A stretch of 64,000 bases of DNA from an uncultured Bacilli bacterium (lineage in GTDB: Bacteria > Bacillota_I > Bacilli_A > RF39 > UBA660). The stretch is from positions 26,990-90,989 of the forward strand of contig CAKOPC010000002.1 in the NCBI GenBank assembly GCA_934098705.1, read 5' to 3'. Under the pieces are notes generated by a model that was not told the origin of the DNA, ran no database searches, and saw nothing but the letters and a program-made list of their open reading frames with translations. Below, in pieces: positions 1-64,000 of this stretch; positions within the stretch are counted from its first letter, which is position 1, and each line of letters opens with the position of its first letter. Made by a program: the position numbers and the translations under genes.

Positions 1-1425
1 TGAACTTATAAATGAACTTGTGCTTTGTTTTACAACTTCTGTTTCATTATTTGCATTAATTTTAGGAAACTTTAAATTTACAAACAAATTAATTATAGAC
101 ATAAAAACTGGTAATATAATAGATATTAAAGTAATAAATATAGTATCCGTAATATTAACTTTATAACTTATAAAAAATATTAAATCACCTACTAAAATAG
201 ATGTTACAACAATTAAATTACTCATTATAATCTTAGATAAAAGTATTAAACTATTACTAATTGGTAAAGTCTTTAACATAGAAAAGTAACTACCTTCAAG
301 TGATATAGAAGATGATGTTATATAAGTATTACAAGAAGTAAATATTACAAAACATAAATATATTAAAGGTATATTATTAATAACTTGTACTACATCATTA
401 TTATAAAAATTAGATAAATAATTTATTAGTAAGCTTTTATTAAAACTAATAAAAATAGTAATTACTAAAAGTAAAATAATACCAAATAAAGAATTCACAA
501 ATAAGGTAGGACTTGCCAAATACTTCTTTAAATCTTTTATAACAAGAGCTTTTATTTTACTTGACTTTTCTATTTTTACTTTTTTATTTTTCTTTTTACT
601 AGTAAAAACACAAGCATTAATTATATTAAAGTAATACTTATTAGTTATTACTATAAATATTAAAACAGGTATTATATTTATTAACAATAGTTTTATAAAA
701 TCAAGTATATTAAACCTTGTAATTAGATTATTATAAAGTTTAAAATTATAGAAAATACCTACTATTAAACTATTTATTTTTTGTGCATTTAAAACAATTT
801 TATCTAAAAAACTATTTATAGAAAATGATACAAAAAATATTATTAAAGTAAATAAAAGTGATATTATTGTTTGCATTATTTTATAATTTTTAAATTTTTT
901 AGCTATAAACTTTACTAAAACTGCTAAAAATGAAGATATAACTATAGGTATTATAGGTAAAAAAAGTGTCATTAAAATAGTTATTATGTAAAATAATATA
1001 TTAGGATGCACAAAATATATATAAAGAGCATATGTTGGTAGTAAAAATAATAAGTTGTAAAGCACTTCAAATATATATAATTTTAATATTCTAACAAGAA
1101 TAATATAAGAAGTTTTAATAGGTAACGAAAATAATAAATCATCATCTTTTGAGGAAAATAAAATACCAAGTGATTTATATATTCCTTGAAGTAATGTTAA
1201 AAGTGATACTGATAAAAACATCATATTTAATATAATGTAACATGAATTAATACTATTCATTTGTTTAAAAAGCGGATATAAAATCTGTAAGAAAGCAAAC
1301 ATTATAATAAAAGCAAATATAAATACAGTAATTATTTTTCTTGTACCTTTTAAATCTTTATTTACTCTTATTAAATCCATATCCTCTGTTAAAACAGCTT
1401 TTAAAAGTGAAATAAATTTTTTCAT
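1..1425 (-). CDS. Putative ABC transporter permease, 3' part of gene runs off the window start (partial)
   Basis: Minus-strand ORF starts at ATG 1425 (MKKFISLLKAV...), directly downstream of the ABC ATPase gene. The translation is dominated by long hydrophobic runs. No conserved motif recognised. Confidence 0.4.
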   Translation of the reverse strand, partial: MKKFISLLKAVLTEDMDLIRVNKDLKGTRKIITVFIFAFIIMFAFLQILYPLFKQMNSINSCYIILNMMFLSVSLLTLLQGIYKSLGILFSSKDDDLLFSLPIKTSYIILVRILKLYIFEVLYNLLFLLPTYALYIYFVHPNILFYIITILMTLFLPIIPIVISSFLAVLVKFIAKKFKNYKIMQTIISLLFTLIIFFVSFSINSFLDKIVLNAQKINSLIVGIFYNFKLYNNLITRFNILDFIKLLLINIIPVLIFIVITNKYYFNIINACVFTSKKKNKKVKIEKSSKIKALVIKDLKKYLASPTLFVNSLFGIILLLVITIFISFNKSLLINYLSNFYNNDVVQVINNIPLIYLCFVIFTSCNTYITSSSISLEGSYFSMLKTLPISNSLILLSKIIMSNLIVVTSILVGDLIFFISYKVNITDTIFITLISIILPVFMSIINLFVNLKFPKINANNETEVVKQSTSSFISS

Positions 1426-1427
1426 AA

Positions 1428-2135
1428 CTACTTTTCAATCTCCAAAAATACTTCTTCCAAAGATTCATCACTTACAACATCTTCCATATTACCTGATACA
1501 ACTAATTTACCATGTTTTATAATAGCAACTTTAGTACATAACTTTTCCGCAACTTCTAAAATATGAGTTGAGAAAAAAACTATCTTGCCACTTTTACTAA
1601 ATTCCCTTAATACTTCTTTTAAATCAAATACTGCCTTAGGATCAAGTCCAACAAAAGGTTCATCCATAATTAAAACTAAAGGCTCATGACAAAGTGCTGA
1701 AACTATTAATACCTTTTGTTTCATACCATGAGAAAATGAAGCTATTTCATCATTTAATCTATCTTCTATATTAAACATTTTAGCATATTTCTCTATATTT
1801 TTACGTCTTACATCACCTGGAACTTCATACATATCACATACAAAATTGATATAGTTAATAGCAGTCATATTTTCATATAAAATTGGATTATCAGGCACAT
1901 ATGCAATTTGTTTTTTTACCTTAAGAGGGTCATTTTTAATTGATGCACCATTAACTAAAATATCACCATCATCAAAAGGTATAATACCACAAATTGATTT
2001 TATAGTAGTAGTTTTTCCTGCCCCATTAGGGCCAATAAAACCAAATATACAACCATCATCTACTGTAAGTGATAGATTGTCTATAATCTTTTTATCCTTT
2101 TTATAAGATTTTGTAAAATTTTTAATTTCTATCAT
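1428..2135 (-). CDS. ABC transporter ATP-binding protein
   Basis: Walker A GPNGAGKTT, ABC signature-like SHGMKQK, Walker B LIMDEPFVGLD, H-loop STHIL; 235 aa. Confidence 0.9.
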   Translation of the reverse strand: MIEIKNFTKSYKKDKKIIDNLSLTVDDGCIFGFIGPNGAGKTTTIKSICGIIPFDDGDILVNGASIKNDPLKVKKQIAYVPDNPILYENMTAINYINFVCDMYEVPGDVRRKNIEKYAKMFNIEDRLNDEIASFSHGMKQKVLIVSALCHEPLVLIMDEPFVGLDPKAVFDLKEVLREFSKSGKIVFFSTHILEVAEKLCTKVAIIKHGKLVVSGNMEDVVSDESLEEVFLEIEK

Positions 2136-2198
2136 ATAATATCCTCCCTAAAAATATATAATAAGACAAAAAGAATAATGAAATAAATCACTATTCTC

Positions 2199-2840
2199 TT
2201 AATACATTTTTATAACTTCCAATTTTTTATCATTATCTTTTGCATGAACTAAAACAACAGTAACTTCAGTTGGATACCCTAAATCCTTTTCATATGTTAC
2301 TAAAACATTAACTTTATAAGCCTTTTCATCATCAATATCTTCATACTTATAAGTTGTTTCTGTAACATCTTTTACTTCTACATCCTTTACAACTGGTAAC
2401 TCTTGTTTTCTATTTCCATATACATTATGTTCTATATATTTATAAACTGTTTCACTAGCTTCCAAAATAAAATTCTTTTGTTGATCTTGTCTTACATATT
2501 GCACTCCACCTATATCGTTTTTTGATATTTTGTTATTAAGATTATAAAAATCACAAACTATAAGTTGTGCAACATATGATGCATAAGCTTGTTCATCTAT
2601 TTTTTCTTTTTTTAATTCTTTGCTTAATTCATTGTATAATTTTTTATAAAGAGCTGTTTGATCTTCCTCAAGTTCATACCCATATTCCTTAATTGTATCA
2701 ACCACTTTTGGTTTTGCAATAATTGTTGTTTTTTTAAAAAATCTCTTATAACCTAAATACATAATACCTAAAACAGCAATAACTACAACTACGATGATAG
2801 CAATATTAATTTTTTTTCTTATACTTTTCTTTAGTTTCAT
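2199..2840 (-). CDS. Hypothetical membrane-anchored protein
   Basis: Single N-terminal hydrophobic helix (IAIIVVVVIAVLGIMYLGY) followed by a charged Lys/Glu-rich domain; no recognisable motif. Confidence 0.45.
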   Translation of the reverse strand: MKLKKSIRKKINIAIIVVVVIAVLGIMYLGYKRFFKKTTIIAKPKVVDTIKEYGYELEEDQTALYKKLYNELSKELKKEKIDEQAYASYVAQLIVCDFYNLNNKISKNDIGGVQYVRQDQQKNFILEASETVYKYIEHNVYGNRKQELPVVKDVEVKDVTETTYKYEDIDDEKAYKVNVLVTYEKDLGYPTEVTVVLVHAKDNDKKLEVIKMY

Positions 2841-2844
2841 ACCT

Positions 2845-4857
2845 TTACTCTCCTATCTCATTTTCATTTTTATATTTCTCATCCTTATTAAAGTAATCAT
2901 ATACAACAATACTATTAGAAATATCAAGTATTTCATCAGTGTATTCTTTACACGACTTTATATAATCTTCTTTAATAGGAACATCTTCTAACAACTTATA
3001 CTCATTTTTACTATCATTATAATATACCTTATCTGTTATAAAATTACCATTTGGAAAAGCAACTATACTTTCATTTTTAGAAAATAAATCACTTCCAAGA
3101 GCATATGGATTATTAAATCCCAGCATATTTAAGATAGTAGGAGAAATATCAATCATACCCGATACTCTAGATATTACCTCACTATAATTTTTCTTAAAAT
3201 CCTCATCTTTAGAATATATTATAAAAGGCACTCTTCTATTAATTTCATACCAGTAATAATCAATATTTTTATATCTTTCATCATATTCCTCAAAAACGTC
3301 TTCTGTCTCATAGTTATAGTTATAATAATAATTCCACTCATCCTTTTCAATTCTTGCATCATGATCTCCATAAATTATTATAACTGTATTATCAAGTATT
3401 CCTTCCTTATCAAGCATATCAATAAACATACCAATTTGTTTATCTGCATAATGTGCTGATTTAAAGTAATTACCAAGTTTAGTCCCCTCAAGATATGGAT
3501 ATGTAATACCATCAACAGTTAAAGTAACAGGAAAGTCGCCATACTTATCAGTATCTTCAAAAGGAGTATGATTACTTAACGTAATTATTGTACCATAAAA
3601 ATTAGTATTTGTTAAAGAGATTTCTTTAATTTTTTTAACAGCTTGAGAAAGAAAAGATTTATCACTCAGTCCAAAACCTATTTTTTCATCTATAACAAAA
3701 GAGTTTTTATCATAAAACTTTTGATAACCTAAAGATTTATACATATTATTTCTATTCCAAAACTCTCCCGTATTAGCATGCATAGAAAAAGTATAATATC
3801 CATTTTCGTTAAGTATTTTATACATTGAATTGTAACTTCTATTAGCATAATTTATAAAAGCTGTACCAATTTTAACAGGCATCATAGAAGTAGCAACTAA
3901 AAACTCTGTATCACTTGATGTTCCAATACTAACTTGTGAATAAAAATTATTAAAGAAAATACCATCACTTGCAAGTTTTTTTAAATTAGGAGTAACATCT
4001 TTTCCATTAAAATTTGCCTCCATAGCAAGTGTTTGCATACTTTCAGCATGAATTGCTATAACATTTTTACCCTTAAATATATTAGAATATTTATTTTTAG
4101 AAGTCGTATTACCTTTATATTTATAATAATTATCTATCTTTTTATTAGCCTTATCACTACCAAAAAGTGGTGCAACATTTGGAGAAATACTTGTTACAAT
4201 ATCATTTAACTGATAAAGATAAACTCCAAATTTAGTAACTGAATATTCCCTATTCCACTGATTATAAAATCTACCATAATCAACTAAATCAAGTCCCAAA
4301 ATAAGTAATAAAAGAGAAACAGCAAAATTAATATAATTAATCTGTATACATCTTTTTTTAGGTAATAAAGTATCTATTTTTTTATCATTTATTTTTGATT
4401 TTAATAACTTTTTATTATTTGGTATATTCTTATGAAAAACAAACATAAATATAGGAAACCATAAAAGTATAAAGTATGAAGGACGTAAAAGATTACCAAC
4501 AACATTAGCATCACCAGTTTCAGTATTTGTAAAAGCAAATGAGGCAAATGTTACTGATATAAAGCTATCATAATAACTATAATATACAATATTAGCAATA
4601 CCAATTATAGAAAATATAATAGTTAAAGTATAAATATATTTAAATCTATTTTTAGGTTTTATAACAAAATATAATCCACTAAAAAGGAAAATAGCAATTA
4701 AATCCCCAAATATTGGAGATAAACTAAATATATTTTTAACAGTTAACATCCTAACAATTATTTCATTTATTAAACATCCAAATATAAAACAAGTAAGTAA
4801 TTTTTCATCTTTCATTAACTTTAATAAATCATTAAAATATTCCTTTATCTTTTTCAT
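2845..4857 (-). CDS. LtaS-family sulfatase-domain protein (lipoteichoic acid synthase / phosphoglycerol transferase-like)
   Basis: 670 aa. N-terminal polytopic segment (~5 TM helices) followed by a large extracytoplasmic alkaline-phosphatase-superfamily domain (VIAIHAESMQ..., GDHD near the C-terminal part), the architecture typical of LtaS. Confidence 0.7.
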   Translation of the reverse strand: MKKIKEYFNDLLKLMKDEKLLTCFIFGCLINEIIVRMLTVKNIFSLSPIFGDLIAIFLFSGLYFVIKPKNRFKYIYTLTIIFSIIGIANIVYYSYYDSFISVTFASFAFTNTETGDANVVGNLLRPSYFILLWFPIFMFVFHKNIPNNKKLLKSKINDKKIDTLLPKKRCIQINYINFAVSLLLLILGLDLVDYGRFYNQWNREYSVTKFGVYLYQLNDIVTSISPNVAPLFGSDKANKKIDNYYKYKGNTTSKNKYSNIFKGKNVIAIHAESMQTLAMEANFNGKDVTPNLKKLASDGIFFNNFYSQVSIGTSSDTEFLVATSMMPVKIGTAFINYANRSYNSMYKILNENGYYTFSMHANTGEFWNRNNMYKSLGYQKFYDKNSFVIDEKIGFGLSDKSFLSQAVKKIKEISLTNTNFYGTIITLSNHTPFEDTDKYGDFPVTLTVDGITYPYLEGTKLGNYFKSAHYADKQIGMFIDMLDKEGILDNTVIIIYGDHDARIEKDEWNYYYNYNYETEDVFEEYDERYKNIDYYWYEINRRVPFIIYSKDEDFKKNYSEVISRVSGMIDISPTILNMLGFNNPYALGSDLFSKNESIVAFPNGNFITDKVYYNDSKNEYKLLEDVPIKEDYIKSCKEYTDEILDISNSIVVYDYFNKDEKYKNENEIGE

Positions 4858-5663
4858 AACTTCTTCTCCTTACCAAGGTTATATTTATTAATATTTATAG
4901 CCATACCTACAACAAAAAGATAAGCAATTAAATAAATCCACAAAAGAAGTATTAAAATATTAGCAAAATTACCATACAAAACATTATATTTAGCAATATT
5001 TGTTATATAAAATGAAAATATCTCTGTTGCTATAACCCAGCTTACTGTTGTAAAAATAGCACCAAGTGTTGTTTCTTCACTTTTTATTTCCTTACTAGGA
5101 GCCATTGTATACAAAAGTTTAATAGCTAAATAAATAAAAGTAAATGTTACAATAACCTTTATAAATTTTATAATACCAAGATAATTTTGAATATTAATAT
5201 ATTTTGTTAAATAATTTAATATAACATTACCAAGAATTGGAATAAATATCATAAATACAAGTAAAGTTATTAAAACAAAAGTCATAAATAAGGACTTTAA
5301 AGTTATTCTTAATACACTATTCTCTTTTATTTTATATAAATTATTAGAAGTTATTATAATTGATTTAGGTCCATTAATAGCCATAAAGAAATAGGCAAAA
5401 AAGAAAAATATTGCACTATTTCCATAAGATGAAGTACAAAATGGAATAATTATAGAAGCTAAGTTATCAGGAAGGTATGTATATATAAGATTAGTAAGAT
5501 TAAAACTTTCAATAAAATGAGATACTATAATAGCACAAATAGCAAGTATTGGCACAAAAGACATTATAATATAAAATGCTAATTGTCCTGGCAATACTTG
5601 CATCTCTGGCAACATAATAATTTTTTTAAATTCTTTATATATTCTTTTTATTTCACTTTTCAT
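4854..5663 (-). CDS. YihY/BrkB family polytopic membrane protein
   Basis: 269 aa, ~6 TM helices; N-terminal region MQVLPGQLAFYIIMSFVPIL resembles the YihY (misnamed RNase BN) family; 4-bp overlap with the downstream gene. Confidence 0.6.
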   Translation of the reverse strand: MKSEIKRIYKEFKKIIMLPEMQVLPGQLAFYIIMSFVPILAICAIIVSHFIESFNLTNLIYTYLPDNLASIIIPFCTSSYGNSAIFFFFAYFFMAINGPKSIIITSNNLYKIKENSVLRITLKSLFMTFVLITLLVFMIFIPILGNVILNYLTKYINIQNYLGIIKFIKVIVTFTFIYLAIKLLYTMAPSKEIKSEETTLGAIFTTVSWVIATEIFSFYITNIAKYNVLYGNFANILILLLWIYLIAYLFVVGMAININKYNLGKEKKL

Positions 5664-5666
5664 AAC

Positions 5667-7757
5667 TTATCTATAATTCTTTTCTTTATCCATACGCATT
5701 TCAATAGTAGCTTCATTTATAGCATCATCTACTGTTTTTATTTCATCATCAATCATACTATAACCAATAGCAGCTCCAAATCCATATGGTAACTTATCAA
5801 ATTCCTTAGAAAGTTTTGACAAATAACTATTTATTTGTGTTTTACTATAACCAATTAAATATATTAAAAACTCATTTCCATCTGTTCTTATAATATCGCT
5901 TTTCTCAAGTTGATTATTGATTAATATAGCAGCAGCCTTTTTAATTAACTCATTACCTTCCTCATGTCCATAATTATCATTAACATATTTTAAATTATTT
6001 AAATCAATCATAACAATAGTTCTTGGATATATCTTAGTATTATCCCAGTTATTTATATTATCATTTAAATAATTTCTATTCTTTAAATTAGTTAGCATAT
6101 CATTATATCTTAATACATTTTCTTTCTTTGTAATCTTAACATTTTTAGAATTTTTAAGTAATAACATAACAACAAATATTATAATAATAGGACATAATAT
6201 AATACCAACAACTATCATATAAATACCTTTAAAGCTACCTTCTGTTTCATTAACATTAATTAATTCATTTAAAGCCTCTATTTTATATTCATCATAATTT
6301 GTATTATATAAAACAAAATCTATTAAATTATATAAAACATCTTCACTTTGTTTAACAACAAATTTATTTGCTCCAACAAAACTATCACTAAATAGATATT
6401 TATATTGTTTTAATGTATCATCTTTTAAAAGTAAATAATCATTTTTATCAAGTAAAAGTATACCATCACTACTTATTTGTTTATTATAACTTGTTATTGT
6501 TTTAATACTACTATTTATATTTTTACTAACATAATCATATAAATATCCATCTTTCATTAAATATAATTTATTATTAACAAGACCATATTTATTATTTATA
6601 TCATAATATTTATTTGCTAAACAAGCAAATTCTTCCTTAATAGCAGAATTAGTATTTAAATAATTACTATTATCATAAGCAAAATCAACATAAGCCATAT
6701 CAAGTTTACCACTATCTAATGCTTTCTTTAATTCATCTACTGATTTATACTCTATATATTCAAACTCTATATCAGTCATATTAATAAGAGTTTCAATGTA
6801 TTTACCAGCAATACCATATAATTTATTATTTTTCAAAGTATTATAAGCATTATCTTTAGTAAAACCATATTTATAAACCCTTTTATTTAATGTTGACTTT
6901 GATATTTCAGTAAAGTTTTTATTAGCACTATAAAACTTTAATAAATTCTTGTCAAAACTTAAAGTCATTTTATTTTCTTTATAATTATTTAAAAGTTTCT
7001 CTATAATAGTATTTAATTTTTCATTATTACCAAGTCTTAATACATATTTATCTTCTAAATCTCCAATTACATAATTAGCATATAAAGAATTATTTGTTAT
7101 AACATCTAAATAACTATATCTTGGTAAAATAATATATGATAAAGTAGCATTATTTAAATCAGCAATTAAATCTTCTGCATTATTATAAGTTTTTAAAGAA
7201 ATACCTTTATTTTGTAAATAAGTATTTATAAAAGTTTCATCATCTTTTAAAATGCCAACATTTTTTTTTGATAATTCACTTACATCTTTTATATCTTCAA
7301 GTGTTTTACCTAAAACAACATATTTATCAGCAAGCATTAAAGTATCATTATCTAAAATAGCATCAGTTGGCTTTAATAAAGCAATAGATAATCCATCATA
7401 ATTTACTGAAGATGTATAGTTATATGGCATTTTATTAAAGGAAAGTCCAACACTTTCTGTTACATAATCTAAAAAGTCAAATATAACGCCATCCCCTTCT
7501 TTAGCATATATGTAAGTATCATTAGGAACATTTATATCAACTAAAACAGATTTATTACTTTCAACCCATTGCTTTTCTAAAAGAGTTAAATTATTATCTT
7601 CATCTTCAACAGTTAAAAAATAATAAATAATTCCTGCAACAGATAAAATAACAATTATTGCAATTAAAAGTTTAAAAATAAGTCCCTTTACATTCTTTTT
7701 CTTTTTTCTTAATTTCATAAAAGTATTACTCCTTATCTTTGTTATCATCTTTTTCAT
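5667..7757 (-). CDS. Membrane sensor protein with large extracytoplasmic domain and C-terminal degenerate GGDEF domain
   Basis: N-terminal TM helix, ~480-aa extracytoplasmic region (solute-binding-protein-like), a second TM, then a GGDEF-type domain (YGHEEGNELIKKAAAIL...IIRTDGNEFLIYL). The signature reads DGNEF instead of GG(D/E)EF. Confidence 0.6.
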   Translation of the reverse strand: MKKMITKIRSNTFMKLRKKKKNVKGLIFKLLIAIIVILSVAGIIYYFLTVEDEDNNLTLLEKQWVESNKSVLVDINVPNDTYIYAKEGDGVIFDFLDYVTESVGLSFNKMPYNYTSSVNYDGLSIALLKPTDAILDNDTLMLADKYVVLGKTLEDIKDVSELSKKNVGILKDDETFINTYLQNKGISLKTYNNAEDLIADLNNATLSYIILPRYSYLDVITNNSLYANYVIGDLEDKYVLRLGNNEKLNTIIEKLLNNYKENKMTLSFDKNLLKFYSANKNFTEISKSTLNKRVYKYGFTKDNAYNTLKNNKLYGIAGKYIETLINMTDIEFEYIEYKSVDELKKALDSGKLDMAYVDFAYDNSNYLNTNSAIKEEFACLANKYYDINNKYGLVNNKLYLMKDGYLYDYVSKNINSSIKTITSYNKQISSDGILLLDKNDYLLLKDDTLKQYKYLFSDSFVGANKFVVKQSEDVLYNLIDFVLYNTNYDEYKIEALNELINVNETEGSFKGIYMIVVGIILCPIIIIFVVMLLLKNSKNVKITKKENVLRYNDMLTNLKNRNYLNDNINNWDNTKIYPRTIVMIDLNNLKYVNDNYGHEEGNELIKKAAAILINNQLEKSDIIRTDGNEFLIYLIGYSKTQINSYLSKLSKEFDKLPYGFGAAIGYSMIDDEIKTVDDAINEATIEMRMDKEKNYR

Positions 7758-8223
7758 ATGTTGCAGATGTATACTTAAAATTACTACTGTTTTTATTTAA
7801 GTATCCAATAGTAGGATAACCATCTACATTTTCACCATTAATATTTAAAAATACTTGAATATCATAGAACTTCTTTTGCTCTTCTTTTATATCACTAACA
7901 ATAATAGATGTTAGCTTTTTACTATCATCAAGTTTTGTATCATCCTTTACTGTTATATGAACATTTAATATTCTTCCCTTTATATTATATGATGCCGTAT
8001 CTACTATTTCTTCCTCTTTTAATTTAGATATTATAGTATTCATCTCATCATCAGTTATTTTTACCTTTGAAATACCATCTAATCTATTACCATATAAAGG
8101 TTTTCCACTACCTGCAAACATTAAATTATATAAAACACCACAAACAATAGCGATAAAAGTAAATGCAACTATTCCAATAGAAGTATATTTGTTTTCTTTA
8201 ATTATTTTTTTTATATTTTCCAT
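7726..8223 (-). CDS. Hypothetical membrane-anchored protein
   Basis: 165 aa, one N-terminal TM helix, then a soluble domain; no motif recognised. Confidence 0.4.
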   Translation of the reverse strand: MENIKKIIKENKYTSIGIVAFTFIAIVCGVLYNLMFAGSGKPLYGNRLDGISKVKITDDEMNTIISKLKEEEIVDTASYNIKGRILNVHITVKDDTKLDDSKKLTSIIVSDIKEEQKKFYDIQVFLNINGENVDGYPTIGYLNKNSSNFKYTSATYEKDDNKDKE

Positions 8224-8278
8224 AAATTCAAAACTCCTTATTCTATAAATAGTATTATAACTTATATTATAGATTTTA

Positions 8279-9700
8279 TCAATTTACATCTTTTGACAGT
8301 AAATCTTTTAACAATTTATTTACAATAACAGGATTAGCACTACCTTTAGTTTCTTTCATTACCATACCCATAAGATACTTAAAGGCATTATCTTTACCAT
8401 TTTTATAATCATTTACAGAAGCTTTATTTTCATCTAATACCTTAGTAACAACTTTCATAAGTTCATCACTATTACTAACTAAAGATATATTATTTTTCTT
8501 TAAGATTTCATCTAAACTTAAATCACTCTCCATTAAGTCTTGTAAAATATCTTTAAAGTTTTTACTTGATAACTTTCCACTATCTAAATAATTAACAATA
8601 TCTATAAATTTACTATCTATTTTAGTATCATATACTGAAAGTTTATTCTTATTTAAATATGATGTTATATCTCCAAGTAATATATTACTAGCTATTTTTA
8701 AATTAATATTCTTATCTATAAATTTATTTAGATAATCACTTAAATCCTTATTAGCAATTAATTTTTCTATATTAACATTTGATATACCATTATTTGTATA
8801 TATTTCTCTTCTTTCACTAGGAAGCATTACTATATCTTTTTTAACGTTTTCTATATATGAATCCTCTAATACAACATAAGGAATATCAGGTTCTGGAATA
8901 TATCTATAATCATTACCAACTTCCTTTTTTCTCATAGAAACAGTTGTATTTAACTTAGAATCAAATCTTCTAGTTTCTGGTATTAAAGTGCCTCCTCCTT
9001 CTAAAATATCAATTTGTCTTTTTATTTCCTCATTAATAGCAGTTCCAACATCTTTTATAGAACCAATATTTTTAACTTCACATTTAGTACCTAAAGTATC
9101 AGTCTTAGAAACAGAAACATTTACATCAGCTCTCATAGAACCTTCCTCAATTTTACAATCACTAACACCAAGATAAAGCATTAATTCTCTTAAATTTTCA
9201 AGATAAGACATAGCATCACTACTTGATGTTATACAAGGTTTAGTAACAATTTCAATAAGAGGAACACCACTTCTATTATAATTTAAAAGTGTATACCCAT
9301 TTACATGTAAACTTTTACAAGTATCTTCTTCAATATGCATCTCTTCAATTAAAACGTACTTATCATCACCTATTTTAAGTTTTCCATTAACTCCAATAGG
9401 AGTTTCATTTTGTGTTATTTGATAACCCTTTGGTAAATCAGGATAATAATAACACTTTCTATCAAAATGCATACGTTTATTTATAGTACAATTAAGAGCA
9501 AGACAAGCCTTTAAAGCTTTATATATAACCTCTTTATTTAAACTAGGTAAAACACCAGGCATACCAAGGTCAATTATATTTACATGTCTATTTACAGAAT
9601 CACTATAACCATTTACAGAAGGAGAAAATATTTTAGTTTTTGACATTACCTCAATATGTACTTCAATTCCTATCGTAGGAGTATAATCTTTATTCATCAT
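8279..9700 (-). CDS. gatB: Asp-tRNA(Asn)/Glu-tRNA(Gln) amidotransferase subunit B
   Basis: 473 aa. N-terminus YTPTIGIEVHIEV is typical GatB; sits in a gatC-gatA-gatB operon with 1-bp overlap with gatA. Confidence 0.9.
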   Translation of the reverse strand: MMNKDYTPTIGIEVHIEVMSKTKIFSPSVNGYSDSVNRHVNIIDLGMPGVLPSLNKEVIYKALKACLALNCTINKRMHFDRKCYYYPDLPKGYQITQNETPIGVNGKLKIGDDKYVLIEEMHIEEDTCKSLHVNGYTLLNYNRSGVPLIEIVTKPCITSSSDAMSYLENLRELMLYLGVSDCKIEEGSMRADVNVSVSKTDTLGTKCEVKNIGSIKDVGTAINEEIKRQIDILEGGGTLIPETRRFDSKLNTTVSMRKKEVGNDYRYIPEPDIPYVVLEDSYIENVKKDIVMLPSERREIYTNNGISNVNIEKLIANKDLSDYLNKFIDKNINLKIASNILLGDITSYLNKNKLSVYDTKIDSKFIDIVNYLDSGKLSSKNFKDILQDLMESDLSLDEILKKNNISLVSNSDELMKVVTKVLDENKASVNDYKNGKDNAFKYLMGMVMKETKGSANPVIVNKLLKDLLSKDVN

Positions 9701-11127
9701 TACTTAACCTCCTTGGTAGCATTCTCAATAAATGCTGCAAGTTTATAAATATCTTGTTCGCAAAACTTATTACCAATAATTTGCATACCTATTGGTAACT
9801 TATCAAGCTTGCCAATAGGAAGTGATAAAGCAGGTAAACCAGCCATATTAACAGGTATTGTTAATAAATCATCCATAAACCCTTTATTAGCATCATTTCT
9901 ATACTCATCAAGTTTGCAAGGGAAAGATGTAGTAACAGGTCCAATTATTAAATCATAAGAGTTAAAAGCCTTATCAAACTCACACTTCATAGCATTCCTT
10001 ATTCTTAATGCCTTGTCATAATATGTTTTAGCATTAGCACCACTTAATAAATATGAACCAATCATCATCCTTCTTTTAACTTCCTTACCAAAGCCACGAC
10101 TTCTTGACTTCTTAAAAGTTTCAGTTATATTGGTTGCATCACTACTACTATAACCATATTTTATGCCATCAAAACGAGCTAAATTACTACTTGCTTCCCC
10201 AAGAGCAATTACCTGATATAAACAAACAGCATCTTCAAGATACTTAATATCAATAATATCAACAGTGGCCCCATTTTTCTTTAAAATATCAACAACCTTA
10301 AATAAAGCATTTTTAATATTTTCATCAACAACAGAACTTATATAAAAACTTGGAATAGCAATTCTCATATTAGCAATATTATCTCCAATTTTAGCAGTAA
10401 AGTCAGTAGTAGGAGTTTTAATATTAGTTAAATCTCTTTCATCTTTCTCACACAAAATATTAAGTAATAAAGCATTTTCATAAACATTTCTTGAAATAGG
10501 ACCAATTTGATCTAATGAAGATGAAAAAGCAATAAGGCCAAACCTTGATACTCTTCCATATGTAGGTTTTAAACCAACAACACCACAATATGAAGAAGGT
10601 TGTCTTATAGAACCACCAGTATCACTACCAAGAGATAAAGGTACAATATTTGCAGAAACACAAGCAGCACTACCACCTGATGAACCACCAGGTATACGTG
10701 TTTTATCAAGTGGATTTAAAACAGGTCCATAATAACTAGTTCTGTTAGAAGAACCCATAGCAAACTCATCCATATTACATTTACCTATAATAACCATATT
10801 ATTTTTATTAATAAGATCAACAACAAAAGCATCATAAATAGGATTAAAATTAGAAAGAATTAAAGAAGCACAGGTAGTTCTTAAATGCTTAGTTACAATA
10901 TTATCCTTAATAGCTATAGGAATACCAAATAAAATGTTTGAAACCTCCATTTTATCAAGTTCACTTGCCCTTTTCAAAGCCTCCTCTTTATTTAAAGTTA
11001 TAAAACAATTTAAATCTTTATTTTCCTCTACTCTTAAAAAAGCTTCATTAACTAAATCAGTAACTGTAACCTTTTTTTCTTTTAATAATTTATTAATCTC
11101 AACTATTGGTAAATCTAAAAATCTCAT
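9700..11127 (-). CDS. gatA: Glutamyl-tRNA(Gln) amidotransferase subunit A (amidase signature family)
   Basis: 475 aa. Amidase signature GGSSGGSAA with the Ser-cisSer-Lys context (KDNI...GGSSGGS); overlaps gatC and gatB by 1 bp each. Confidence 0.9.
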   Translation of the reverse strand: MRFLDLPIVEINKLLKEKKVTVTDLVNEAFLRVEENKDLNCFITLNKEEALKRASELDKMEVSNILFGIPIAIKDNIVTKHLRTTCASLILSNFNPIYDAFVVDLINKNNMVIIGKCNMDEFAMGSSNRTSYYGPVLNPLDKTRIPGGSSGGSAACVSANIVPLSLGSDTGGSIRQPSSYCGVVGLKPTYGRVSRFGLIAFSSSLDQIGPISRNVYENALLLNILCEKDERDLTNIKTPTTDFTAKIGDNIANMRIAIPSFYISSVVDENIKNALFKVVDILKKNGATVDIIDIKYLEDAVCLYQVIALGEASSNLARFDGIKYGYSSSDATNITETFKKSRSRGFGKEVKRRMMIGSYLLSGANAKTYYDKALRIRNAMKCEFDKAFNSYDLIIGPVTTSFPCKLDEYRNDANKGFMDDLLTIPVNMAGLPALSLPIGKLDKLPIGMQIIGNKFCEQDIYKLAAFIENATKEVK

Positions 11128-11417
11128 TATTCAAATACACCCCCAACCTCTATATAATCAGCCATCTTTTTAGGGGCATTTAATAAAACATCATCAACAC
11201 TTAACATATCTTCTGCTTTATCATCCCTTAAAGCACATATATTATCATTAGGACTTATTAAACGATTACAATCTTCAACATCAACATCCTTTATTTTATC
11301 AACTTCATCTAAAATTTCTTTTAATTTAATAGCATACTCATCTATTTCATCATCTGTTAATTCTAATCTTGCAAGATTTGCAACATGTAAGACTTCCTCT
11401 TTTGTTAACTTTTCCAT
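11127..11417 (-). CDS. gatC: Glutamyl-tRNA(Gln) amidotransferase subunit C
   Basis: 96 aa, MEKLTKEEVLHVANLARLELTDDE, typical GatC; first gene of the gatCAB operon. Confidence 0.85.
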   Translation of the reverse strand: MEKLTKEEVLHVANLARLELTDDEIDEYAIKLKEILDEVDKIKDVDVEDCNRLISPNDNICALRDDKAEDMLSVDDVLLNAPKKMADYIEVGGVFE

Positions 11418-11558
11418 ATAACATCCTCCGTCCTATATATTATATAATAAATTAAGCCTAGATACAAGAAATAGTTTATTTATAACAATTTGTATTTTGT
11501 ACTCTATGCTAAACAAAAAAGTATTTTTAACCTATTTTGTTTAGTTAGAAATACTTTT

Positions 11559-12542
11559 TTAAAATAATGAATTTTGATGAAATTTATTAAAATATTTATA
11601 AGCTTCTTCAGTTGCAATTCTACCTCTTGATGTTCTTTTAATAAAGCCAATACTTATTAGATATGGTTCATACATATCTTCTATTGTAGATACTTCTTCT
11701 CCAACTGATGTTGCAAGAGTATCAATACCAACAGGTCCACCATTAAACTTATCTATAATTGTAAGTATTAATTCTTTATCTGTTTCATCAAGTCCTATTT
11801 GGTCTATTTTTAATCTATCAAGTGCCTTTCTTGTTATATCTAAATCGATTATACCTTCTCCTTCAACTAAAGCAAAATCTCTTACTCTTTTAAACAGCTT
11901 ATTAGCAATTCTTGGTGTTCCTCTGCTTCTTTTGGCAAGTTCTCTTGATGCTTCTTCATCTATTTCTGTTTGAAGCACTTTACTTGTTCTATTAATAATT
12001 AAAACAAGTTCATCTTCTGTGTAATATCTAAGTTTATTAACAATACCAAATCTATCACGAAGCGGACTTGATAAATCTCCTGCCCTTGTTGTTGCTCCAA
12101 CTAAAGTAAATGGTGGTAAATCTATTTTTATATTTCTTGTTGAACCTTCATTTCCAATAATTAAATCAATCGTAAAATCTTCCATAGCAGGATATAATAT
12201 TTCTTCGATAAATTTTGGCATACGATGTATTTCATCAATAAATAAAACATCCCCAGCTTCAAGGTTTGAAAGTATGGCAGCAAGATCTCCACTTTTTTCA
12301 ATCGAAGGTCCACTAGCTGTTTTTATACCAACTCCTAATTCATTAGCAATAATATACGCCATAGTTGTTTTTCCAAGTCCTGGAGGTCCATAAAGAAGTA
12401 CATGGTCTAAACTTTCCTCTCTTTTTTTTGCAGCCTCTATAAAAACCTTCATATTTTCTTTAACTTCTGTTTGACCTATATATTCATCCAACTTGGAAGG
12501 CCTTATATTAGTTTCAAATTCTTCTTTATCCATATTTATCAA
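11559..12542 (-). CDS. ruvB: Holliday junction branch migration helicase RuvB
   Basis: 327 aa. Walker [10 protein letters not shown], Walker B LFIDEIHR, sensor-1/arginine finger region; immediately downstream of ruvA. Confidence 0.95.
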
Positions 12543-12546
12543 ATCC

Positions 12547-13107
12547 TTACTTTAATAATAGTTTTAAAGCTTCTTTTACTTGTTCCTCAATAGGTTTTGA
12601 AGCATCAACTTTATTTATTACACTCTTAAATTCTTTTTCTTTATAACCAAGTCCTTTTAATACTTCACATAATTCTTCAAGTGTATCATTTTGTGTTATA
12701 TCTCCCGAAATATTAAGTTTTCCTTTTAAATCTAATATTATCTGCCTAGCTACTTTCTCCCCAATTTTAGGAAATTTTTTTAAATATAAAATATTTTCCC
12801 TATTTATAGCATCAACAATACCTGATATACTACCTGTTGCCAGCATAGGAAGTGCCATTTTAGGTCCTACTCCTTTAACACTTATAAGCTTTAAAAATAA
12901 TTCTTTTTCTAAAGCTTCCTTAAAACCAAATAAACTATGTTCATCTTCTCTTATATGTTCATATAAATAAACTTTATATTCTTTTCCAATTTCAAATGAA
13001 TAAGGGTTAGGAACATTTATAAAATATCCAATACCTGAGCATTCCAAAGTAATGAAACTGCCCTCTCCTTCTGTTACTTTTCCTATTATATAATTATACA
13101 CAAGCAA
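12547..13107 (-). CDS. ruvA: Holliday junction DNA-binding protein RuvA
   Basis: 186 aa. N-terminal OB-like domain ([11 protein letters not shown]...), tandem HhH motifs (GVGPKMAL; [10 protein letters not shown]), C-terminal RuvB-interacting domain. Confidence 0.9.
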
Positions 13108-13202
13108 AAACTCCTCTCACTTATAAATTATATGGTAATTCTAGGCAAAAGTAAAGCGAACAAAGACATTTTTAAGCATATAATATTTTTGATGAAAATT
13201 CC

Positions 13203-13231
13203 TTGACAATAGCAAAATTTTGTACTATTAT
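13203..13231 (+). promoter_or_regulatory. Sigma-A-type promoter (-35 TTGACA, 17-bp spacer, -10 TATTAT)
   Basis: TTGACA at 13203-13208, 17-nt spacer, TATTAT at 13226-13231; followed by RBS AAGGAGG (13247-13253) and ATG at 13257. Confidence 0.5.
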
Positions 13232-13256
13232 TTTAGGAAGAAAAAGAAGGAGGAAT

Positions 13257-13535
13257 ATGGTTATGACAATGGATGAGAGAATGTATTATAAAGATCATTT
13301 AAAAAACCTTGAAGATGAAATAACAAATCTTTCAAGTAATTTAACACCTAGTTTAAGTGATGAAATATTACTAGTTGAAAAAAAGATAGAATTTGAAAAA
13401 ATATTAATAGAAATAGAGGTAAAACAAAATAAAACTGTTTCTAAAAGTACTGAAGAAGAGCTTTTATACTTAATTGAAAAAGAAAGAATACTAAAGGAAA
13501 CAAAAGGATTTATATTACAAAAAAAACTAGATTAA
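13257..13535 (+). CDS. Small hypothetical charged / coiled-coil-type protein
   Basis: 92 aa from ATG 13257 (MVMTMDERMYYKDHLKNLEDE...), with a good RBS and promoter upstream. The longer ORF-track start at 13203 would contain the promoter and is unlikely to be real. Confidence 0.45.
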   Translation: MVMTMDERMYYKDHLKNLEDEITNLSSNLTPSLSDEILLVEKKIEFEKILIEIEVKQNKTVSKSTEEELLYLIEKERILKETKGFILQKKLD

Positions 13536-13577
13536 TGATATCAAACTATTAGAGTTCATATCATTATCTAGCTTTTT

Positions 13578-13817
13578 TTATATCATATTATCAATATCAG
13601 GCACCTTATCATTTACAATAGTACTTATAATTTTATCTTCTTTCTCTTTTGATACTTCTTTACCTGTTATTAAGCTAAGCTTTTTTATAACATTTCTTAA
13701 AGCATCTTCATTTTTCATATTACTATCTTGAAGTGTTTTAGCAAGGTCAAGTATTGTATCTTTTGATACACTTGTCTTCTTTTCTATTTTTTTAAATAAG
13801 TTATCAGTTATTTTCAT
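13578..13817 (-). CDS. Small SpoVIF-like protein (stage VI sporulation protein F family), tentative
   Basis: 79 aa; FKKIEKKTSVSKDTILDLAKTLQDSN...KEKEDKIISTIVN resembles the SpoVIF/YjcC family as recalled from memory; not verified by a search. Confidence 0.35.
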   Translation of the reverse strand: MKITDNLFKKIEKKTSVSKDTILDLAKTLQDSNMKNEDALRNVIKKLSLITGKEVSKEKEDKIISTIVNDKVPDIDNMI

Positions 13818-13865
13818 AAAGTAAAAAATCCTCCTAACATATTATATGTTAAAAGGATTTTTTGG

Positions 13866-15179
13866 TTATAATAAATCATTTTTATTTTTAAATTCTAAAA
13901 TAATTGGTGTCCCTGTAAATGAAAAGGCTTCCCTTATTTTATTTTCTAAGTATCTTTCATATGAAAAATGTACTAATGTTTTATCATTTACATGGAATGT
14001 GAATTTTGGAGGTTTAACACCTGACTGGTGTACGTACGAAATTTTAAGTCTTCTTCCTTTATAACTTGGTGCTATATTAAGGTCATAAGCTTCTCTTACA
14101 ACATCATTTAAAGTGCTTGTTTTAACCTCTTTAGTAATTGACTCTTTAACAAGAGCTACACTTTGCATGATAGTATTTATTCTAAGTTTTAAAAGAGCTG
14201 ATACAAAAACTACTGGAACGTAATCTAAGAATTTAAATTCTTCTCTTATTTCTTTAGTAAACTTTTTCATATCTTCTTCTTTATTGTTTACAACATCCCA
14301 CTTATTAACAACAATTATTATACCTTTTCCAGCATCTTTAGCATAACCTGCGATATGTTTATCATGTTCTATAATACCTTCTTCTCTATTTATAACAAGA
14401 AGACATATATCACTTCTTTCAATAGCTCTTGTTGTTCTAAGAAGACTATATTTTTCTATATTTTCATATATTTTGCCTTTTTTTCTAAGTCCTGCGGTGT
14501 CTATAAGTACATAATCTTCTTTATTATATTTAAAGTTTATATCAACCGCATCACGTGTTGTACCTGCAACATCACTAACAATTAATCTATCTTCATTAAG
14601 TAGGGCATTAACTAAACTACTTTTTCCAACATTTGGTCTTCCAATAACACATACCTTACATGCTACTATATCATCTTCTTCATAAAGATTAAAGCCTTTT
14701 ACAACCTCATCTAAAAGATCAAGTAACCCTCTATTATTAGCTCCTGAAACATTTATAAAGGTATAAGCACCAAGTTCATAAAAATCATATAAATTATCAC
14801 TTGCTTCCTTACAATCAGTTTTATTTATAGCAACAATAACTTCTTTATTTGATTTTCTTAACATATCTCTAACAACAAAATCATTTTTAGTTAATCCATC
14901 TTTTCCATCTACAACAAAAATAATTTTATCAGCTTCAAGTATTCCAATAGAAACTTGTGTTTTAATGCTATCATTAAAAAGATCCTTTTCTATATCTATA
15001 CCACCAGTATCTATAAGATTAAATTTATATCCTTTATAATTTACTTCTCCATATATTCTATCTCTTGTAACTCCTGGAGTATCTTCAATTATAGATATTT
15101 TTTTACCCACTAAAGCATTAAATATAGTACTTTTTCCAACATTTGGTCTTCCTACTATACAAACAGTTGGTATTTTCAT
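13866..15179 (-). CDS. der: Ribosome-associated GTPase Der/EngA (tandem GTPase domains + KH-like domain)
   Basis: 437 aa; two G domains (GRPNVGKST...DTGG, and GRPNVGKSS...DTAG...NKWD) plus a C-terminal KH-like domain. Confidence 0.9.
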   Translation of the reverse strand: MKIPTVCIVGRPNVGKSTIFNALVGKKISIIEDTPGVTRDRIYGEVNYKGYKFNLIDTGGIDIEKDLFNDSIKTQVSIGILEADKIIFVVDGKDGLTKNDFVVRDMLRKSNKEVIVAINKTDCKEASDNLYDFYELGAYTFINVSGANNRGLLDLLDEVVKGFNLYEEDDIVACKVCVIGRPNVGKSSLVNALLNEDRLIVSDVAGTTRDAVDINFKYNKEDYVLIDTAGLRKKGKIYENIEKYSLLRTTRAIERSDICLLVINREEGIIEHDKHIAGYAKDAGKGIIIVVNKWDVVNNKEEDMKKFTKEIREEFKFLDYVPVVFVSALLKLRINTIMQSVALVKESITKEVKTSTLNDVVREAYDLNIAPSYKGRRLKISYVHQSGVKPPKFTFHVNDKTLVHFSYERYLENKIREAFSFTGTPIILEFKNKNDLL

Positions 15180-15208
15180 AAAAATCCCCTCCTTATAATA
15201 CTTTTAAA

Positions 15209-15231
15209 GAATTAGGATATATTCCTAATTC
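15209..15231 (-). terminator. Candidate intrinsic terminator downstream of tig
   Basis: Perfect 9-bp inverted repeat GAATTAGGA / TCCTAATTC with a 5-nt loop, between the tig stop (15237) and der start (15179); moderately U-rich 3' flank on the minus strand. Confidence 0.4.
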
Positions 15232-15236
15232 TTATA

Positions 15237-16499
15237 TTATTTATTATTTTCCTTTAAAAATTCAATTACTTTTTTGATTTCTACTTCATATTTCATAGAT
15301 TCTAATCCACCTATTGCTTTTAAGAAATCTTCTTTTTTCATACCATAACTTTTAGCAGTTGTATCTGCTTCTTTTTCTGCTTCTTCATCTGTTACAGTAA
15401 TGTTTTCTAATGATTTAATTTCTTCAAGAATAAATCTATATTTTATACGTTTTAATGCTTCAGGCTTCATTTGTTCTTTTAACTTTTCTTCATTTGTTTT
15501 TGTAACTTCATAGTAGTATTTAATATCCATACCTTGCATTCTTAATTGTTCATTAAATTGTTCTACCATATGATGTAATTCATGTTCTACTAATTCTTCT
15601 GGTATATCAACTTCTGTTGATTTTTCTATTTCTTCAAGTAAAGCATCAACAAATTTATTTTCAGCTTCTACTTCTTTAGAACCTTTTAATGACTCTTCAA
15701 CATTTTTTCTAAGAGATGCTTCATCTTTAACACCTTCAAGTGCTAAATCAGCAAAGAAATCTTCATCAAGTGTTCTTTCTATTTTTTCTTTTATTTCATT
15801 TACTTTAACTTTAAATGTTGCGTCTTGGCCTTTTAAATCATTACTTGGATAATCATCTGGGAATTTAACATTTATTTCCTTTTCTTCTCCCTTTTTCATA
15901 CCAACAAGTTGATCTTCAAATCCTGGTATAAAACTTCCTGAACCTATTTCTAATGAATAATTAGAAGCTTTACCACCTTCAAATGCCTTACCATCTTTAA
16001 ATCCTTCAAAATCAATTATAGCGATATTTCCCTTATCTACTGCTCCATCTTCTTTTACTTTAATTTCACTATATCTTTTAAGCATATTATTAATTTCAGC
16101 ATCAACTTCTTCTTTTAATACTTTAACATCTTCTTGTTTTATTTTTAAACCCTTATATTTTTTAATATTAACAGAAGGTTTAGTTGTAATAGTAAATTTA
16201 AAAGTACAACCATCACTTGTTATTGATGTTAAGTCAACAGAAGGTTCAATAATTGGTTCATATTTATTAGTATCAAGTGCTCTTTTATAAGCATCTGGTA
16301 ATAATATATCTACTGTATCCATATATAAAGATTCTTTTCCAAATTTCTTTAAATATACATCTTTTGGTACATGACCTTTTCTAAAACCATCAACAGAGGC
16401 TGTCTTAATTTTTTTATCTAAAGCCTTTTCCATTGCTTTATCAAATTCATCTTTTTCTATTTTAATTTCTACTTCAAATACGTTTTGTTTTTTTTCCAT
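15237..16499 (-). CDS. tig: Trigger factor (ribosome-associated chaperone / PPIase)
   Basis: 420 aa. N-terminal ribosome-binding domain, central FKBP-type PPIase region (GFRKGHVP...IPGFEDQLVGMKKGEEKE), acidic C-terminal arm domain. Confidence 0.9.
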   Translation of the reverse strand: MEKKQNVFEVEIKIEKDEFDKAMEKALDKKIKTASVDGFRKGHVPKDVYLKKFGKESLYMDTVDILLPDAYKRALDTNKYEPIIEPSVDLTSITSDGCTFKFTITTKPSVNIKKYKGLKIKQEDVKVLKEEVDAEINNMLKRYSEIKVKEDGAVDKGNIAIIDFEGFKDGKAFEGGKASNYSLEIGSGSFIPGFEDQLVGMKKGEEKEINVKFPDDYPSNDLKGQDATFKVKVNEIKEKIERTLDEDFFADLALEGVKDEASLRKNVEESLKGSKEVEAENKFVDALLEEIEKSTEVDIPEELVEHELHHMVEQFNEQLRMQGMDIKYYYEVTKTNEEKLKEQMKPEALKRIKYRFILEEIKSLENITVTDEEAEKEADTTAKSYGMKKEDFLKAIGGLESMKYEVEIKKVIEFLKENNK

Positions 16500-16602
16500 A
16501 ATAGTATCCTTCCTTTCAACAATGTATATTATAAACTAAAATGTTTATTTATACAAGAAAAAGTTACAAAATAAAAATAAATAGCATAAACTATTTACTT
16601 TG

Positions 16603-17199
16603 TTAAGATGTAACTTGTTGGGCATCAATTTTTATTTTAAAGAAAGCTTGCTTTTCAAGTAAAGCCTCTTTTTCTGTATCACTAAGACTACCAAAATTAA
16701 ACCATAATCTTAAGTTATATGTTTTTTCAGCATCTTTATCTATTACATCTTGATAGATTATTCTATTGTTCTCAGTAATAGAAACAGGTGTTTTAGAAAC
16801 TCCATCAACTGTTACATTACCTCTTAAATACTTTGTTAATAAAGCATTACTATTAGTAACTGAAGTATCATCTAATAATTTTATTTCATAATATGCTTTA
16901 TCTGTACCTATATTTGTTATTTTAAAAGCATAATAACTAGTACTTGCCATACCTATTGCATCTGTTGCTTCCCCAATTTCTAAAGTACTTAAACCACTAC
17001 TTACTTCAGTAAATTTAAGAGCAATACTACCAACCTTTATAACTTGTTTTTTACTAGATTCTAAAACTGTATTAAATATAGCAAAACTTGCCCCAATAAC
17101 GATTGCAATAACTCCTATCATTGACAAAAGTATTGATATTTTAATACCTATATTTTTCTTATCAAAAGAAAATCTCATAGCAAAAACACCTACTTTCAT
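16603..17199 (-). CDS. Hypothetical membrane-anchored protein
   Basis: 198 aa with an N-terminal TM helix (ISILLSMIGVIAIVIGASFAIF) and an extracytoplasmic beta-rich domain; no motif recognised. Confidence 0.4.
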   Translation of the reverse strand: MKVGVFAMRFSFDKKNIGIKISILLSMIGVIAIVIGASFAIFNTVLESSKKQVIKVGSIALKFTEVSSGLSTLEIGEATDAIGMASTSYYAFKITNIGTDKAYYEIKLLDDTSVTNSNALLTKYLRGNVTVDGVSKTPVSITENNRIIYQDVIDKDAEKTYNLRLWFNFGSLSDTEKEALLEKQAFFKIKIDAQQVTS

Positions 17200-17257
17200 A
17201 TCCTATATATAAAGTATAACTAATTTTTAAAACTTTTACAAGTAATTTATTATATTT

Positions 17258-17268
17258 TGTGATATAAT
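17258..17268 (+). promoter_or_regulatory. Extended -10 element (TGaTATAAT) upstream of murT
   Basis: TGATATAAT at 17260-17268, 24 nt upstream of the murT ATG, with RBS AAGGAG at 17279-17284. No well-spaced -35 found. Confidence 0.3.
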
Positions 17269-17292
17269 TTTTTTATAAAGGAGATTTGAAGT

Positions 17293-18630
17293 ATGAAAAG
17301 GATAAAAAAGTTTTTTAGTATCTTAATTGGAAAAGTAACACTTTTTTTATGTAAATTAATAGGCAGAGGAAGTTCAACTCCAGGTGTTATAGCGTATAAA
17401 TTTAATAAAAATATTTTAAATGATTTTATATTACCTAAAAATATAATTGTTGTAACAGGATCATCTGGTAAAGGTTCAACAACAAAGATGATAAATGATG
17501 TTTATAAAGATTTAGGATTTAAAGTAGCATATAATAGTAAGGGTTCAAATCAGCTTGGAGCAATTATTACAACTTTAATTGAAAACTGTAACATGAAAGG
17601 TTATGTAAATAGTGATGTATGTGTATTTGAACTTGATGAAAGAAGCTGTAAATATGTTATTCCTTATATCAAACCAACAAGTATTGTAATAACAAATATA
17701 ACAAGAGATCAACCCCCTCGTCAAAGACACTTTGACTTTATATATAATGAAATTGAAAAATCATTAATTAAAGGTTGTAATCTTATAATAAATGGGGATG
17801 ATCCCTATTTACAAAAGTTTGCCTTAGAAAATAAATATAACTGTTTATATTATGGAGTTAGTAAAAACAAATATTCTTATAACGATGAAAAGTTTAACAG
17901 TTTAAATATTTATAGATGTCCTAAATGTTTAAAAAAGTTAGACTACAACTATTATAATTTTGAAACACTTGGAGATTATAAATGTCCTTCATGTGATTTT
18001 AAAAGACCAAAAATAAATTATGAAGTAACAGTAATAGATTATGATAAGTTTGAAATCAAAATAAATAATAAATATAAAGTAAATATAAATAATAACATGC
18101 TATTTAATATATATAATACTATATCAGCATTTGCATGTTTAGCATTTAATAAACTAGACTGTAATAGAATAGCTAAAAGTATGTCTAAAATAGCACTTAA
18201 TAAAAAGTTATTTAATGAGTATAAATATAAAAATAGAAATGTATATGTTTTAAACAATAAAGCAGAAAATGCCTCTACCTATAACCAATCTGTTTTCTAT
18301 ACATCACAAAATAAAAACACCAAAACTTTAGTTTTAGGGTGGATGGAAATATCAAGAAGATATAACTTTGATGATTTATCTTGGCTTTATGATATTGATT
18401 TTGAACTATTAAATGATGGAAGCGTAGATAAAATAATTTGTTGTGGTCCTCAAAAATATGACATAGCGTTAAGAATGAAATATGCTGGTTTTGATGAAGA
18501 TAAAATTAAAGTATTTTATGATTTATATGATGCCGAAGAGGAAATAAAAAATTCAAATGGTGATATTTATGCCATATTAAACTTTGACTATGTAAAACCA
18601 TTTAATGATATTATGGAGGAAGATATATGA
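17293..18630 (+). CDS. murT: Lipid II isoglutaminyl synthase subunit MurT (Mur ligase family + DUF1727)
   Basis: 445 aa. Mur-ligase ATP-binding loop GSSGKGSTT, a Cys4 zinc ribbon (CPKC...CPSC), C-terminal DUF1727-like region; stop overlaps the start of the gatD-like gene (ATGA). Confidence 0.8.
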   Translation: MKRIKKFFSILIGKVTLFLCKLIGRGSSTPGVIAYKFNKNILNDFILPKNIIVVTGSSGKGSTTKMINDVYKDLGFKVAYNSKGSNQLGAIITTLIENCNMKGYVNSDVCVFELDERSCKYVIPYIKPTSIVITNITRDQPPRQRHFDFIYNEIEKSLIKGCNLIINGDDPYLQKFALENKYNCLYYGVSKNKYSYNDEKFNSLNIYRCPKCLKKLDYNYYNFETLGDYKCPSCDFKRPKINYEVTVIDYDKFEIKINNKYKVNINNNMLFNIYNTISAFACLAFNKLDCNRIAKSMSKIALNKKLFNEYKYKNRNVYVLNNKAENASTYNQSVFYTSQNKNTKTLVLGWMEISRRYNFDDLSWLYDIDFELLNDGSVDKIICCGPQKYDIALRMKYAGFDEDKIKVFYDLYDAEEEIKNSNGDIYAILNFDYVKPFNDIMEEDI

Positions 18631-19301
18631 ATATAGTAGTGGGACACTTATATTATGACCTTATGAACCTTTACGGAGATAATGGTAATATAAAAGTATT
18701 AAAATATAATCTTGAAAAACAAGGAATAAATGTAACAATTAAAAAATTATCACTTGATGATAAAATAGATTTTAATAAACTAGACATGATTTATATGGGT
18801 AGTGGAACTGAAGAAAATAGAAAAATTGTATTAGATAACATCTTAAAATATAAAAATAATATAAATAAATTTTATAAAGATAATAAATTCTTACTTGTAA
18901 CAGGAAATTCATTATCTTTATTTGGAAACTATATAATAGATAAAGATGGTAATAAAAAAGATGCTTTAAAACTATTTAACTTTTATACTAAAGAGAAAGA
19001 GGAAAGAGATGTAAAAGAAGTAAATATTCCTTGTACTTTTCTAAAAGATAACCTACTTGGCTTTATTAATAAACAAGATAATATGTATAAAAATGATAAA
19101 ATACTAGAATATGGTATATATAAAAATAACTTTTATGGTACTTATATTCTTGGTCCTATACTTGCAAGAAATCCAGAGTTTACACAGTACTTTATAACTA
19201 ATCTAATTAAAACAAAAGATAAAGATTTTATATTTAAAGACTTTAATACATCACTTGATGAAGAAGCATATTTAGATTATATTGCATTTAAAAATAGTTA
19301 A
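18627..19301 (+). CDS. gatD: Lipid II isoglutaminyl synthase glutaminase subunit GatD (CobB/CobQ-like class I glutamine amidotransferase)
   Basis: 224 aa, translationally coupled to murT; size and position fit the MurT/GatD peptidoglycan iso-glutamate amidation pair. Confidence 0.7.
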   Translation: MNIVVGHLYYDLMNLYGDNGNIKVLKYNLEKQGINVTIKKLSLDDKIDFNKLDMIYMGSGTEENRKIVLDNILKYKNNINKFYKDNKFLLVTGNSLSLFGNYIIDKDGNKKDALKLFNFYTKEKEERDVKEVNIPCTFLKDNLLGFINKQDNMYKNDKILEYGIYKNNFYGTYILGPILARNPEFTQYFITNLIKTKDKDFIFKDFNTSLDEEAYLDYIAFKNS

Positions 19302-19325
19302 CAAAAGGTTAACTATTATTTTTTT
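19295..19325. terminator. Bidirectional intrinsic terminator between convergent gatD and a membrane protein gene
   Basis: 8-bp stem TAGTTAAC / GTTAACTA with a 5-nt loop, followed by TTATTTTTTT; lies in the 14-bp gap between convergent stops. Confidence 0.5.
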
Positions 19326-19999
19326 ATATTAATCCTTGGAAAGGCTCTAATAAGTCTACGATGAAATTTAAAGCTTAAAAGTTCTTGCCTTATCTTACTA
19401 TTTATTTCATTACTAGAATCTTTTTTTATTAAAGTAACTTTCTTAGTAAATTTACTAATTATAAAAAATGACACTATATAATCAGTAACAAATATTATAA
19501 AAAGTATTAAAGCTGATATATTAAGATATAAAGCAGGAATTTTATATAAAATATCTAACACAAAGGGATTTATATAATATAAAAGTAAAACTCCAAGTAT
19601 ACCAAAGCAAAAAGAATTACGAAGACATACCCTTCCATTTACATTTAATACCCTATTTGAATAATCCCACCATCTAGTTTTAAATAATCTTTCCATAATG
19701 TAACTTGTTATATATTCCAAAATACTGCAAAGTAAAAAAGCCATAGCAAAAAGAACAATTACATCTTTGTTATATCTTTTTAAAACAATTATCATAAATA
19801 AAGCAGATACTCCATATATAGGACAAATTGGCCCAATTAAAAAACCTCTATCAGCCACTATTTTATAATATATAGAACAAGCAGCTGTTTCAATTATCCA
19901 TCCTAAAAAAGAATAAATTATAAAAAGTAAAAACAAAATTATTATATCGTACATAAATATCAACTCTTCCAAATAAATATTAAAAATAAAAGCAAACAT
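19316..19999 (-). CDS. Hypothetical polytopic membrane protein
   Basis: 227 aa, ~6 hydrophobic helices across the whole length; no motif recognised. Confidence 0.4.
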   Translation of the reverse strand: MFAFIFNIYLEELIFMYDIIILFLLFIIYSFLGWIIETAACSIYYKIVADRGFLIGPICPIYGVSALFMIIVLKRYNKDVIVLFAMAFLLCSILEYITSYIMERLFKTRWWDYSNRVLNVNGRVCLRNSFCFGILGVLLLYYINPFVLDILYKIPALYLNISALILFIIFVTDYIVSFFIISKFTKKVTLIKKDSSNEINSKIRQELLSFKFHRRLIRAFPRINIKK

Positions 20000-20017
20000 A
20001 AAGTCTGCTTAAAATTT

Positions 20018-21112
20018 TTAGAAATTTTTATGTTGTAAAAATCTTGGTATATCTATCTCACTTGGTTCAAAATTTCCGCCTTGACTTCCGTCATCATCAT
20101 CTGTATCATCTAAAGTAGTATCTCTTCTTGTTTGTGTTGTTACTCCCTCTTTATATAAATTGCCTGCATTTTTCTTCTTGTCAAAACCCGTTGCAATAAT
20201 AGTTACAATAACTTCATCATTTAAATTTTCATTAATTACAGAACCAAATATAATATTAATATCTGTATTAGATGCAGCACGTACAACTTCAACTGCTTGT
20301 TCTGCCTCAAATAATGTAAGATTTGCCCCTCCTGTTATATTAATAATAGCATCTGTTGCTCCATGAATTGATGTTTCAAGAAGTGGAGATGAAACAGCTT
20401 GTCTTGCAGCTTCAATAGCTCTTTCTTCACCCATGCCAATACCAATACCAATAATAGCATTACCTGCTTTTTCCATGACTGTTCTAATGTCTGAAAAATC
20501 AAGGTTAACAAGTCCAACAACTGCAATTAAATCAGATATTGACTGTACGCCACGAAGAAGTACATTATCAACCTCTTTAAAGGCATCAAGCATTGGTGTT
20601 GATTTATCAATTATTTCTCTTAATCTATCATTTGGAATAACAATTAAAGTATCAACATGTTTTTTTAACTCTTCAATACCATATGTTGCATTATCCATTC
20701 TCTTTTTACCTTCAAATGAGAAAGGACGTGTTACAATACCAACAGTTAGAGCACCTTGATTTTGAGCTATTTCCGCTATTATTGGAGCAGCACCAGTTCC
20801 TGTTCCACCGCCCATTCCGCAAGTTATAAATACCATGTCAGCTCCTTTTAGAGCCTCTTCTATTTCCTTTTTGGCTTTTATAGCAGTTTCTTTTCCAATT
20901 TCAGGACGTGCTCCCGCACCAAGACCTGTTCCTAACTGAATCTTTTTCTCTGCTTTTGAAGCTGTTAAAACTTGTGAATCTGTATTTACAACAATAAATT
21001 CAACCCCTCTTACACCAGCATCAATCATTCGGTTAACAGCGTTACCACCGCCGCCTCCTACTCCAACAACTTTAATTTTTGCTAACTGATCCATCATCGA
21101 TAAATCAAACAT
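20018..21112 (-). CDS. ftsZ: Cell division GTPase FtsZ
   Basis: 364 aa. Tubulin signature [24 protein letters not shown]-terminal motif, acidic disordered C-terminal tail. Confidence 0.95.
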
Positions 21113-22347
21113 TACTTATCATCTCCTTCAAATATCTTAAAGACCTTACCTAAAACTCCAACAGACGTAACTTTCTTTCTGGCATCAAGCATCTCTTCTA
21201 TTTTATCTTCACTAAGCATCGTATACTCTTTATCTCTCATTTTTAATTTTTCATTAAAATATTTTATCATGCCATAACAAGCAGCATATCTATTTTCTCT
21301 AATACCAATAATACCCAAATGGATTACTGAAGAATTTCTAGCAAATAACTCCTCCGCTATCGCATCAAAACCTAACATTGAAGTTATACCACCACTTATA
21401 ATTATATAACCTATTTCACGATTTGTTAAGTTATTTATCTCATTTTTTACTTTTTTTAGTATTTCAACACATCGTGATTCTATAATTTGAGAAAGATCAT
21501 ACTGATTTATATTAATCTTTTCTCCTACCCTATTTATACAAGTATAAACTTCATCACTATCAGCATACTTTCTATTACTAACAGCAAACTCTTCCTTTAT
21601 TTTTTTAGCATCATCTACTTTATAGTTAAAAGCAATATCTTCATCAATATTACGTCCACCCATAAGCATTATCTTTTCTTTTATCATTATACCCTTATTA
21701 AATATAGCAAGTTTTGTTGTTTCATCTCCAATATCTATTAAAGCAACAACTTTATTATCTAAATCAGGTGTTTTAACAGAGTAATAATTACCAACTGATG
21801 AAAATACAATATCTATAACATCTAAATTTAATGATTCTATAATAGAAGCTACAGAATAGACGTTTTTCTTTGGTACAGATGATGCAACTGCTTTAACTTC
21901 TAACTTTTTACAAGTTATATTAAAAGGGTCCTTTATTACAGTATTATCTGCCCTATATTCAATAGGCATAACGGATACAACTTCGTATCCTTCTTTTACA
22001 TTGTTTTTTAAAGCATTTTGTAAACAACTAAATATTACTTCACCTGTTACTTTATTATTATCTTCCGGAAGATTTACATTACCAGATACAATATCAAAAG
22101 TAACATTTGTTGATGGCACTATAGCAAGTACCTCAGTTATTTTAGTACCAAGATTACTTTCTATCTCTTTTATTCCTTTTTTTATAGCACTACTTACTTT
22201 AGTAGCATCAATAATAAGTCCTTGTTTCACACCTTGTGATGGTACTATACTTCGTGCCAAACAATTATATTTATGATTAAAATATTCTAAACAAACAATT
22301 TTTATGGTATCAGTACCTATATCTATACTAGTAAATATCTTTCTCAT
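21112..22347 (-). CDS. ftsA: Cell division protein FtsA (actin-like ATPase)
   Basis: 411 aa. Actin-fold N-terminus ([15 protein letters not shown]), immediately upstream of ftsZ with 1-bp overlap. Confidence 0.85.
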
Positions 22348-22475
22348 ATCATACCCTCTTAACTACTTAATTAAATTATACAATATGAAAGTGTAAAACG
22401 CAAGAATAATATAAATTTTACATAATTAGACATTTTAAACAAAAAATACGCAAAATAACTTTACGTATCTTTACA

Positions 22476-22811
22476 TTATATCAAATCATTACCATTACTA
22501 TCTTTAGTATTACCAAGTAATATATCTATACCTTCTATAAAACCCCAAATGCCTGCAATTATTGGACCAAGTCCTAAAAATATCCAGCCAACTGTTGTTA
22601 AAAGAAGCTGTGTCAAACCTTTACTACTATAACCTAAGTAAAAGTTATGAATACCAAATCCTCCTAAAAATATACCTAAAATACCAGCTACTATCTTTGA
22701 TTTTCCAAATACAACACTTGGATTACTATTATTTAGTAATTTACCACAATTTAAACAAACATCAGCATCATTTGATTTAATTTTTTCTCCACAATTAGGA
22801 CAATACTTCAT
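22476..22811 (-). CDS. Zinc-ribbon + TM2-domain membrane protein
   Basis: 111 aa. N-terminal CPNCGEK...CLNCGK zinc ribbon, then two TM helices with the TM2-type GxxxG-rich motif (GILGIFLGGFGIHNFYLGY). Confidence 0.6.
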   Translation of the reverse strand: MKYCPNCGEKIKSNDADVCLNCGKLLNNSNPSVVFGKSKIVAGILGIFLGGFGIHNFYLGYSSKGLTQLLLTTVGWIFLGLGPIIAGIWGFIEGIDILLGNTKDSNGNDLI

Positions 22812-22816
22812 AAATA

Positions 22817-23413
22817 CTACTCTCCTTCACAAGATGTACATAAACCAAGATTTACATCTTGCATATATAATTTTAATTTTTCCTTTAGGCTCTCTACTCT
22901 ATCTTTAGTCCAGTATTGTACTGGAGTTATATTATCTTTCATAACTGATGTTTCATTATCATGATGAATTATATTACCATCAACAACAAATGATACATCA
23001 GGCACAAATATCTTTTCATTACCCTCATCATCATATAATAAATTACCATTTAAAGCCTTAAGAAGTTTTTTATAAAAATCAGTATTATTTTTTCTATCAT
23101 CTAATATATTATAATAATAAATCTTCTCTATTTCTTCTTCTTTTGCAACTTCATTTAAATATTTAACATAAGCTTTGCACCAAGGACACTCTGGGAACCC
23201 TAAATAAACAATACCTGTTCCATGTTGTAATATCTTTAAAATTTCATCTTGAGTTCTATAAACAAATACATTATCAGTTGTAATACCATATTCATCACTA
23301 AATTTTTCATTATCTGTCTTACCAAAATTCTTATTAACTATGGTATATATTATAAAAGCAATTAAAATAGAAGATATTATCATTAAAAACATTGTTAATA
23401 TTTTCTTTTTCAT
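22817..23413 (-). CDS. Membrane-anchored thioredoxin-fold protein (CPWC active site)
   Basis: 198 aa; N-terminal TM anchor, CxxC motif in FPECPWCKAYVKYL consistent with a thioredoxin-like fold. Confidence 0.5.
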   Translation of the reverse strand: MKKKILTMFLMIISSILIAFIIYTIVNKNFGKTDNEKFSDEYGITTDNVFVYRTQDEILKILQHGTGIVYLGFPECPWCKAYVKYLNEVAKEEEIEKIYYYNILDDRKNNTDFYKKLLKALNGNLLYDDEGNEKIFVPDVSFVVDGNIIHHDNETSVMKDNITPVQYWTKDRVESLKEKLKLYMQDVNLGLCTSCEGE

Positions 23414-23477
23414 TTAATATAAATCTCCTTTCAACACTAATATTATAATATAAAAGGATATAATTTTCAAGAATTAT

Positions 23478-23512
23478 AAAATAAAAAAACTAATAACAAA
23501 ACTACTTATTAG
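23478..23512 (-). terminator. Candidate terminator at the 3' end of the methyltransferase gene
   Basis: 7-bp inverted repeat CTAATAA / TTATTAG overlapping the stop codon, followed on the minus strand by a U-rich tract (TTTTTTTATTTTA). AT-only stem, so weak. Confidence 0.35.
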
Positions 23513-24224
23513 TCTTTCTATTTTCTAAATCAATACTTGTTGGAATATCTATTTTATTATCTGGTATTTCAAGTCCCCAGTTATCCCATCCATTATAATT
23601 TTCTCTTGCAAATAGTTCAATTTTTTCCTGAAATGGAAACATTTTACTTATACCTTCTATCACCTTAACAGGTTTTTTACTATGTTCTTCTCTTGGAAAA
23701 GTAATAAGTTGTCTTACATTTCTAGCTCCTCTAGGAGTTGGTATCACACCTTTTTTAAAGACAAGACAAAATTCAGTTTGTGATAAAGTATATCTACCTG
23801 GATTATGAATCATTTTATCCCACACAAAAGCAACTGTTTTATATTCAAATCCCCAGTAATTTCCAAGTTTTATAGCATTTTCAAACTGTGGTCCTGTAGT
23901 CCACATAAAAAGTAAACAACTTTTACTATCTGCAATAGATAAAACGTCAAGTTGCATTAAATCTTTAAGTTTTAAAGTGGGATACTTAAAAGATGCTGAA
24001 CTTAAAAAAATATTTTTAGTAAAACCAACATTTAAATCTTTTATAGTAGTTTTATCATATTGATATTTACCACCATAATCCCAAGGAGGATCCATATAAA
24101 TAATTTGATATTTTTTATTAGGTAATTTTGGATAAAGTTCATCTAAAGGATTAACCTTCTTTCTATTCTTACCTTGCACGTTATATATTGAATATGCTGT
24201 AATATTTTTACTACTATTATCCAT
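23502..24224 (-). CDS. MT-A70-family (beta-class) N6-adenine DNA methyltransferase; R-M system M subunit
   Basis: 240 aa. Catalytic motif IV DPPW (YMDPPWDYGG). Size and MT-A70-type arrangement fit a DNA MTase; divergent from a C-protein/REase pair. Confidence 0.75.
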   Translation of the reverse strand: MDNSSKNITAYSIYNVQGKNRKKVNPLDELYPKLPNKKYQIIYMDPPWDYGGKYQYDKTTIKDLNVGFTKNIFLSSASFKYPTLKLKDLMQLDVLSIADSKSCLLFMWTTGPQFENAIKLGNYWGFEYKTVAFVWDKMIHNPGRYTLSQTEFCLVFKKGVIPTPRGARNVRQLITFPREEHSKKPVKVIEGISKMFPFQEKIELFARENYNGWDNWGLEIPDNKIDIPTSIDLENRKTNK

Positions 24225-24285
24225 AATTTCACCTCATTATCATTTTACATTTTTATTAATATTTAGTCAATAATACATAAAAATG

Positions 24286-24330
24286 TTGTATATATACCGT
24301 TGTAATATATACCAAGTGTATATTATATTA
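24286..24330. promoter_or_regulatory. Candidate C-box / operator in the divergent M <- -> C intergenic region
   Basis: Palindrome GTATATATAC (24288-24297), second copy AATATATACC (24304-24313) 14 bp downstream, and GTGTATATTAT (24318-24328), immediately upstream of the C-protein ATG (24347). Confidence 0.35.
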
Positions 24331-24346
24331 ATGATGGTGATGCAAA

Positions 24347-24556
24347 ATGGACTTAGAAAAATTAGGAAATCGTATAAAATCTCTAAGACAAAATATGGGA
24401 ATAAGTCAAGAAGACTTTGCTCTTCAAATAGGTATGGATAGAACATATTATTCCGCAATCGAAAATGGTAAACATAATATTACTATTAAAAATTTATACA
24501 AAATAGCAAACGGTTTAAAAATAACAATTAGTGAATTATTAAATATTTTTAAATAA
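24347..24556 (+). CDS. Controller (C) protein, XRE-family helix-turn-helix regulator of the R-M system
   Basis: 69 aa; HTH (ISQEDFALQIGMDRTYYSAIENGK). Sits between the MTase and REase genes, the classic C-protein position (as in PvuII/BamHI-type systems). Confidence 0.7.
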   Translation: MDLEKLGNRIKSLRQNMGISQEDFALQIGMDRTYYSAIENGKHNITIKNLYKIANGLKITISELLNIFK

Positions 24557-24571
24557 TTTAATGGAGGTTGT

Positions 24572-25180
24572 ATGGGTAAATTACAGTTAAGTAAAAGAGC
24601 AAACTGGGAAAGTACAAGTGGTAAAAAGGCAGAAAAAGCAGAACAAAACTTATATAAAGTTTTTGAAAAAGAATTTAAAAATACAAAATATATTTTATAT
24701 AAAAAGCCTACATTTTTAAAAGATTTATATGCAAATGTAAAACTTGATGATGAAGTTTTAAAAGCAATTTATAATCCAAATATTGATTTAAAGAAAACAA
24801 AATGGGGCATTTGTCCTGATTTTGCTATTCAAAATAAAGAAACAGGTAAAATTCTTTTTGGAGAGATAAAAAGACAAGATGGCTGGGTTGAAGGAAAAAA
24901 TCCAAGTGCAGGAAGAGGTAATGCTCACGAAAGATTCTGCAAATTCTTCACACCAGGATTATTAAAAGCATGTCGCAAAATTGGAAAAATAAAAAGTAAA
25001 GAAATTCTCCCATTTTGGGTAGTCTTTGAAGGAGATGTTACAAGAGATCCAAAAAGAGTAAGAGAAATAACTTTTTTATTTGATAAATATAACAAAAACT
25101 TTTTTATGTGGCGTCCTAATGAAACTGGTGATGTGTTAATTAATCACTTTAACAAATACTTAAAAAAATATTTAGACTAA
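24572..25180 (+). CDS. Putative type II restriction endonuclease (PD-(D/E)xK fold)
   Basis: 202 aa. Candidate PD...(D/E)xK motif: GICPDFAI ... FGEIKRQ. Follows the C gene by 15 bp with an RBS (GGAGG). Confidence 0.55.
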   Translation: MGKLQLSKRANWESTSGKKAEKAEQNLYKVFEKEFKNTKYILYKKPTFLKDLYANVKLDDEVLKAIYNPNIDLKKTKWGICPDFAIQNKETGKILFGEIKRQDGWVEGKNPSAGRGNAHERFCKFFTPGLLKACRKIGKIKSKEILPFWVVFEGDVTRDPKRVREITFLFDKYNKNFFMWRPNETGDVLINHFNKYLKKYLD

Positions 25181-25197
25181 AATTCTAAATATTTTTT
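25165..25197. terminator. Intrinsic terminator at the 3' end of the REase gene (bidirectional with the PAP2 gene)
   Basis: 11-bp stem AAAATATTTAG / CTAAATATTTT with a 9-nt loop containing the TAA stop, followed by TTTT. Confidence 0.45.
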
Positions 25198-25210
25198 ATA
25201 TGTTTTATTA

Positions 25211-25858
25211 TTATAAATCTAAAATATCAAAATTAAGTATTAAATCAAATAGTTTTTTATCTTTATATTTTTCAGCCACTTTATAAATTAATTTAGTTAT
25301 AAAGTAAGCGATAACAGAAGCTGTAAAGCCTGATGCTATGCCTCCTAAAATGTCTGATGGATAATGTACCATTAAGTAATTTCTTGAAATACCCATTAAG
25401 ATTAAAAATATAAAAGCACTCCAACCTTTCTTTTTATCACAAATCAAAAATACACTCATTGCAAAAGCAGAAGCAGCAGTTGCATGTCCTGATGGAAAAG
25501 AAAAACCATCTTCCATAACACTTCCAGCATCATTCCACCATGTATTATAAACACCTAAAGTATCTATAAAAGGTCTTGGTCTTGCAATTAAATCTTTTAA
25601 AATAATATTTGTAAATATTGCCCCACAGCCAATAGCACCAAAAATACATATTCCAAGTTTTCTTGTCTTTTTAAAAAGCATTAAAATAATAGATAAAAGT
25701 ATTAAAAATATTCCCTTTTCTCCAAGTAAACTTATAAACTTAAAAAAAGGTGTAAAGAAACCATTTGTTGCCTCTAAAAACTTATGTAAAGCCTCTAAAA
25801 TTGCATAATCATACGAAGCAAAAGCATTATTAATTAAATTTGCTACATTAAATAACAT
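25211..25858 (-). CDS. PAP2-family membrane phosphatase (undecaprenyl-diphosphatase / lipid phosphatase-like)
   Basis: 215 aa. PAP2 motifs KxxxxxxRP (KDLIARPRP), PSGH (SFPSGHATAASAF), SRxxxxxHxxxD (SRNYLMVHYPSD); polytopic. Confidence 0.75.
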   Translation of the reverse strand: MLFNVANLINNAFASYDYAILEALHKFLEATNGFFTPFFKFISLLGEKGIFLILLSIILMLFKKTRKLGICIFGAIGCGAIFTNIILKDLIARPRPFIDTLGVYNTWWNDAGSVMEDGFSFPSGHATAASAFAMSVFLICDKKKGWSAFIFLILMGISRNYLMVHYPSDILGGIASGFTASVIAYFITKLIYKVAEKYKDKKLFDLILNFDILDL

Positions 25859-25922
25859 AAATTACCTCCATATTTTTACATATTTTTTAAACAAGTTAAA
25901 CAAAATTAATTCATTATTTTGT

Positions 25923-26726
25923 TTAATTATTACTATTTGTTATATAAATATTACCTGCACTTGCATCAATATAAGTAATATTTACACCATTACCATATAC
26001 TTTATCTTCCAAAACTTTACCATCTATTAAAACCTTACCTACACTTTTATCAATGATAAATTTATAATCTTTAATGTCATCTTTTATATTCATATTTAAA
26101 TTGCCAACACCAAGATCTAACTTAGTATTACCATAAAATATACCATCTATTGTAATATTTGATACACCACCATCTAAACTTAAATTGTTAAAAACAGAAT
26201 TATTAATAGTAACATTACCTGCCCCAGTTTCTATCTTAGCATTTCTATTTACCGTTAAATCATTAATAGTTACCTTACCAGCTTCAAAATCTGTTTCAAA
26301 AAAGTCTGTAACTAGCTTTTCTACTTTTACACTACCAGTATCAACTTCTAAAGAAGTTTCATAAAGTTTATACCCTAAAGGAACAGTAATTGTTACAACT
26401 TGTAGCATTTTATTATTAAGTAAGCTATGATTTTTTTCTTTGATAACAAGTTTGTTACCTTCCTCATAAATTTCTATATATTTACTTGAAGTATCAAAAG
26501 TAAATTCTTCTCCTGATACAATATTTAAAGATGTAGCCTTTAAATCAATATCAAGTGTATCTATATTTTTTGAAATACTATAATGTTTTATACTATCAAA
26601 ACCATCATCAAAACCTATGCCTGTAATACTTGAAAAAGCAAATATAATTCCTGATACAATACTAATAATTATAGATATTGCAAAACAAATTGCTAAATAT
26701 TTTATTATCCTTTGTATTAACGTCAT
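25923..26726 (-). CDS. DUF4097-like (putative beta-helical 'adhesin' domain) membrane-anchored protein
   Basis: 267 aa. N-terminal TM, then repetitive beta-strand-rich sequence with recurring G.G..V.I / N.T..G motifs, as in YvlB/DUF4097 proteins; 4-bp overlap with the upstream LiaF-like gene. Confidence 0.45.
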   Translation of the reverse strand: MTLIQRIIKYLAICFAISIIISIVSGIIFAFSSITGIGFDDGFDSIKHYSISKNIDTLDIDLKATSLNIVSGEEFTFDTSSKYIEIYEEGNKLVIKEKNHSLLNNKMLQVVTITVPLGYKLYETSLEVDTGSVKVEKLVTDFFETDFEAGKVTINDLTVNRNAKIETGAGNVTINNSVFNNLSLDGGVSNITIDGIFYGNTKLDLGVGNLNMNIKDDIKDYKFIIDKSVGKVLIDGKVLEDKVYGNGVNITYIDASAGNIYITNSNN

Positions 26727-27397
26727 TTTATACTAGCTCCTCCAAATATACATGTTATATTAAGATAAATAGTATGATTATTGTTAGAGAATACTTTATC
26801 TTTTCTCTCATCACTTACTCCCCCAAATATAGGAACACTGTTTACCTTTAAATTAACATCTTTAGAAAGTTTTATATCAAGTCCACCAAATACACATGTT
26901 GCATTAATAACAACATCTTCTTTTATATTAGCACCTTCTAAATTTAACTTTACACCACCAAATATAGAATCAATAGTGCATCCTTTAAAATCTTGATTAT
27001 CATAATTTATATCATTGCCTGCAAAAGAAGCATTATAATATGGCATACCTTCTTTAGTTTTATTTATAGTTTTAATCTCTTTACTAAATTTACCATCAAA
27101 CATAATTGATAAACCAATACCAATTAAAATAATAGGTAAAAGAATCTTCCAGAAAACAGCAAAACTAAATAAATTATTAGAAGCTAAAAGTAATAATACT
27201 CCAACTAAAATTCCTATAAATGTTGATACTTTAACACCTTCTGTAAATAATGAAATAACACAAGGTACAATTATAAATAAAGTCCACCAACCATCAAATA
27301 GTAAATTTACTTTCACAATATTAAAGGAATTAAGAAAAATTAAAACAGCAACTACTATAAAAAACAGTCCCCAAATAACATTTTTATAAGATTTCAT
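26723..27397 (-). CDS. LiaF-like membrane protein (cell-wall-active antibiotic response protein family, DUF2154-like C-terminus)
   Basis: 224 aa. Four N-terminal TM helices, then a C-terminal domain with repeated xFGGxxI motifs (IFGGVKLNL, VFGGLDIKL, IFGGVSD, IFGGASIK). Confidence 0.5.
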   Translation of the reverse strand: MKSYKNVIWGLFFIVVAVLIFLNSFNIVKVNLLFDGWWTLFIIVPCVISLFTEGVKVSTFIGILVGVLLLLASNNLFSFAVFWKILLPIILIGIGLSIMFDGKFSKEIKTINKTKEGMPYYNASFAGNDINYDNQDFKGCTIDSIFGGVKLNLEGANIKEDVVINATCVFGGLDIKLSKDVNLKVNSVPIFGGVSDERKDKVFSNNNHTIYLNITCIFGGASIK

Positions 27398-27486
27398 AAA
27401 AAATTCCTCCTTAAAATAATTATAATATATAAAATTTAAATTTAAAAGATAAAACTATCACATACACTTGATAGTTTTAAACATTT

Positions 27487-28695
27487 TTAAAAATTAAACA
27501 TTATCCACTCTGGTTTTACAATTAATAATATTCCTATTATAAGCATTAAAATACCCCCAATAAGTTTAGAATATTTACTATATTTATTAGAAATACCACT
27601 AACCTTTAAAGTAAGCATAGCAATAACAAATACTATTATATCGTCAAGCAAAAAGAATAGTATGTATAAAAGTGTGTAAATAAATGCTGTAAATCCATGT
27701 ATATTATTTATAGCAAGTATACTAGAAAATAACATTGGTAAGCCAGCAGAACAAGCAAGTTCCACAATGTTTACACTAACAGCAAGTGTTATAACACCAA
27801 TTAATGCAAGAATAAAATTTTGTTCTTTTGTAAACTTCTTTATCTTTTCAAAAATACTTTTACGTTTTTTGACACTTGTTACATTACATCCAACATCTTT
27901 TACTTTTACTGATTTATAAAAACCATATAAATTAAATAAAGCACCTACTATAGCAATTATAGCAATTATTGTCCTAATTATAACTGACGCACTAAATGAT
28001 TCTGCTATTTTTAGCCACGACATCATAATAAGCATATAAACAAAGGCTGATGCCACTAAAAAAGTTATACCAAGTATCCATTTTCTTTTTTTATTTTCCA
28101 TGCCAAGTAAAGAACTTATCAAAAATAATAATACCCACATAGCACATGGATTAAATCCATCAACAAGTCCTATAACTATAGACATTAAAACAAGAGAAGT
28201 GTTTTTAACATCTATTTTACCAAGAAAAGGTAAAACTTCTTTATTTTCATTATTAACATTATCTTTTTTATTATCATCATTACTATTACTATTATCTTCT
28301 TTACTATCATTATTATCTTTTGTATTATTATCATCAATCTTTTCAATACCTAAGTATTCTACAATTAAATTTTCTATTTTTTCGTTATACTCTTCCATAT
28401 AACCAAGTACATAATCATCACCAATAACTAAAAAAGGAACTCCATTTTGCTTTACACCAAGTCTTTCTTTTTCATCAAGCATTTTACTTTCATTATCACG
28501 ATTTTTATATACTTCATACTCTTCTATGGCTAAAGAATCATACTTTTCTTTAAGCTCTGCCAAAAATACTTTTTCCCTCCTGCAATGAGGACAAGAATAT
28601 CCATAATAAAGCTGTATACTATCATCCTTTGCACTTACATTTAAAGTAAATAAAGATAAAATAACAACAAATAATATCTTTATAAATTTTTTCAT
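27487..28695 (-). CDS. Thioredoxin-like domain fused to a CcdA/DsbD-type thiol-disulfide transporter membrane domain
   Basis: 402 aa. Signal/anchor, CPHC thioredoxin-like domain (YGYSCPHCRREK), Asn/Asp/Lys low-complexity linker, then polytopic domain with a conserved Cys in a TM helix (FNPCAMWVLLFL) as in CcdA/DsbD. Confidence 0.6.
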   Translation of the reverse strand: MKKFIKILFVVILSLFTLNVSAKDDSIQLYYGYSCPHCRREKVFLAELKEKYDSLAIEEYEVYKNRDNESKMLDEKERLGVKQNGVPFLVIGDDYVLGYMEEYNEKIENLIVEYLGIEKIDDNNTKDNNDSKEDNSNSNDDNKKDNVNNENKEVLPFLGKIDVKNTSLVLMSIVIGLVDGFNPCAMWVLLFLISSLLGMENKKRKWILGITFLVASAFVYMLIMMSWLKIAESFSASVIIRTIIAIIAIVGALFNLYGFYKSVKVKDVGCNVTSVKKRKSIFEKIKKFTKEQNFILALIGVITLAVSVNIVELACSAGLPMLFSSILAINNIHGFTAFIYTLLYILFFLLDDIIVFVIAMLTLKVSGISNKYSKYSKLIGGILMLIIGILLIVKPEWIMFNF

Positions 28696-28961
28696 AATAC
28701 TTTCTCCACTGCTTTTATAAATTCCTCTTTTTTATGTTCTCCAACAAGTCTTTTTACTTCTTTACCATCCTTCATGAATATAAAAACAGGCAATATATCC
28801 CCAACATTATACTCTTCTATTTCATCCATATCATAATCAAGGCTTAATACTTCTATATCTTTATCCTTGATAAAATCATTAAATATTCTATTCATAACAA
28901 GACAACTATTACACCATAAAGCAGTAATTTTTACTATTTTCATTTTAACTTCTCCATACAT
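28692..28961 (-). CDS. Small thioredoxin-family protein
   Basis: 89 aa; WCNSC CxxC active site in the canonical position (KITALWCNSCLVM). Confidence 0.65.
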   Translation of the reverse strand: MYGEVKMKIVKITALWCNSCLVMNRIFNDFIKDKDIEVLSLDYDMDEIEEYNVGDILPVFIFMKDGKEVKRLVGEHKKEEFIKAVEKVL

Positions 28962-30055
28962 TCTTTAAAACATTTTAAAAATTCTAATACATCTTCCTTA
29001 CTAGTTTTATAAGATAAACTTATCCTTATACTATGTGTTGCCTTATCTAAATCATTTGTTAAAGCTAAAACTGCCTGGGATACATTATTCATACTACAAG
29101 CTGTTTTAGTTGAAATATATATATTATATTCTTCTAACATATGTTGCATAGTTTCAGGTTTAATATCCTTTATACTTAAATTTATTATATGTGGTATACA
29201 ATAATCATTACTATTTATAAAAACATTATCCATCTTGCTTAAATTATCCTTTAAATAAGAATTTAGTTCTTTTACATAATTATATTTTTTGTCAAAATCT
29301 TCATAAACAATCCTTAAAGCTTTAGCTGTTGATGCAATAAGAGCAGTTGGAGGAGTACCACTTCTAAAAACAGTTGTTGATTTTCCACCATGTATTAAAG
29401 GTTCAATTACTATATTACTTTTTTTATATAGAACACCTATTCCTTTAAAACCATAAAACTTTTGTGCTGAAAAACTTGCTAAATCAACATATTTTAATGA
29501 TACCTTTTCCTTACCAATACTTTGGGTTATATCGCTATGAAAAAAGGCTCTACTATTTTCTTTTATAATCTTACCTATTTCATCTAAATCTTGTCTTATA
29601 CCTATTTCACTATTTACACTTGCGATACTTACAAGAATAGTATCATCTTGTAATTTATTTTTTAAATCTTCTAAATCAACCTTACCATTTTTATCCAAAT
29701 TAACAAATGAAACACTAAATCCTAAGTTTTGTAAATATGATAAAGGTGCAACAATAGAGGAATGCTCAAGATTTGTTGTAATAATATGTTTGCCTCTATT
29801 TTGATATTTAAAACATATTCCCTTTATCGCTGTATTATTTGCTTCACTTGCTCCACTTGTATAAATAATTTCATCACTATTAACTCCTAAAATATCTGCT
29901 ATCTGTCTTGTTGAAGCATCAATTAAAGCTTTAGCTTCTGTTCCAAGTTTATGTAAAGAATTAGGATTACCAATAAAATTATTAGTTACTTTAACATATG
30001 TATCTAAAACATCTTTATCAACTGGTGTTGTTGCACTATAATCTAAATATATCAT
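28940..30055 (-). CDS. Cysteine desulfurase (class V aminotransferase, NifS/IscS-like)
   Basis: 371 aa; MIYLDYSATTP N-terminus, PLP-lysine context SFSAQKFYGFKGIG, C-terminal Cys-containing loop (TKTACS). Confidence 0.85.
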   Translation of the reverse strand: MIYLDYSATTPVDKDVLDTYVKVTNNFIGNPNSLHKLGTEAKALIDASTRQIADILGVNSDEIIYTSGASEANNTAIKGICFKYQNRGKHIITTNLEHSSIVAPLSYLQNLGFSVSFVNLDKNGKVDLEDLKNKLQDDTILVSIASVNSEIGIRQDLDEIGKIIKENSRAFFHSDITQSIGKEKVSLKYVDLASFSAQKFYGFKGIGVLYKKSNIVIEPLIHGGKSTTVFRSGTPPTALIASTAKALRIVYEDFDKKYNYVKELNSYLKDNLSKMDNVFINSNDYCIPHIINLSIKDIKPETMQHMLEEYNIYISTKTACSMNNVSQAVLALTNDLDKATHSIRISLSYKTSKEDVLEFLKCFKECMEKLK

Positions 30056-30066
30056 TTTAAAACTCC

Positions 30067-30390
30067 CTATTTTGCTCTAAATAAATAATTTATTAAATAA
30101 ATTAAAAACCATACAAAAAATACTATTAATATCCAAGATAAAACATCATAAAATAAACCAGTTGAATATTTAGCTAATATTTCAAAAATTGAACCTGGAA
30201 TATTTCTATTAACAAAATCTGCAACTTCATCTATTCCTAAATGATTTGCAATATAATTTACAAGTCTTAAAAATATTTCAACAATTCCAATTAAATATGT
30301 AACCCATTTTATATCTCTTAATAAAAATATAACTAAAGCAACTAATACTAAAAATACTATTAAATCCATACTACTTAATACCTCCAACAT
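30067..30390 (-). CDS. Small hypothetical membrane protein (2-3 TM helices)
   Basis: 107 aa, hydrophobic; no motif recognised. Confidence 0.4.
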   Translation of the reverse strand: MLEVLSSMDLIVFLVLVALVIFLLRDIKWVTYLIGIVEIFLRLVNYIANHLGIDEVADFVNRNIPGSIFEILAKYSTGLFYDVLSWILIVFFVWFLIYLINYLFRAK

Positions 30391-30453
30391 TACAAAAATA
30401 ATTATACCATGCTACATAGAAAAGTTAAAGAAAAAATAATAATTACTAAAAAT

Positions 30454-31236
30454 TTATTTAACGTTTTTTGACTTATCTATAGCCTTGCAACATAAATTGC
30501 ATAAAGGACACTTTAAACATAAAGGATTCGTAGGAAAGCAAAAAGTTCTCCCTAAATTCCAAAAGGCAGTTGTTAACTTACCTGGAAAAGAAGGATACAA
30601 TTTCCTTGCTTCATCTATTATTTCTTTTTGATTATCATTTTCAACAAGTCCAAGTCTTAAAAATAATCTACGAATATGAATATCATAAGCAATATCAATA
30701 TTTTCTTTATCTAAAATATTAACATTCATATCTCTAACTAATATTAAAGTTCCAAGTGATGCTTTTTTATGACTTATTCCTTTAAATTTTTCCAAATTTG
30801 AAACTATAGAAGCAGCACTTTGCCCTTTCCATATGTTAGAAGCATTAGAATCATACTTATTAACTATATCATAAATTGCACTATAAATATAATTAGCCAT
30901 TTTTTTAGGATATCTGTGTAATGCCTTATTTTTCCTAATTAAATTTTCAAGTTTTGCTTCATTATACTCTTTTAATATTCTATTAAAGTCAAAATAACCT
31001 ATTCTTTTAGACAATTTATATGGTAAACTCCAAGCAACAGATGCATTTACTGATTGGTCTGCTATTAAACCAATAATAAAAGCATTTACATTATTATAAA
31101 TAAAATCTTTTTCCTCATTTTCTAGTAAATTAGCCTTTAAAATACTGCTTTCATCCTCTATTTTTTCTAAATATTCTAAAACTGCTTTCAATATATTACT
31201 CTCTTTTTCAGTCAAATTGTTACCTTTCATAAACAA
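30454..31236 (-). CDS. HhH-GPD superfamily DNA glycosylase-like protein with endonuclease III-type [4Fe-4S] cluster loop
   Basis: 260 aa. HhH-like GISHKKASLGTL, Asp-containing YDIHIRRLFLRLGL (cf. EndoIII VDTHIFRV.NRLGL), C-terminal C-x6-C-x2-C-x5-C (CFPTNPLCLKCPLCNLC). Confidence 0.5.
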   Translation of the reverse strand: MFMKGNNLTEKESNILKAVLEYLEKIEDESSILKANLLENEEKDFIYNNVNAFIIGLIADQSVNASVAWSLPYKLSKRIGYFDFNRILKEYNEAKLENLIRKNKALHRYPKKMANYIYSAIYDIVNKYDSNASNIWKGQSAASIVSNLEKFKGISHKKASLGTLILVRDMNVNILDKENIDIAYDIHIRRLFLRLGLVENDNQKEIIDEARKLYPSFPGKLTTAFWNLGRTFCFPTNPLCLKCPLCNLCCKAIDKSKNVK

Positions 31237-31315
31237 ACACTCCTAATATTAATTAAAACTTAAAGAAAGAAAAAAAACAAGATTTTTTCATATATTTTAC
31301 TAGGGAGCTTATCTT

Positions 31316-31636
31316 ATGAATTTGGATCATAAAACATCAAAAACTTATACTATAATAGCTTGCATAATTGGTTTTGCACTAATAGATGACCTAACAGCAA
31401 ACGAACAAAATGCATTAGGTAATTTTTTATATTTAGTAGCCCAAATACTAGAAACAAATAGTGCACTGCAACAAAATATCGAAGAAAAATTAAAAGGTGT
31501 TACAACAAATATAAATAGTAAAAATGCTAAAGGAGGAGGTACACCTTTTACAGATAATTATATAAGTAATGATGTACTTAAAAAGTTAATAAAAGATGTT
31601 GATTTAATTAAGGAAACACTAGAAAATTTAAAATAA
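31316..31636 (+). CDS. Hypothetical small protein
   Basis: 106 aa; one hydrophobic segment near the N-terminus; no motif recognised. Confidence 0.35.
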   Translation: MNLDHKTSKTYTIIACIIGFALIDDLTANEQNALGNFLYLVAQILETNSALQQNIEEKLKGVTTNINSKNAKGGGTPFTDNYISNDVLKKLIKDVDLIKETLENLK

Positions 31637-31713
31637 CATAGACTTTTTTTTAAAAATATTATATAATGTTACTGGTTAATTCTTTTATATGAGTTAAAAA
31701 GGAGGAAAAATTT

Positions 31714-33393
31714 ATGTTATTTAAACCTAACAAGACATATGTCTTTGCTTTAGGTGGATTAGGTGAAGTTGGAAAAAATATGTATTGTGTAATGCATGGC
31801 AATGAAATTATAATCATTGACGCTGGTGTTTTATTTCCAGATGAAGAATTACACGGTATTGATTATGTTTTACCAGATTTTGATTTTTTAAAGAAAAACG
31901 AAAAAAAGATTAAAACTTTAGTAATTACACATGGTCATGAAGATCATATTGGAGGCATACCATTTTTATTACAAAATGTTAATATTCCTTCAATTTTTGC
32001 ACCTAATCAAGCCTATGCGCTTATAAAGAAAAAATTAGAAGAAAGAAACATTAACTATAAAGGATTAAGAAGTTATACAAGTAATGATAAGTTAAAATTT
32101 AAAAATTTTGAAATTTCGTTTTTTAGAACAACCCACTCTGTTCCAGATTCTCATGCAATATATGTAAAAACACCAGATGGCAATATCGTTCAAACAGGAG
32201 ATTTTAAAATGGATTTAACACCTATTGGACCAGTTTGTGATTTTGCTAAAATGGCAGAAATTTCAAAAGAAGGAGTAACACTTCTTATGGCAGATTCAAC
32301 TAATGCTTTAGATGAAGGGTTTTCTCTTTCAGAATCAAAAGTTGATGAAGCACTACATGAAGTATTTGCAAAACATCAAAGTAGAAGACTTATAATTGCC
32401 ACCTTTGCCTCTAATATATACCGTTTAAAACATATTATCGAAACAAGTAAAGAATATGGAAGAAAGGTATGTATATTTGGTAGAAGCATGGAAAACAACA
32501 TTAATATATCAATCGAAGGTGGATATATTGATGCCAAAGATGTTATAGTAACTGCAGATGTTGCTAATAATTTAAAACCTGGCGAAGTTGTACTTTTATG
32601 TACTGGTACACAAGGAGAACCACTTGCTGCATTATCAAGAATTGCCGATGGTATCCATAAACAAATAACACTTCGTCCTGATGATGTTGTTATATTCTCA
32701 TCATCTGCTATCCCAGGTAATGCTAATGCTATAGCAAGAACTATAAATAATCTTTACCTAAAAGGTGTTAAAGTATACACAACATCCAATGAAAGAGAAA
32801 TCCATGCATCAGGTCATGCTATGAGTGATGAATTAAAACTTATGATAAGACTTATTAACCCTAAGTACTTAATGCCAATACATGGTGAATACAGAATGCT
32901 TAAAAAACACGCAAAATGGGGTATTGAATGTGATATACCAAAAGAAAACACCTTTATCTTAGATAATGGTGATGTGTTAGAACTTGATAATGGAACTGTT
33001 TCCCATGTTGGTAAATTTGATGTTAATGAATCATATGTTGATGGAAGTAGAATTGGAGAAATATCTGGTGCAGTATTAAATGATAGAAAAATAATGGCAA
33101 ATGATGGAATATTAGTTATAATTGCTAATATTAACATTGAAAATAGAAAACTTTTAGGAAAGCCAATGATTACAACAAGAGGTTTTATCCTAATAAATGA
33201 AAATGAAGAACTTATAAATAAAATAGAAAAAGTTGCTACTAAATCAATTATAAAAGAATTAAAAAATAAAACAGCAACTTATCAAGATATAAAACAAGAA
33301 TTAACTAAAGATGTATCAACATTTATAAAAACTGAAACAGGTAGAAAACCAATAGTTCTTCCAATAATTTCTAATATAAAAATAGAAAAATAG
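31714..33393 (+). CDS. rnj: Ribonuclease J (metallo-beta-lactamase / beta-CASP 5'-3' exo/endoribonuclease)
   Basis: 559 aa. MBL motif HGHEDHIGG, beta-CASP region, C-terminal domain; strong RBS AAAGGAGG upstream. Confidence 0.9.
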   Translation: MLFKPNKTYVFALGGLGEVGKNMYCVMHGNEIIIIDAGVLFPDEELHGIDYVLPDFDFLKKNEKKIKTLVITHGHEDHIGGIPFLLQNVNIPSIFAPNQAYALIKKKLEERNINYKGLRSYTSNDKLKFKNFEISFFRTTHSVPDSHAIYVKTPDGNIVQTGDFKMDLTPIGPVCDFAKMAEISKEGVTLLMADSTNALDEGFSLSESKVDEALHEVFAKHQSRRLIIATFASNIYRLKHIIETSKEYGRKVCIFGRSMENNINISIEGGYIDAKDVIVTADVANNLKPGEVVLLCTGTQGEPLAALSRIADGIHKQITLRPDDVVIFSSSAIPGNANAIARTINNLYLKGVKVYTTSNEREIHASGHAMSDELKLMIRLINPKYLMPIHGEYRMLKKHAKWGIECDIPKENTFILDNGDVLELDNGTVSHVGKFDVNESYVDGSRIGEISGAVLNDRKIMANDGILVIIANINIENRKLLGKPMITTRGFILINENEELINKIEKVATKSIIKELKNKTATYQDIKQELTKDVSTFIKTETGRKPIVLPIISNIKIEK

Positions 33394-33418
33394 TCAATTT
33401 AACTTGGCTATTTTTTTT
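33388..33418 (+). terminator. Intrinsic terminator of rnj
   Basis: 10-bp stem AAATAGTCAA / TTGGCTATTT (one G-U pair) with a 6-nt loop, followed by TTTTTTT; overlaps the TAG stop. Confidence 0.5.
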
Positions 33419-34310
33419 ACTTAAAAAGTTCTAAAATATCATAAAATTCTTTAGGAGGCATAGCTTCTATATATATTTCTTTTTTTGTTATAGGGTGAAT
33501 AAATCTTATACTTTGAGAGTGAAGCATCTGTCCAAAAGATGGATTAAATATCTTTCTATTACCATATACATTATCATTTACAACTGGATGTCCTATGTAA
33601 TTTAAGTGAACTCTTATTTGATGAGTTCTACCAGTTTTAAGTTTACATTTTATTAAAGTTGCTTCCTTATATCTTTCTAAAACTGTAAAATAAGTTATGG
33701 CATCTTTAGCATTTATATCTGTAACCATATATTTTTGACGATTTTTAATATCTCTTCCAAGTGGAGCATCAATACAACCACTATCATGTTTTAAAACACC
33801 CCAAACTAAACAAAGATAATTTCTTTCAACCTTTTTATTTTTTATCATGTTAGATAACATTTCATGAATCTTATCATTTTTAGCAACAACCATAACACCA
33901 CTTGTATCCTTATCAAGTCTATGCACAATACCTGGTCTTACACTATCCTTATTACTTACTCCATCATTAAAATAATATAAAAGTCCTTGTGATAAAGTAT
34001 TATGATAATTGCCTGGAGCAGGATGCACAACAACCCCACTTTGTTTATTTATAATTGCTAAATATTCATCTTCATATAAAATATCTATATCTAATTTCTC
34101 AGGTTTTAAATAGGAAATATCCTCCTCCTCTTCCTTATAAGTTATAATATCTCCATTCTTTACTTTATAACTTTCTTTACAAAGTTTACCATTTACCTTT
34201 ACATTACCATTTTTTATCATTTCTTTTATTTTAGTTCTTGAAATATCACTATTATTTTTTAAATATACATCAAGTCTTATATCATTATCTATTACTACAA
34301 CTTCTTTCAT
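33417..34310 (-). CDS. rluD: RluA-family 23S rRNA pseudouridine synthase (RluD-like) with N-terminal S4 domain
   Basis: 297 aa. S4-like N-terminus, catalytic motif HRLDKDTSGVMVVAK. Confidence 0.85.
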   Translation of the reverse strand: MKEVVVIDNDIRLDVYLKNNSDISRTKIKEMIKNGNVKVNGKLCKESYKVKNGDIITYKEEEEDISYLKPEKLDIDILYEDEYLAIINKQSGVVVHPAPGNYHNTLSQGLLYYFNDGVSNKDSVRPGIVHRLDKDTSGVMVVAKNDKIHEMLSNMIKNKKVERNYLCLVWGVLKHDSGCIDAPLGRDIKNRQKYMVTDINAKDAITYFTVLERYKEATLIKCKLKTGRTHQIRVHLNYIGHPVVNDNVYGNRKIFNPSFGQMLHSQSIRFIHPITKKEIYIEAMPPKEFYDILELFK

Positions 34311-34785
34311 GTTTGTCCTCCATTAAAATATTAATAATTAAAATTATTCCCCCAACAACTATAAAAACATCTGCAAAATTAAATATAGGGAAGTAATAAC
34401 TTCCAAATTTAAAACTTAAAAAATCTATTACATAACCATTAAAACATCTATCAAATAAATTACCTAAAATGCCCCCTATCATTAAAGAATAGGACATAAT
34501 TTGTAAAACGTTTAAATCCTTTTTTAATAAAAACTTATTGATTAGTAAAAGTGATACTATAGCGGTAATAATTAAAATAATAGTATTATTAGGAAACATA
34601 CTAAAAGCTGCACCATTATTAGTTACATAATCTATATAAAAGAAATTCTTTATAACTTCCTTTTTAAATAAAACGTTACCACATCTTACAATAAAGTACT
34701 TTGTTATTATATCAAAAACAAAAAAAAGAATTGCAAAACCATATACCACCACATAATCTTTATACTTATCATATAATTTTGACAT
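34285..34785 (-). CDS. lspA: Lipoprotein signal peptidase (signal peptidase II)
   Basis: 166 aa, 4 TM helices, conserved NxGAAFS and FNFADVFI motifs. Confidence 0.85.
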   Translation of the reverse strand: MSKLYDKYKDYVVVYGFAILFFVFDIITKYFIVRCGNVLFKKEVIKNFFYIDYVTNNGAAFSMFPNNTIILIITAIVSLLLINKFLLKKDLNVLQIMSYSLMIGGILGNLFDRCFNGYVIDFLSFKFGSYYFPIFNFADVFIVVGGIILIINILMEDKHERSCSNR

Positions 34786-34828
34786 AATATCACCTCAAAT
34801 AGTAGTATACCATAATTTATTAATTTAA

Positions 34829-35062
34829 TTAACTATTTTTAACAAGTATAACATCAGTTCCAATTCTTTCTATTCTATCCCAAGTTATTTCTTTTTCTTC
34901 TTGTTTACCCATTTTAAACATTCCTTTACTTATTGGTTCTGTTATTAAAGATATAAGATGCCCTGCACTATCTAATTTAACATCTATTATATTACCTATT
35001 TTATTACCATTTAAATCAATTATATCTTTATGTTGAAGTTCTGATAAACGCATAATTATCAC
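34829..35062 (-). CDS. PRC-barrel protein, YlmC/YmxH family
   Basis: 77 aa. RLSELQHKDIIDLNGNKIGNIIDVKLD is typical of the small YlmC/YmxH PRC-barrel proteins of sporulating Firmicutes. Confidence 0.6.
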   Translation of the reverse strand: MIIMRLSELQHKDIIDLNGNKIGNIIDVKLDSAGHLISLITEPISKGMFKMGKQEEKEITWDRIERIGTDVILVKNS

Positions 35063-35102
35063 CTATTAATATATATGAAAAAAATAGATAAAACATTTCT
35101 AT

Positions 35103-35984
35103 CTATTTTAAGTAATTAATAACTTGTAATGCTGCTATAGTACCATCACTTGTTGCAGTTGTAAGTTGTCTTACCTTTTTATAAGTACAATCACCTGCGG
35201 CAAAAATACCATCTACATTTGTTTTACAATCTATAGTCTTTATATAACCATCATCTGTAAGATTTACTAACCCTTTAAATATATCATTACAAGGCTCAAG
35301 TCCTATCGATATAAACATACCATCTGCCTTTAATGTATCTTTATCATTTATAATAACTGAAGATAAAGCATCATCTCCATTTATTTTTGTGATTTTTGAT
35401 GATAATAAAATCTTTATATTAGATATTTTTTTTATTTCCTCTATTAATTTCTCTTCTCCTGTTAATTTATCAAGATTTTGGACCATGTAAACATTTTTAC
35501 AAATAGAAGATAAAGAAATAGCATTAATAAGAGCCGTATTGCCTCCCCCTACAACTATTACATCTTTTCCTTTATAAAAAGCCCCATCACAAGTAACACA
35601 AAAATGTATTCCCTTTCCTATTAAATTATCTTCATTTTCTAAATTTAATTTTCTATGTGAAACTCCAGTTGCAATTATAATTGTTTTTGAAAAATAAGTA
35701 TTATCATCTGTTACAACCTTTTTAGTATCCCCATCCAATACCTTTAAAACAGTACCTATCTCAAAAGAAACGCCAAGATCTTCTACCTGTTTAAAAACAT
35801 TATCTACCAAAGATGCCCCTTTTATATCAGGACATCCTGGGTAATTTGAAACTTTGGGAGATGAGGATATTTGTCCCCCAATAGTTTCTTTTTCTATAAT
35901 TAAACACTTAAGATTTGCTCTTGCAAGATATATAGAAGCGGTCATACCAGCCATTCCGCATCCTATAATTATACAGTCATACAT
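35103..35984 (-). CDS. trxB: Thioredoxin-disulfide reductase-like flavoprotein (low-Mr TrxB type)
   Basis: 293 aa. FAD-binding GCGMAGMTASIY, redox CxxC CVTCDGAF, NAD(P)H-binding GGGNTA. No C-terminal extension. Confidence 0.7.
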   Translation of the reverse strand: MYDCIIIGCGMAGMTASIYLARANLKCLIIEKETIGGQISSSPKVSNYPGCPDIKGASLVDNVFKQVEDLGVSFEIGTVLKVLDGDTKKVVTDDNTYFSKTIIIATGVSHRKLNLENEDNLIGKGIHFCVTCDGAFYKGKDVIVVGGGNTALINAISLSSICKNVYMVQNLDKLTGEEKLIEEIKKISNIKILLSSKITKINGDDALSSVIINDKDTLKADGMFISIGLEPCNDIFKGLVNLTDDGYIKTIDCKTNVDGIFAAGDCTYKKVRQLTTATSDGTIAALQVINYLK

Positions 35985-35987
35985 AAA

Positions 35988-38309
35988 TTATGCCTCTTCT
36001 GTAAACTTCTTTATATTTGATAAATTAACAATATTAGTTGCAACACCATTTTTTATAACAACTAAAGTTGGAGCCTGTTTTACATTATATTTTTTAGTTA
36101 AATCAACATCTTCTTCAGCATCTACAAATTCATATTTTATATGTTTTTTATCAAGAAGTGTTTTAGCTACTTTACAATTAGGACATGTTTTAGTACCAAA
36201 TAACATAATTTTATCTTCTTCATTATGACATTTTTCATGATGACAATCTAAATTATATTCTTTTCTCATTTCAAATTCTTTTGTTTTACCAGCATTCCAG
36301 TTTTTTATTGGTCTATAATATCCAGTTATTCTACTATAAACTTCTGTTTCACAACCACATTTAGGACATTTATAAACTTCTCCAGTTATATAGCCATGAT
36401 TTTTACATACTGAGTATGTTGGAGATATTGTGTAATATGGTAATTTATAATTATTAGCTATAGTTTTAACAAGGTTAGCAGCACTTTTCCAGCCATCTAA
36501 TCTTTCTCCTAAGAAAGCATGGAATACTGTACCTGATGTATATAAAGTTTGAAGTTCATCTTGTATATCTAACGCTTCAAATAAATCTTCTGTATAACCA
36601 ACAGGTAAATGAGAACTATTAGTATAATATGGTGTATCATCATTAGATGCTGTAATGATATCTTTAAACATTTCCTTATCTTTTTTAGCAAGTCTATAAG
36701 AAGTTGATTCAGCTGGTGTTGCTTCAAGATTATATAAATCACCATACTCTTCTTGATAATCAGCAAGCTTTTCTCTCATATAATTTAATACATCTTTAGT
36801 AAATTCTTGTGCTTCTTTATTAGTTAAATCTTTTTTAATCCAAGAAGCATTTAAACAAGCTTCATTCATACCAACAAGTCCAATAGTTGAAAAATGATTA
36901 CTAAATGTTTTTAAATATCTCTTAGTATAAGGATATAATCCCTCTTCAAGTAATTTTGATATTACATTTCTCTTTATCTTTAAACTACGTGCTGCAATAT
37001 CCATAATTTTTGTAAGTCTTTCATAAAAATCTTTTTCGTCTTTTGCAAGATAAGCAATACGTGGCATATTAATTGTTACAACACCTATTGAACCAGTACT
37101 TTCACCACTACCAAAATAACCTCCTGATTTTTTACGTAATTCTCTTAAATCAAGTCTTAATCTACAACACATACTTCTAACATCACTTGGTTCCATGTCA
37201 GAGTTTATATAATTTGAAAAGTATGGAGTACCATATTTAGCAGTCATTTCAAATAATAACTTATTGTTTTCTGTTTCTTTAAAATCAAAATCTTTAGTTA
37301 TTGAATAAGTTGGAATTGGGTACTGGAAACCTCTTCCATTAGCATCACCTTCAATCATAATCTCAATAAAGGCTTTGTTTATCATATCCATTTCTTTTTG
37401 ACAATCTTTATATTTAAAATCTACTTCACGTCCTCCAATAATTGCATTAAGTTCTGCTAAGTCATTAGGGCAAGTCCAGTCAAGAGTAACATTTGTAAAC
37501 GGTGCTTGTGTTCCCCATCTTGAAGGAGTATTAACACCATATACAAATGATTGTATTGCCTGTTTTGTTTCTTTATATGACAAATTGTCTATTTTAACAA
37601 AAGGAGCAAGATATGTATCAAAACTTGAAAATGCTTGTGCTCCAGCCCATTCATTTTGCATAATACCTAAAAAATTAACCATTTGATTACATAATGTTGA
37701 TAAATGTTTCGCAGGTGATGATGTTATTTTTCCAGGAACTCCTCCAAGTCCTTCCAAAATTAATTGTTTTAAACTCCAACCAGCACAATATCCTGTAAGC
37801 ATTGACAAATCGTGAATATGGAAAGTACAATCACGATGTGCCTTGGCAATTTCTTCATCATATATCTCACTTAACCAGTAGTTAGCAGTAATTGCTCCAC
37901 TATTACTTAAAATAAGACCTCCAACTGAATATGTTACTGTTGAGTTTTCCTTAACTCTCCAGTCAGTTACATTAACATAACTATTTACAACTTCCCTATA
38001 ATCTAACATTGTATTTTTAATATTACGCATTTTATCATGTGATTTACGATATAAAATATATGCTTTAGCAACTTTATCATAACCTGCATTAATTAAAGTT
38101 TTTTCAACTGCATCTTGTATATCTTCAACATTTACAATATTATTTTCAACTTTACTATTAAAAGCAGCAGTAACTTTTAAAGATAAAAAGTCAATTATAT
38201 TTTCGTCATAACACTCCCCTTCTGCTTCAAAAGCCTTAATAATAGCTTTACTTATTTTTTCCATTTCAAATGAAACAATTTTACCGTCTCTTTTTCTTAC
38301 TTTATACAT
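35988..38309 (-). CDS. nrdD: Anaerobic ribonucleoside-triphosphate reductase NrdD (class III RNR) with N-terminal ATP-cone and C-terminal glutaredoxin/NrdH-like fusion
   Basis: 773 aa. ATP-cone (VRKRDGKIVSFEMEKI...VEDIQDAVE), active-site loop SMCCRLRL, C-terminal Zn-ribbon CPKCGC + glycyl-radical region (RITGYY). Extra ~75-aa tail with thioredoxin-fold CxxC (FGTKTCPNCKVAK ... APTLVV). Confidence 0.9.
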   Translation of the reverse strand: MYKVRKRDGKIVSFEMEKISKAIIKAFEAEGECYDENIIDFLSLKVTAAFNSKVENNIVNVEDIQDAVEKTLINAGYDKVAKAYILYRKSHDKMRNIKNTMLDYREVVNSYVNVTDWRVKENSTVTYSVGGLILSNSGAITANYWLSEIYDEEIAKAHRDCTFHIHDLSMLTGYCAGWSLKQLILEGLGGVPGKITSSPAKHLSTLCNQMVNFLGIMQNEWAGAQAFSSFDTYLAPFVKIDNLSYKETKQAIQSFVYGVNTPSRWGTQAPFTNVTLDWTCPNDLAELNAIIGGREVDFKYKDCQKEMDMINKAFIEIMIEGDANGRGFQYPIPTYSITKDFDFKETENNKLLFEMTAKYGTPYFSNYINSDMEPSDVRSMCCRLRLDLRELRKKSGGYFGSGESTGSIGVVTINMPRIAYLAKDEKDFYERLTKIMDIAARSLKIKRNVISKLLEEGLYPYTKRYLKTFSNHFSTIGLVGMNEACLNASWIKKDLTNKEAQEFTKDVLNYMREKLADYQEEYGDLYNLEATPAESTSYRLAKKDKEMFKDIITASNDDTPYYTNSSHLPVGYTEDLFEALDIQDELQTLYTSGTVFHAFLGERLDGWKSAANLVKTIANNYKLPYYTISPTYSVCKNHGYITGEVYKCPKCGCETEVYSRITGYYRPIKNWNAGKTKEFEMRKEYNLDCHHEKCHNEEDKIMLFGTKTCPNCKVAKTLLDKKHIKYEFVDAEEDVDLTKKYNVKQAPTLVVIKNGVATNIVNLSNIKKFTEEA

Positions 38310-38324
38310 ATTTTTACTTCCTTC

Positions 38325-39002
38325 CTACCTAACTTTAATTTTTCTTTTTTTATTTAAAACATCTTCCATATAAATAAGTTCATCTTCTGTAAAACCATGA
38401 AGATTTTTATTCATAACATTATTACTTAATCTAAAATTTTGTATATAATAAGGTGTTTCTTTTTTAAACATATCATTTATTTCTAAAATATCAAAAATAG
38501 TATGATATTCTTTTATAACAGTAGTTCTAAATTCATGTAAAACATTAGAGTCTTCAAGTATTTTTATACTTTGCATTATCTTATCTGTATTAATATTAAC
38601 GCCCGTTACCATACTATATTTTGCAAGTGTTTGTTTAATATCCATTGCTACATAATCTAGTAAATTACTATCAATCAAATCTTTTAACATAACAGGATTA
38701 TATCCGTTAGTATCAAGTTTAACTTTATAACCCATATCCTTTATTTTTTTTATAAACTCTTTTAAATCCTTATGTATCGTAGGCTCTCCTCCAGTTATTA
38801 CAACGCCTTCAAGAATACCTTTTCTTTTTTCTAAATACGAAAATACCTTATCCATTTCTAAAGTGTCATCATCTAAATTATTTATAAGACCACTATTTTG
38901 ACAAAAAGGACACTTAAAATTACATCCTTTAGTAAATATTATACAAGATAAAGTATCTGGGAAATCCAAAAGAGTTACCTTTTGCATTCCTGCAATCTTC
39001 AT
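38325..39002 (-). CDS. nrdG: Anaerobic ribonucleotide reductase activating protein (radical SAM)
   Basis: 225 aa; radical SAM cluster motif CNFKCPFCQN, GGEPT glycine-rich motif; directly upstream of nrdD. Confidence 0.85.
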   Translation of the reverse strand: MKIAGMQKVTLLDFPDTLSCIIFTKGCNFKCPFCQNSGLINNLDDDTLEMDKVFSYLEKRKGILEGVVITGGEPTIHKDLKEFIKKIKDMGYKVKLDTNGYNPVMLKDLIDSNLLDYVAMDIKQTLAKYSMVTGVNINTDKIMQSIKILEDSNVLHEFRTTVIKEYHTIFDILEINDMFKKETPYYIQNFRLSNNVMNKNLHGFTEDELIYMEDVLNKKRKIKVR

Positions 39003-40864
39003 GTACTATCACCAACCTTAAAAGCAACAAGTCCAAAACCTAAATCATTTAAACTCTTTATAGTATTTATAATATCTTTATCACTTGCTATATTAATAGA
39101 GGTTAAATACCCACCATTTAAATATTTATTATAAATACTAACACTATCTAATTTTTTTAGATTGTTAAATTCTATTATATTTTTATAACAATCTATATCT
39201 TTTAACATATTACTATATATTGTTTTATCAATATTAACAAAGTAATTAGTAGCATCTTCAAAGTATGCAAAACTTAATTTAAAATCAAGTTTTAAAGAAT
39301 CAGTATACTTATAAAGCCATGTTTTTATATATTTTAAAATTCTATCTTGTGATACCAAATCCTTTTCTATATCAAGAAATTTTATCATTTCAAGAAACCC
39401 TGAAAGATTAATAACTAATATACCATTTTTTATTATTTTTCTTATTTTTTGACCCTTTTCAAGTCTTTCATCATCATAGATATTACCATTAAAAAGTACT
39501 TTGTAATTATCTTTTGTTTTATCACCTAAAGTTTCAAGTACAACATCAAGTTCACATTTTATATTCTCTAAAGTTTCTAAAAGTTCACTGTAAAAAGCCT
39601 TATTTAACTTTCTATACTTTAATCCTAATCTTGCCATATTTAAAGATGTAACAGCAAGTACCATATTATTTTTACTTTCTAAACATATACCATTACTAAA
39701 ATATAAAGTATTGTTACTATAATTTAATTTAATATTTCTATTTATTTTTATTAAAGTTGCAACTCTTTCTAACATAGCATAACTATTTAATAAATAATTA
39801 TTAACATTAAATATAAAACATATATTGTTATATGAATTATTCTCTATAATTTTTAAAATATAATTTAAAATAATGTTATTATCTTTAAAACTTAAATTAA
39901 ATGTATATTTATAATTAAAATATGTATTATTAATACCATTAAATAACTGTTCCATATTGTTGTATAAGTCATTTAAAACTTCTGTTTTTGATAAAGATAA
40001 TGTTTTTAAAAATATATTATAAATATTATCATTTATCAAAAATTCATTAAATAACGATATAGAAGTATCAAAAGATGTTATTTTTGCTATAGTATCATCA
40101 AGTTTTTTAATATTTATAAATTCTAAAAATCCAAACATATTTAAATTTTGTTTTAATCTAATACTAAAATTCTCTTTATAAAAACAAATTGCTTTAGATA
40201 AAAATATATTGTCTATATCATTTACTAATATTTCTTGTGCTGTTTCTAAACTTGCTTTTGTAAGTGATAAATAAAGGTCTAAAATATAATTTTTTCCAAG
40301 TTTTAAAGGGTCAATTCTTAAATTTATATATTCTAAAAATCCTAAATTAAAGGAATCTAAATCATGAATATATATTTTTCCTTCATCATGAGCTCTTATA
40401 AATTTATTATCCATCACATATGATTTTGTATATGATGAAGATACAATTTTACCATATTTTAATAATGCCTTTGTGGGAGATAAGAATTTGGTATCTGCAT
40501 CCTCTAAATCCTGAGCTACTCTTACAAATTTATGTTGTTTTTTAAGTGTAAAAGCTCTTCTTGACTCATTTCTTCTATTACGATAACTATTAAATTCTTC
40601 ATATACATCAAAAAACTTAGCCTTTTTTAATTGTTCCTCAATTATATCCTGTATATCCTCAACATTAATTGTTTTTCTATCCTTATAATTTTCCATTATA
40701 AAACTCATAACATCCTCATATACTTTATTAGCATATGACTTATCATATTTATTTGGAAAAGCATCAAATGCATATTTTATAGCAATAGCTATTTTAAGTT
40801 CATTAAAAGAAACTCTTTGTCCACTTCTTTTTACAACAACTAAACTTTTACTTAAATTTTGCAC
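38999..40864 (-). CDS. Degenerate NrdD paralog: ATP-cone + class III RNR-like core lacking the C-terminal Zn-ribbon/glycyl-radical region
   Basis: 621 aa, GTG start. N-terminal ATP-cone (VVVKRSGQRVSFNELKIAIAI...INVEDIQDIIE). Core alignable to the adjacent NrdD (AHDEGKIYIHDL vs AHRDCTFHIHDL; VLAVTSLNMARLG vs IGVVTINMPRIAYL). No CC loop, no CxxC...CxxC, no RxxGY. Stop overlaps the nrdG start (ATGA). Confidence 0.6.
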   Translation of the reverse strand: MQNLSKSLVVVKRSGQRVSFNELKIAIAIKYAFDAFPNKYDKSYANKVYEDVMSFIMENYKDRKTINVEDIQDIIEEQLKKAKFFDVYEEFNSYRNRRNESRRAFTLKKQHKFVRVAQDLEDADTKFLSPTKALLKYGKIVSSSYTKSYVMDNKFIRAHDEGKIYIHDLDSFNLGFLEYINLRIDPLKLGKNYILDLYLSLTKASLETAQEILVNDIDNIFLSKAICFYKENFSIRLKQNLNMFGFLEFINIKKLDDTIAKITSFDTSISLFNEFLINDNIYNIFLKTLSLSKTEVLNDLYNNMEQLFNGINNTYFNYKYTFNLSFKDNNIILNYILKIIENNSYNNICFIFNVNNYLLNSYAMLERVATLIKINRNIKLNYSNNTLYFSNGICLESKNNMVLAVTSLNMARLGLKYRKLNKAFYSELLETLENIKCELDVVLETLGDKTKDNYKVLFNGNIYDDERLEKGQKIRKIIKNGILVINLSGFLEMIKFLDIEKDLVSQDRILKYIKTWLYKYTDSLKLDFKLSFAYFEDATNYFVNIDKTIYSNMLKDIDCYKNIIEFNNLKKLDSVSIYNKYLNGGYLTSINIASDKDIINTIKSLNDLGFGLVAFKVGDST

Positions 40865-41177
40865 TATACTGTATCACTTCCTTTTACCCTATGAGTTAAT
40901 GATAACAAAATAAATATTATAGTGCAATGTTTTTTTTGCTATTTTTTTAAAAAATATAAAATGATGTAAATTTAAAAATTTAAAAAATTAACAAAAAAAA
41001 CATTTCTTTCTATATATTGCAACAATTTAGATATAACTTTTTAATTTTGTTTGCTTTACAAAAGAAAAAATAATACTTGTCATTTAATTTTACAAACATA
41101 TTTTTTATATTTTTTTTAATGTTTATCTTTACAAAGTGTAAAAAAAAATATAAAATGAATATAGTGGTGGATGACAA

Positions 41178-42029
41178 ATGATAAAAAATGAATTAGATAC
41201 TATAAATATGGATGATATAAATGATAAGACTATAAAAAACTATGTCGAAAATTATATAACAAGAAATGATAAAGAAAACGAACCATTTATTAATAATGCA
41301 ATATTAATATCATCTTTGACATCCCTTTTTATAACCTATAAAAAAAATCCTGTTATAAGAACTAATACATCATTTAAAGATTATCTATATATAAATGCCA
41401 CTCAAAGTATGTTAAATTTAATAAATATTGAAAATAAATATGATAATATTGATCCGAAAAATATAAAAAAACAGCTAGAAAAACATTTAATTAATGGTTA
41501 TAATAATATATATGAAAATAATAAAAATAAAGATGATATTCTATTTAAATTACATATAAATAATAATGATATATATAATGTAAAAGTCGAAGATGCTATG
41601 TACATTCTAAAAGATATGATAACAACATTAATACTATATGATAACTCTTATTATGATAGATTAGAAAAACAAATATTTTTAGAGTACGATAAATTTAGCA
41701 AAACAACTCATGACATAAGTTATATTCTAAAAAAAGTAGTGGAAGCTTTAAATACCTTAAATGAAAAACTAGATAAAGCAAAAAAAGATGGTAATAAAGT
41801 TATAATTAACTACTATATAGAAAGTATGATAAAATTAATTGATAATAAAACTTCTAATATTACAAGTGATATATTTAAAGGCTTAAATCCAGAAGATAAA
41901 ATGAATTTTTGTAAAATAAGATATATAAAAGCATCATTAAAAGATGAAATGGAATTTTCAAAAAAGAAAGAACAAATAAAATTTAATAAATTTATAGGTA
42001 ACAGATATATAGTAAGTAAAAGTGCATAA
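41178..42029 (+). CDS. Hypothetical cytoplasmic protein (Asn/Lys-rich)
   Basis: 283 aa; no TM segments, no motif recognised; RBS GGTGG upstream. Confidence 0.4.
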   Translation: MIKNELDTINMDDINDKTIKNYVENYITRNDKENEPFINNAILISSLTSLFITYKKNPVIRTNTSFKDYLYINATQSMLNLINIENKYDNIDPKNIKKQLEKHLINGYNNIYENNKNKDDILFKLHINNNDIYNVKVEDAMYILKDMITTLILYDNSYYDRLEKQIFLEYDKFSKTTHDISYILKKVVEALNTLNEKLDKAKKDGNKVIINYYIESMIKLIDNKTSNITSDIFKGLNPEDKMNFCKIRYIKASLKDEMEFSKKKEQIKFNKFIGNRYIVSKSA

Positions 42030-42119
42030 AAAAAAGACCATGAATAAATAATAAAATAAACCCATAAAGAGGATTCACTTTTTTATTTAGTCCTCTTTAT
42101 AGGTTACATTTTACAAATT

Positions 42120-42788
42120 TCAAGGTCTTTTTTTTACAATATTATTAAATGATTTATAAATAAAATCTTCCTTTATTATACCTCTTACATTATTTAAAGG
42201 ATAAATAAAAGTCCTTTTTCCTACCATTACTCCAGGATTTAAAACACAACTACAACCAACATTTACACTATCGCCAAGAAAAGCTCCTACCTTCCTTCTT
42301 TTAGTATCAATATCATTTATAATAATGTTAGACTTATCAAGTTTTAAATTAGAAAGTACTGTTTGTGCCCCTAAATGCACATTAAACCCCAGTATAGAAT
42401 CTCCAACATAATTATAATGTCCTAATATAGTGTTACCAAGTAAAATAGAATTTTTAACTTCACAAAATGTTCCTATGCTAGAGCCTTTTCCAACTATTAC
42501 ATTACCCCTTATATTAGTAAAGCATTTAATATTAGCATCATCAAAAATAATACAAGGACCCTCTATCTTAACAAAATCATCTAAAGTAGCACTTTTAGAA
42601 ATCCATATATTATTATCACGTTTTATGTAAGTTTCATCTAAAGTACTGCCAAGTTTTATAATAATATCTCCTATATCATTTAATATTTCCCAAGGGTAAC
42701 TATAATTTTTTAAATAATTTAAAAAATCACAACTAGGCTTATTATTATCTAAACTTAAAATTTCTAAATTATATAAATCTTTTATCAT
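42120..42788 (-). CDS. Left-handed beta-helix (hexapeptide-repeat) acyl/nucleotidyl-transferase-like protein
   Basis: 222 aa. C-terminal hexapeptide repeats (VIVGKGSSIGTFCEVKNSILLGNTILGHYNYVGDSILGFNVHLG...). Confidence 0.5.
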   Translation of the reverse strand: MIKDLYNLEILSLDNNKPSCDFLNYLKNYSYPWEILNDIGDIIIKLGSTLDETYIKRDNNIWISKSATLDDFVKIEGPCIIFDDANIKCFTNIRGNVIVGKGSSIGTFCEVKNSILLGNTILGHYNYVGDSILGFNVHLGAQTVLSNLKLDKSNIIINDIDTKRRKVGAFLGDSVNVGCSCVLNPGVMVGKRTFIYPLNNVRGIIKEDFIYKSFNNIVKKRP

Positions 42789-42812
42789 AAAATTCCTTCT
42801 TTCTATATAATT

Positions 42813-43895
42813 TTATACAATATATTTTTTAACAACTGGTATATGTTTTAATATGTAAACAAAAATTAAAGACAAGATAAATATTACAAAAGATGCTACA
42901 AAAATACCAAAAAATGGATTGATGTTTAAAAAATAAGGCTTAAACTTTTCAACTAAATAAACATGAAACATATATATTCCCAGTATATTTGGAGTTATAA
43001 AATCTATAATTTTACTCTTTTTATTATCTATAAACATTAAAGCTAATAAAAATATACAAACTGATGGCAACATTATCAAGATATTTGAATAAGTTAAAAG
43101 TTTTTCATAATGAATATTATAATGTTTTGTTAAAATAAAATTTAATAAAATATTAATAACTAAGGGAATAATAGATAAAATGATTAAATTGTTCTTTTTA
43201 AAAGTTATATTTTTATAATTATTATAGGCAATATACCCAAATGCAAAATATCCTAAATAATAGGTACCATTAAATAATGGAACCGGATGAATAATACTTG
43301 TATTAATATTATATACACTTAAAATTATTCTAACAAATGATACTACTCCTGATAAAACAAGCCATAACTTTATAAATAATATATTGTAATTAGAATCCAT
43401 ATTTTTAACCATTTTTGATATAAAAGGTTCTGTAATATAAAGTCCTATTATGGCATACATATACCATAGATGCCCATTACCTTTTAAATAACTAAATATA
43501 CTGCCTATAAGATATAATGGATTATTAACATGATTTATAAAATAATAAAATATAGTCCAAAAGGTAAGAATAGTAATAAGTCTTATTATTCTTTTTCTAT
43601 ACTTTACTTTGTCAAAATCTCTACCTAATAAACATGCCCCACTTATCATAAAAAATAAAGGTACACAAACTCTTGATATTATATTTATAGAAAGTAAATA
43701 AAAATAAGGAACATCATTTATATTTGGATAAAGTCTTAAATACCTACTTGAAACATGTATTAAAATTACTAAAAATATAGAAATTACTCTTAAAACTTCA
43801 AGCCTATTATCTTTTTCTTTTATATAATTACTGTCTTTATACTTTAAATTATTATTATTATTATTATCATTTTTATTTTCAATTTTATCCTTCAT
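42813..43895 (-). CDS. Acyltransferase-3 family integral membrane protein (OatA/OafA-like O-acyltransferase domain)
   Basis: 360 aa, ~10 TM helices, N-terminal poly-Asn tract; LRVISIFLVILIHV... matches the Acyl_transf_3 topology and N-terminal motif. Confidence 0.55.
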   Translation of the reverse strand: MKDKIENKNDNNNNNNLKYKDSNYIKEKDNRLEVLRVISIFLVILIHVSSRYLRLYPNINDVPYFYLLSINIISRVCVPLFFMISGACLLGRDFDKVKYRKRIIRLITILTFWTIFYYFINHVNNPLYLIGSIFSYLKGNGHLWYMYAIIGLYITEPFISKMVKNMDSNYNILFIKLWLVLSGVVSFVRIILSVYNINTSIIHPVPLFNGTYYLGYFAFGYIAYNNYKNITFKKNNLIILSIIPLVINILLNFILTKHYNIHYEKLLTYSNILIMLPSVCIFLLALMFIDNKKSKIIDFITPNILGIYMFHVYLVEKFKPYFLNINPFFGIFVASFVIFILSLIFVYILKHIPVVKKYIV

Positions 43896-44188
43896 AAAAT
43901 TATTACCTTTCTTTTTTATATAACATAACTACTAATTAAGCTAATTATCAGTGAAACAATTTTAAATAATAATAAATTTTAATTATTTCTTTTTCAAATT
44001 ATTTCACTGTAATAACTCTTTTTTTTAAAATTTATATACAAATTAGCTTGTTATATTGGTATATTATAAATTAATTATAAACAAAAGTTTTTAAAAAAAC
44101 AAGGATAATAAAAACTATAAAAATAGTATTTAATATTAAAAATTAATATAAAAATTATTTTTTTATCATTTTGAAAAATAAATTTAGT

Positions 44189-44971
44189 TTAAATGTTTAA
44201 TTTTAATTTATCATATGGTATAAGAATATTTTTATCTCCATAATAATATGGTCCTATTTGGTACCTTGGAAAATATATAATTAAACCATCTTTAGAAAAT
44301 AAAAAATTTTGAAAATTATCTTTAACAGGAAGTGTTCCCTCCCTTAACCAATTTTTTAAATCCTGTCTTTTATATAAATTAGTATTACTGAAAGTATCAT
44401 AAATATATTTAGACATATCTTGTAAAATATTAGGATTTATATTTATTAAGTCCTCTATTGTGATAAACTTATCATTTTCTTTATCATAACAAATTGTATA
44501 TATTAAATGAATAGGATGAGCTCCTTTTGTATAACTTTCTGTGAAAAAAATATAGGAAATAAATGATGATTTATAAAATCCTTGGTAATTAATAATTAAA
44601 TAATATGTAGTTTTATTACTATTTAAGGTAATTTTTTCAAAATCATTAATTTCACCGTTTATAAATTTTTTTATTTTCTTATTAAGTTTTTTATAATCAG
44701 TCGAAGGATAAATTATTTTCATAGTATTAACATTTGGATCTATAATTTCTATTTTTTGTCCGTTATGAGATAAAAAATGATTTATTGCTATTAATACTAA
44801 TGTAGTTACAAAGATTATTATAATTGTAAATAGTATATAATATTTGAATTTACTAAAATTTGGTCCTGTTAAATTTTTATTTTTCTTGTTTGTTTTAATA
44901 TCATTTTTAGAAATTTTAAATAAACTTTTCTTGTTTGCTAAATTTTTCTTACGTTTTTTCATAAATAACAC
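44189..44971 (-). CDS. Membrane-anchored protein, possibly DUF3298/DUF4163-like (RsiV / PdaC C-terminal domain-like)
   Basis: 260 aa; basic N-terminus and one TM, then an extracytoplasmic domain with a GAHP-containing segment (YTKGAHPIH). Family assignment from memory only. Confidence 0.3.
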   Translation of the reverse strand: MLFMKKRKKNLANKKSLFKISKNDIKTNKKNKNLTGPNFSKFKYYILFTIIIIFVTTLVLIAINHFLSHNGQKIEIIDPNVNTMKIIYPSTDYKKLNKKIKKFINGEINDFEKITLNSNKTTYYLIINYQGFYKSSFISYIFFTESYTKGAHPIHLIYTICYDKENDKFITIEDLININPNILQDMSKYIYDTFSNTNLYKRQDLKNWLREGTLPVKDNFQNFLFSKDGLIIYFPRYQIGPYYYGDKNILIPYDKLKLNI

Positions 44972-45207
44972 CTTTTAAAATATTTTATGAAATGATATAA
45001 ATAAAAAGACTAATAGCGATATTAAAAATAAAGTGCTATTAATCATGAACTTTAATTATACTTATGTTTTTTTGCAAATATATAAAATATTAAGGTATAA
45101 TATAAAATTAAACAGGTTATTAAAAAAGATAGACCAAAAATTATCTATCTTCTCACCTAAACTGTAATAATTAAATAAATTAAACACTGCATAAATCTTG
45201 ACATTAA

Positions 45208-45582
45208 CTATTTTTTATAAATTTTATTGTAATACTTTGTAATATCTTTTTTGGAGTATATAACATCTTGTCTATCATTTTCAAGTTTTATATAAGAAAT
45301 ATTAGGTATTTCATCTGTTATATATTTAAGTAAACAAAGTTCTGCAATACCAAGGTCTAATTTTTTAAACTTTTCATTATCTAAACTTTTAAATAAATTA
45401 TCAATTCTAATTTGAAAATCACCACAGTCAAAATACTTATTCCTAGCATTTTTTAGATTTAATGCTCCTGAAGCTTTGTATTTTAAATCAAAATATATTG
45501 TTATAACATCATCTTTAAATATTTCTATACCTGTTATTTTCTTTTTATAACCTAATAATAACATACTTATTATTCCTTTCAA
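45208..45582 (-). CDS. Hypothetical protein
   Basis: 124 aa; no motif recognised. Confidence 0.35.
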   Translation of the reverse strand: MKGIISMLLLGYKKKITGIEIFKDDVITIYFDLKYKASGALNLKNARNKYFDCGDFQIRIDNLFKSLDNEKFKKLDLGIAELCLLKYITDEIPNISYIKLENDRQDVIYSKKDITKYYNKIYKK

Positions 45583-45645
45583 CTTAGTATCAGCTTAATA
45601 AATTTTAATAAAAAAACTAGATTAAACCTTATCTAGAATTTAAAA

Positions 45646-45719
45646 ATGGCAGGGGCAGTAGGAATCGAACCCACATCAGCGGTTTTGGAGACCGTTATTC
45701 TACCGTTATACTATGCCCC
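45646..45719 (-). tRNA. tRNA-Trp (anticodon CCA)
   Basis: Minus-strand sequence AGGGGCAUAGUAUAACGGUAGAAUAACGGUCUCCAAAACCGCUGAUGUGGGUUCGAUUCCUACUGCCCCUGCCA. 7-bp acceptor stem (AGGGGCA/UGCCCCU), U8, T-arm GUGGG-UUCGAUU-CCUAC, anticodon loop CUCCAAA, encoded 3' CCA. Confidence 0.85.
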
Positions 45720-45805
45720 TAAAAACATGTTACAAGATAATTTTATATTAAAACTTCTAAAAAATCAAGAGATTACATAAAATTTATTATAATAATGGAG
45801 GTATT

Positions 45806-46234
45806 ATGGCTATAGTACAGTTTACAAAGAAAGAAAAAGAATTACTAGCAAGACTTATGCGTGCCGAAGCATTAGGAGAAGGAGATTTAGGTATGTTGAT
45901 GGTTGGTAATGTCATTATAAATCGTGTAATTGGAGATTGCCTAGATTTTAAAAATGTAAGGAGTATAAATGATGCTGTATATCAAACACCAGGTGGTTTT
46001 TCTGGAGTTAATTCATCACTTTTTGTAGGAGTACCAACATCAAAAGAAATAAGTTTAGCAGAAAGAATACTAAGAGGAGAATATTACCACCCTGCAACCC
46101 ATGCTTTATGGTTTTATGCACCAAAACAAGGAGATACCTGTGTAAATCTTTGGTACGGGCAAAGAAATTCCGGAAGATATAAAAATCATTGCTTTTATAT
46201 ACCAAATGAAGGAATATGTAGACAACTTTACTGA
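45806..46234 (+). CDS. Cell wall hydrolase, SleB/CwlJ-like (Hydrolase_2 domain)
   Basis: 142 aa. LLARLMRAEALGEGDLGMLMVGNVIINRV is the hallmark N-terminal motif of SleB/CwlJ-type cortex-lytic / cell-wall hydrolases. Confidence 0.7.
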   Translation: MAIVQFTKKEKELLARLMRAEALGEGDLGMLMVGNVIINRVIGDCLDFKNVRSINDAVYQTPGGFSGVNSSLFVGVPTSKEISLAERILRGEYYHPATHALWFYAPKQGDTCVNLWYGQRNSGRYKNHCFYIPNEGICRQLY

Positions 46235-46256
46235 TACATATTCCTTTTTTAGTATT

Positions 46257-47645
46257 TTATTCAGGTATTATTAAAATTTGTCCTATAGAAAGTTCATTAC
46301 TTGTTAAATTGTTAACGGTTTTAAGTTTGTCAACAGTTGTATTATTCTTTTTAGCAATGCTCCATAAACTATCGCCACTTACTACCTCATAAGTTTCATA
46401 ATTTTCTGTTTTTGGAATAAGAAGTTTTTGATTTATTGTTAACATATTATCAGTCAAATTGTTATACTCCTTTAGCTCTCCAACAGTTATATTGTATTTT
46501 TTAGCTATAGACCATAAACTATCACCTGTTTTTACAATATAAGTTATTTCATCATCTAATGAGTCATCTGCTGGTTTTGGAATTAAAAGTTTTTGGCCTA
46601 TACTTAATACATTGCTTGTAAGATTATTAGCATTCTTTATTTCATCAACTGTTAAACCGTTTTTTAAAGCAATGCTATACAAACTATCACCTTTTTGGAC
46701 TACATATATACCATCATCTACTGTATCTTTTTTTGGAATTAGTAGTTGTTGATTTATAGATAATGCTGTTGTACCAAGTTTATTTAATTTTATAATGTCA
46801 TCAACATCAACTGAGAATTGTTTTGCGATTTTATATAGGCTATCGCCTTTTTGAACTGTATATACTAAAAAATCTGTAATTTCTGTATCTTCTTCCTGAG
46901 TAGGTATTTTAAGTGTTTGTCCTATTTGAAGTAGGTTACTTGATAAATTATTTGCTGTTATAAGGTCATTTACTGAAACATTAAATTTATTAGCAATACT
47001 CCATAAACTATCGCCCTTTTGGACTACATAAACATTGCCACTACCTTTAGGTGGTGTATAATTATACCCAGCATACTCTGCTATAGCTTTTACTGCAGCT
47101 TCAACATAATCTAAATTGTGTTTTTTTAATTGTTCTACATCATCACCTTTGGAATCTAAAAAACCATACTCAATTAAAATAGTTTCAATGTCCCCAGTAT
47201 CACGCATAATGTAATAGTAATCTTTGGATGGATCACTTGGAAGTCTTCTTTGATAGTACTTTCTTGTGTTTTGACCTGCTCTGCCAATATTTTCCAGTAC
47301 TGATTTAGCAAGTTTATCATTATTTCTTAAAGCATAAATTACTTCAGCACCATCGCCACCCCCAGCATTTAAGTGATTAGACACCACAATAACATCTTTA
47401 CTATTACCATAAGCATTACGCATCCTCTTTATCCTATCTTCTCTTGACAAATCCTCATCATAACTTCTAGTTAAAGTTGTAGGTATCCCAAGTTCCTTAA
47501 ATCTATTATACATATATAAAGAATTATTTAAATTGTAATCCTTTTCAACAATACCATTACCACTTGCACCAGCATCACTTCCACCATGTCCCGCATCAAC
47601 AACAATACCCTTTGCTTTTCTTAAATAATCATTCATGTATATCAC
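46257..47645 (-). CDS. N-acetylmuramoyl-L-alanine amidase (Amidase_3) with five C-terminal LysM repeats
   Basis: 462 aa. N-terminal MurNAc-LAA domain (GIVVDAGHGGSD...GN), then five ~45-aa LysM repeats (Y.V.KGDSL..IA.K..V....L...N.L....L..GQ.L.IP). Confidence 0.85.
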   Translation of the reverse strand: MIYMNDYLRKAKGIVVDAGHGGSDAGASGNGIVEKDYNLNNSLYMYNRFKELGIPTTLTRSYDEDLSREDRIKRMRNAYGNSKDVIVVSNHLNAGGGDGAEVIYALRNNDKLAKSVLENIGRAGQNTRKYYQRRLPSDPSKDYYYIMRDTGDIETILIEYGFLDSKGDDVEQLKKHNLDYVEAAVKAIAEYAGYNYTPPKGSGNVYVVQKGDSLWSIANKFNVSVNDLITANNLSSNLLQIGQTLKIPTQEEDTEITDFLVYTVQKGDSLYKIAKQFSVDVDDIIKLNKLGTTALSINQQLLIPKKDTVDDGIYVVQKGDSLYSIALKNGLTVDEIKNANNLTSNVLSIGQKLLIPKPADDSLDDEITYIVKTGDSLWSIAKKYNITVGELKEYNNLTDNMLTINQKLLIPKTENYETYEVVSGDSLWSIAKKNNTTVDKLKTVNNLTSNELSIGQILIIPE

Positions 47646-47705
47646 CTAAAATAATATATGACAATAATAAATTAAGGTGCAGAAAAACACTAACTGAAAT
47701 AAAAA

Positions 47706-48323
47706 TCACAAATTAAGCACATCATTTATTATACATCTAACCTCAATAACTCTTTTTTCCATAAAGTTTGGATGATCCTTAAACCATTTTTTATTAAGAG
47801 GTGAAGGATGAGGAAGTACAATAGCTAACTTTTCATTAATATAATTATTTTTGAAAACCAAATCATTAAAATTTTCATCTGGAAAAAACACCTTAGCAGC
47901 CTTTGCTCCAACTATTATATAAATTTTGTTCTTTACATATTTAATTTCATTTTTAACCCAAGTATCATAACAAATTTTAGGAGGCATTCTATCATTACCA
48001 TGACTATCTTTTCCAGGATAGCAATGTGCAAGTGATGTAATATAAAAATTATCAGGATTATAAAAAATATTATCATCAATTTTATACCACTCATATTTTA
48101 ACTTTTCCCCAGATTTATCCGTAAAAGGCTTCAAAGTAAAATCAACTGTTTTTGATGGAGCCTGACTTATTTGAACTATTTTAGAATATTCATTACCAAA
48201 AACTACTGGATGAGGTGTAAAACCAAATTCATCTTTACACAAAACACATTTCTTTAAATTACAAATAAATTCTTCAAAATTAACATTCTTCATAAAACAC
48301 CTTTCAACATCTTTTACCATCAA
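47706..48323 (-). CDS. Uracil-DNA glycosylase superfamily protein
   Basis: 205 aa; motif-B-like HPSPLN near the C-terminus and a motif-A region FGNEYSKIVQISQAPS (variant of GEAPG). Confidence 0.55.
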   Translation of the reverse strand: MMVKDVERCFMKNVNFEEFICNLKKCVLCKDEFGFTPHPVVFGNEYSKIVQISQAPSKTVDFTLKPFTDKSGEKLKYEWYKIDDNIFYNPDNFYITSLAHCYPGKDSHGNDRMPPKICYDTWVKNEIKYVKNKIYIIVGAKAAKVFFPDENFNDLVFKNNYINEKLAIVLPHPSPLNKKWFKDHPNFMEKRVIEVRCIINDVLNL

Positions 48324-48557
48324 TTTCCAAAAAAAATTGGTAAAAATTTACAAATAAAATTATAACCTCATGTAAACAAAAAGACAACTCATAAATAGCT
48401 ATAGTCCTCTTAAAATCATAGTGTCAAGGTCATAAAAATTACCAAATTTTACCAATTTTTATACATTTAAAATTATTAAATCAAAAGAAAATATTTAAGT
48501 AATTACCTTACAAACAAAGTAAATCATCAAAATATTTTTAAAAACAAGCACCCTATT

Positions 48558-49577
48558 TTAGTCCATAAAATGTCCAAATTTTGCCAAATCTTCATAACAA
48601 ATATTTCTAAGATTTAAATCCTTAATAATATTCTTAGGTTTACACTCTTCATAAAACTTATCCAAAGTATCAATAACCCCTTTATCCGTTTCAATGTAAA
48701 TTGACACAGGTCTTTCAACACCTATTGCATAAGATATTTGAACCAAACACCAATTATATTCAGGATTATCCCTTAAAATTTCCTTGGCTATACTTCTTGC
48801 CTTATAAGCCCCACTTCTATCAACCTTACTAGGATCCTTACCGGAAAAAGCACCACCTCCGCACTTAGCGAAAGATTGATAACTATCAACAACAATTTTC
48901 CTACCAGTAAGTCCAGCATCTCCTAAAAAGCCCCCAATTAAAAACTTACCCGTTGGATTTATTAAATAATTCAAAACCTTAACACCATACTCCAAACAAA
49001 TATTATCACAAATACCAATAAGTATCTTATCAGTTTCATCTCTTTCCTTTTCAGTATTTTGGTAGCAAATGGTAAAAGTCTTTATATACTCTAACTTATT
49101 ATTTTCATAAAACCCAGTAATTTCAGCCTTACCATCAGATAAAAAACGCTTATCTCTTTTTCTTAATTCATCATAACACTTACTAAATTTTTGTAAAATA
49201 ACCATAGCAACAGGTAAATATTCACAAGTATCACGAGTTGCATATCCAAACATCATGCCATTATCTCCAGCACCCAAAAACTCCTCAGTAACACCTCTTG
49301 CAATATCTGGACTTTGTGTTCCAAGATTATTAATAATTTTATAACTATCATCATAACCAACATCTAAAAGAACCCTTTTAACAATTTTAGAAACATCGAA
49401 AACAGCCTTAGTTGTAACTTCTCCCGTTATAAAAATTTTACCCTTTCCTCCAACTACCTCAACAGCACACCTTGAAGTTTTATCTTGTTTTAAACACTCA
49501 TCTACAATAGCATCACTTATTTGATCACAAACCTTATCAGGATGACCTCTAAATACTATTTCATTACTATATAACAT
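48558..49577 (-). CDS. metK: S-adenosylmethionine synthetase (methionine adenosyltransferase), unusually short form
   Basis: 339 aa. N-terminal GHPDKVCDQISDAIVD, C-terminal GGGAFSGKDPSKVDRSGAYKAR; preceded by a SAM-I riboswitch. Confidence 0.85.
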   Translation of the reverse strand: MLYSNEIVFRGHPDKVCDQISDAIVDECLKQDKTSRCAVEVVGGKGKIFITGEVTTKAVFDVSKIVKRVLLDVGYDDSYKIINNLGTQSPDIARGVTEEFLGAGDNGMMFGYATRDTCEYLPVAMVILQKFSKCYDELRKRDKRFLSDGKAEITGFYENNKLEYIKTFTICYQNTEKERDETDKILIGICDNICLEYGVKVLNYLINPTGKFLIGGFLGDAGLTGRKIVVDSYQSFAKCGGGAFSGKDPSKVDRSGAYKARSIAKEILRDNPEYNWCLVQISYAIGVERPVSIYIETDKGVIDTLDKFYEECKPKNIIKDLNLRNICYEDLAKFGHFMD

Positions 49578-49604
49578 ATATCATTCCTCCTTTTTTCATC
49601 TAAT

Positions 49605-49740
49605 AAGAAAACACCCAAGATAACCTTTCTTGAGTGTTAAAAAAAGTTATCTTATTGATCTAGCATTACCACCTAATCAAATAGGTTGGTGCGACTTCAT
49701 AAGGCTAGTCCCTCCATCGCTCTTAATAAGATGTAACTAA
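49605..49740 (-). ncRNA. SAM-I (S-box) riboswitch with intrinsic terminator expression platform
   Basis: Minus-strand leader AUCUUAUUAAGAGCGAUGGAGGGACUAGCCUUAUGAAGUCGCACCAACC...GGUGGUAAUGCUAGAUCAAUAAGAU fits the S-box consensus. P1 is AUCUUAUU / AAUAAGAU. Then a terminator AACACUCAAGA-loop-UCUUGGGUGUU plus U-tract, ~25 nt before the metK RBS. The P1 3' strand can pair with the terminator 5' half as an antiterminator. Confidence 0.8.
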
Positions 49741-49786
49741 ATTATATATTAAAAAATAAAAATTTACAAGTATTATTTTACAAGTA

Positions 49787-50452
49787 CTATTTAGATAAAA
49801 TACTTAAAGCATCTTTAGCAGCATTTTGTTCTGCTTCCTTCTTACTTTCCCCAACACCTTCACCTAAACTTATACCATCAACCTTTACACAAGCTTTATA
49901 TACTTTATTATGTGCTGGTCCTGATTCATCTATAATTTCATATTCTAAAGATTTTTTATCAGTTTGTACTGCCTCTTGTAATGTTGATTTATAATCATTA
50001 AATAATAAAATGTTTTTATCTTCTATATAAGGAACAATAATTTTAAGTCCAACTTCTTTTACCTTTTCATAACCAAGATCAAGATATATAGCACCCATTA
50101 AAGCCTCAAAAACATCAGCCATAATAGCTTTTTTATGAGAGCCATCACTTCTTGTTTCCCCAACACCTACTTTAATATACTTTGAAAAATTCAAATCTTT
50201 AGCATACTCATACAAAGCATTTTCACATACATAACTTGCACGAATTTTTGTCATTTCACCTTCCGTATACAAATTAGCCTTGTATAAATAATCAGAAATA
50301 ATTAGATCAACTATAGCATCACCTAAAAACTCAAGTGTTTCATAAGAACCAACATTATGCTCATATGCATATGAAGTATGCACAAAAGCCTGTCTATATA
50401 ACTTCATATCAGTAGGTTTTACTGAAAGCTTTTCTAACAATTCCTCTATCAT
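49787..50452 (-). CDS. rnc: Ribonuclease III
   Basis: 221 aa; catalytic signature ETLEFLGDAIVDL, C-terminal dsRBD (GPAHNKVYKACVKVDG...GESKKEAEQNAAKDAL). Confidence 0.9.
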   Translation of the reverse strand: MIEELLEKLSVKPTDMKLYRQAFVHTSYAYEHNVGSYETLEFLGDAIVDLIISDYLYKANLYTEGEMTKIRASYVCENALYEYAKDLNFSKYIKVGVGETRSDGSHKKAIMADVFEALMGAIYLDLGYEKVKEVGLKIIVPYIEDKNILLFNDYKSTLQEAVQTDKKSLEYEIIDESGPAHNKVYKACVKVDGISLGEGVGESKKEAEQNAAKDALSILSK

Positions 50453-50654
50453 AAATATCTCTCCTTTTATATATAAATAATAACATATAACTTCAAAAAT
50501 ATCAAAAAAAAAACAATAACAATTTAGAAATTAAACAAATAAACATAAAAAATACAATAAAACAAACAAGAAAAAAACTTCCGCTTAATTAACAAAAAAA
50601 ATTAGATTGATAAAAATAATAATTAATAGTAAAATATTATTAGGAGATTTATAT

Positions 50655-50882
50655 ATGAAATACATCTTGATATTTTTTATAAAAGTTTATAAAGCACTTC
50701 CTGGTCCATGGCATGGTATGTGTAGATTTTATCCAACATGCTCAAGTTATGCCATTGAAGCATTAAATGAATATGGTTTTATAAAAGGTAGTATTATGTC
50801 AATAAAAAGAATTATAAGATGTAATCCCAAAAGTAAAATATGGTACGATCCTGTACCAAAAAATATTAAAAAAAAAGCATAG
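50655..50882 (+). CDS. yidD: Membrane protein insertion efficiency factor YidD
   Basis: 75 aa from ATG 50655 (RBS AGGAG at 50643). [29 protein letters not shown] is the conserved YidD core. The ORF-track start at 50607 lacks an RBS. Confidence 0.8.
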
Positions 50883-50896
50883 AAAAGGAGAAAAAA

Positions 50897-51766
50897 ATGA
50901 AAAAAGTAATATACTTAGCGATAATAGTAAGTTTATTTTTAACAACTGGTTGTCTTAAAATATTTAAATTATATGATATGGATGACATAGACATCATAAC
51001 AACAATATACCCAGTAGAATACGTTGCTAATAGAATATATGGTGAAAGTTCAAATATTTCAAGTATCTATCCAAGAGGAACAGATATAAATAAATACGAA
51101 TTAACAAAAAAACAAATAAAAGATTATAGTAACTACGACCTATTTATTTATAATGGTGAATCAAATGAAAGAAGTTACGCAACTAGCATGTTAAACAATA
51201 ATAAAAATTTAAAAATTATTGATGCTTCATATGGACTTGACGTTATAAATGCCAGCACCGATATATGGCTTAATCCATCAAATATTTTGATGATAGCACA
51301 AAATATAAAACAAGAATTAGGAGAGTACATACAAAGTGTATACGTAAAAGAAAAACTTGAAAATAATTATCAATTATTAAAAGTAGACATATCAGAGCTT
51401 GAAACAGAACTTAAAAAAACTGCTGACAATTCCAAAGATAAAAGAATAATATCTTATGATGAATCACTAATGTTTCTAGAAAAATACGGTTTTACAGTTG
51501 TTAACTTAACAGCAAAAGATAAAAACATTGATAACAATATTGAACTTGCTAAATCAATTTTAAATGATGAATTAACTTATGTTTTTGTAACAGAATTTCA
51601 AGAAGAAACTGATTTATTAAAAGAATTACAAGATAACTATAATGCAAAACTTGAAACTTTTAAAGTAATGACAACTATAACTGAAGAAGATGCAAATAAT
51701 AATGAAGATTATCTATCAATTATGAAAAGTAATATAACAAAAATAAAGGAAGAAACCTACAAATAG
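50897..51766 (+). CDS. Lipoprotein, metal ABC transporter substrate-binding protein-like (ZnuA/TroA-like), tentative
   Basis: 289 aa. Lipobox LTTGC, then IITTIYPVEYVANRIY resembling the N-terminus of cluster-9 metal SBPs. No adjacent ABC ATPase/permease, so function uncertain. Confidence 0.4.
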   Translation: MKKVIYLAIIVSLFLTTGCLKIFKLYDMDDIDIITTIYPVEYVANRIYGESSNISSIYPRGTDINKYELTKKQIKDYSNYDLFIYNGESNERSYATSMLNNNKNLKIIDASYGLDVINASTDIWLNPSNILMIAQNIKQELGEYIQSVYVKEKLENNYQLLKVDISELETELKKTADNSKDKRIISYDESLMFLEKYGFTVVNLTAKDKNIDNNIELAKSILNDELTYVFVTEFQEETDLLKELQDNYNAKLETFKVMTTITEEDANNNEDYLSIMKSNITKIKEETYK

Positions 51767-51781
51767 GAATCTTCCTTTTTC
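51746..51781. terminator. Bidirectional intrinsic terminator between the lipoprotein gene and hsp20
   Basis: 8-bp stem AAGGAAGA / TCTTCCTT with a 16-nt loop containing the TAG stop, followed by TTTTT. Confidence 0.45.
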
Positions 51782-51798
51782 ATATTTATGTAAATAAA

Positions 51799-52188
51799 TT
51801 AATCAATTTCAATTTTCTTTTTAGTGTCTACATTTTCCTTTTTAGGAACAATAACTCTTAACATACCATTGTTAAATTCTGCTTTAATAGAGTCTTCATT
51901 AGTGTCTCCAATATAGAATTGTCTCTTATAGCTTCCATAAACTCTTTCACGTCTTAAATATTTTTTACCTTCTTTTTCTTCATGTTTATGGCTAGATGTT
52001 GCAGTAATTGTTAAATATCCATTATCACAATCAATGTTTATATCCTCTTTCTTAAATCCAGGCACATCCATTTCAATATAATATTTATCGTCCTTTTCAT
52101 AAATATCACACTTCATGTTATTATTTTTAACCTCTGGTAAATCATCAAATAAATCATCTAAAAAGAAATTTCTTGGTACTAAATTCAT
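51799..52188 (-). CDS. Hsp20/alpha-crystallin family small heat-shock protein
   Basis: 129 aa. Alpha-crystallin domain (DIYEKDDKYYIEMDVPGFKKEDINID...GMLRVIVPK). Confidence 0.8.
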   Translation of the reverse strand: MNLVPRNFFLDDLFDDLPEVKNNNMKCDIYEKDDKYYIEMDVPGFKKEDINIDCDNGYLTITATSSHKHEEKEGKKYLRRERVYGSYKRQFYIGDTNEDSIKAEFNNGMLRVIVPKKENVDTKKKIEID

Positions 52189-52249
52189 AATTCATTCCTC
52201 CTTCGTACAATTATGTTATACCACTATTTTTGGCACTTGTCAAGAATAA

Positions 52250-52660
52250 GTGCTAAAAAAATTATTTTTTTTTACATACATTTATAGTATGAAACAAAAC
52301 AACAGAAATATACAACTTTTAAAAATAAATAAAGATGCCTTAATTCTTTTTATGGTAGCACTTATAATCTCTATTTATATAACAAACAATGATATTTTAC
52401 GCCTTGAAGGTAAAAGTAAAAAAGATACTTACACCCTTGAAATATTTAACAGATGCTTTGCAATTATTATCCTTTTAATTTTTCTATACACAAGTTATGA
52501 AAGTTATAAAATAGCTAAAAGTAATAATAAATATAATGAAACATTTACTATGCAAATTATCGTAGCTGTATTATCATTAATCGCAGGTATTATAGCATTT
52601 TATATAACATATATAAATAAAAATCAAAATATAAGTAGTGTATCAAATTTTGAAGTATAA
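52250..52660 (+). CDS. Hypothetical small membrane protein (3 TM helices)
   Basis: 136 aa; hydrophobic, no motif; true start may be the internal Met at ~52289. Confidence 0.35.
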   Translation: MLKKLFFFTYIYSMKQNNRNIQLLKINKDALILFMVALIISIYITNNDILRLEGKSKKDTYTLEIFNRCFAIIILLIFLYTSYESYKIAKSNNKYNETFTMQIIVAVLSLIAGIIAFYITYINKNQNISSVSNFEV

Positions 52661-52666
52661 GTATAA

Positions 52667-53440
52667 CTAATATATCTGTTTTTTTATTCTAACTAAAGCA
52701 TTCTTTTCAAGCCTTGATATTTGAGCTTGTGATATACCAAGTTCATTTGAAATTTCCATCTGTGTTTTACCAACAAAATATCTATCTTCCAAAATCTGTC
52801 TTTCCCTACTTGTTAATTTGCTAATTGCCTTAGTAAGTGTCATATGTTCTAAATGATCGTAAGAACTTTTAGGGTCGCTTACTTGATCACATAGATATAT
52901 TGTATCTCCGCCATCATTATAAATTGGTTCAAAAAGACTAACTGGAGGTATTAAAGCTTCAAGTGCATTAATAACTTCCCTTTCCTTTATTTCCAAAATT
53001 TTAGCTATTTCTTCATTTGTTGGTTCCTTCCCATTTTCTAAAGTTAATTTTTCCTTTAATTTAAGTACTTTATACGCTGTATCTTTTACACTTCTTGATA
53101 CTCTAATACTTGTATTATCTCTAATATATCTTTTCACTTCTCCAAGTATCATAGGAACAGCATAAGTTGACAACTTTACATTTAAACTTGGATCAAAATT
53201 ATCTATGGCCTTTACAAGTCCAATACACCCAATTTGAAATAAATCATCCAAATTTTCATTGTAAGTTTTAAAATTTTTCAAAATAGACAAAACAAGTTTT
53301 AAATTTCCATTTATAAGTTCTTCCCTTGCTAATTTATCTCCTTGTTTCATTCTTTTAAACAAAACTTCCATCTCTTCCTGTTTTAAAACTTTTAAACTAC
53401 TTGTATTTATACCAGATATTAAAACTTTATATTTAGACAT
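52667..53440 (-). CDS. sigG: Sporulation sigma factor SigG (forespore-specific sigma-70 family)
   Basis: 257 aa; alignable along its length with Bacillus SigG as recalled: KVLISGINTSSLKVLKQEEM, GDKLAREELINGNLKLVLSIL, DDLFQIGCIGLVKAIDNFD, STYAVPMILGEVKRYIRDN, IRVSRS, PVSLFEPIYNDGGD, GKTQMEISNELGISQAQISRLEK. Confidence 0.85.
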   Translation of the reverse strand: MSKYKVLISGINTSSLKVLKQEEMEVLFKRMKQGDKLAREELINGNLKLVLSILKNFKTYNENLDDLFQIGCIGLVKAIDNFDPSLNVKLSTYAVPMILGEVKRYIRDNTSIRVSRSVKDTAYKVLKLKEKLTLENGKEPTNEEIAKILEIKEREVINALEALIPPVSLFEPIYNDGGDTIYLCDQVSDPKSSYDHLEHMTLTKAISKLTSRERQILEDRYFVGKTQMEISNELGISQAQISRLEKNALVRIKKQIY

Positions 53441-53570
53441 ATTTATATTCCTTTCAACCTTAATAATGAAAAAAGAATATAAATTTTATGCAAAATTAAA
53501 ACATTTTACCATTTTTTATTCAAACTATTAAAATGGCAAAAAATAACAAATCTATAATTTATTAAAAAAA

Positions 53571-54760
53571 AGGTTTAACAAAAACTTTACAAGTATTTAT
53601 TAACCTTCTTTATCTCTTCATTAAGATTACTTTTTAATATATAATCTTTAAATCCATCTTCAATGTATTTTGAAACTAAAAACTTTTTATCATCATTAAT
53701 AGTTATTAATACTGGTGTTTTAAATTTTTTTATAGTTTGTAATTTCTTTAAAGTATCATATCCACTTTGAAGCCCCATCTCATCATCCACTATTATCATG
53801 TCATACTCTTCCCCATTTTTTATCTTCTCTATCGCACCTTTTCCATATAATACCATTGTTACATCTATACCAAGTTTTATTAATTGTTCCTCCATCTGTT
53901 TGGCTTCGTTTAGTTTTTCGTTTACTATTAATATTTTTCTTTTTCCTCTTGTATCTATTTGATTAAAATTTATTTTATCTTTATTTTCTTTTATTTTTTG
54001 GTCTATTATTATTAGGTACTCACTACCTTTATTTATTTCACTTCTTACTATTAATGTTCCTCCAAGTACTTTTATTATCTTATTTGCCATTTCTATTCCA
54101 ACATCTACTTTATCAAGTTTTTTAAAGTCTTCTTGTTCCATATAACTTGCACTTAATATCCTATTTACTTTCTCTATTGTCATACCACATCCTGAATCAC
54201 TTATTGATATTATTAATCTACATACATCATATTTTACTATGGAATTAACTTTTATTTCTATAAAACCTTTTTTTGTCTGCTTTAATGAATTATTTAATAT
54301 ACTAATTAACACTTGCTTTAATTTTACTTTATCACCATAAAGTTTGGCATCTATTAAATCTGTATAATTTGTTCTTAATTCAACATCACCTTGTATCTCT
54401 TCCTTTACTCTTTTTTCTATCTCTTTAAATAATAGTTTTACATCATAAAATCCAAGAGCCAATTTTATATTTGATATATCCATATTTGATATATCAAACA
54501 CATTATTTGCCAGAAGCATTAATTCTTTAGAACTTATATTTACTTGTTTTGCCATTTCTTTTAAGTTATCTTTATTATTTTCACTTATCATAAGATTACT
54601 TATATCTTGAATATTTTTTATTGGTTCCTTAGTTTTTTGTTGTAACTCAAATAATAAATTTAATTTTTCTTCATTTGTCTTTTCAATTAGTTTTCTATTT
54701 TCATTTAACGTTTCAATAACCTTTACATCTGGATTTTCTATTGTATGATACATAATAAAA
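53571..54760. repeat. Large direct repeat, copy 1 (~1.19 kb; 3' two-thirds of the hybrid kinase gene plus 16 bp of 3' flank)
   Basis: Near-identical to 57561..58750 (offset 3990 bp). Identity runs from AGGTTTAACAAAAACTTTACAAG just past the stop to ...CTTTACATCTGGATTTTCTATTGT at the TM/cytoplasmic boundary, with scattered substitutions (roughly 95% by eye). Confidence 0.8.
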
Positions 54761-55386
54761 GCAATAAATATAAGTACTGGATTTATCAAATAATTTAATG
54801 TAGGGTCAATAATCATCACAATAAGTATAGATATACCAAGTATTACAAGTACATAAACTGGAATATATTTTTTACTTTTTATATTTTTATAATTTAAAAG
54901 CACACACACAATTTGTGTAATAAGTCCAAGTCCAAATATAAAATATGTATACATAACAGAAATACCTTTAGATGTCGCAGCACTATTAGGATTTATAGTA
55001 ACTTCAATAGGAAATATTAAAACAACTAAAATACTAAAGATTCCCAAAATATAAAATATATTTTCTATCTGCCTCAATTTATCTTGTTTTTTTAAAGAAA
55101 CATATAAAATATAAAATGTAAATATAAATACCCATAAAAGAAGTCCAATTAAATAAAGTTTATTAAATAATGATACAACAAAAACACTACTTGTAACTTT
55201 TGAACTAACATATATACCAAGTAAAATACCACTGCAAGACATAAATATATTGGCAAGTAAAAACAGTGAATATAGATTATCTTCCATTTTCTTTAATCTC
55301 GGTTTGTTAAAAAACAGTATTGCAACTGCAATTATTACTAATAGTGCATAAAAATTAATACTTAAAAAACCTAAAACATTTTCCAT
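53587..55386 (-). CDS. Polytopic sensor histidine-kinase-like / receiver hybrid protein, copy B (no His at the H-box position)
   Basis: 599 aa. ~7 TM helices, DHp-like helix, HATPase_c (N-box LISILNNSLKQTKKG, G1 ISDSGCG, G2 GIEMANKIIKVLGGTL), C-terminal REC (DMIIVDDEMG ... VLITIND ... DYILKS). The canonical HE.RTP position reads FELQQKTKEP. Confidence 0.7.
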   Translation of the reverse strand: MENVLGFLSINFYALLVIIAVAILFFNKPRLKKMEDNLYSLFLLANIFMSCSGILLGIYVSSKVTSSVFVVSLFNKLYLIGLLLWVFIFTFYILYVSLKKQDKLRQIENIFYILGIFSILVVLIFPIEVTINPNSAATSKGISVMYTYFIFGLGLITQIVCVLLNYKNIKSKKYIPVYVLVILGISILIVMIIDPTLNYLINPVLIFIAFIMYHTIENPDVKVIETLNENRKLIEKTNEEKLNLLFELQQKTKEPIKNIQDISNLMISENNKDNLKEMAKQVNISSKELMLLANNVFDISNMDISNIKLALGFYDVKLLFKEIEKRVKEEIQGDVELRTNYTDLIDAKLYGDKVKLKQVLISILNNSLKQTKKGFIEIKVNSIVKYDVCRLIISISDSGCGMTIEKVNRILSASYMEQEDFKKLDKVDVGIEMANKIIKVLGGTLIVRSEINKGSEYLIIIDQKIKENKDKINFNQIDTRGKRKILIVNEKLNEAKQMEEQLIKLGIDVTMVLYGKGAIEKIKNGEEYDMIIVDDEMGLQSGYDTLKKLQTIKKFKTPVLITINDDKKFLVSKYIEDGFKDYILKSNLNEEIKKVNKYL

Positions 55387-55422
55387 ATAACACTAACCTT
55401 CTTTTTATCCATTTTTATTCTT

Positions 55423-57402
55423 TTATTTTCTTTTTCTAACTAAATCTTTTGTTTCATTTTGATAAATATCTATGGTAGATGTAGAAAGATTTGTTTCCGC
55501 TACAACAACATTAACAATATCATCATCTGTTAAATCATCTTTTCTTAATGAAACAAAATCCATCTTTCCATTTTTAGTTTGTGGAATAGAAGTTCTAAAT
55601 TTAAATTTTGATGGAATTTGTCTTGATGACATATCTTTGTTTGCTAAAATATCATTATAAACAATATCATTAACAACACTTATATAATCTTCATTTTTAT
55701 ACTCATCATTTAAAACAATATGACAAGCTGGCATTAAACCTCTTCTTTTTTCATCAAAATATTCAACAATACATACATATTTAACTTTTTCATTTTTAGC
55801 TATTTCTTTTTCAACTTCATATGGTTTTATTTTATAACCATCAAATCTTGCAAAAGATCTATCTTTTCTTGATTTATGATAGAATTTTCCTTCTTCATCC
55901 ATTTCCACTAAATCTCTTGTTCTAATATATGTCTTTCCATCAAGTTCATATTGTGGAATAATAACATTTTCATCTAAAACACCTTTTGTTACATTATCTC
56001 CAGATACAGCAAGTTCTCCAAAAGTTCTACCATTATGATTTATAGGAACTCTAACAAGTCTATCTTCAATATTTGGGTCAACTAATGTAAAGTCAGTGTG
56101 AGGAAGTGGTATTCCAATACATTCATAATCATTATAAGCACCTTGTGCATAAGAACCGCAACCAAAGAACTCACTCATACCATAACCCTTAGTTACAGTA
56201 CAAGAACTACCATGTTTTCTAAAGAATTTATTTAATTCCTCTTCATCCTTTGCAGTCATAGTATCTCCACCATAAATAGCAACCTTTACACAAGATAAAT
56301 CTTCACCCTCTAAATAATCACAAGTTGTAAGTGAATGTAATAGTGATGGTGAAATCATAATTACATTTGGATGATATTTTTTTATTAAATATCCAAATTC
56401 ACTTATCTCAAACTCTGGAACATCAATGTTATTAGCAAGGCTTGTCAAATTCATTAAATAATTATTATAAGCTCCAAATGGTGCAAAAAATGGTAAAACA
56501 TGAAGTGCTGTATCACCCTCATCAAAATTTACAAGTCCTTGTTTTAACTGTTCTAATGTTGATATAGCATTTTTATGTGTTCCAGGTATTGGTTTTGGTC
56601 TTGTACCACTTGTACCTGATGTATGTCCTATATATTGTAAACCATCTAAATTTCTATAAACAGTAAAACGTGAATTTTGAACGTTTCTTTTTAAATCATC
56701 ATAAAACATTATATTTAGTTTTGAAGAAGCCATAGCATCATTTAAAGTACCCTCTTGTTGTTTCATCATTTGCACTTTTTCAAGTAATGCTTGATACCAT
56801 TTTAACTTATTAATATTATCTAAAACATGTCTTTTATTTTTTAAATCATTATAATTAATGACATCTTTCATATAACTAATTTTTCCACCAAGATTCATAG
56901 AATCAGTAGCTCTTAAAAGAACAACATCACGTATTCCATATGATAAAAGTTCTTCTTCTACTGGTTTTATCATCGCCATATAACACATATCAAGAGCAAC
57001 TATATATTTTGGATGTTCAAATTTTACTATTTCAAGTAACTTATTTCCATTAGCTTTAGCATCCATACTATCTGGTCTTGGATCGATAAAATCAGATACT
57101 GCTCCAATTTGAGCAGAACCAAGCCATAATTCTCCTACTTCTGGAATATTTGGAACTAAATATAAAATTCTATCTCCAACTCCAACACCCATTTCAGTAA
57201 GTACTCTAGATGCTTTATCAGCATTATAAAATAATTCTCCATAAGAAGTTTCCTTGCCATAATAAGTTTCTGCTGTTAAATCTTTCTTATTTCTTGCTAT
57301 ATTTTCTAAATATTTTTTAATGTTTAAATCAACATAATTTTGTCTTTCTATTGGATAATTTTTATAAAAATTCATCCAAGGCATATTTTCATTTTTATTC
57401 AT
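55423..57402 (-). CDS. Adenylate-forming enzyme (AMP-binding / ANL superfamily), copy B
   Basis: 659 aa. AMP-binding core motif YIGHTSGTSGTRPKPIPGTHKN (T[SG]GT.G.PK), a second Gly-rich motif, C-terminal domain; substrate unknown. Confidence 0.75.
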   Translation of the reverse strand: MNKNENMPWMNFYKNYPIERQNYVDLNIKKYLENIARNKKDLTAETYYGKETSYGELFYNADKASRVLTEMGVGVGDRILYLVPNIPEVGELWLGSAQIGAVSDFIDPRPDSMDAKANGNKLLEIVKFEHPKYIVALDMCYMAMIKPVEEELLSYGIRDVVLLRATDSMNLGGKISYMKDVINYNDLKNKRHVLDNINKLKWYQALLEKVQMMKQQEGTLNDAMASSKLNIMFYDDLKRNVQNSRFTVYRNLDGLQYIGHTSGTSGTRPKPIPGTHKNAISTLEQLKQGLVNFDEGDTALHVLPFFAPFGAYNNYLMNLTSLANNIDVPEFEISEFGYLIKKYHPNVIMISPSLLHSLTTCDYLEGEDLSCVKVAIYGGDTMTAKDEEELNKFFRKHGSSCTVTKGYGMSEFFGCGSYAQGAYNDYECIGIPLPHTDFTLVDPNIEDRLVRVPINHNGRTFGELAVSGDNVTKGVLDENVIIPQYELDGKTYIRTRDLVEMDEEGKFYHKSRKDRSFARFDGYKIKPYEVEKEIAKNEKVKYVCIVEYFDEKRRGLMPACHIVLNDEYKNEDYISVVNDIVYNDILANKDMSSRQIPSKFKFRTSIPQTKNGKMDFVSLRKDDLTDDDIVNVVVAETNLSTSTIDIYQNETKDLVRKRK

Positions 57403-57474
57403 AAAACAACCACCTCTAATAAAAAATTTTGTCTGTTAGTATATCACAATTTTATAATAAATTATAAAACATGG

Positions 57475-57512
57475 CATATTCGGTTAAAATAGCACCATAT
57501 TCTGCAAATATA
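57475..57512. promoter_or_regulatory. Doubled operator-like motif upstream of adenylate-forming enzyme gene B
   Basis: GCATATTCGGTTAAAATA (57474-57491) and CCATATTCTGCAAATATA (57495-57512), 21 bp centre-to-centre, 73-110 bp upstream of the ATG at 57402. Matches the motif pair at 61459-61498. Confidence 0.45.
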
Positions 57513-57560
57513 CCCCTCTTTTTTCTATAAATAATATATCATATAAAATAAAAAAAAGAA

Positions 57561-58750
57561 AGGTTTAACAAAAACTTTACAAGTATTTATTAACCTTCTT
57601 TATCTCTTCATTAAGATTACTTTTTAATATATAATCTTTAAATCCATCTTCAATGTATTTTGAAACTAAAAACTTTTTATCATCATTAATAGTTATTAAT
57701 ACTGGTGTTTTAAATTTTTTTATAGTTTGTAATTTCTTTAAAGTATCATATCCACTTTGAAGCCCCATCTCATCATCCACTATTATCATGTCATACTCTT
57801 CCCCATTTTTTATCTTCTCTATCGCACCTTTTCCATATAATACCATTGTTACATCTATACCAAGTTTTATTAATTGTTCCTCCATCTGTTTGGCTTCGTT
57901 TAGTTTTTCGTTTACTATTAATATTTTTCTTTTTCCTCTTGTATCTATTTGATTAAAATTTATTTTATCTTTATTTTCTTTTATTTTTTGGTCTATTATT
58001 ATTAGGTACTCACTACCTTTATTTATTTCACTTCTTACTATTAATGTTCCTCCAAGTACTTTTATTATCTTATTTGCCATTTCTATTCCAACATCTACTT
58101 TATCAAGTTTTTTAAAGTCTTCTTGTTCCATATAACTTGCACTTAATATTCTATTTACTTCCTCTACTCCAATACCACATCCTGAATCACTTATTGATAT
58201 TATTAATCTACATACATCATATTTTACTATAGAGTTTACCTTTATTTCTATAAAACCCTTTTTAGTTTGTTTTAATGAATTATTTAATATACTAATTAAT
58301 ACTTGTTTTAATTTTACTTTATCGCCATAAAGCTTGGCATCTATTAAATCTGTATAATTAGTCCTTAACTCAACATCACCTTTTATCTCTTCCTGTACTC
58401 TTTTTTCTATTTCTTTAAATAATAGTTTTACATCATAAAATCCAAGAGCTAACTTTATATTTGATATATCCATATTTGATATATCAAATACATTATTTGA
58501 TAAAAGCATTAATTCTTTAGAACTTGTATTTACCTGTTTTGCCATTTCTTTTAATTTCTCTTTATTATTTTCATTTAACATAAGATTACTTATATCTTGA
58601 ATATTTTTTATTGGTTCTTTAGTTTTCTGTTGTAACTCAAATAATATATTTAGCTTTTCTTCATTTGTTTTATCAATTAGTTTTCTATTTTCATTTAATA
58701 TTTCAATAACCTTTACATCTGGATTTTCTATTGTAAAATACATAATAAAT
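57561..58750. repeat. Large direct repeat, copy 2
   Basis: See copy 1. Similarity ends abruptly where the N-terminal sensor-domain coding regions begin. Confidence 0.8.
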
Positions 58751-59364
58751 AAAACAAAAGATTCAGTAACCGTAATCATTGTAAAACCTGGATATATTTT
58801 TTGAATTACTGAAGCAACACCAAGTCCTACAATTAAAACAATAAGTGGTAAATATTTTCTTATTTTTAATGATTTATAATTTTTTGCCATAAAATAAATA
58901 CTTACAACTATAGAAATTAATGAAGCAACATAAGTTGCAACAATAGATGGCCCTTTAGAATACATATATTTATCAATAACTATATTAAGAGGAAGCACAA
59001 TAATTAATACTGAAAAGATAGAGGTGAATATCAAAATATAATTTGAAATTCTTTTTTCATGTATTTCATAGTTTTCATTTCCTAATGAAACACATATTGC
59101 ATATTTTAAAAACAAAGTACAAAAGAAAAGTAAATACAATAAGTAAGACTTATTAACTAATAAATTAAAGAAACTATCTGGATTTGAGTACAAACCATTA
59201 TAAATACATAAAAGTTCAATTAAAAGTCCAAATATATTTAAACTAAGAAGATTATTAAATATATTAAGTTCGTAAGAATCAATGTGTTTCTTTTTCTTAT
59301 ACATAAATGTCAAAACAATAATGTATAAAAGACTCATAATTAAAAAGTGAGAACTATTATTCAT
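57577..59364 (-). CDS. Polytopic sensor histidine-kinase-like / receiver hybrid protein, copy A (no His in the DHp region)
   Basis: 595 aa. Divergent N-terminal 6-7 TM sensor region; from FTIENPDVKV onward nearly identical to copy B, with the last ~230 aa identical. The only His of copy B's linker (HTIENP) is Phe here. Confidence 0.7.
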   Translation of the reverse strand: MNNSSHFLIMSLLYIIVLTFMYKKKKHIDSYELNIFNNLLSLNIFGLLIELLCIYNGLYSNPDSFFNLLVNKSYLLYLLFFCTLFLKYAICVSLGNENYEIHEKRISNYILIFTSIFSVLIIVLPLNIVIDKYMYSKGPSIVATYVASLISIVVSIYFMAKNYKSLKIRKYLPLIVLIVGLGVASVIQKIYPGFTMITVTESFVLFIMYFTIENPDVKVIEILNENRKLIDKTNEEKLNILFELQQKTKEPIKNIQDISNLMLNENNKEKLKEMAKQVNTSSKELMLLSNNVFDISNMDISNIKLALGFYDVKLLFKEIEKRVQEEIKGDVELRTNYTDLIDAKLYGDKVKLKQVLISILNNSLKQTKKGFIEIKVNSIVKYDVCRLIISISDSGCGIGVEEVNRILSASYMEQEDFKKLDKVDVGIEMANKIIKVLGGTLIVRSEINKGSEYLIIIDQKIKENKDKINFNQIDTRGKRKILIVNEKLNEAKQMEEQLIKLGIDVTMVLYGKGAIEKIKNGEEYDMIIVDDEMGLQSGYDTLKKLQTIKKFKTPVLITINDDKKFLVSKYIEDGFKDYILKSNLNEEIKKVNKYL

Positions 59365-59425
59365 GAAATTACACTTCCTTTATTTTACAAGTAAATTATA
59401 TCACAAAGTCAAAAAAAAGAAAATC

Positions 59426-61390
59426 TTATTTCGTTAAGATTCTCTTCATTTCTTTTTTATCTTTATTATTTTTTAAATCTTCGTAAGAATTATAAACATC
59501 TCTTGCTAAAACACACTTATTAGAAATACCTTCCTCAATTAAAGCTAAAAAGCTTCTTTTTAGAGTTGGAGATATAACAAATGATTCTTTATTATCTCTT
59601 ACTCTAAAATATAATTTATCTAAAACATCTGCTCCAAAAGCTTTAACACATCTATTTAATGCTGAATATAAAACTTTATCTTTATCAAATGAAACATTAA
59701 TTTGTGGTTCAATATGAGCTACATATTTTACATTACCATTATCATTTACAGTTACAACTTCACAAGACATAATCTTTTTAGTATCTTTTAAAATTTCATT
59801 AGCTATTTTATAATTTGGAATATTTCCATCTCTATTACTTATTCTACCCTTTACATAAATATGTGAAAACTTATCAATATAACCATATACATTTAAGTTA
59901 GCCCAAGTTTTTCCATAAGCATCTTTAATAAAGAACGCCTTATCTCCTTCTTTATTATTTACATAACCTTCCATAGTACATGGTGAATTAGCAACAAGAT
60001 TACCTGGTTCCATAAAATCACAATATGTACCATCTTTCCTTAAGGCTTTTATATTAACCATTCCATATGTTGACATACCAACAGGTTCTTTTATACCAAA
60101 ATTTTTAAATAATTTAGTCTGCAAAGCTCTATACATTGTAATAAAAATACCACCATGCTCAGAGTCCCCCCCTGCTATACTCATACATACAACAGATGTT
60201 GGAAGTTTTATAATATCACGTCCTGCATCAAGACTTCTAAGCCATTTATTTAGTACTTTTTCTTCATTTGCATCAAGACCTTCACCAATACACATAGGGC
60301 ATATTAAAAACGGAAGTTTAATATTTTTATATCTAGGATCCCACATTTGTTTTTTCATATTATAAATAAATACTGATCTTGAAGTTAAAAATACATTAGG
60401 TTTATTAATTAAAAGTGATTCGAATATAAAATCTTTATCGTTTATAGGTTCAAGAGCAACTATACCACTTTGCATAGCAACATCACTTACTCCAGACATA
60501 AAATCAGTATCAGACATTGTTCTAACTAAAGATAACATAACCATACCCTTCATAGATGGTATTTTAGATATTTCACTATCATGATATCTTCCCATAGTAA
60601 TATAACTTCTTACTCTATGAACTAATCCTTTTGGTTTATTTGAAATAGTAGAACCACTTGTATAAGTTGTTGTAAAGTCGCTATCAAGTGTTGTTACATC
60701 ATAAATTTCTCCCTTTACATTATCACCCTTAGTCAAAAATTCATCAAATGACATAATATTATCAAATGAAGATAAAGTATCATTATAAGATTTTTCATCC
60801 AATTTATAAAATTTATCAGTTATTTGAGCATATGGATTGCCATTTTTTAATGAATGATTAAGTGGAATAGGAATTATTGTTTTAGGAACCTCTAACATCT
60901 TTAACGTTTCACTAAATGAAACAAAATTCTTATCACTTACAAATATTAAATTAGATGTTGCATTATCAACAATATTTTTTAAATATTCATGATCCATATC
61001 TGCTGCTAAAAGATTAACTCTAGCACCAATTATACTTGCAGCACCCATTATAAATGGAAATTCAGGTGTATTTTCAAGACAACATACAATTTCCTCTCCC
61101 TTTTTTACACCATTTGCCTTCAATGCTTTAGCATACTTATATGAATAAGCAAAAAAATCTTTATAAGAAAAATTAGTACCTCTATATTTTATATAAGGTG
61201 CCTCCAAATTATTTTTATTTCTTTCCCATACTTCTTTAATCCAAGACCAATTATGATTTTCATCAATATCTTTTAATATTTTTTGATTTTTCTTATTACA
61301 ATCACTACTATCATAATAATTATTATTTGGCATGCTCTTAACTTTTTCTATTTCTAAAACAAAATTTTTAAACAATTCTTCATTTTTCAT
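59426..61390 (-). CDS. Adenylate-forming enzyme (AMP-binding / ANL superfamily), copy A (divergent paralog of 55423..57402)
   Basis: 654 aa. AMP-binding core motif YTSGSTISNKPKGLVHRV; similar length and domain order to copy B but strongly diverged in sequence. Confidence 0.7.
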   Translation of the reverse strand: MKNEELFKNFVLEIEKVKSMPNNNYYDSSDCNKKNQKILKDIDENHNWSWIKEVWERNKNNLEAPYIKYRGTNFSYKDFFAYSYKYAKALKANGVKKGEEIVCCLENTPEFPFIMGAASIIGARVNLLAADMDHEYLKNIVDNATSNLIFVSDKNFVSFSETLKMLEVPKTIIPIPLNHSLKNGNPYAQITDKFYKLDEKSYNDTLSSFDNIMSFDEFLTKGDNVKGEIYDVTTLDSDFTTTYTSGSTISNKPKGLVHRVRSYITMGRYHDSEISKIPSMKGMVMLSLVRTMSDTDFMSGVSDVAMQSGIVALEPINDKDFIFESLLINKPNVFLTSRSVFIYNMKKQMWDPRYKNIKLPFLICPMCIGEGLDANEEKVLNKWLRSLDAGRDIIKLPTSVVCMSIAGGDSEHGGIFITMYRALQTKLFKNFGIKEPVGMSTYGMVNIKALRKDGTYCDFMEPGNLVANSPCTMEGYVNNKEGDKAFFIKDAYGKTWANLNVYGYIDKFSHIYVKGRISNRDGNIPNYKIANEILKDTKKIMSCEVVTVNDNGNVKYVAHIEPQINVSFDKDKVLYSALNRCVKAFGADVLDKLYFRVRDNKESFVISPTLKRSFLALIEEGISNKCVLARDVYNSYEDLKNNKDKKEMKRILTK

Positions 61391-61458
61391 ACATTATTCC
61401 CCCTTAACAAAAGTTAACTGCTATTATAACACTTTAATAAAAAAATTTCAAATTAAAG

Positions 61459-61498
61459 CCATATTCTGTCAAAATAAGGTCGCATTCTGTCAAAAATA
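61459..61498. promoter_or_regulatory. Doubled operator-like motif in the divergent intergenic region (adenylate-forming enzyme gene A <- -> radical SAM gene)
   Basis: CCATATTCTGTCAAAATA (61459-61476) and CGCATTCTGTCAAAAATA (61481-61498), 21-bp period, 70-108 bp upstream of the ATG at 61390. Consensus with the 57.5-kb copy: ATATTCTGtcAAAATA. Confidence 0.45.
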
Positions 61499-61584
61499 AT
61501 CTTTAATTTACAAATATATAATAACATTATCTAAATAAAAATTCAAATAAATATGTTATAATAACTAAAAAAGGTGATGTTTTT

Positions 61585-62478
61585 ATGGAAAAAGAATTTT
61601 TAAACTGCAATCTATGTCCTAGAAATTGTAATATAAATAGATATGAAACATTAGGTTTTTGCATGGCTCCCCCTAAAATAAAAATAGCAAAAGCAGACTT
61701 ATTCTTTTATGAAGAACCTTGTATTTCTGGTAGTAATGGTAGTGGTGCTATATTTTTTTCACACTGCAATTTAAAATGTATATTTTGTCAAAATTATGAA
61801 ATATCAACAAATAATATAGGGAAAGAAATAACTATAGATAAATTTAGTGATATTATGATTAATCTTCAAAATAAAGGGGCACTAAATATAAATTTAGTAA
61901 CACCAACTATGTATATACCATTAATTAAAAAAGGAATTATAAAAGCCAAAGAAAAAGGTCTTAATATACCTATTATATATAATACAAGTGGTTATGAAAA
62001 TGTTGAAGCTTTAAAAACACTTGATGGACTTATTGATGTATATCTTCCTGATTTTAAGTATTATAATGATAATCTTGCTTATAAATATTCAAATACAAAA
62101 AACTATAAAGAAACTGTTAAAAGTGCAATAGAGGAAATGTACAAACAAACAGGTAAAATAACATTTGATAAAAATGGCATAATTAAAAAAGGCGTTATTG
62201 TAAGACACTTAATGCTTCCTAATATGGAAGATGATTCTAAAAAAATTATCGAATACTTGTATAAAAAATACAAAGATAATATCTTTTTAAGTATAATGAA
62301 CCAGTATACTGTAATAAAACCTTTAAAGTATGAAGAATTAAATAAAACTATAGAGGAAAAAGTATATGATGATGTAATAAACTATGCTTATGACCTTGGC
62401 ATACGTAATGCTTATATTCAGGAAGGTGGAACACAAAAAAAGAGCTTTATTCCTGATTTTAAAAATCAAGAATTCTAA
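61585..62478 (+). CDS. Radical SAM protein with N-terminal Cys-rich extension (PflX-like / putative glycyl-radical-enzyme-activase-like family)
   Basis: 297 aa. N-terminal C.LCPR.C...R.....G.C pattern (CNLCPRNCNINRYETLGFC) followed by radical SAM CxxxCxxC (HCNLKCIFCQN); RBS AAAGG upstream. Confidence 0.65.
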   Translation: MEKEFLNCNLCPRNCNINRYETLGFCMAPPKIKIAKADLFFYEEPCISGSNGSGAIFFSHCNLKCIFCQNYEISTNNIGKEITIDKFSDIMINLQNKGALNINLVTPTMYIPLIKKGIIKAKEKGLNIPIIYNTSGYENVEALKTLDGLIDVYLPDFKYYNDNLAYKYSNTKNYKETVKSAIEEMYKQTGKITFDKNGIIKKGVIVRHLMLPNMEDDSKKIIEYLYKKYKDNIFLSIMNQYTVIKPLKYEELNKTIEEKVYDDVINYAYDLGIRNAYIQEGGTQKKSFIPDFKNQEF

Positions 62479-62529
62479 GCTCAAATCTATATTAACGCTA
62501 AAATGGTAGCAGTTAGCGTCTACACTATC

Positions 62530-63143
62530 TTATGGCATATAGTATGTTTTTGTTCCACTTTTAAGATCAAATATTATAGAACCATACTTACTTGTTTCAA
62601 AATATGTTAAATTAAGCTTATTTAAACTATCAATAGTTTCCTTTGAAGGATGATTATATTTATTATTAAAAGATGCAGATATGATGGAATATTTAGGATT
62701 TGTTACCCTTAAAAAATCATAAGAACTACTCGTATTTGAACCATGATGTGCTAACTTTAAAATATATAAAGAAGATAAATCATAATTATTAATTAAATCC
62801 TCTTCAACACTTTTAGGTATATCCCCAGTAAATAGCATCTTTTTATTATACATATTTAAATATAAAACAATACTTGATGAGTTTTCATCATTATTATTTT
62901 TATTCAAACTATATAATTTTATACCATTAAAATCAATTATATTACCTTTATATAATTTTTTAACTGGTATTTTTTTAAACTTGATGCCTTAATAAGTTTA
63001 TTTTCCAAATAATTTAGCTTATTACTGTTAATATATATGTTATCTATTTTAAAATTATTAACCAAATAAATACTATCTCCCATATGATCATAATCTCCAT
63101 GTAGTTGTTGTAAAAAAGTAAGTCGAATAAAAAGAACTATCAA
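62530..63143 (-). pseudogene. Remnant of a ComEC/Rec2-type metallo-beta-lactamase domain, split into two ORFs and lacking the N-terminal channel domain
   Basis: ORF 63143..62937 carries LHGDYDHMGD (HxHxDH). ORF 62907..62530, in a different frame, carries MLFTGDI ... KLAHHGSNTSSS ... NKYNHPSKETI, typical of the ComEC C-terminal MBL domain. An A7/T7 homopolymer at 62961-62967 lies in ORF 1 (63143..62937), ~25 nt before its stop, i.e. upstream of the frame break on the minus strand. Confidence 0.5.
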
Positions 63144-63161
63144 AGCTGATAATTCCTATTT

Positions 63162-63809
63162 CTATAATTTTTTATTTTTTTGTGATTGTTTGACTGTTTC
63201 AAATATGTGATTTGCATCTTGCTTTAACAAATCTGGATTCTTAACGTATTCTAACAATTTTTCTTTAGAATAATTTTCTAGCATGTATTTTCCTAAAGTA
63301 TATGAGTAACTATACCCGTTTTCTGTTCCATTAAAATCACTTTTTAATTTTTCAAAATCACAATATTCTAAACTAACTGGTGAATAATCTTGATTACTTA
63401 GATTAGTTGCCAATGCTTCCCAATACCAACTAACACCCTTAGAATTTTCATTCCACTCTTGCTGACATGAATGCACAAACTCATGTAGTATGCATTTTAT
63501 AAATTCTTCCATATCCATATCTTCATGTTCTTTAGATTTTCTTGCTTCAGACATTTCTAACAAGTTAATATTACCATCATATGTATCAGCACACATCCAT
63601 TCTTTAAATTCTTTTACAAATGGCAACAAATGTTTCTTGTATTTTTCTCTATCAGTAAAAATCACTACTTTCTTTTTTTGAGAAAGTTTTTCAAGTTCAA
63701 AAAATTCTAAAATTTCAATGGTATTGTTTTCTAATGTTGAAATTATATTTGACATATAATCAATCTCTTTGTCATATTCAATAGTAAAATTACTAAGTTC
63801 GATTTTCAT
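63162..63809 (-). CDS. Hypothetical protein with HExxH zinc-metallopeptidase-like motif
   Basis: 215 aa; ILHEFVHSCQQEW ... WEALA suggests a gluzincin-type HExxH...E arrangement; no further family assignment possible. Confidence 0.4.
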   Translation of the reverse strand: MKIELSNFTIEYDKEIDYMSNIISTLENNTIEILEFFELEKLSQKKKVVIFTDREKYKKHLLPFVKEFKEWMCADTYDGNINLLEMSEARKSKEHEDMDMEEFIKCILHEFVHSCQQEWNENSKGVSWYWEALATNLSNQDYSPVSLEYCDFEKLKSDFNGTENGYSYSYTLGKYMLENYSKEKLLEYVKNPDLLKQDANHIFETVKQSQKNKKL

Positions 63810-64000
63810 CTAATCATCTCCAAATCTATATCTATTATATCATACTAATTCATATTCTCTAGCTATTATTCTCTCATCAGAACAATATTTAATTATATAT
63901 TCATTATCTTGTTTGCAAATGATAATTCCTACTGTAGCATTTTCTTCAATTGTTTTTATATTCTTATCTATATAATTCATATAAGTCATAATTTGACCAG

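Follow-up and report, generated by a model that had tools for sequence, protein, structure and literature searches.

Evidence for probable gene conversion of the cytoplasmic core between two diverged ligase-sensor modules in an uncultured Bacilli bacterium

Related sensor systems and the layout of the locus

In the usual view, the DHp and receiver interfaces of paralogous two-component proteins diverge so that their pathways remain insulated. A seven-helix sensor fused to a kinase core is the arrangement of the bacterial 7TM-receptor histidine kinases (7TMR-DISM), and RpfC of the Rpf/DSF system is a canonical kinase. In the agr system of staphylococci the enzyme and the membrane sensor vary while the cytoplasmic kinase part is conserved, the same pattern of a pherotype cassette that is discussed below.

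The locus described here resembles several of these systems in part. In ComQXP of Bacillus subtilis (PMC4008528), as here, a modifying or processing enzyme and the membrane-sensor part of a kinase co-vary and the cytoplasmic kinase part is conserved; such ligase-sensor co-variation beside a conserved kinase part, a feature of pherotype cassettes, was found in the family to which our locus belongs. However, the locus departs from ComQXP and agr in several ways: its modules are tandem paralogues within one genome and not just strain-specific alleles, its enzyme belongs to the ANL ligases, a search for a signal-peptide gene at the locus found none, a linked response regulator is missing, and the core lacks the phospho-His. 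In the Rpf/DSF system of Xanthomonas (PMC7205486; 10.1101/2022.01.03.474871) a ligase likewise occurs with a polytopic sensor: RpfB, a fatty acyl-CoA ligase, accompanies RpfC, a multi-TM hybrid kinase that senses a fatty-acid signal. This is a precedent for a sensor whose carboxylic-acid or fatty-acid ligand is turned over by the associated ligase as well. The likeness is known at the superfamily level, and the two kinase-like proteins of our locus, A and B, differ from RpfC in having no His, no Hpt domain and no nearby Hpt gene. No RpfF-type synthase or RpfG-type regulator was conserved near the ligase and sensor genes across the family loci.

An HK-like DHp-CA fold without a phosphorylatable His is also found in DivL (PMC4211667), RetS (PDB 6dk7/6dk8) and PsmA of Streptomyces (PMC12963549), whereas here the His is changed to Gln, the core is joined to a 7TM sensor and a receiver, and canonical and His-less members are mixed in one large family. 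The LytS-type protein BtsS (PMC10653868) has, as here, a seven-helix membrane sensor fused directly to the kinase core. In the lineage-specific histidine kinase expansions surveyed by Alm et al. 2006 (PMC1630713), the kinase domain is common to recent paralogues while their N-terminal sensory regions differ, as in A and B. That survey inferred "domain shuffling" from domain architectures, as earlier surveys did, and does not mention gene conversion. By contrast, our locus gives nucleotide-level evidence, consistent with homologous recombination, for the re-pairing of sensor modules with output modules: the tracts are nested and of different age, the 5' breakpoint is recurrent and anchored at a motif, and the upstream enzyme gene is part of the exchanged unit. 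As in the concerted evolution of tandem paralogues, cores within a genome are more alike than orthologues between species. No directly comparable case of gene conversion between paralogous histidine kinases turned up in a search of the literature.

The window analysed (the whole 64-kb stretch of DNA) contains a tandem array of two modules; in each, the gene of an adenylate-forming ligase precedes one that encodes a 7TM-sensor/kinase-like/receiver protein:

53587..55386, minus strand: HK-like gene A, encoding 599 aa; sensor predicted to be 7TM (aa 1-214), DHp whose phospho-His is replaced by Gln250, HATPase_c and receiver (Pfam, NCBIfam, motifs, AF2 models)
55423..57402, minus strand: ANL ligase C, 659 aa, partner of A (PF00501, E 2e-38)
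57577..59364, minus strand: HK-like gene B, 595 aa; A-like architecture with a different sensor type (Pfam, NCBIfam, alignment)
59426..61390, minus strand: divergent ANL ligase D, 654 aa, partner of B (PF00501, E 6e-20)
61423..61451, minus strand: best promoter-like site, TTGAAA, 17 nt, TG-TATAAT; 11/12 matches, 33 nt upstream of ligase D (consensus scan only)

The closest solved structures to ligase C were 4-coumarate-CoA ligases, DltA and FadD13. Ligase D had weak structure matches to 2-succinylbenzoate-CoA ligase and luciferases, and its activity is uncertain because its P-loop motif carries an insertion (TSGSTISNKPKG). The promoter-like site is a possible promoter of a D-B-C-A operon, with promoter-like matches over the region occurring at the level of shuffled sequence (75 versus 76.7 expected). 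No intrinsic terminators were detected after either HK gene, and the intergenic regions of the locus contained no plausible same-strand small ORF for a signal precursor. A plasmid search with the 8.9-kb region returned no match; the context is chromosomal.

The repeated core and its two tiers

Comparison of the window with itself identified only one long repeat, which covers the cytoplasmic halves of A and B and is beyond what chance can produce. Its parts are as follows:

53564..54759, minus strand: repeat copy 1, cytoplasmic core of HK-like gene A (from the end of TM7 through DHp and CA to the receiver) and 23 nt of 3' flank (fixed-offset identity profile, mismatch list, repeat search)
57554..58749, minus strand: repeat copy 2, the matching part of HK-like gene B and 23 nt of 3' flank (same three methods)
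53569..54159, minus strand: tier 1 of copy 1 (partner 57559-58149), C-terminal third of CA, linker, receiver and 18 nt past the stop
54160..54759, minus strand: tier 2 of copy 1 (partner 58150-58749), DHp and N-terminal two thirds of CA
54160..54181, minus strand: tier-boundary patch (partner 58150-58171), six clustered differences, MTIEK in A and IGVEE in B
54727..54744 in A and 58717-58734 in B, minus strand: junction motif TIENPD, invariant in the alignment columns across the family and at the same boundary in other lineages

The two copies are 96% identical over 1196 nt at an offset of 3990, which bears out the original prediction of a near-identical direct repeat of about 1.2 kb. One end of the coordinates it gave (53571-54760 and 57561-58750) was out by 7 nt and the other by only 1 nt. 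As predicted, the shared stretch runs past the stop codons, although by 18 perfect nt, or 23 nt with one mismatch, and not by 16 bp. In 50-nt windows at this offset, identity rose from a background of about 0.2-0.5 to 0.9-1.0 across approximately 53564-54759 and fell to background again beyond. At the 3' edge, positions 53564-53567 match, there is a single mismatch at 53568, and 53569-54159 are then free of mismatches. At the 5' edge, in-register identity is absent from 54760 upward, and the end of the shared tract (54759/54760) lies 12 nt upstream of the codon preceding TIENPD, in keeping with the predicted boundary at the membrane/cytoplasm junction. The extensive divergence predicted outside the repeat was also found, as the N-terminal thirds of A and B have 29-34% amino-acid identity (about 50% of aligned nucleotides) and the ligases C and D have 18-25%.

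The repeat consists of two tiers, a feature absent from the original prediction. Tier 1 has 0 differences in 591 nt (dS 0), an exactness that could be forced by repeat collapse in a short-read assembly. Tier 2 has 47 differences in 600 nt (92.2% identity), 31 of them at third codon positions, with dS 0.31 and dN 0.039; the resulting dN/dS of 0.13 indicates that both core copies are under purifying selection. Were the 47 differences spread evenly over 1191 nt, the probability that the given 591-nt block would be free of them is about 1e-14, and the two tiers are statistically distinct. Upstream of 54760 the dS between A and B is about 0.9 (0.93), near saturation. The count of synonymous and non-synonymous changes that had been proposed as a check thus shows that divergence is not uniform along the genes; the pair has three adjacent blocks, with dS of 0, 0.31 and 0.93 and edges at 53568/53569, 54159/54160 and 54759/54760, and the repeat bears the record of two or more events that differ in age.

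All of the sequences are short-read metagenome assemblies, and mis-assembly or collapse of the metagenome graph has to be weighed as the source of the second core copy or of its near-identity. A 591-nt repeat that is traversed twice in a de Bruijn graph yields identical copies by construction, with isolated differences removed as bubbles, and the true identity of tier 1 may consequently be slightly below 100%. The predicted hazard of assembly collapse was borne out, in that contigs L083 and L084 both break off exactly 18 nt beyond the stop codon, at the point where the two copies diverge. Truncated proteins (<520 aa) accounted for 58 of the 147 listed representatives of the sensor-domain search, and 29 of these 58 end at most 90 aa after the junction motif, where we estimate that about 14 would be expected if ends fell evenly over the core. 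Against an artefact, independent assemblies from several different samples have the same two-copy order and reproduce the 47 tier 2 differences as fixed, which points strongly to two physical copies. Both copies continue in frame into a sensor found in that gene alone, the order D-B-repeat-C-A-repeat-sigma appears to be the sole linear arrangement in which every unique segment occurs exactly once, and the mosaics of 80-93% identity in other genomes cannot be collapse artefacts. We therefore consider it very unlikely that assembly explains the repeat, and the artefact reading applies only to the exactness of the 100% tier. Still, a repeat that breaks or collapses short-read assemblies makes copy number and variants in MAGs untrustworthy without long reads.

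At the tier-boundary patch, both copies of assembly L001 carry the A allele at the six sites and both copies of L085 carry the B allele; in addition, L085 and L086 have strain SNPs common to both copies. These observations fit ongoing conversion, although bubble popping or collapse would give the same result.

Mosaic genes in related genomes

The ligase and sensor halves of both modules have closer relatives in other species than in the neighboring module. Between A and B, identity is 18% in the ligase, 29% in the sensor and 96% in the core. By contrast, A and its counterpart in L008 have 56% identity in the ligase, 55% in the sensor and 28% in the core, and B and its counterparts in L030 and L067 have 36-40%, 31-39% and 30-36%, respectively. 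Compared with A, its sensor/ligase orthologues (L003, L004, L007, L008, L027 and L029) have 26-36% identity in the core and 44-55% in the sensor. The orthologues of ligase C in other species (54-57% identity) likewise lie upstream of A-type sensors, and those of ligase D (36-40%) upstream of B-type sensors. Nearest neighbors of ligase and sensor were concordant, while the global covariation was weak (Mantel/Spearman rho 0.14, p 0.01) because most pairs are saturated, which leaves only the nearest-neighbor concordance informative.

In three related lineages, which were inferred by grouping on core similarity, cores cluster by genome and sensors by type. Cores within a lineage were 95-97% identical for A, B and P0004, 94% for P0010 and P0018, and 89-94% for P0015, P0019 and P0020, as compared to 57-76% for orthologous cores between the three lineages. 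The sensors instead group as A, P0010, P0015 and P0017 (54-75%) and as P0018 and P0019 (74%). On these comparisons the pattern reads as one of concerted evolution and not of recent duplication.

The original prediction had offered two origins for the repeat, either recent gene conversion or rapid divergence of the sensors after a very recent partial duplication; the first is supported and the second rejected. A recent duplication of the ligase-sensor pair, or of the sensor gene alone, with very fast and possibly positively selected divergence of sensor and ligase beside a constrained core, would agree with the purifying selection on the cores in tier 2 and with the sensor domains of histidine kinases generally being the more variable part (PMC1630713, PMC4008528). 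However, purifying selection cannot keep synonymous sites at dS 0-0.31 beside about 0.9 in the same gene, the orthologues of both ligase and sensor types in other species are much closer than the in-genome paralogue, and sensors are better conserved between species than cores are (A versus L008), the opposite of what such a history needs. We regard recent duplication as scarcely credible.

Mosaics with their 5' edge at the TIENPD junction were found in at least five other lineages. In L051, a stretch of 846 nt is identical between two genes that lie 8 kb apart; it begins at the junction and stops short of the receiver domain. The same 5' boundary was seen at the DNA level in L037 (approximately 80-90% over the core), in L005 versus L016 (approximately 93%) and in L082_Y versus L083_B (99%; 11 of 1158 nt differ). 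The presence of the same mosaic in related genomes indicates that the shared half has been copied repeatedly between paralogues.

Whole cassettes also vary between relatives. L087 and L088 have 93-95% identity in ComEC and a radical-SAM gene, but the same place in the chromosome holds a C-type ligase and an A-type sensor in one of them and a D-type ligase and a B-type sensor in the other, with homology resuming in the core (88.5%). In the L082 lineage a third sensor type (Y) and a 610-aa ligase occupy the position of A, next to the sigma gene. This variable array content fits the earlier suggestion that the repeat is a substrate for recombination. We also considered that the end of the L088 contig was the start of a second repeated core, which proved wrong, as the last gene encodes an unrelated, complete 178-aa acidic protein.

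These cassette differences speak for another history, in which the pair was duplicated fairly recently and one copy then exchanged its ligase and sensor half, by a single crossover where sensor meets core, for those of another paralogue or of a related genome. Such replacement gives the same mosaic and clearly occurs in relatives, so that not every shared core need derive from conversion. A single replacement, however, would give one age for the whole shared region, where two were observed (dS 0 and 0.31). The second homology arm is absent, there being no identity between the sequences upstream of ligase D and of ligase C, and the L051 tract, in ending before the receiver domain, is a conversion-type patch and not a cassette swap. 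As the full explanation of A and B cassette replacement is unlikely; probably both processes operate, and replacement is best seen as a contributor.

We favor gene conversion of the core between two anciently diverged ligase-sensor modules, an account that we judge, taken as a whole, to be quite probable. Homologous recombination would repeatedly and non-reciprocally copy one cytoplasmic core onto the other gene, with an older event spanning the whole core of about 1.2 kb and one or more later, or ongoing, events spanning the 3' 591 nt and about 20 nt of flank. The tracts likely stop at the last transmembrane helix because the paralogues are too diverged to pair upstream of the TIENPD-coding sequence, and probably also because chimeric sensors are selected against. 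There would then be two evolutionary units, a ligase and sensor that are co-inherited and set specificity, and a core that is homogenized within each genome. This would be the opposite of the usual view of paralogous two-component proteins, with the interface-bearing core actively kept the same as the sensor and its partner enzyme diversify, recurrently across the family.

The His-less receptor family and its gene neighborhoods

A and B belong to an undescribed family of uncultured gut Bacilli, and a profile of the sensor domain retrieved 2296 clusters at 50% identity (E <= 0.001). Their sensor is predicted to be a seven-helix bundle with GPCR-like topology. Pfam and NCBIfam searches gave no HisKA match in A or B, and Gln250 of A ("FELQQKTKEP") lies in the column where canonical members carry "SMSHEIRTP". 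The HATPase_c match (E 2e-13) retains N366 and D397-x-G-x-G and has a degenerate G2 box ("VDVGIEMA"). The receiver (Response_reg, E 9e-11) retains D534 and K585; N489/E490 form its acidic pair, and Ile stands in the Thr column. Foldseek searches with the full-length model found generic kinase cores only, with DivL and RetS among the matches. No Hpt or response regulator gene was found at the locus, nor an Hpt domain in A or B. Judged by these motifs, the cores of A and B are probably pseudokinases without a phospho-accepting His.

Of 204 family sequences, 124 carry Gln at the H-box position and 44 carry His. Across the family the N-box Asn and the G1 box hardly vary, and the G2 box is degenerate. 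Hpt-receiver or receiver genes lie downstream of 19 of the 34 members that contain the His and of none of the 44 that lack it, which suggests that the His-less cores act without His-Asp phosphotransfer. The locus thus points to a large uncharacterized receptor family of poorly known, uncultured gut bacteria in which the phospho-His has been lost from most members.

An ANL ligase gene lies directly upstream of the sensor gene in 61 of 80 cases and is the only widely conserved neighbor (66 of 83 loci); no small neighbor was conserved among ORFs of at least 100 aa at the family loci. Two ORF clusters, present at 9 and 5 loci, encode a PlsC-type acyltransferase that stands upstream in place of the ligase (4 of 5 upstream in the smaller cluster).

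The functional reading, a pseudokinase with a shared output, draws on motifs and gene context. Identical cores could let differently tuned receptors share one output or heterodimerize. More speculatively, the ligase/7TM pairs could be interchangeable specificity cassettes, with sensors for different carboxylic-acid or lipid ligands that the partner ligase activates or removes, all feeding one phosphotransfer-independent pseudokinase output, and with conversion keeping the core identical for heterodimerization or a shared partner. We hold this combined proposal to be rather doubtful; if true, it would make the array a paralogous, intragenomic counterpart of pherotype cassettes.

A metagenome scan with protein A found one close relative only, which was partial (L090). 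The downstream SigF/SigG-type sigma gene raised the prospect of an anti-sigma (SpoIIAB-like) role for the GHKL domain, which was not supported. No sigma-factor neighbor was widely conserved across the 83 loci; the adjacency of HK and sigma genes is kept only in near relatives, and in L087 a glycosyltransferase gene interrupts it.

Gene array and extent of the repeat

The window has a G+C content of 25% and carries two histidine kinase-like (HK-like) genes, A and B, each encoding a predicted 7TM sensor, a kinase-like core (DHp and CA domains) and a receiver, with their respective ANL ligase partners, C and D.

59426-61390, minus strand: ligase D (AMP-binding match)
57577-59364, minus strand: HK-like B (HATPase_c and Response_reg matches)
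55423-57402, minus strand: ligase C (AMP-binding match)
53587-55386, minus strand: HK-like A (HATPase_c and Response_reg matches)
52667-53440, minus strand: SigF/SigG-family sigma gene, next after HK-like A

Neither A nor B had a HisKA match in the domain search. The best promoter-like site was 33 nt upstream of ligase D, and no terminator-like sites were detected after either HK gene. Downstream of the TIENPD junction between the membrane sensor and the cytoplasmic core, A and B share 96% identity, against ~30% upstream; identity between C and D is 18–25%. The ANL motifs of ligase C are ordinary, and its structure matches were 4-coumarate-CoA ligases, DltA and FadD-type enzymes. Ligase D is very divergent and matched solved ANL structures weakly (best E 2e-8). 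Its P-loop motif carries an insertion ('TSGSTISNKPKG'), and no clear instance of the PxxxxGK motif was found near its C-terminus. Ligase D may be catalytically altered or inactive.

The window was compared with itself at a fixed offset of 3990, with identity calculated per 50 nt. Identity was at background (~0.2–0.5) up to 53549, 1.0 over 53600-54149 and 0.88–0.96 over 54150-54749, beyond which it returned to background. At the left limit four matching positions (53564-53567) are followed by a mismatch at 53568; register is lost from 54760 on. The copies, 53564-54759 and 57554-58749, span 1196 nt at 96% identity, and the 64-kb window has no second long repeat. This comparison showed that the coordinates and description in the original prediction, of a ~1.2-kb direct repeat covering the signalling core of both genes, were essentially right. 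The single repeat described there, however, overlooked a two-tier structure: tier 1 (53569-54159, 591 nt) has no differences between copies and tier 2 (54160-54759) has 47. If 47 differences were spread evenly over 1191 nt, the probability of a given 591-nt block having none would be ~1e-14. The repeat does continue past the stop codons as predicted, for 18 perfect nt, or 23 nt with one mismatch, rather than 16.

Divergence and ancestry of the core

Synonymous and non-synonymous differences inside and outside the repeat, proposed earlier as a way to examine it, were estimated by the Nei-Gojobori method and separated the repeat clearly from the sensor part.

Divergence between A and B by residue block
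Block; residues; dS; dN
Sensor part; 1-209; 0.93; 0.78
Tier 2; 210-409; 0.31; 0.039
Tier 1; 410-599; 0; 0

Third codon positions hold 31 of the 47 tier-2 differences. Purifying selection at the protein level cannot keep dS at 0–0.3 beside a saturated segment, and synonymous sites at this level indicate that the DNA ancestry of the core is far more recent than that of the rest of the genes. The core was therefore homogenised in at least two steps. The edge between the tiers lies inside the CA domain, just past the G1 box, and has the look of a mechanical tract end, not of a domain boundary.

Species-representative genomes were scanned with a profile, which identified 79 loci, nearly all in MAGs labelled uncultured Bacilli, Tenericutes, Mollicutes or 'Mycoplasma sp. 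CAG:611'. No match exceeded 41% identity, so the window's species is not represented among them. Ligase C and the A sensor had concordant nearest relatives (loci L008, L004, L007, L003, L029 and L027; ligase 54–56%, sensor 44–55% identical), the cores of which are only 26–36% identical to the A core. A separate set of relatives (L030, L067, L044 and L079) emerged for ligase D and the B sensor, at 36–40% and 31–39% identity, respectively. In a nearer relative, the gene adjoining the radical-SAM gene has a D-type ligase, 38.6% identical to D, and a sensor 38% identical to that of B.

In a 9 × 9 identity matrix of family proteins, with lineages assigned by core similarity and a common genome known only for A and B, core identity within lineages was 95–97% (A, B and P0004), 94% (P0010 and P0018) and 89–94% (P0015, P0019 and P0020), and orthologous cores were 57–76% identical between lineages. 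Sensors compared by type were 54–75% identical among A, P0010, P0015 and P0017, and 74% between P0018 and P0019. For the core alone, in-genome paralogues are closer to each other than orthologues are across genomes, and such a pattern, confined to one segment, is what concerted evolution leaves behind in sequence. A recent partial duplication followed by rapid sensor divergence, one of two explanations offered originally, is thereby ruled out. The other, gene conversion, is supported by both this pattern and the dS blocks. Gene conversion between tandem paralogues is an ordinary kind of process.

Strains, related arrays and assembly

The D-B-C-A order is also present in independent assemblies from other samples (L001, L002, L085 and L086). 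The existence of two core copies is well supported, since the 47 tier-2 differences recur across assemblies and the given order is, we infer, the sole linear path through the unique segments. Over 8.9 kb, L001 differs from the window only at six sites (58150-58171), where its B copy has the A allele; at the same sites the A copy of L085 has the B allele, and strain-specific tier-1 SNPs are common to both copies in L085 and L086. These shared SNPs and allele flips are consistent with ongoing conversion but not decisive, and a collapsed repeat node with popped de Bruijn graph bubbles would give the same pattern. An assembly artefact is very unlikely as the source of the two copies but could still explain why tier 1 is exactly 100% identical.

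Contigs L083 and L084 stop exactly 18 nt past the stop codon, where the two flanks diverge. Among 147 listed representatives from the sensor-domain search, 29 of the 58 proteins shorter than 520 aa end at most 90 aa after the junction, compared with an estimated ~14 for an even spread over the 380-aa core. Together, these data make the repeat a real assembly hazard, as the earlier remark suggested.

In A's place, a sister lineage (~96–97% identity across the D-B region) has a third type of sensor, Y (P0004), with a ligase of 610 aa. Y is followed by A's 3' flank, and its core is 99% identical to that of the sister lineage's B. Contigs L087 and L088, with flanking genes 93–95% identical, have at the same position a C/A-type and a D/B-type cassette, respectively, and homology resumes in the core (88.5%). 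Such differing cassettes in close relatives indicate that cassette replacement occurs too, plausibly by way of recombination in the core. An additional pair was observed in the sister lineage's array (L082, 3451-5235), a 593-aa ligase and a 594-aa sensor, X. The core of X is only 34% identical to that of its neighbour Y, indicating that homogenisation spares some paralogues of an array.

Recurrence, family and surroundings

Core identity of at least 85% with sensor identity of at most 55% was found in 51 family pairs, with about five groups beyond the window's species. At the DNA level, two genes 8 kb apart in L051 have 846 identical nt in common, in a tract that begins at the junction and stops before the receiver domain. 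Core identity is ~80–90% in L037, ~93% between L005 and L016, and 99% between Y of L082 and B of L083 (11 of 1158 nt differ). Identity in all these cases begins where the last TM helix ends, beside TIENPD, which is invariant across the family and most commonly encoded by ACAATAGAAAATCCAGAT; in the window it begins 12 nt upstream of the codon preceding TIENPD. The tracts would be bounded by loss of pairing upstream of TIENPD, where nucleotide identity is ~50%, and selection against chimeric sensors is probably a further limit. In this uncharacterised receptor family, the repeat offers a clean and recurrent case of modular concerted evolution.

Our literature search found no description of this sensor-kinase family or of motif-anchored recurrent tracts. 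Domain shuffling in lineage-specific expansions, placing different sensors on similar kinase domains, has been reported in work that does not discuss conversion (PMC1630713). The ComQXP pherotypes (PMC4008528) are alike in that enzyme and sensor co-vary and the kinase part is conserved. Unlike ComQXP, the window locus has paralogues in one genome, an ANL ligase and a His-less core, and no signal-peptide gene was found there.

The sensor-domain profile identified 2296 clusters at 50% identity (E <= 0.001), with full-length members mostly of ~600 aa. Of the 80 family genes with enough upstream DNA, 61 have a ligase immediately upstream in the same orientation (median gap 61 nt), and the ligase is the only widely conserved neighbour (66 of 83 loci); two smaller clusters of ORFs, from 9 and 5 loci, have a PlsC-type acyltransferase upstream in its place. 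This association, with the RpfB/RpfC precedent for linking ligase and sensor (PMC7205486; 10.1101/2022.01.03.474871), makes carboxylic or fatty acids candidate ligands, a lead rather than a result.

Motif states were scored in 204 distinct family sequences. At the H-box position 44 sequences have His, 124 have Gln, A and B among them, and 22 have Asn. The N-box Asn and the G1 box hardly vary, and the G2 box is degenerate. In the receiver, 122 sequences retain the Asp, including A, B and all 44 His-containing members, and 58 have Lys or Arg there. Hpt-receiver or receiver genes lie downstream of 19 of 34 His-containing members versus 0 of 44 His-less members. These motif states and downstream genes indicate that the family started as a canonical hybrid-kinase phosphorelay, from which a large branch, including the window locus, has lost the phospho-His and relay partners while still under purifying selection, which would imply a phosphotransfer-independent, pseudokinase-type mechanism. 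A shared or heterodimer-compatible output may be why homogenised cores are tolerated or favoured. His-less and His-containing loci constitute a natural experiment in phosphorelay loss. Downstream of His-containing members (in L017, L029, L058 and 16 other loci) there is often a conserved protein of 118 aa that lacks Pfam matches, together with one or two proteins of the Hpt-receiver type and, in many cases, a separate receiver; His-less members have none of these.

SigG genes usually sit directly downstream of a spoIIGA-sigE pair. No such pair is directly upstream of the sigma gene in the window, which here comes after the sensor array. It scored 374.7 with the NCBIfam SigG model NF006071 (cut-off 372) and 351 with TIGR02850, under the cut-off of 457. 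Nearby SleB-like, CwlD-like and SpoVE/FtsW genes suggest that a spore-former exists among the lineages carrying Tenericutes or Bacilli labels.

Comparison of window 62530-63809, and of L001 1-2900 with L086 767-2909, revealed an extra segment of ~2.2 kb in the window and L001, between ComEC and the radical-SAM gene, which directly adjoin in L086. Within it are a DUF1016/YhcG-like gene (beyond the window end; 299 aa in L001) and a 215-aa ORF (63162-63809), and a 125-aa remnant of the ComEC C-terminus is left behind at 62530-62907. A replacement 3' end for ComEC seems to have come with the insertion. DUF1016 genes are at the same place in L087 and L088, the latter also with an Abi_2 gene, and the interval looks like a small integration hotspot.

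Elsewhere in the window, on the minus strand, are a SAM riboswitch at 49649-49732 (63.6 bits), which precedes the S-adenosylmethionine synthetase gene (48558-49577), and one tRNA gene at 45650-45720. Four diverged direct repeats of ~130 nt (46263-47031; 62–70% identity) are the LysM repeats of an amidase gene (46257-47645).

Follow-up and report, generated by a model that had tools for sequence, protein, structure and literature searches.

Genomic setting and gene content of the two operons

The stretch of DNA analysed here (64 kb, referred to as the window) belongs to an uncultured, very AT-rich bacterium from the human gut and contains two neighbouring operons, A and B, that both bear a doubled repeat element upstream of their first gene. 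All genes concerned are encoded on the minus strand. Operon B starts with a gene for an AMP-binding (adenylate-forming) enzyme of 654 aa (59426..61390; Pfam PF00501, E = 5.5e-20), followed by a gene for a membrane hybrid histidine-kinase-like protein with HATPase_c and receiver domains (57577..59364). Operon A is built in the same way from an AMP-binding enzyme of 659 aa (55423..57402), which is barely related to the operon B enzyme, and a kinase-like/receiver protein (53587..55386) that is a paralogue of its operon B counterpart with a divergent sensor half. The gene next to the operons is sigG (52667-53440).

Since gene 2 of each operon encodes a membrane protein of the hybrid kinase-like/receiver type, the operons represent signalling modules and not just enzyme operons. 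An earlier note on this DNA had stated that no transcription factor gene is adjacent, which holds true for DNA-binding domains but leaves out these two proteins. Canonical hybrid histidine kinases carry a His in the H box (SHELRTPL), while both gene 2 proteins of the window have a Gln at this position. The same is true for 61 out of 95 members of the kinase-like family (both window copies included), with 17 of the 95 encoding His, and the receiver Asp is kept in 86 of the 95. The pairing of an AMP-binding enzyme with a kinase-like gene is widespread among gut Bacilli MAGs, and at least 567 matches to the pair with a His-less kinase-like protein were found among GTDB species representatives.

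The 3′ halves of both kinase-like genes in the window are 91-100% identical on the DNA level and their final 540 nt are 100% identical, which shows that recombination between the modules does occur. It is the cytoplasmic halves of the paralogues that are homogenised by gene conversion, whereas the sensor halves stay distinct, and enzyme type and sensor type were inherited together in 13 out of 13 orthologous pairs.

With respect to gene 2, though not to the DNA element, the operons can be compared to RetS, a non-canonical hybrid sensor kinase from Pseudomonas aeruginosa that works without canonical autophosphorylation. RetS is the best solved-structure match of the gene 2 family profile (6DK8, 7N0E; E ~1e-28) and shares the hybrid kinase/receiver architecture that is common to this family. 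It differs from the window copies in retaining the H-box His, and from the family in that gene 2 proteins possess a sensor domain of a 6-TM type with an invariant TIENPD motif and are always paired with an AMP-binding enzyme.

A doubled 21-bp repeat upstream of both operons

Both intergenic regions contain two TATTTTGACAGAATATGG-like units that are oriented like the downstream genes and spaced exactly 21 bp apart. The doubled element described in the earlier note is therefore real, and the coordinates given there are right to within 1 nt. A repeat search returned one family of 21-nt direct repeats per intergenic region (57475-57495 / 57496-57516 and 61448-61468 / 61469-61489), in each case with a start-to-start distance of 21, so that the period of 21 bp is exact. 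Matches to the 17-mer CATATTCTGTCAAAATA with three or fewer mismatches are found at 57475, 57496 and 61460, and a fourth copy at 61481 matches only after a register shift of 1 nt.

In operon B, the proximal unit TATTTTGACAGAATATGGCT (61457..61476, minus strand) has the core CAGAATATGG at 61468-61459 and is the best site of the window (score 23.1 with a matrix built from other species only), while the distal unit ATTTTTGACAGAATGCGACC (61478..61497, minus strand) has the core CAGAATGCGA at 61489-61480 and was aligned with promoters of other species. In operon A, the proximal unit TATTTTAACCGAATATGCCA (57472..57491, minus strand) has the core CCGAATATGC from 57483, and the distal unit TATATTTGCAGAATATGGTG (57493..57512, minus strand) scores 19.5 with the other-species matrix described below. 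The C of the proximal core lies 78 nt upstream of the ATG in operon B and 81 nt upstream of it in operon A, and the distal copies lie another 21 nt further upstream, in agreement with the 70-110 bp and the common orientation noted before. The core CAGAATATGG is preceded by a T-rich TTTTGA stretch. Within the unit the most conserved block is AATATGG, and the information content peaks at C9 and G17/G18, two positions 8 nt apart. Because the period amounts to exactly two helical turns, both copies are expected on one face of the DNA.

Conservation and statistical significance

A gap-free alignment of the element was obtained for six promoters that represent four lineages, namely window A and window B, two promoters of L008 (L008a and L008b), L013 and L096. 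A seventh promoter, L023, is a near-copy of L008b. In each of the six promoters the 10-nt core CAGAATATGG occurs twice with a start-to-start distance of exactly 21, and both repeats as well as the -10 box are conserved while the flanking bases have diverged. The earlier note had made the element depend on its presence upstream of orthologous operons, and this is what we find in the four lineages. The motif tracks the AMP-ligase/kinase-like operon and not the divergent radical SAM gene, for which the earlier note had suggested possible co-regulation, since it is present without the radical SAM gene in L013 and L096, and L097 has the radical SAM gene without the motif. In more distant homologous operons the motif is absent and plain TTGACA-17-TATAAT promoters are found.

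In order to avoid circularity, a 20-nt weight matrix was built from seven sites in other species only (L008, L013, L096). When both strands of the window (128 kb) were scanned with this matrix, the sites at 61457 and 57493 were the top two single matches, and the two operon promoters were the top two 21-bp pairs with scores of 32.5 and 31.2. By comparison, 60 versions of the window simulated with a first-order Markov model gave a best pair of 13.7 on average and 20.6 at most, and pair offsets other than 21 scored at most 24. Apart from these two, the scan revealed no 21-bp repeat pair in the window's 64 kb. Related loci, amounting to about 1 Mb, have pairs scoring above 25 only directly upstream of homologous operons. 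Over about 1.1 Mb (window and related loci) all seven high-scoring pairs lie upstream of AMP-ligase/kinase-like operons, which comprise three enzyme types.

Predicted promoters on both sides of the repeats

Downstream of the repeats lies a predicted promoter that we term P2. The distance from the C of the proximal core to the P2 -10 box (TATAAT/TATACT/TATTAT) is 40 nt in the six promoters and 41 nt in L023. In operon B, P2 has the form TTGAAA-17-TGtTATAAT (61423..61451, minus strand) and is, with a score of 11/12 and the TG of an extended -10, the best sigma-70-type match within 8.4 kb (53300-61700). In operon A, P2 consists of an extended -10 box TGaTATACT (57438..57446, minus strand), aligned with the other five -10 boxes, and has no good -35. 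The TG is also found in L096 in addition to the two window promoters. The -35 hexamers are poor in four out of six promoters, as would be expected of an activator-dependent promoter, but P2 of operon B might not need an activator given its near-consensus -35 and extended -10.

A second promoter-like sequence, P_up, is situated just upstream of the repeats and was missed in the earlier note, whose picture of the region is incomplete in this respect. It reads TTGAAT-17-TGtTATTAT in operon B (61518..61546, minus strand), comprises the extended -10 box TGaTATATT in operon A (57533..57541, minus strand), and is conserved in all motif-bearing promoters with the form TTTACA/TTGAAT/TTGATT-17/18-TGnTATATT. 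The TGnTATATT box lies 51-55 nt upstream of the proximal core, with a spacing that differs again in L096. A hypothetical P_up transcript of operon B would include the repeats at about +12 to +52.

A putative operator of a trans-encoded activator

The element consists of two repeats of 9-10 nt with a spacer of 11-12 nt between them; 7-9 bp further on follows a weak -35, in many cases together with an extended -10. On balance we favour the explanation that the doubled element is the operator of a trans-encoded activator, most likely of the LytTR type. Such a regulator would bind the repeats as a dimer or as two cooperating monomers and, from centres near -49 and -70, might recruit sigma-A RNA polymerase to P2 just downstream. 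As the same site is present at both operons, they would be switched on together by one regulator. A dimeric or tandem-binding transcription factor shared by both operons had already been proposed in the earlier note, and with the conservation in four lineages it appears to be the likeliest reading.

LytTR sites have been described as two direct (or inverted) repeats of 9-11 nt with 11-13 nt between them, and the family is reported to lack a common repeat consensus (PMC4847170). The repeats are located 4-11 bp, mostly 10 bp, upstream of the -35, extended -10 boxes are frequent, and the distance from repeat to -10 hexamer is 31-33 bp when summed from Tables 2-3 (PMC6193735). Repeat length, spacer and promoter distance of our element agree with these values, with 30-32 bp from repeat to -10 hexamer. 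The geometry thus matches published LytTR-activated promoters best, which makes a LytTR-type activator encoded elsewhere in the genome the preferred candidate. A Pfam scan of about 40 window ORFs revealed neither a LytTR (PF04397) nor another DNA-binding gene, and the flanking genes at related loci yielded none either; the identity of the regulator is therefore inferred.

Among the closest known systems, Streptococcus mutans has the LytTR regulatory systems (LRS) HdrR/BrsR (PMC6193735), and the yhjX promoter bears a GGCATTTCAT repeat for YpdB (PMC4847170). They share with our element a period near 21 bp, weak -35 boxes, and a repeat sequence that is poorly conserved between systems yet kept in a strict geometry, and the regulated operon encodes a membrane signalling protein. 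Further comparable LytTR-regulated sites are AgrA P2/P3, ComE and the VirR boxes. There are differences as well. The repeat CAGAATATGG is unlike ACCNCTTAN, and ACAGAATAT likewise does not resemble the ACCNCTTAN-type repeats listed for LytTR systems, a family reported to have no common consensus. The LRS and agr/com operons encode their own regulator, whereas the operons described here encode none. Moreover, the putative targets here are genes for an adenylating enzyme and a His-less kinase-like protein, and not bacteriocin, competence or peptide-signal genes.

Alternative explanations

Given that P_up is as conserved as P2 and precedes the proximal core, a repressor bound to the repeats, at about +12 to +52, could instead act as a roadblock to transcription. 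The repeats would then be the operator of a constitutive extended -10 promoter, P_up, and the downstream TATAAT would be incidental or secondary. This appears unlikely to us, even though P_up outscores P2 in L008a, L008b, L013 and L023 (in neither window promoter) and an extended -10 box is found upstream of the repeats in all motif-bearing promoters, across four distinct genomic contexts. P_up stands at a variable distance from the repeats, while the P2 -10 box keeps a constant 40-41 nt from them, and a repressor model would explain neither this constancy nor why the P2 -10 box is conserved. In addition, tandem direct repeats placed directly in front of a -35 typically belong to activated promoters.

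Just slightly less probable is that the site is occupied by an activator of the AraC/XylS type, in which the two helix-turn-helix motifs of each monomer would read a bipartite unit, or by some other tandem-binding activator. XylS binds two 15-bp direct repeats that consist of a box A (TGCA) and a box B (GGTA) 6 bp apart (PMC5481539). Nine out of twelve units in our alignment can be read as (T/G/A)(G/A)CA-N6-GG, e.g. TGCAGAATATGG and TGCAAAATATGG, with the second box reduced to GG, although two distal L008 units run on as GGATA and GGTTA. The information peaks at C9 and G17/G18 would suit contacts in two successive major grooves. The two direct repeats with a 21-bp period resemble those of XylS at Pm and AraC at araI1-I2, and the bipartite unit TGCA-N6-GG resembles the XylS boxes. 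Monomers of XylS/AraC are thought to fill the proximal site first and the distal site next. Proximal XylS/AraC sites abut or overlap the -35, whereas the proximal unit here ends 7 nt before it. Neither the window nor neighbouring loci showed an HTH_18/AraC gene, and the host is a low-GC Firmicute-like gut bacterium. A 10-11-bp sub-repeat within the unit, of the OmpR/PhoB type, was not visible in the alignment.

The earlier note had also considered a sigma-dependent element and a comparison with the Spo0A box, neither of which is borne out, so that a sporulation or alternative sigma factor element is very improbable. Several units read TGTCAAA on the antisense strand, which differs from the Spo0A box TGTCGAA at one position, but the CG core is missing from every unit, conservation is lowest in the TGTC-like part (with GACA, TGCA, AACC, TACA and TACT as variants) and the AATATGG block lies outside any 0A box. 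The units also contain GAATA, similar to the SigF/SigG -35, and sigG is the next gene. For a SigF/G promoter (G-AT-A -35, CAT--TA -10) the distance from GAATA to the next CAGAATA is 14 nt instead of the 17-18 nt needed, and the adjacency to sigG is not kept in L013 and L096. A sigma-54 -24/-12 promoter is suggested by TGG-N9-TTGCA in the two L008 promoters, which spans the junction from the distal to the proximal unit. Its GG-N10-GC pattern is found in L008a and L008b only and fails in four out of six promoters, with the GC missing or an 11-nt spacing in window A, window B, L013 and L096. A CodY reading of the element was rejected as well.

We consider it highly improbable that the repeats act in RNA, as part of a P_up 5′-leader that e.g. 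offers tandem sites to an RNA-binding protein or folds into a switch. Both repeats would be transcribed if P_up fires, and the invariant GG after A or T loosely recalls GGA-type protein-binding motifs, but the RNAalifold consensus over the leader of the six promoters contains 0 pairs, direct repeats are unable to pair with each other, and the exact period of two helical turns and the fixed distance to the -10 box are properties of DNA. Equally implausible is a functionless element, be it a chance occurrence in AT-rich DNA or a relic of module duplication, as the recombining 3′ halves might suggest, since the identity of the kinase-like genes ends about 18 nt past the stop codon, the promoters share just the repeats and -10 boxes, the enzymes are barely related, the element is kept in three other species whose kinase-like protein is 46-50% identical, and the simulations never attain the observed pair scores.

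Implications for uncultured gut Bacilli

Most likely the repeat element is a new motif that is, in kind, an ordinary activator-type operator. A more far-reaching view, which we regard as rather doubtful, is that the AMP-ligase/His-less kinase-like pair constitutes an undescribed, self-contained signalling cassette of uncultured gut Bacilli with the repeat as its autoinduction operator. A small molecule or lipid made or activated by the adenylating enzyme would serve as the signal, the partner protein would read it with its cognate 6-TM sensor half, and a trans-encoded regulator at the doubled repeat would close a positive feedback loop over several paralogous cassettes. The co-inheritance in 13 out of 13 pairs, the homogenisation of the cytoplasmic halves and the occurrence of the motif only at these cassettes are consistent with such a view.

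The element offers a testable handle on regulation in uncultured, AT-rich human-gut Bacilli, for which there are almost no experimental data, in the form of a regulatory cassette of about 150 bp with a defined putative operator. Through this element two paralogous operons, and in a comparison of species up to three enzyme types, fall into one putative regulon. It also points to a widespread, uncharacterised pair of an adenylating enzyme and a kinase-like protein without the phospho-accepting histidine. Furthermore, complete genomes of the lineage can be screened with the operator sequence for the regulator and the rest of the regulon, and the promoter of the regulator itself may bear the same repeats, as in known LytTR systems.

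Two operons with a doubled direct repeat

Operons A and B lie on the minus strand and are separated by 174 bp. Operon B encodes an AMP-binding enzyme (59426-61390) followed by a 595-aa kinase-like protein (57577-59364), a membrane hybrid protein with HATPase_c and receiver domains. In operon A the gene for a second AMP-binding enzyme (55423-57402) precedes one for a paralogue of this kinase-like protein with 599 aa (53587-55386). It is followed by sigG, a sporulation sigma factor gene (52667-53440, minus strand). Upstream of operon B, a radical SAM gene is transcribed divergently (61585-62478, plus strand). The window has a G+C content of 25%, and identical proteins were found in human-gut metagenome contigs only (ENA, Logan; Hadza samples included).

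In gene orientation the upstream regions read TTTTTGACAGAATGCGACCTTATTTTGACAGAATATGGCT (operon B) and TATATTTGCAGAATATGGTGCTATTTTAACCGAATATGCCA (operon A). A direct-repeat search revealed one repeat family in each, with a spacing of exactly 21 bp. The repeat positions and start-codon distances reported in the earlier note proved correct, the distances measuring 78-102 nt. Among related loci fetched with the kinase-like protein as query, the doubled element precedes the AMP-binding gene, in the same orientation, at two operons in L008 and also in L013 and L096, where the kinase-like proteins are 50%, 49% and 46% identical, respectively; a further locus, L023, has a near-copy of one L008 site. 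Six promoters could be aligned from the distal repeat through the -10 box without any gap, and both repeats and the -10 box are kept while the flanks have diverged.

A weight matrix was built from seven non-window sites only. When every pair at 21-bp distance was scored on either strand of the 64 kb, the two window promoters ranked first and second (32.5 and 31.2); the best pairs of 60 Markov simulations averaged 13.7 and did not exceed 20.6. Pairs at offsets other than 21 scored at most 24, and the matrix scan of the 64 kb gave no further doubled sites. The strong pairs in approximately 1 Mb of related loci were all located in front of an AMP-ligase/kinase-like operon. The earlier note had named two outcomes that would speak against the motif, occurrence at background frequency and absence upstream of orthologous operons, and neither of them refutes the finding. 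The doubled element is missing, and plain sigma-A promoters are present instead, at homologous operons that are more distant, among them operons in L015, L043, L077 and L090 that represent orthologues of both enzyme types, and also in L097 and in the strain or sister variant L220. The doubled element is lineage-restricted, and it is a genuine, conserved cis-regulatory operator common to the two operons. The motif itself is new, and the kind of operator is already known.

Occurrence of the motif in other sequences

The doubled pattern gave 0 matches in a metagenome contig collection; L013 fits the pattern and its contig is evidently outside this collection. The exact 16-mer had at least 120 matches in metagenome contigs, and none of those listed was related to AMP-ligase/kinase-like operons. 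The listed matches comprised chance occurrences in coding DNA (L169, L211) and also copies inside a 21-bp tandem satellite, GGGCTCTTTTGACAGAATATA, on eukaryote-like environmental contigs. This satellite forms long tandem arrays in L145 (600-1050), L189, L204, L147, L104, L171 and L193. These contigs carry no related genes and are probably eukaryotic, given their G+C content of 34-47% and the ACAT-type microsatellites alongside; that the satellite shares its 21-bp period with the operator is a coincidence. A search of the literature with the core sequence returned unrelated primer matches only.

At some distant homologous operons (L010 around 7070-7110, L064 around 3240-3290, and L024 upstream of 2113) direct repeats of a different sequence, e.g. 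TTTTAGACGTAAAA / TTTTAGACATTAAAA, recur at 21 bp; these could be bound by related factors that differ in specificity. With this lineage removed, an offset of 21 was not enriched in distant homologous promoters (3/61, not statistically significant).

Two predicted promoters flanking the repeats

The distance from the conserved core C of the proximal unit to a TATAAT-like hexamer is 40 nt in every promoter (for L096 counted directly on the sequence) and 41 nt in L023. In operon B this downstream promoter, P2, reads TTGAAA-17-TGtTATAAT and is the top sigma-70-type match in the whole 8.4-kb region. Four of the six promoters have a poor -35 hexamer, which fits dependence on an activator; such a protein would be centred at about -49 and -70 and drive P2.

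A second promoter-like element, P_up, is conserved upstream of the repeats in all motif-bearing promoters (operons A and B of the window, L008, L013, L023 and L096). It is located at 57533-57541 for operon A and at 61518-61546 for operon B, both on the minus strand, and is of sigma-A type with an extended -10 box (TTTACA/TTGAAT/TTGATT-17/18-TGnTATATT), TTTACA or TTGAAT being frequent at -35. P_up precedes the proximal core by 51-55 nt, its distance to the repeats being variable. The repeats therefore stand between two promoters. A P_up transcript would carry them at about +12 to +52, and since it would span them, they could also, or instead, be a repressor site for P_up. An RNA leader element was dismissed, as RNAalifold over the P_up leader predicted no conserved structure (0 pairs).

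Candidate regulators

The doubled element is most probably the binding site of a trans-encoded activator, predicted to bind in tandem, with a LytTR-like site geometry. LytTR sites consist of two repeats of 9-11 nt with 11-13 nt between them and have no common consensus (PMC4847170). In autoregulated LytTR systems the repeats precede the -35 hexamer by 4-11 bp, mostly 10 bp, extended -10 boxes are frequent, and table entries imply 31-33 bp from the repeat to the -10 hexamer (PMC6193735). Similarly, the repeats described here are 9-10 nt long with a spacer of 11-12 nt, and lie 7-9 bp from the -35 and 30-32 bp from the -10 hexamer, so that the doubled element agrees with LytTR sites on all geometric criteria. 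Pfam and NCBIfam searches of approximately 40 ORFs in the window detected no DNA-binding regulator except sigG, and no transcription factor was found among the called genes near homologous loci. As no regulator gene of any family was found in the window or beside the related operons, the family is one that we infer. When 149 flanking ORFs of about 55 distant genomes were pooled for a Pfam search, again no transcription factor recurred, and only Hpt (in three) and receiver domains (in three) were detected.

The units also resemble the layout bound by AraC/XylS-type factors, in which TGCA-N6-GGTA boxes are present in each of two direct repeats (PMC5481539), e.g. in TGCAGAATATGG; the proximal unit, however, stops short of the -35 hexamer. 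The earlier note had suggested a comparison with the Spo0A box and SigF/G motifs, and the aligned sites fit neither; sequence and spacing likewise rule out sigma-54 and sigma-H. For CodY, AATTTTCWGAAAATT agrees at only 7/15 positions ungapped, and cre and ComK boxes were ruled out against the aligned sites.

Variability of the locus

Strain variant L005 has lost one enzyme/kinase-like module and contains a single one only. In L220 (ENA k141_470157, 1-9080), which is a strain variant or a sister variant, the same chromosomal place is occupied by two different modules of AMP-ligase and kinase-like genes. One border is formed by the 3′ end of a sigma-factor gene and an unknown gene of 345 aa, the other by the flank found ahead of sigG in the window. 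Since the L220 modules are different and lack the doubled motif, the locus appears to swap cassettes.

A variable island adjoins the radical SAM gene. Here, a 125-aa ORF (62530-62907, minus strand) aligns with the C-terminal metallo-beta-lactamase part of ComEC only, and no family match was obtained for a 215-aa ORF (63162-63809, minus strand). In L001 a full-length ComEC gene and a DUF1016/YhcG nuclease gene stand beside them, and other strains (L003, L005 and L006) contain different small genes at this place. Elsewhere in the window, an MT-A70-family methyltransferase gene (23502-24224, minus strand; Pfam E = 1e-17) adjoins a gene for a MunI-like type II restriction endonuclease (24572-25180, plus strand; Pfam E = 1.4e-64), a probable restriction-modification pair.

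Adenylating enzymes and kinase-like proteins

The two AMP-binding enzymes show only marginal similarity to each other; among solved structures they come closest to 4-coumarate/fatty-acyl-CoA ligases, DltA and luciferases. Identity between the two kinase-like proteins is 74%. At the DNA level their genes are 100% identical over the final 540 nt (53587-54130 and 57577-58120) and about 18 nt past the stop codon, and 91-96% identical over roughly the adjoining 630 nt (reaching about 54760 and 58750), whereas the membrane sensor halves are at background level (approximately 40% DNA identity). This pattern indicates gene conversion confined to the cytoplasmic half.

Alignment of the kinase-like family, comprising 28 and later 95 relatives, revealed an H-box of the form S/T-Q-E/D-x-K-x-P. 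The phospho-accepting His position is occupied by Gln in 61/95 proteins, including both window proteins, and by His in 17/95. TIENPD following the last transmembrane helix is invariant, and most relatives retain the receiver Asp. The best-matching solved structure is that of RetS, a non-canonical sensor. At least 567 relatives occur among GTDB species representatives. Of 80 loci in MAGs of uncultured gut Bacilli, 'Tenericutes' and Mycoplasmatota, most keep the enzyme gene ahead of the kinase-like gene, and in gut Bacilli MAGs the kinase-like gene almost always comes immediately behind that of an AMP-binding enzyme. In 13 of 13 clear orthologues the type of enzyme and the type of sensor half are inherited together. 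This conserved pairing and co-inheritance suggest that each enzyme is functionally coupled with its sensor.
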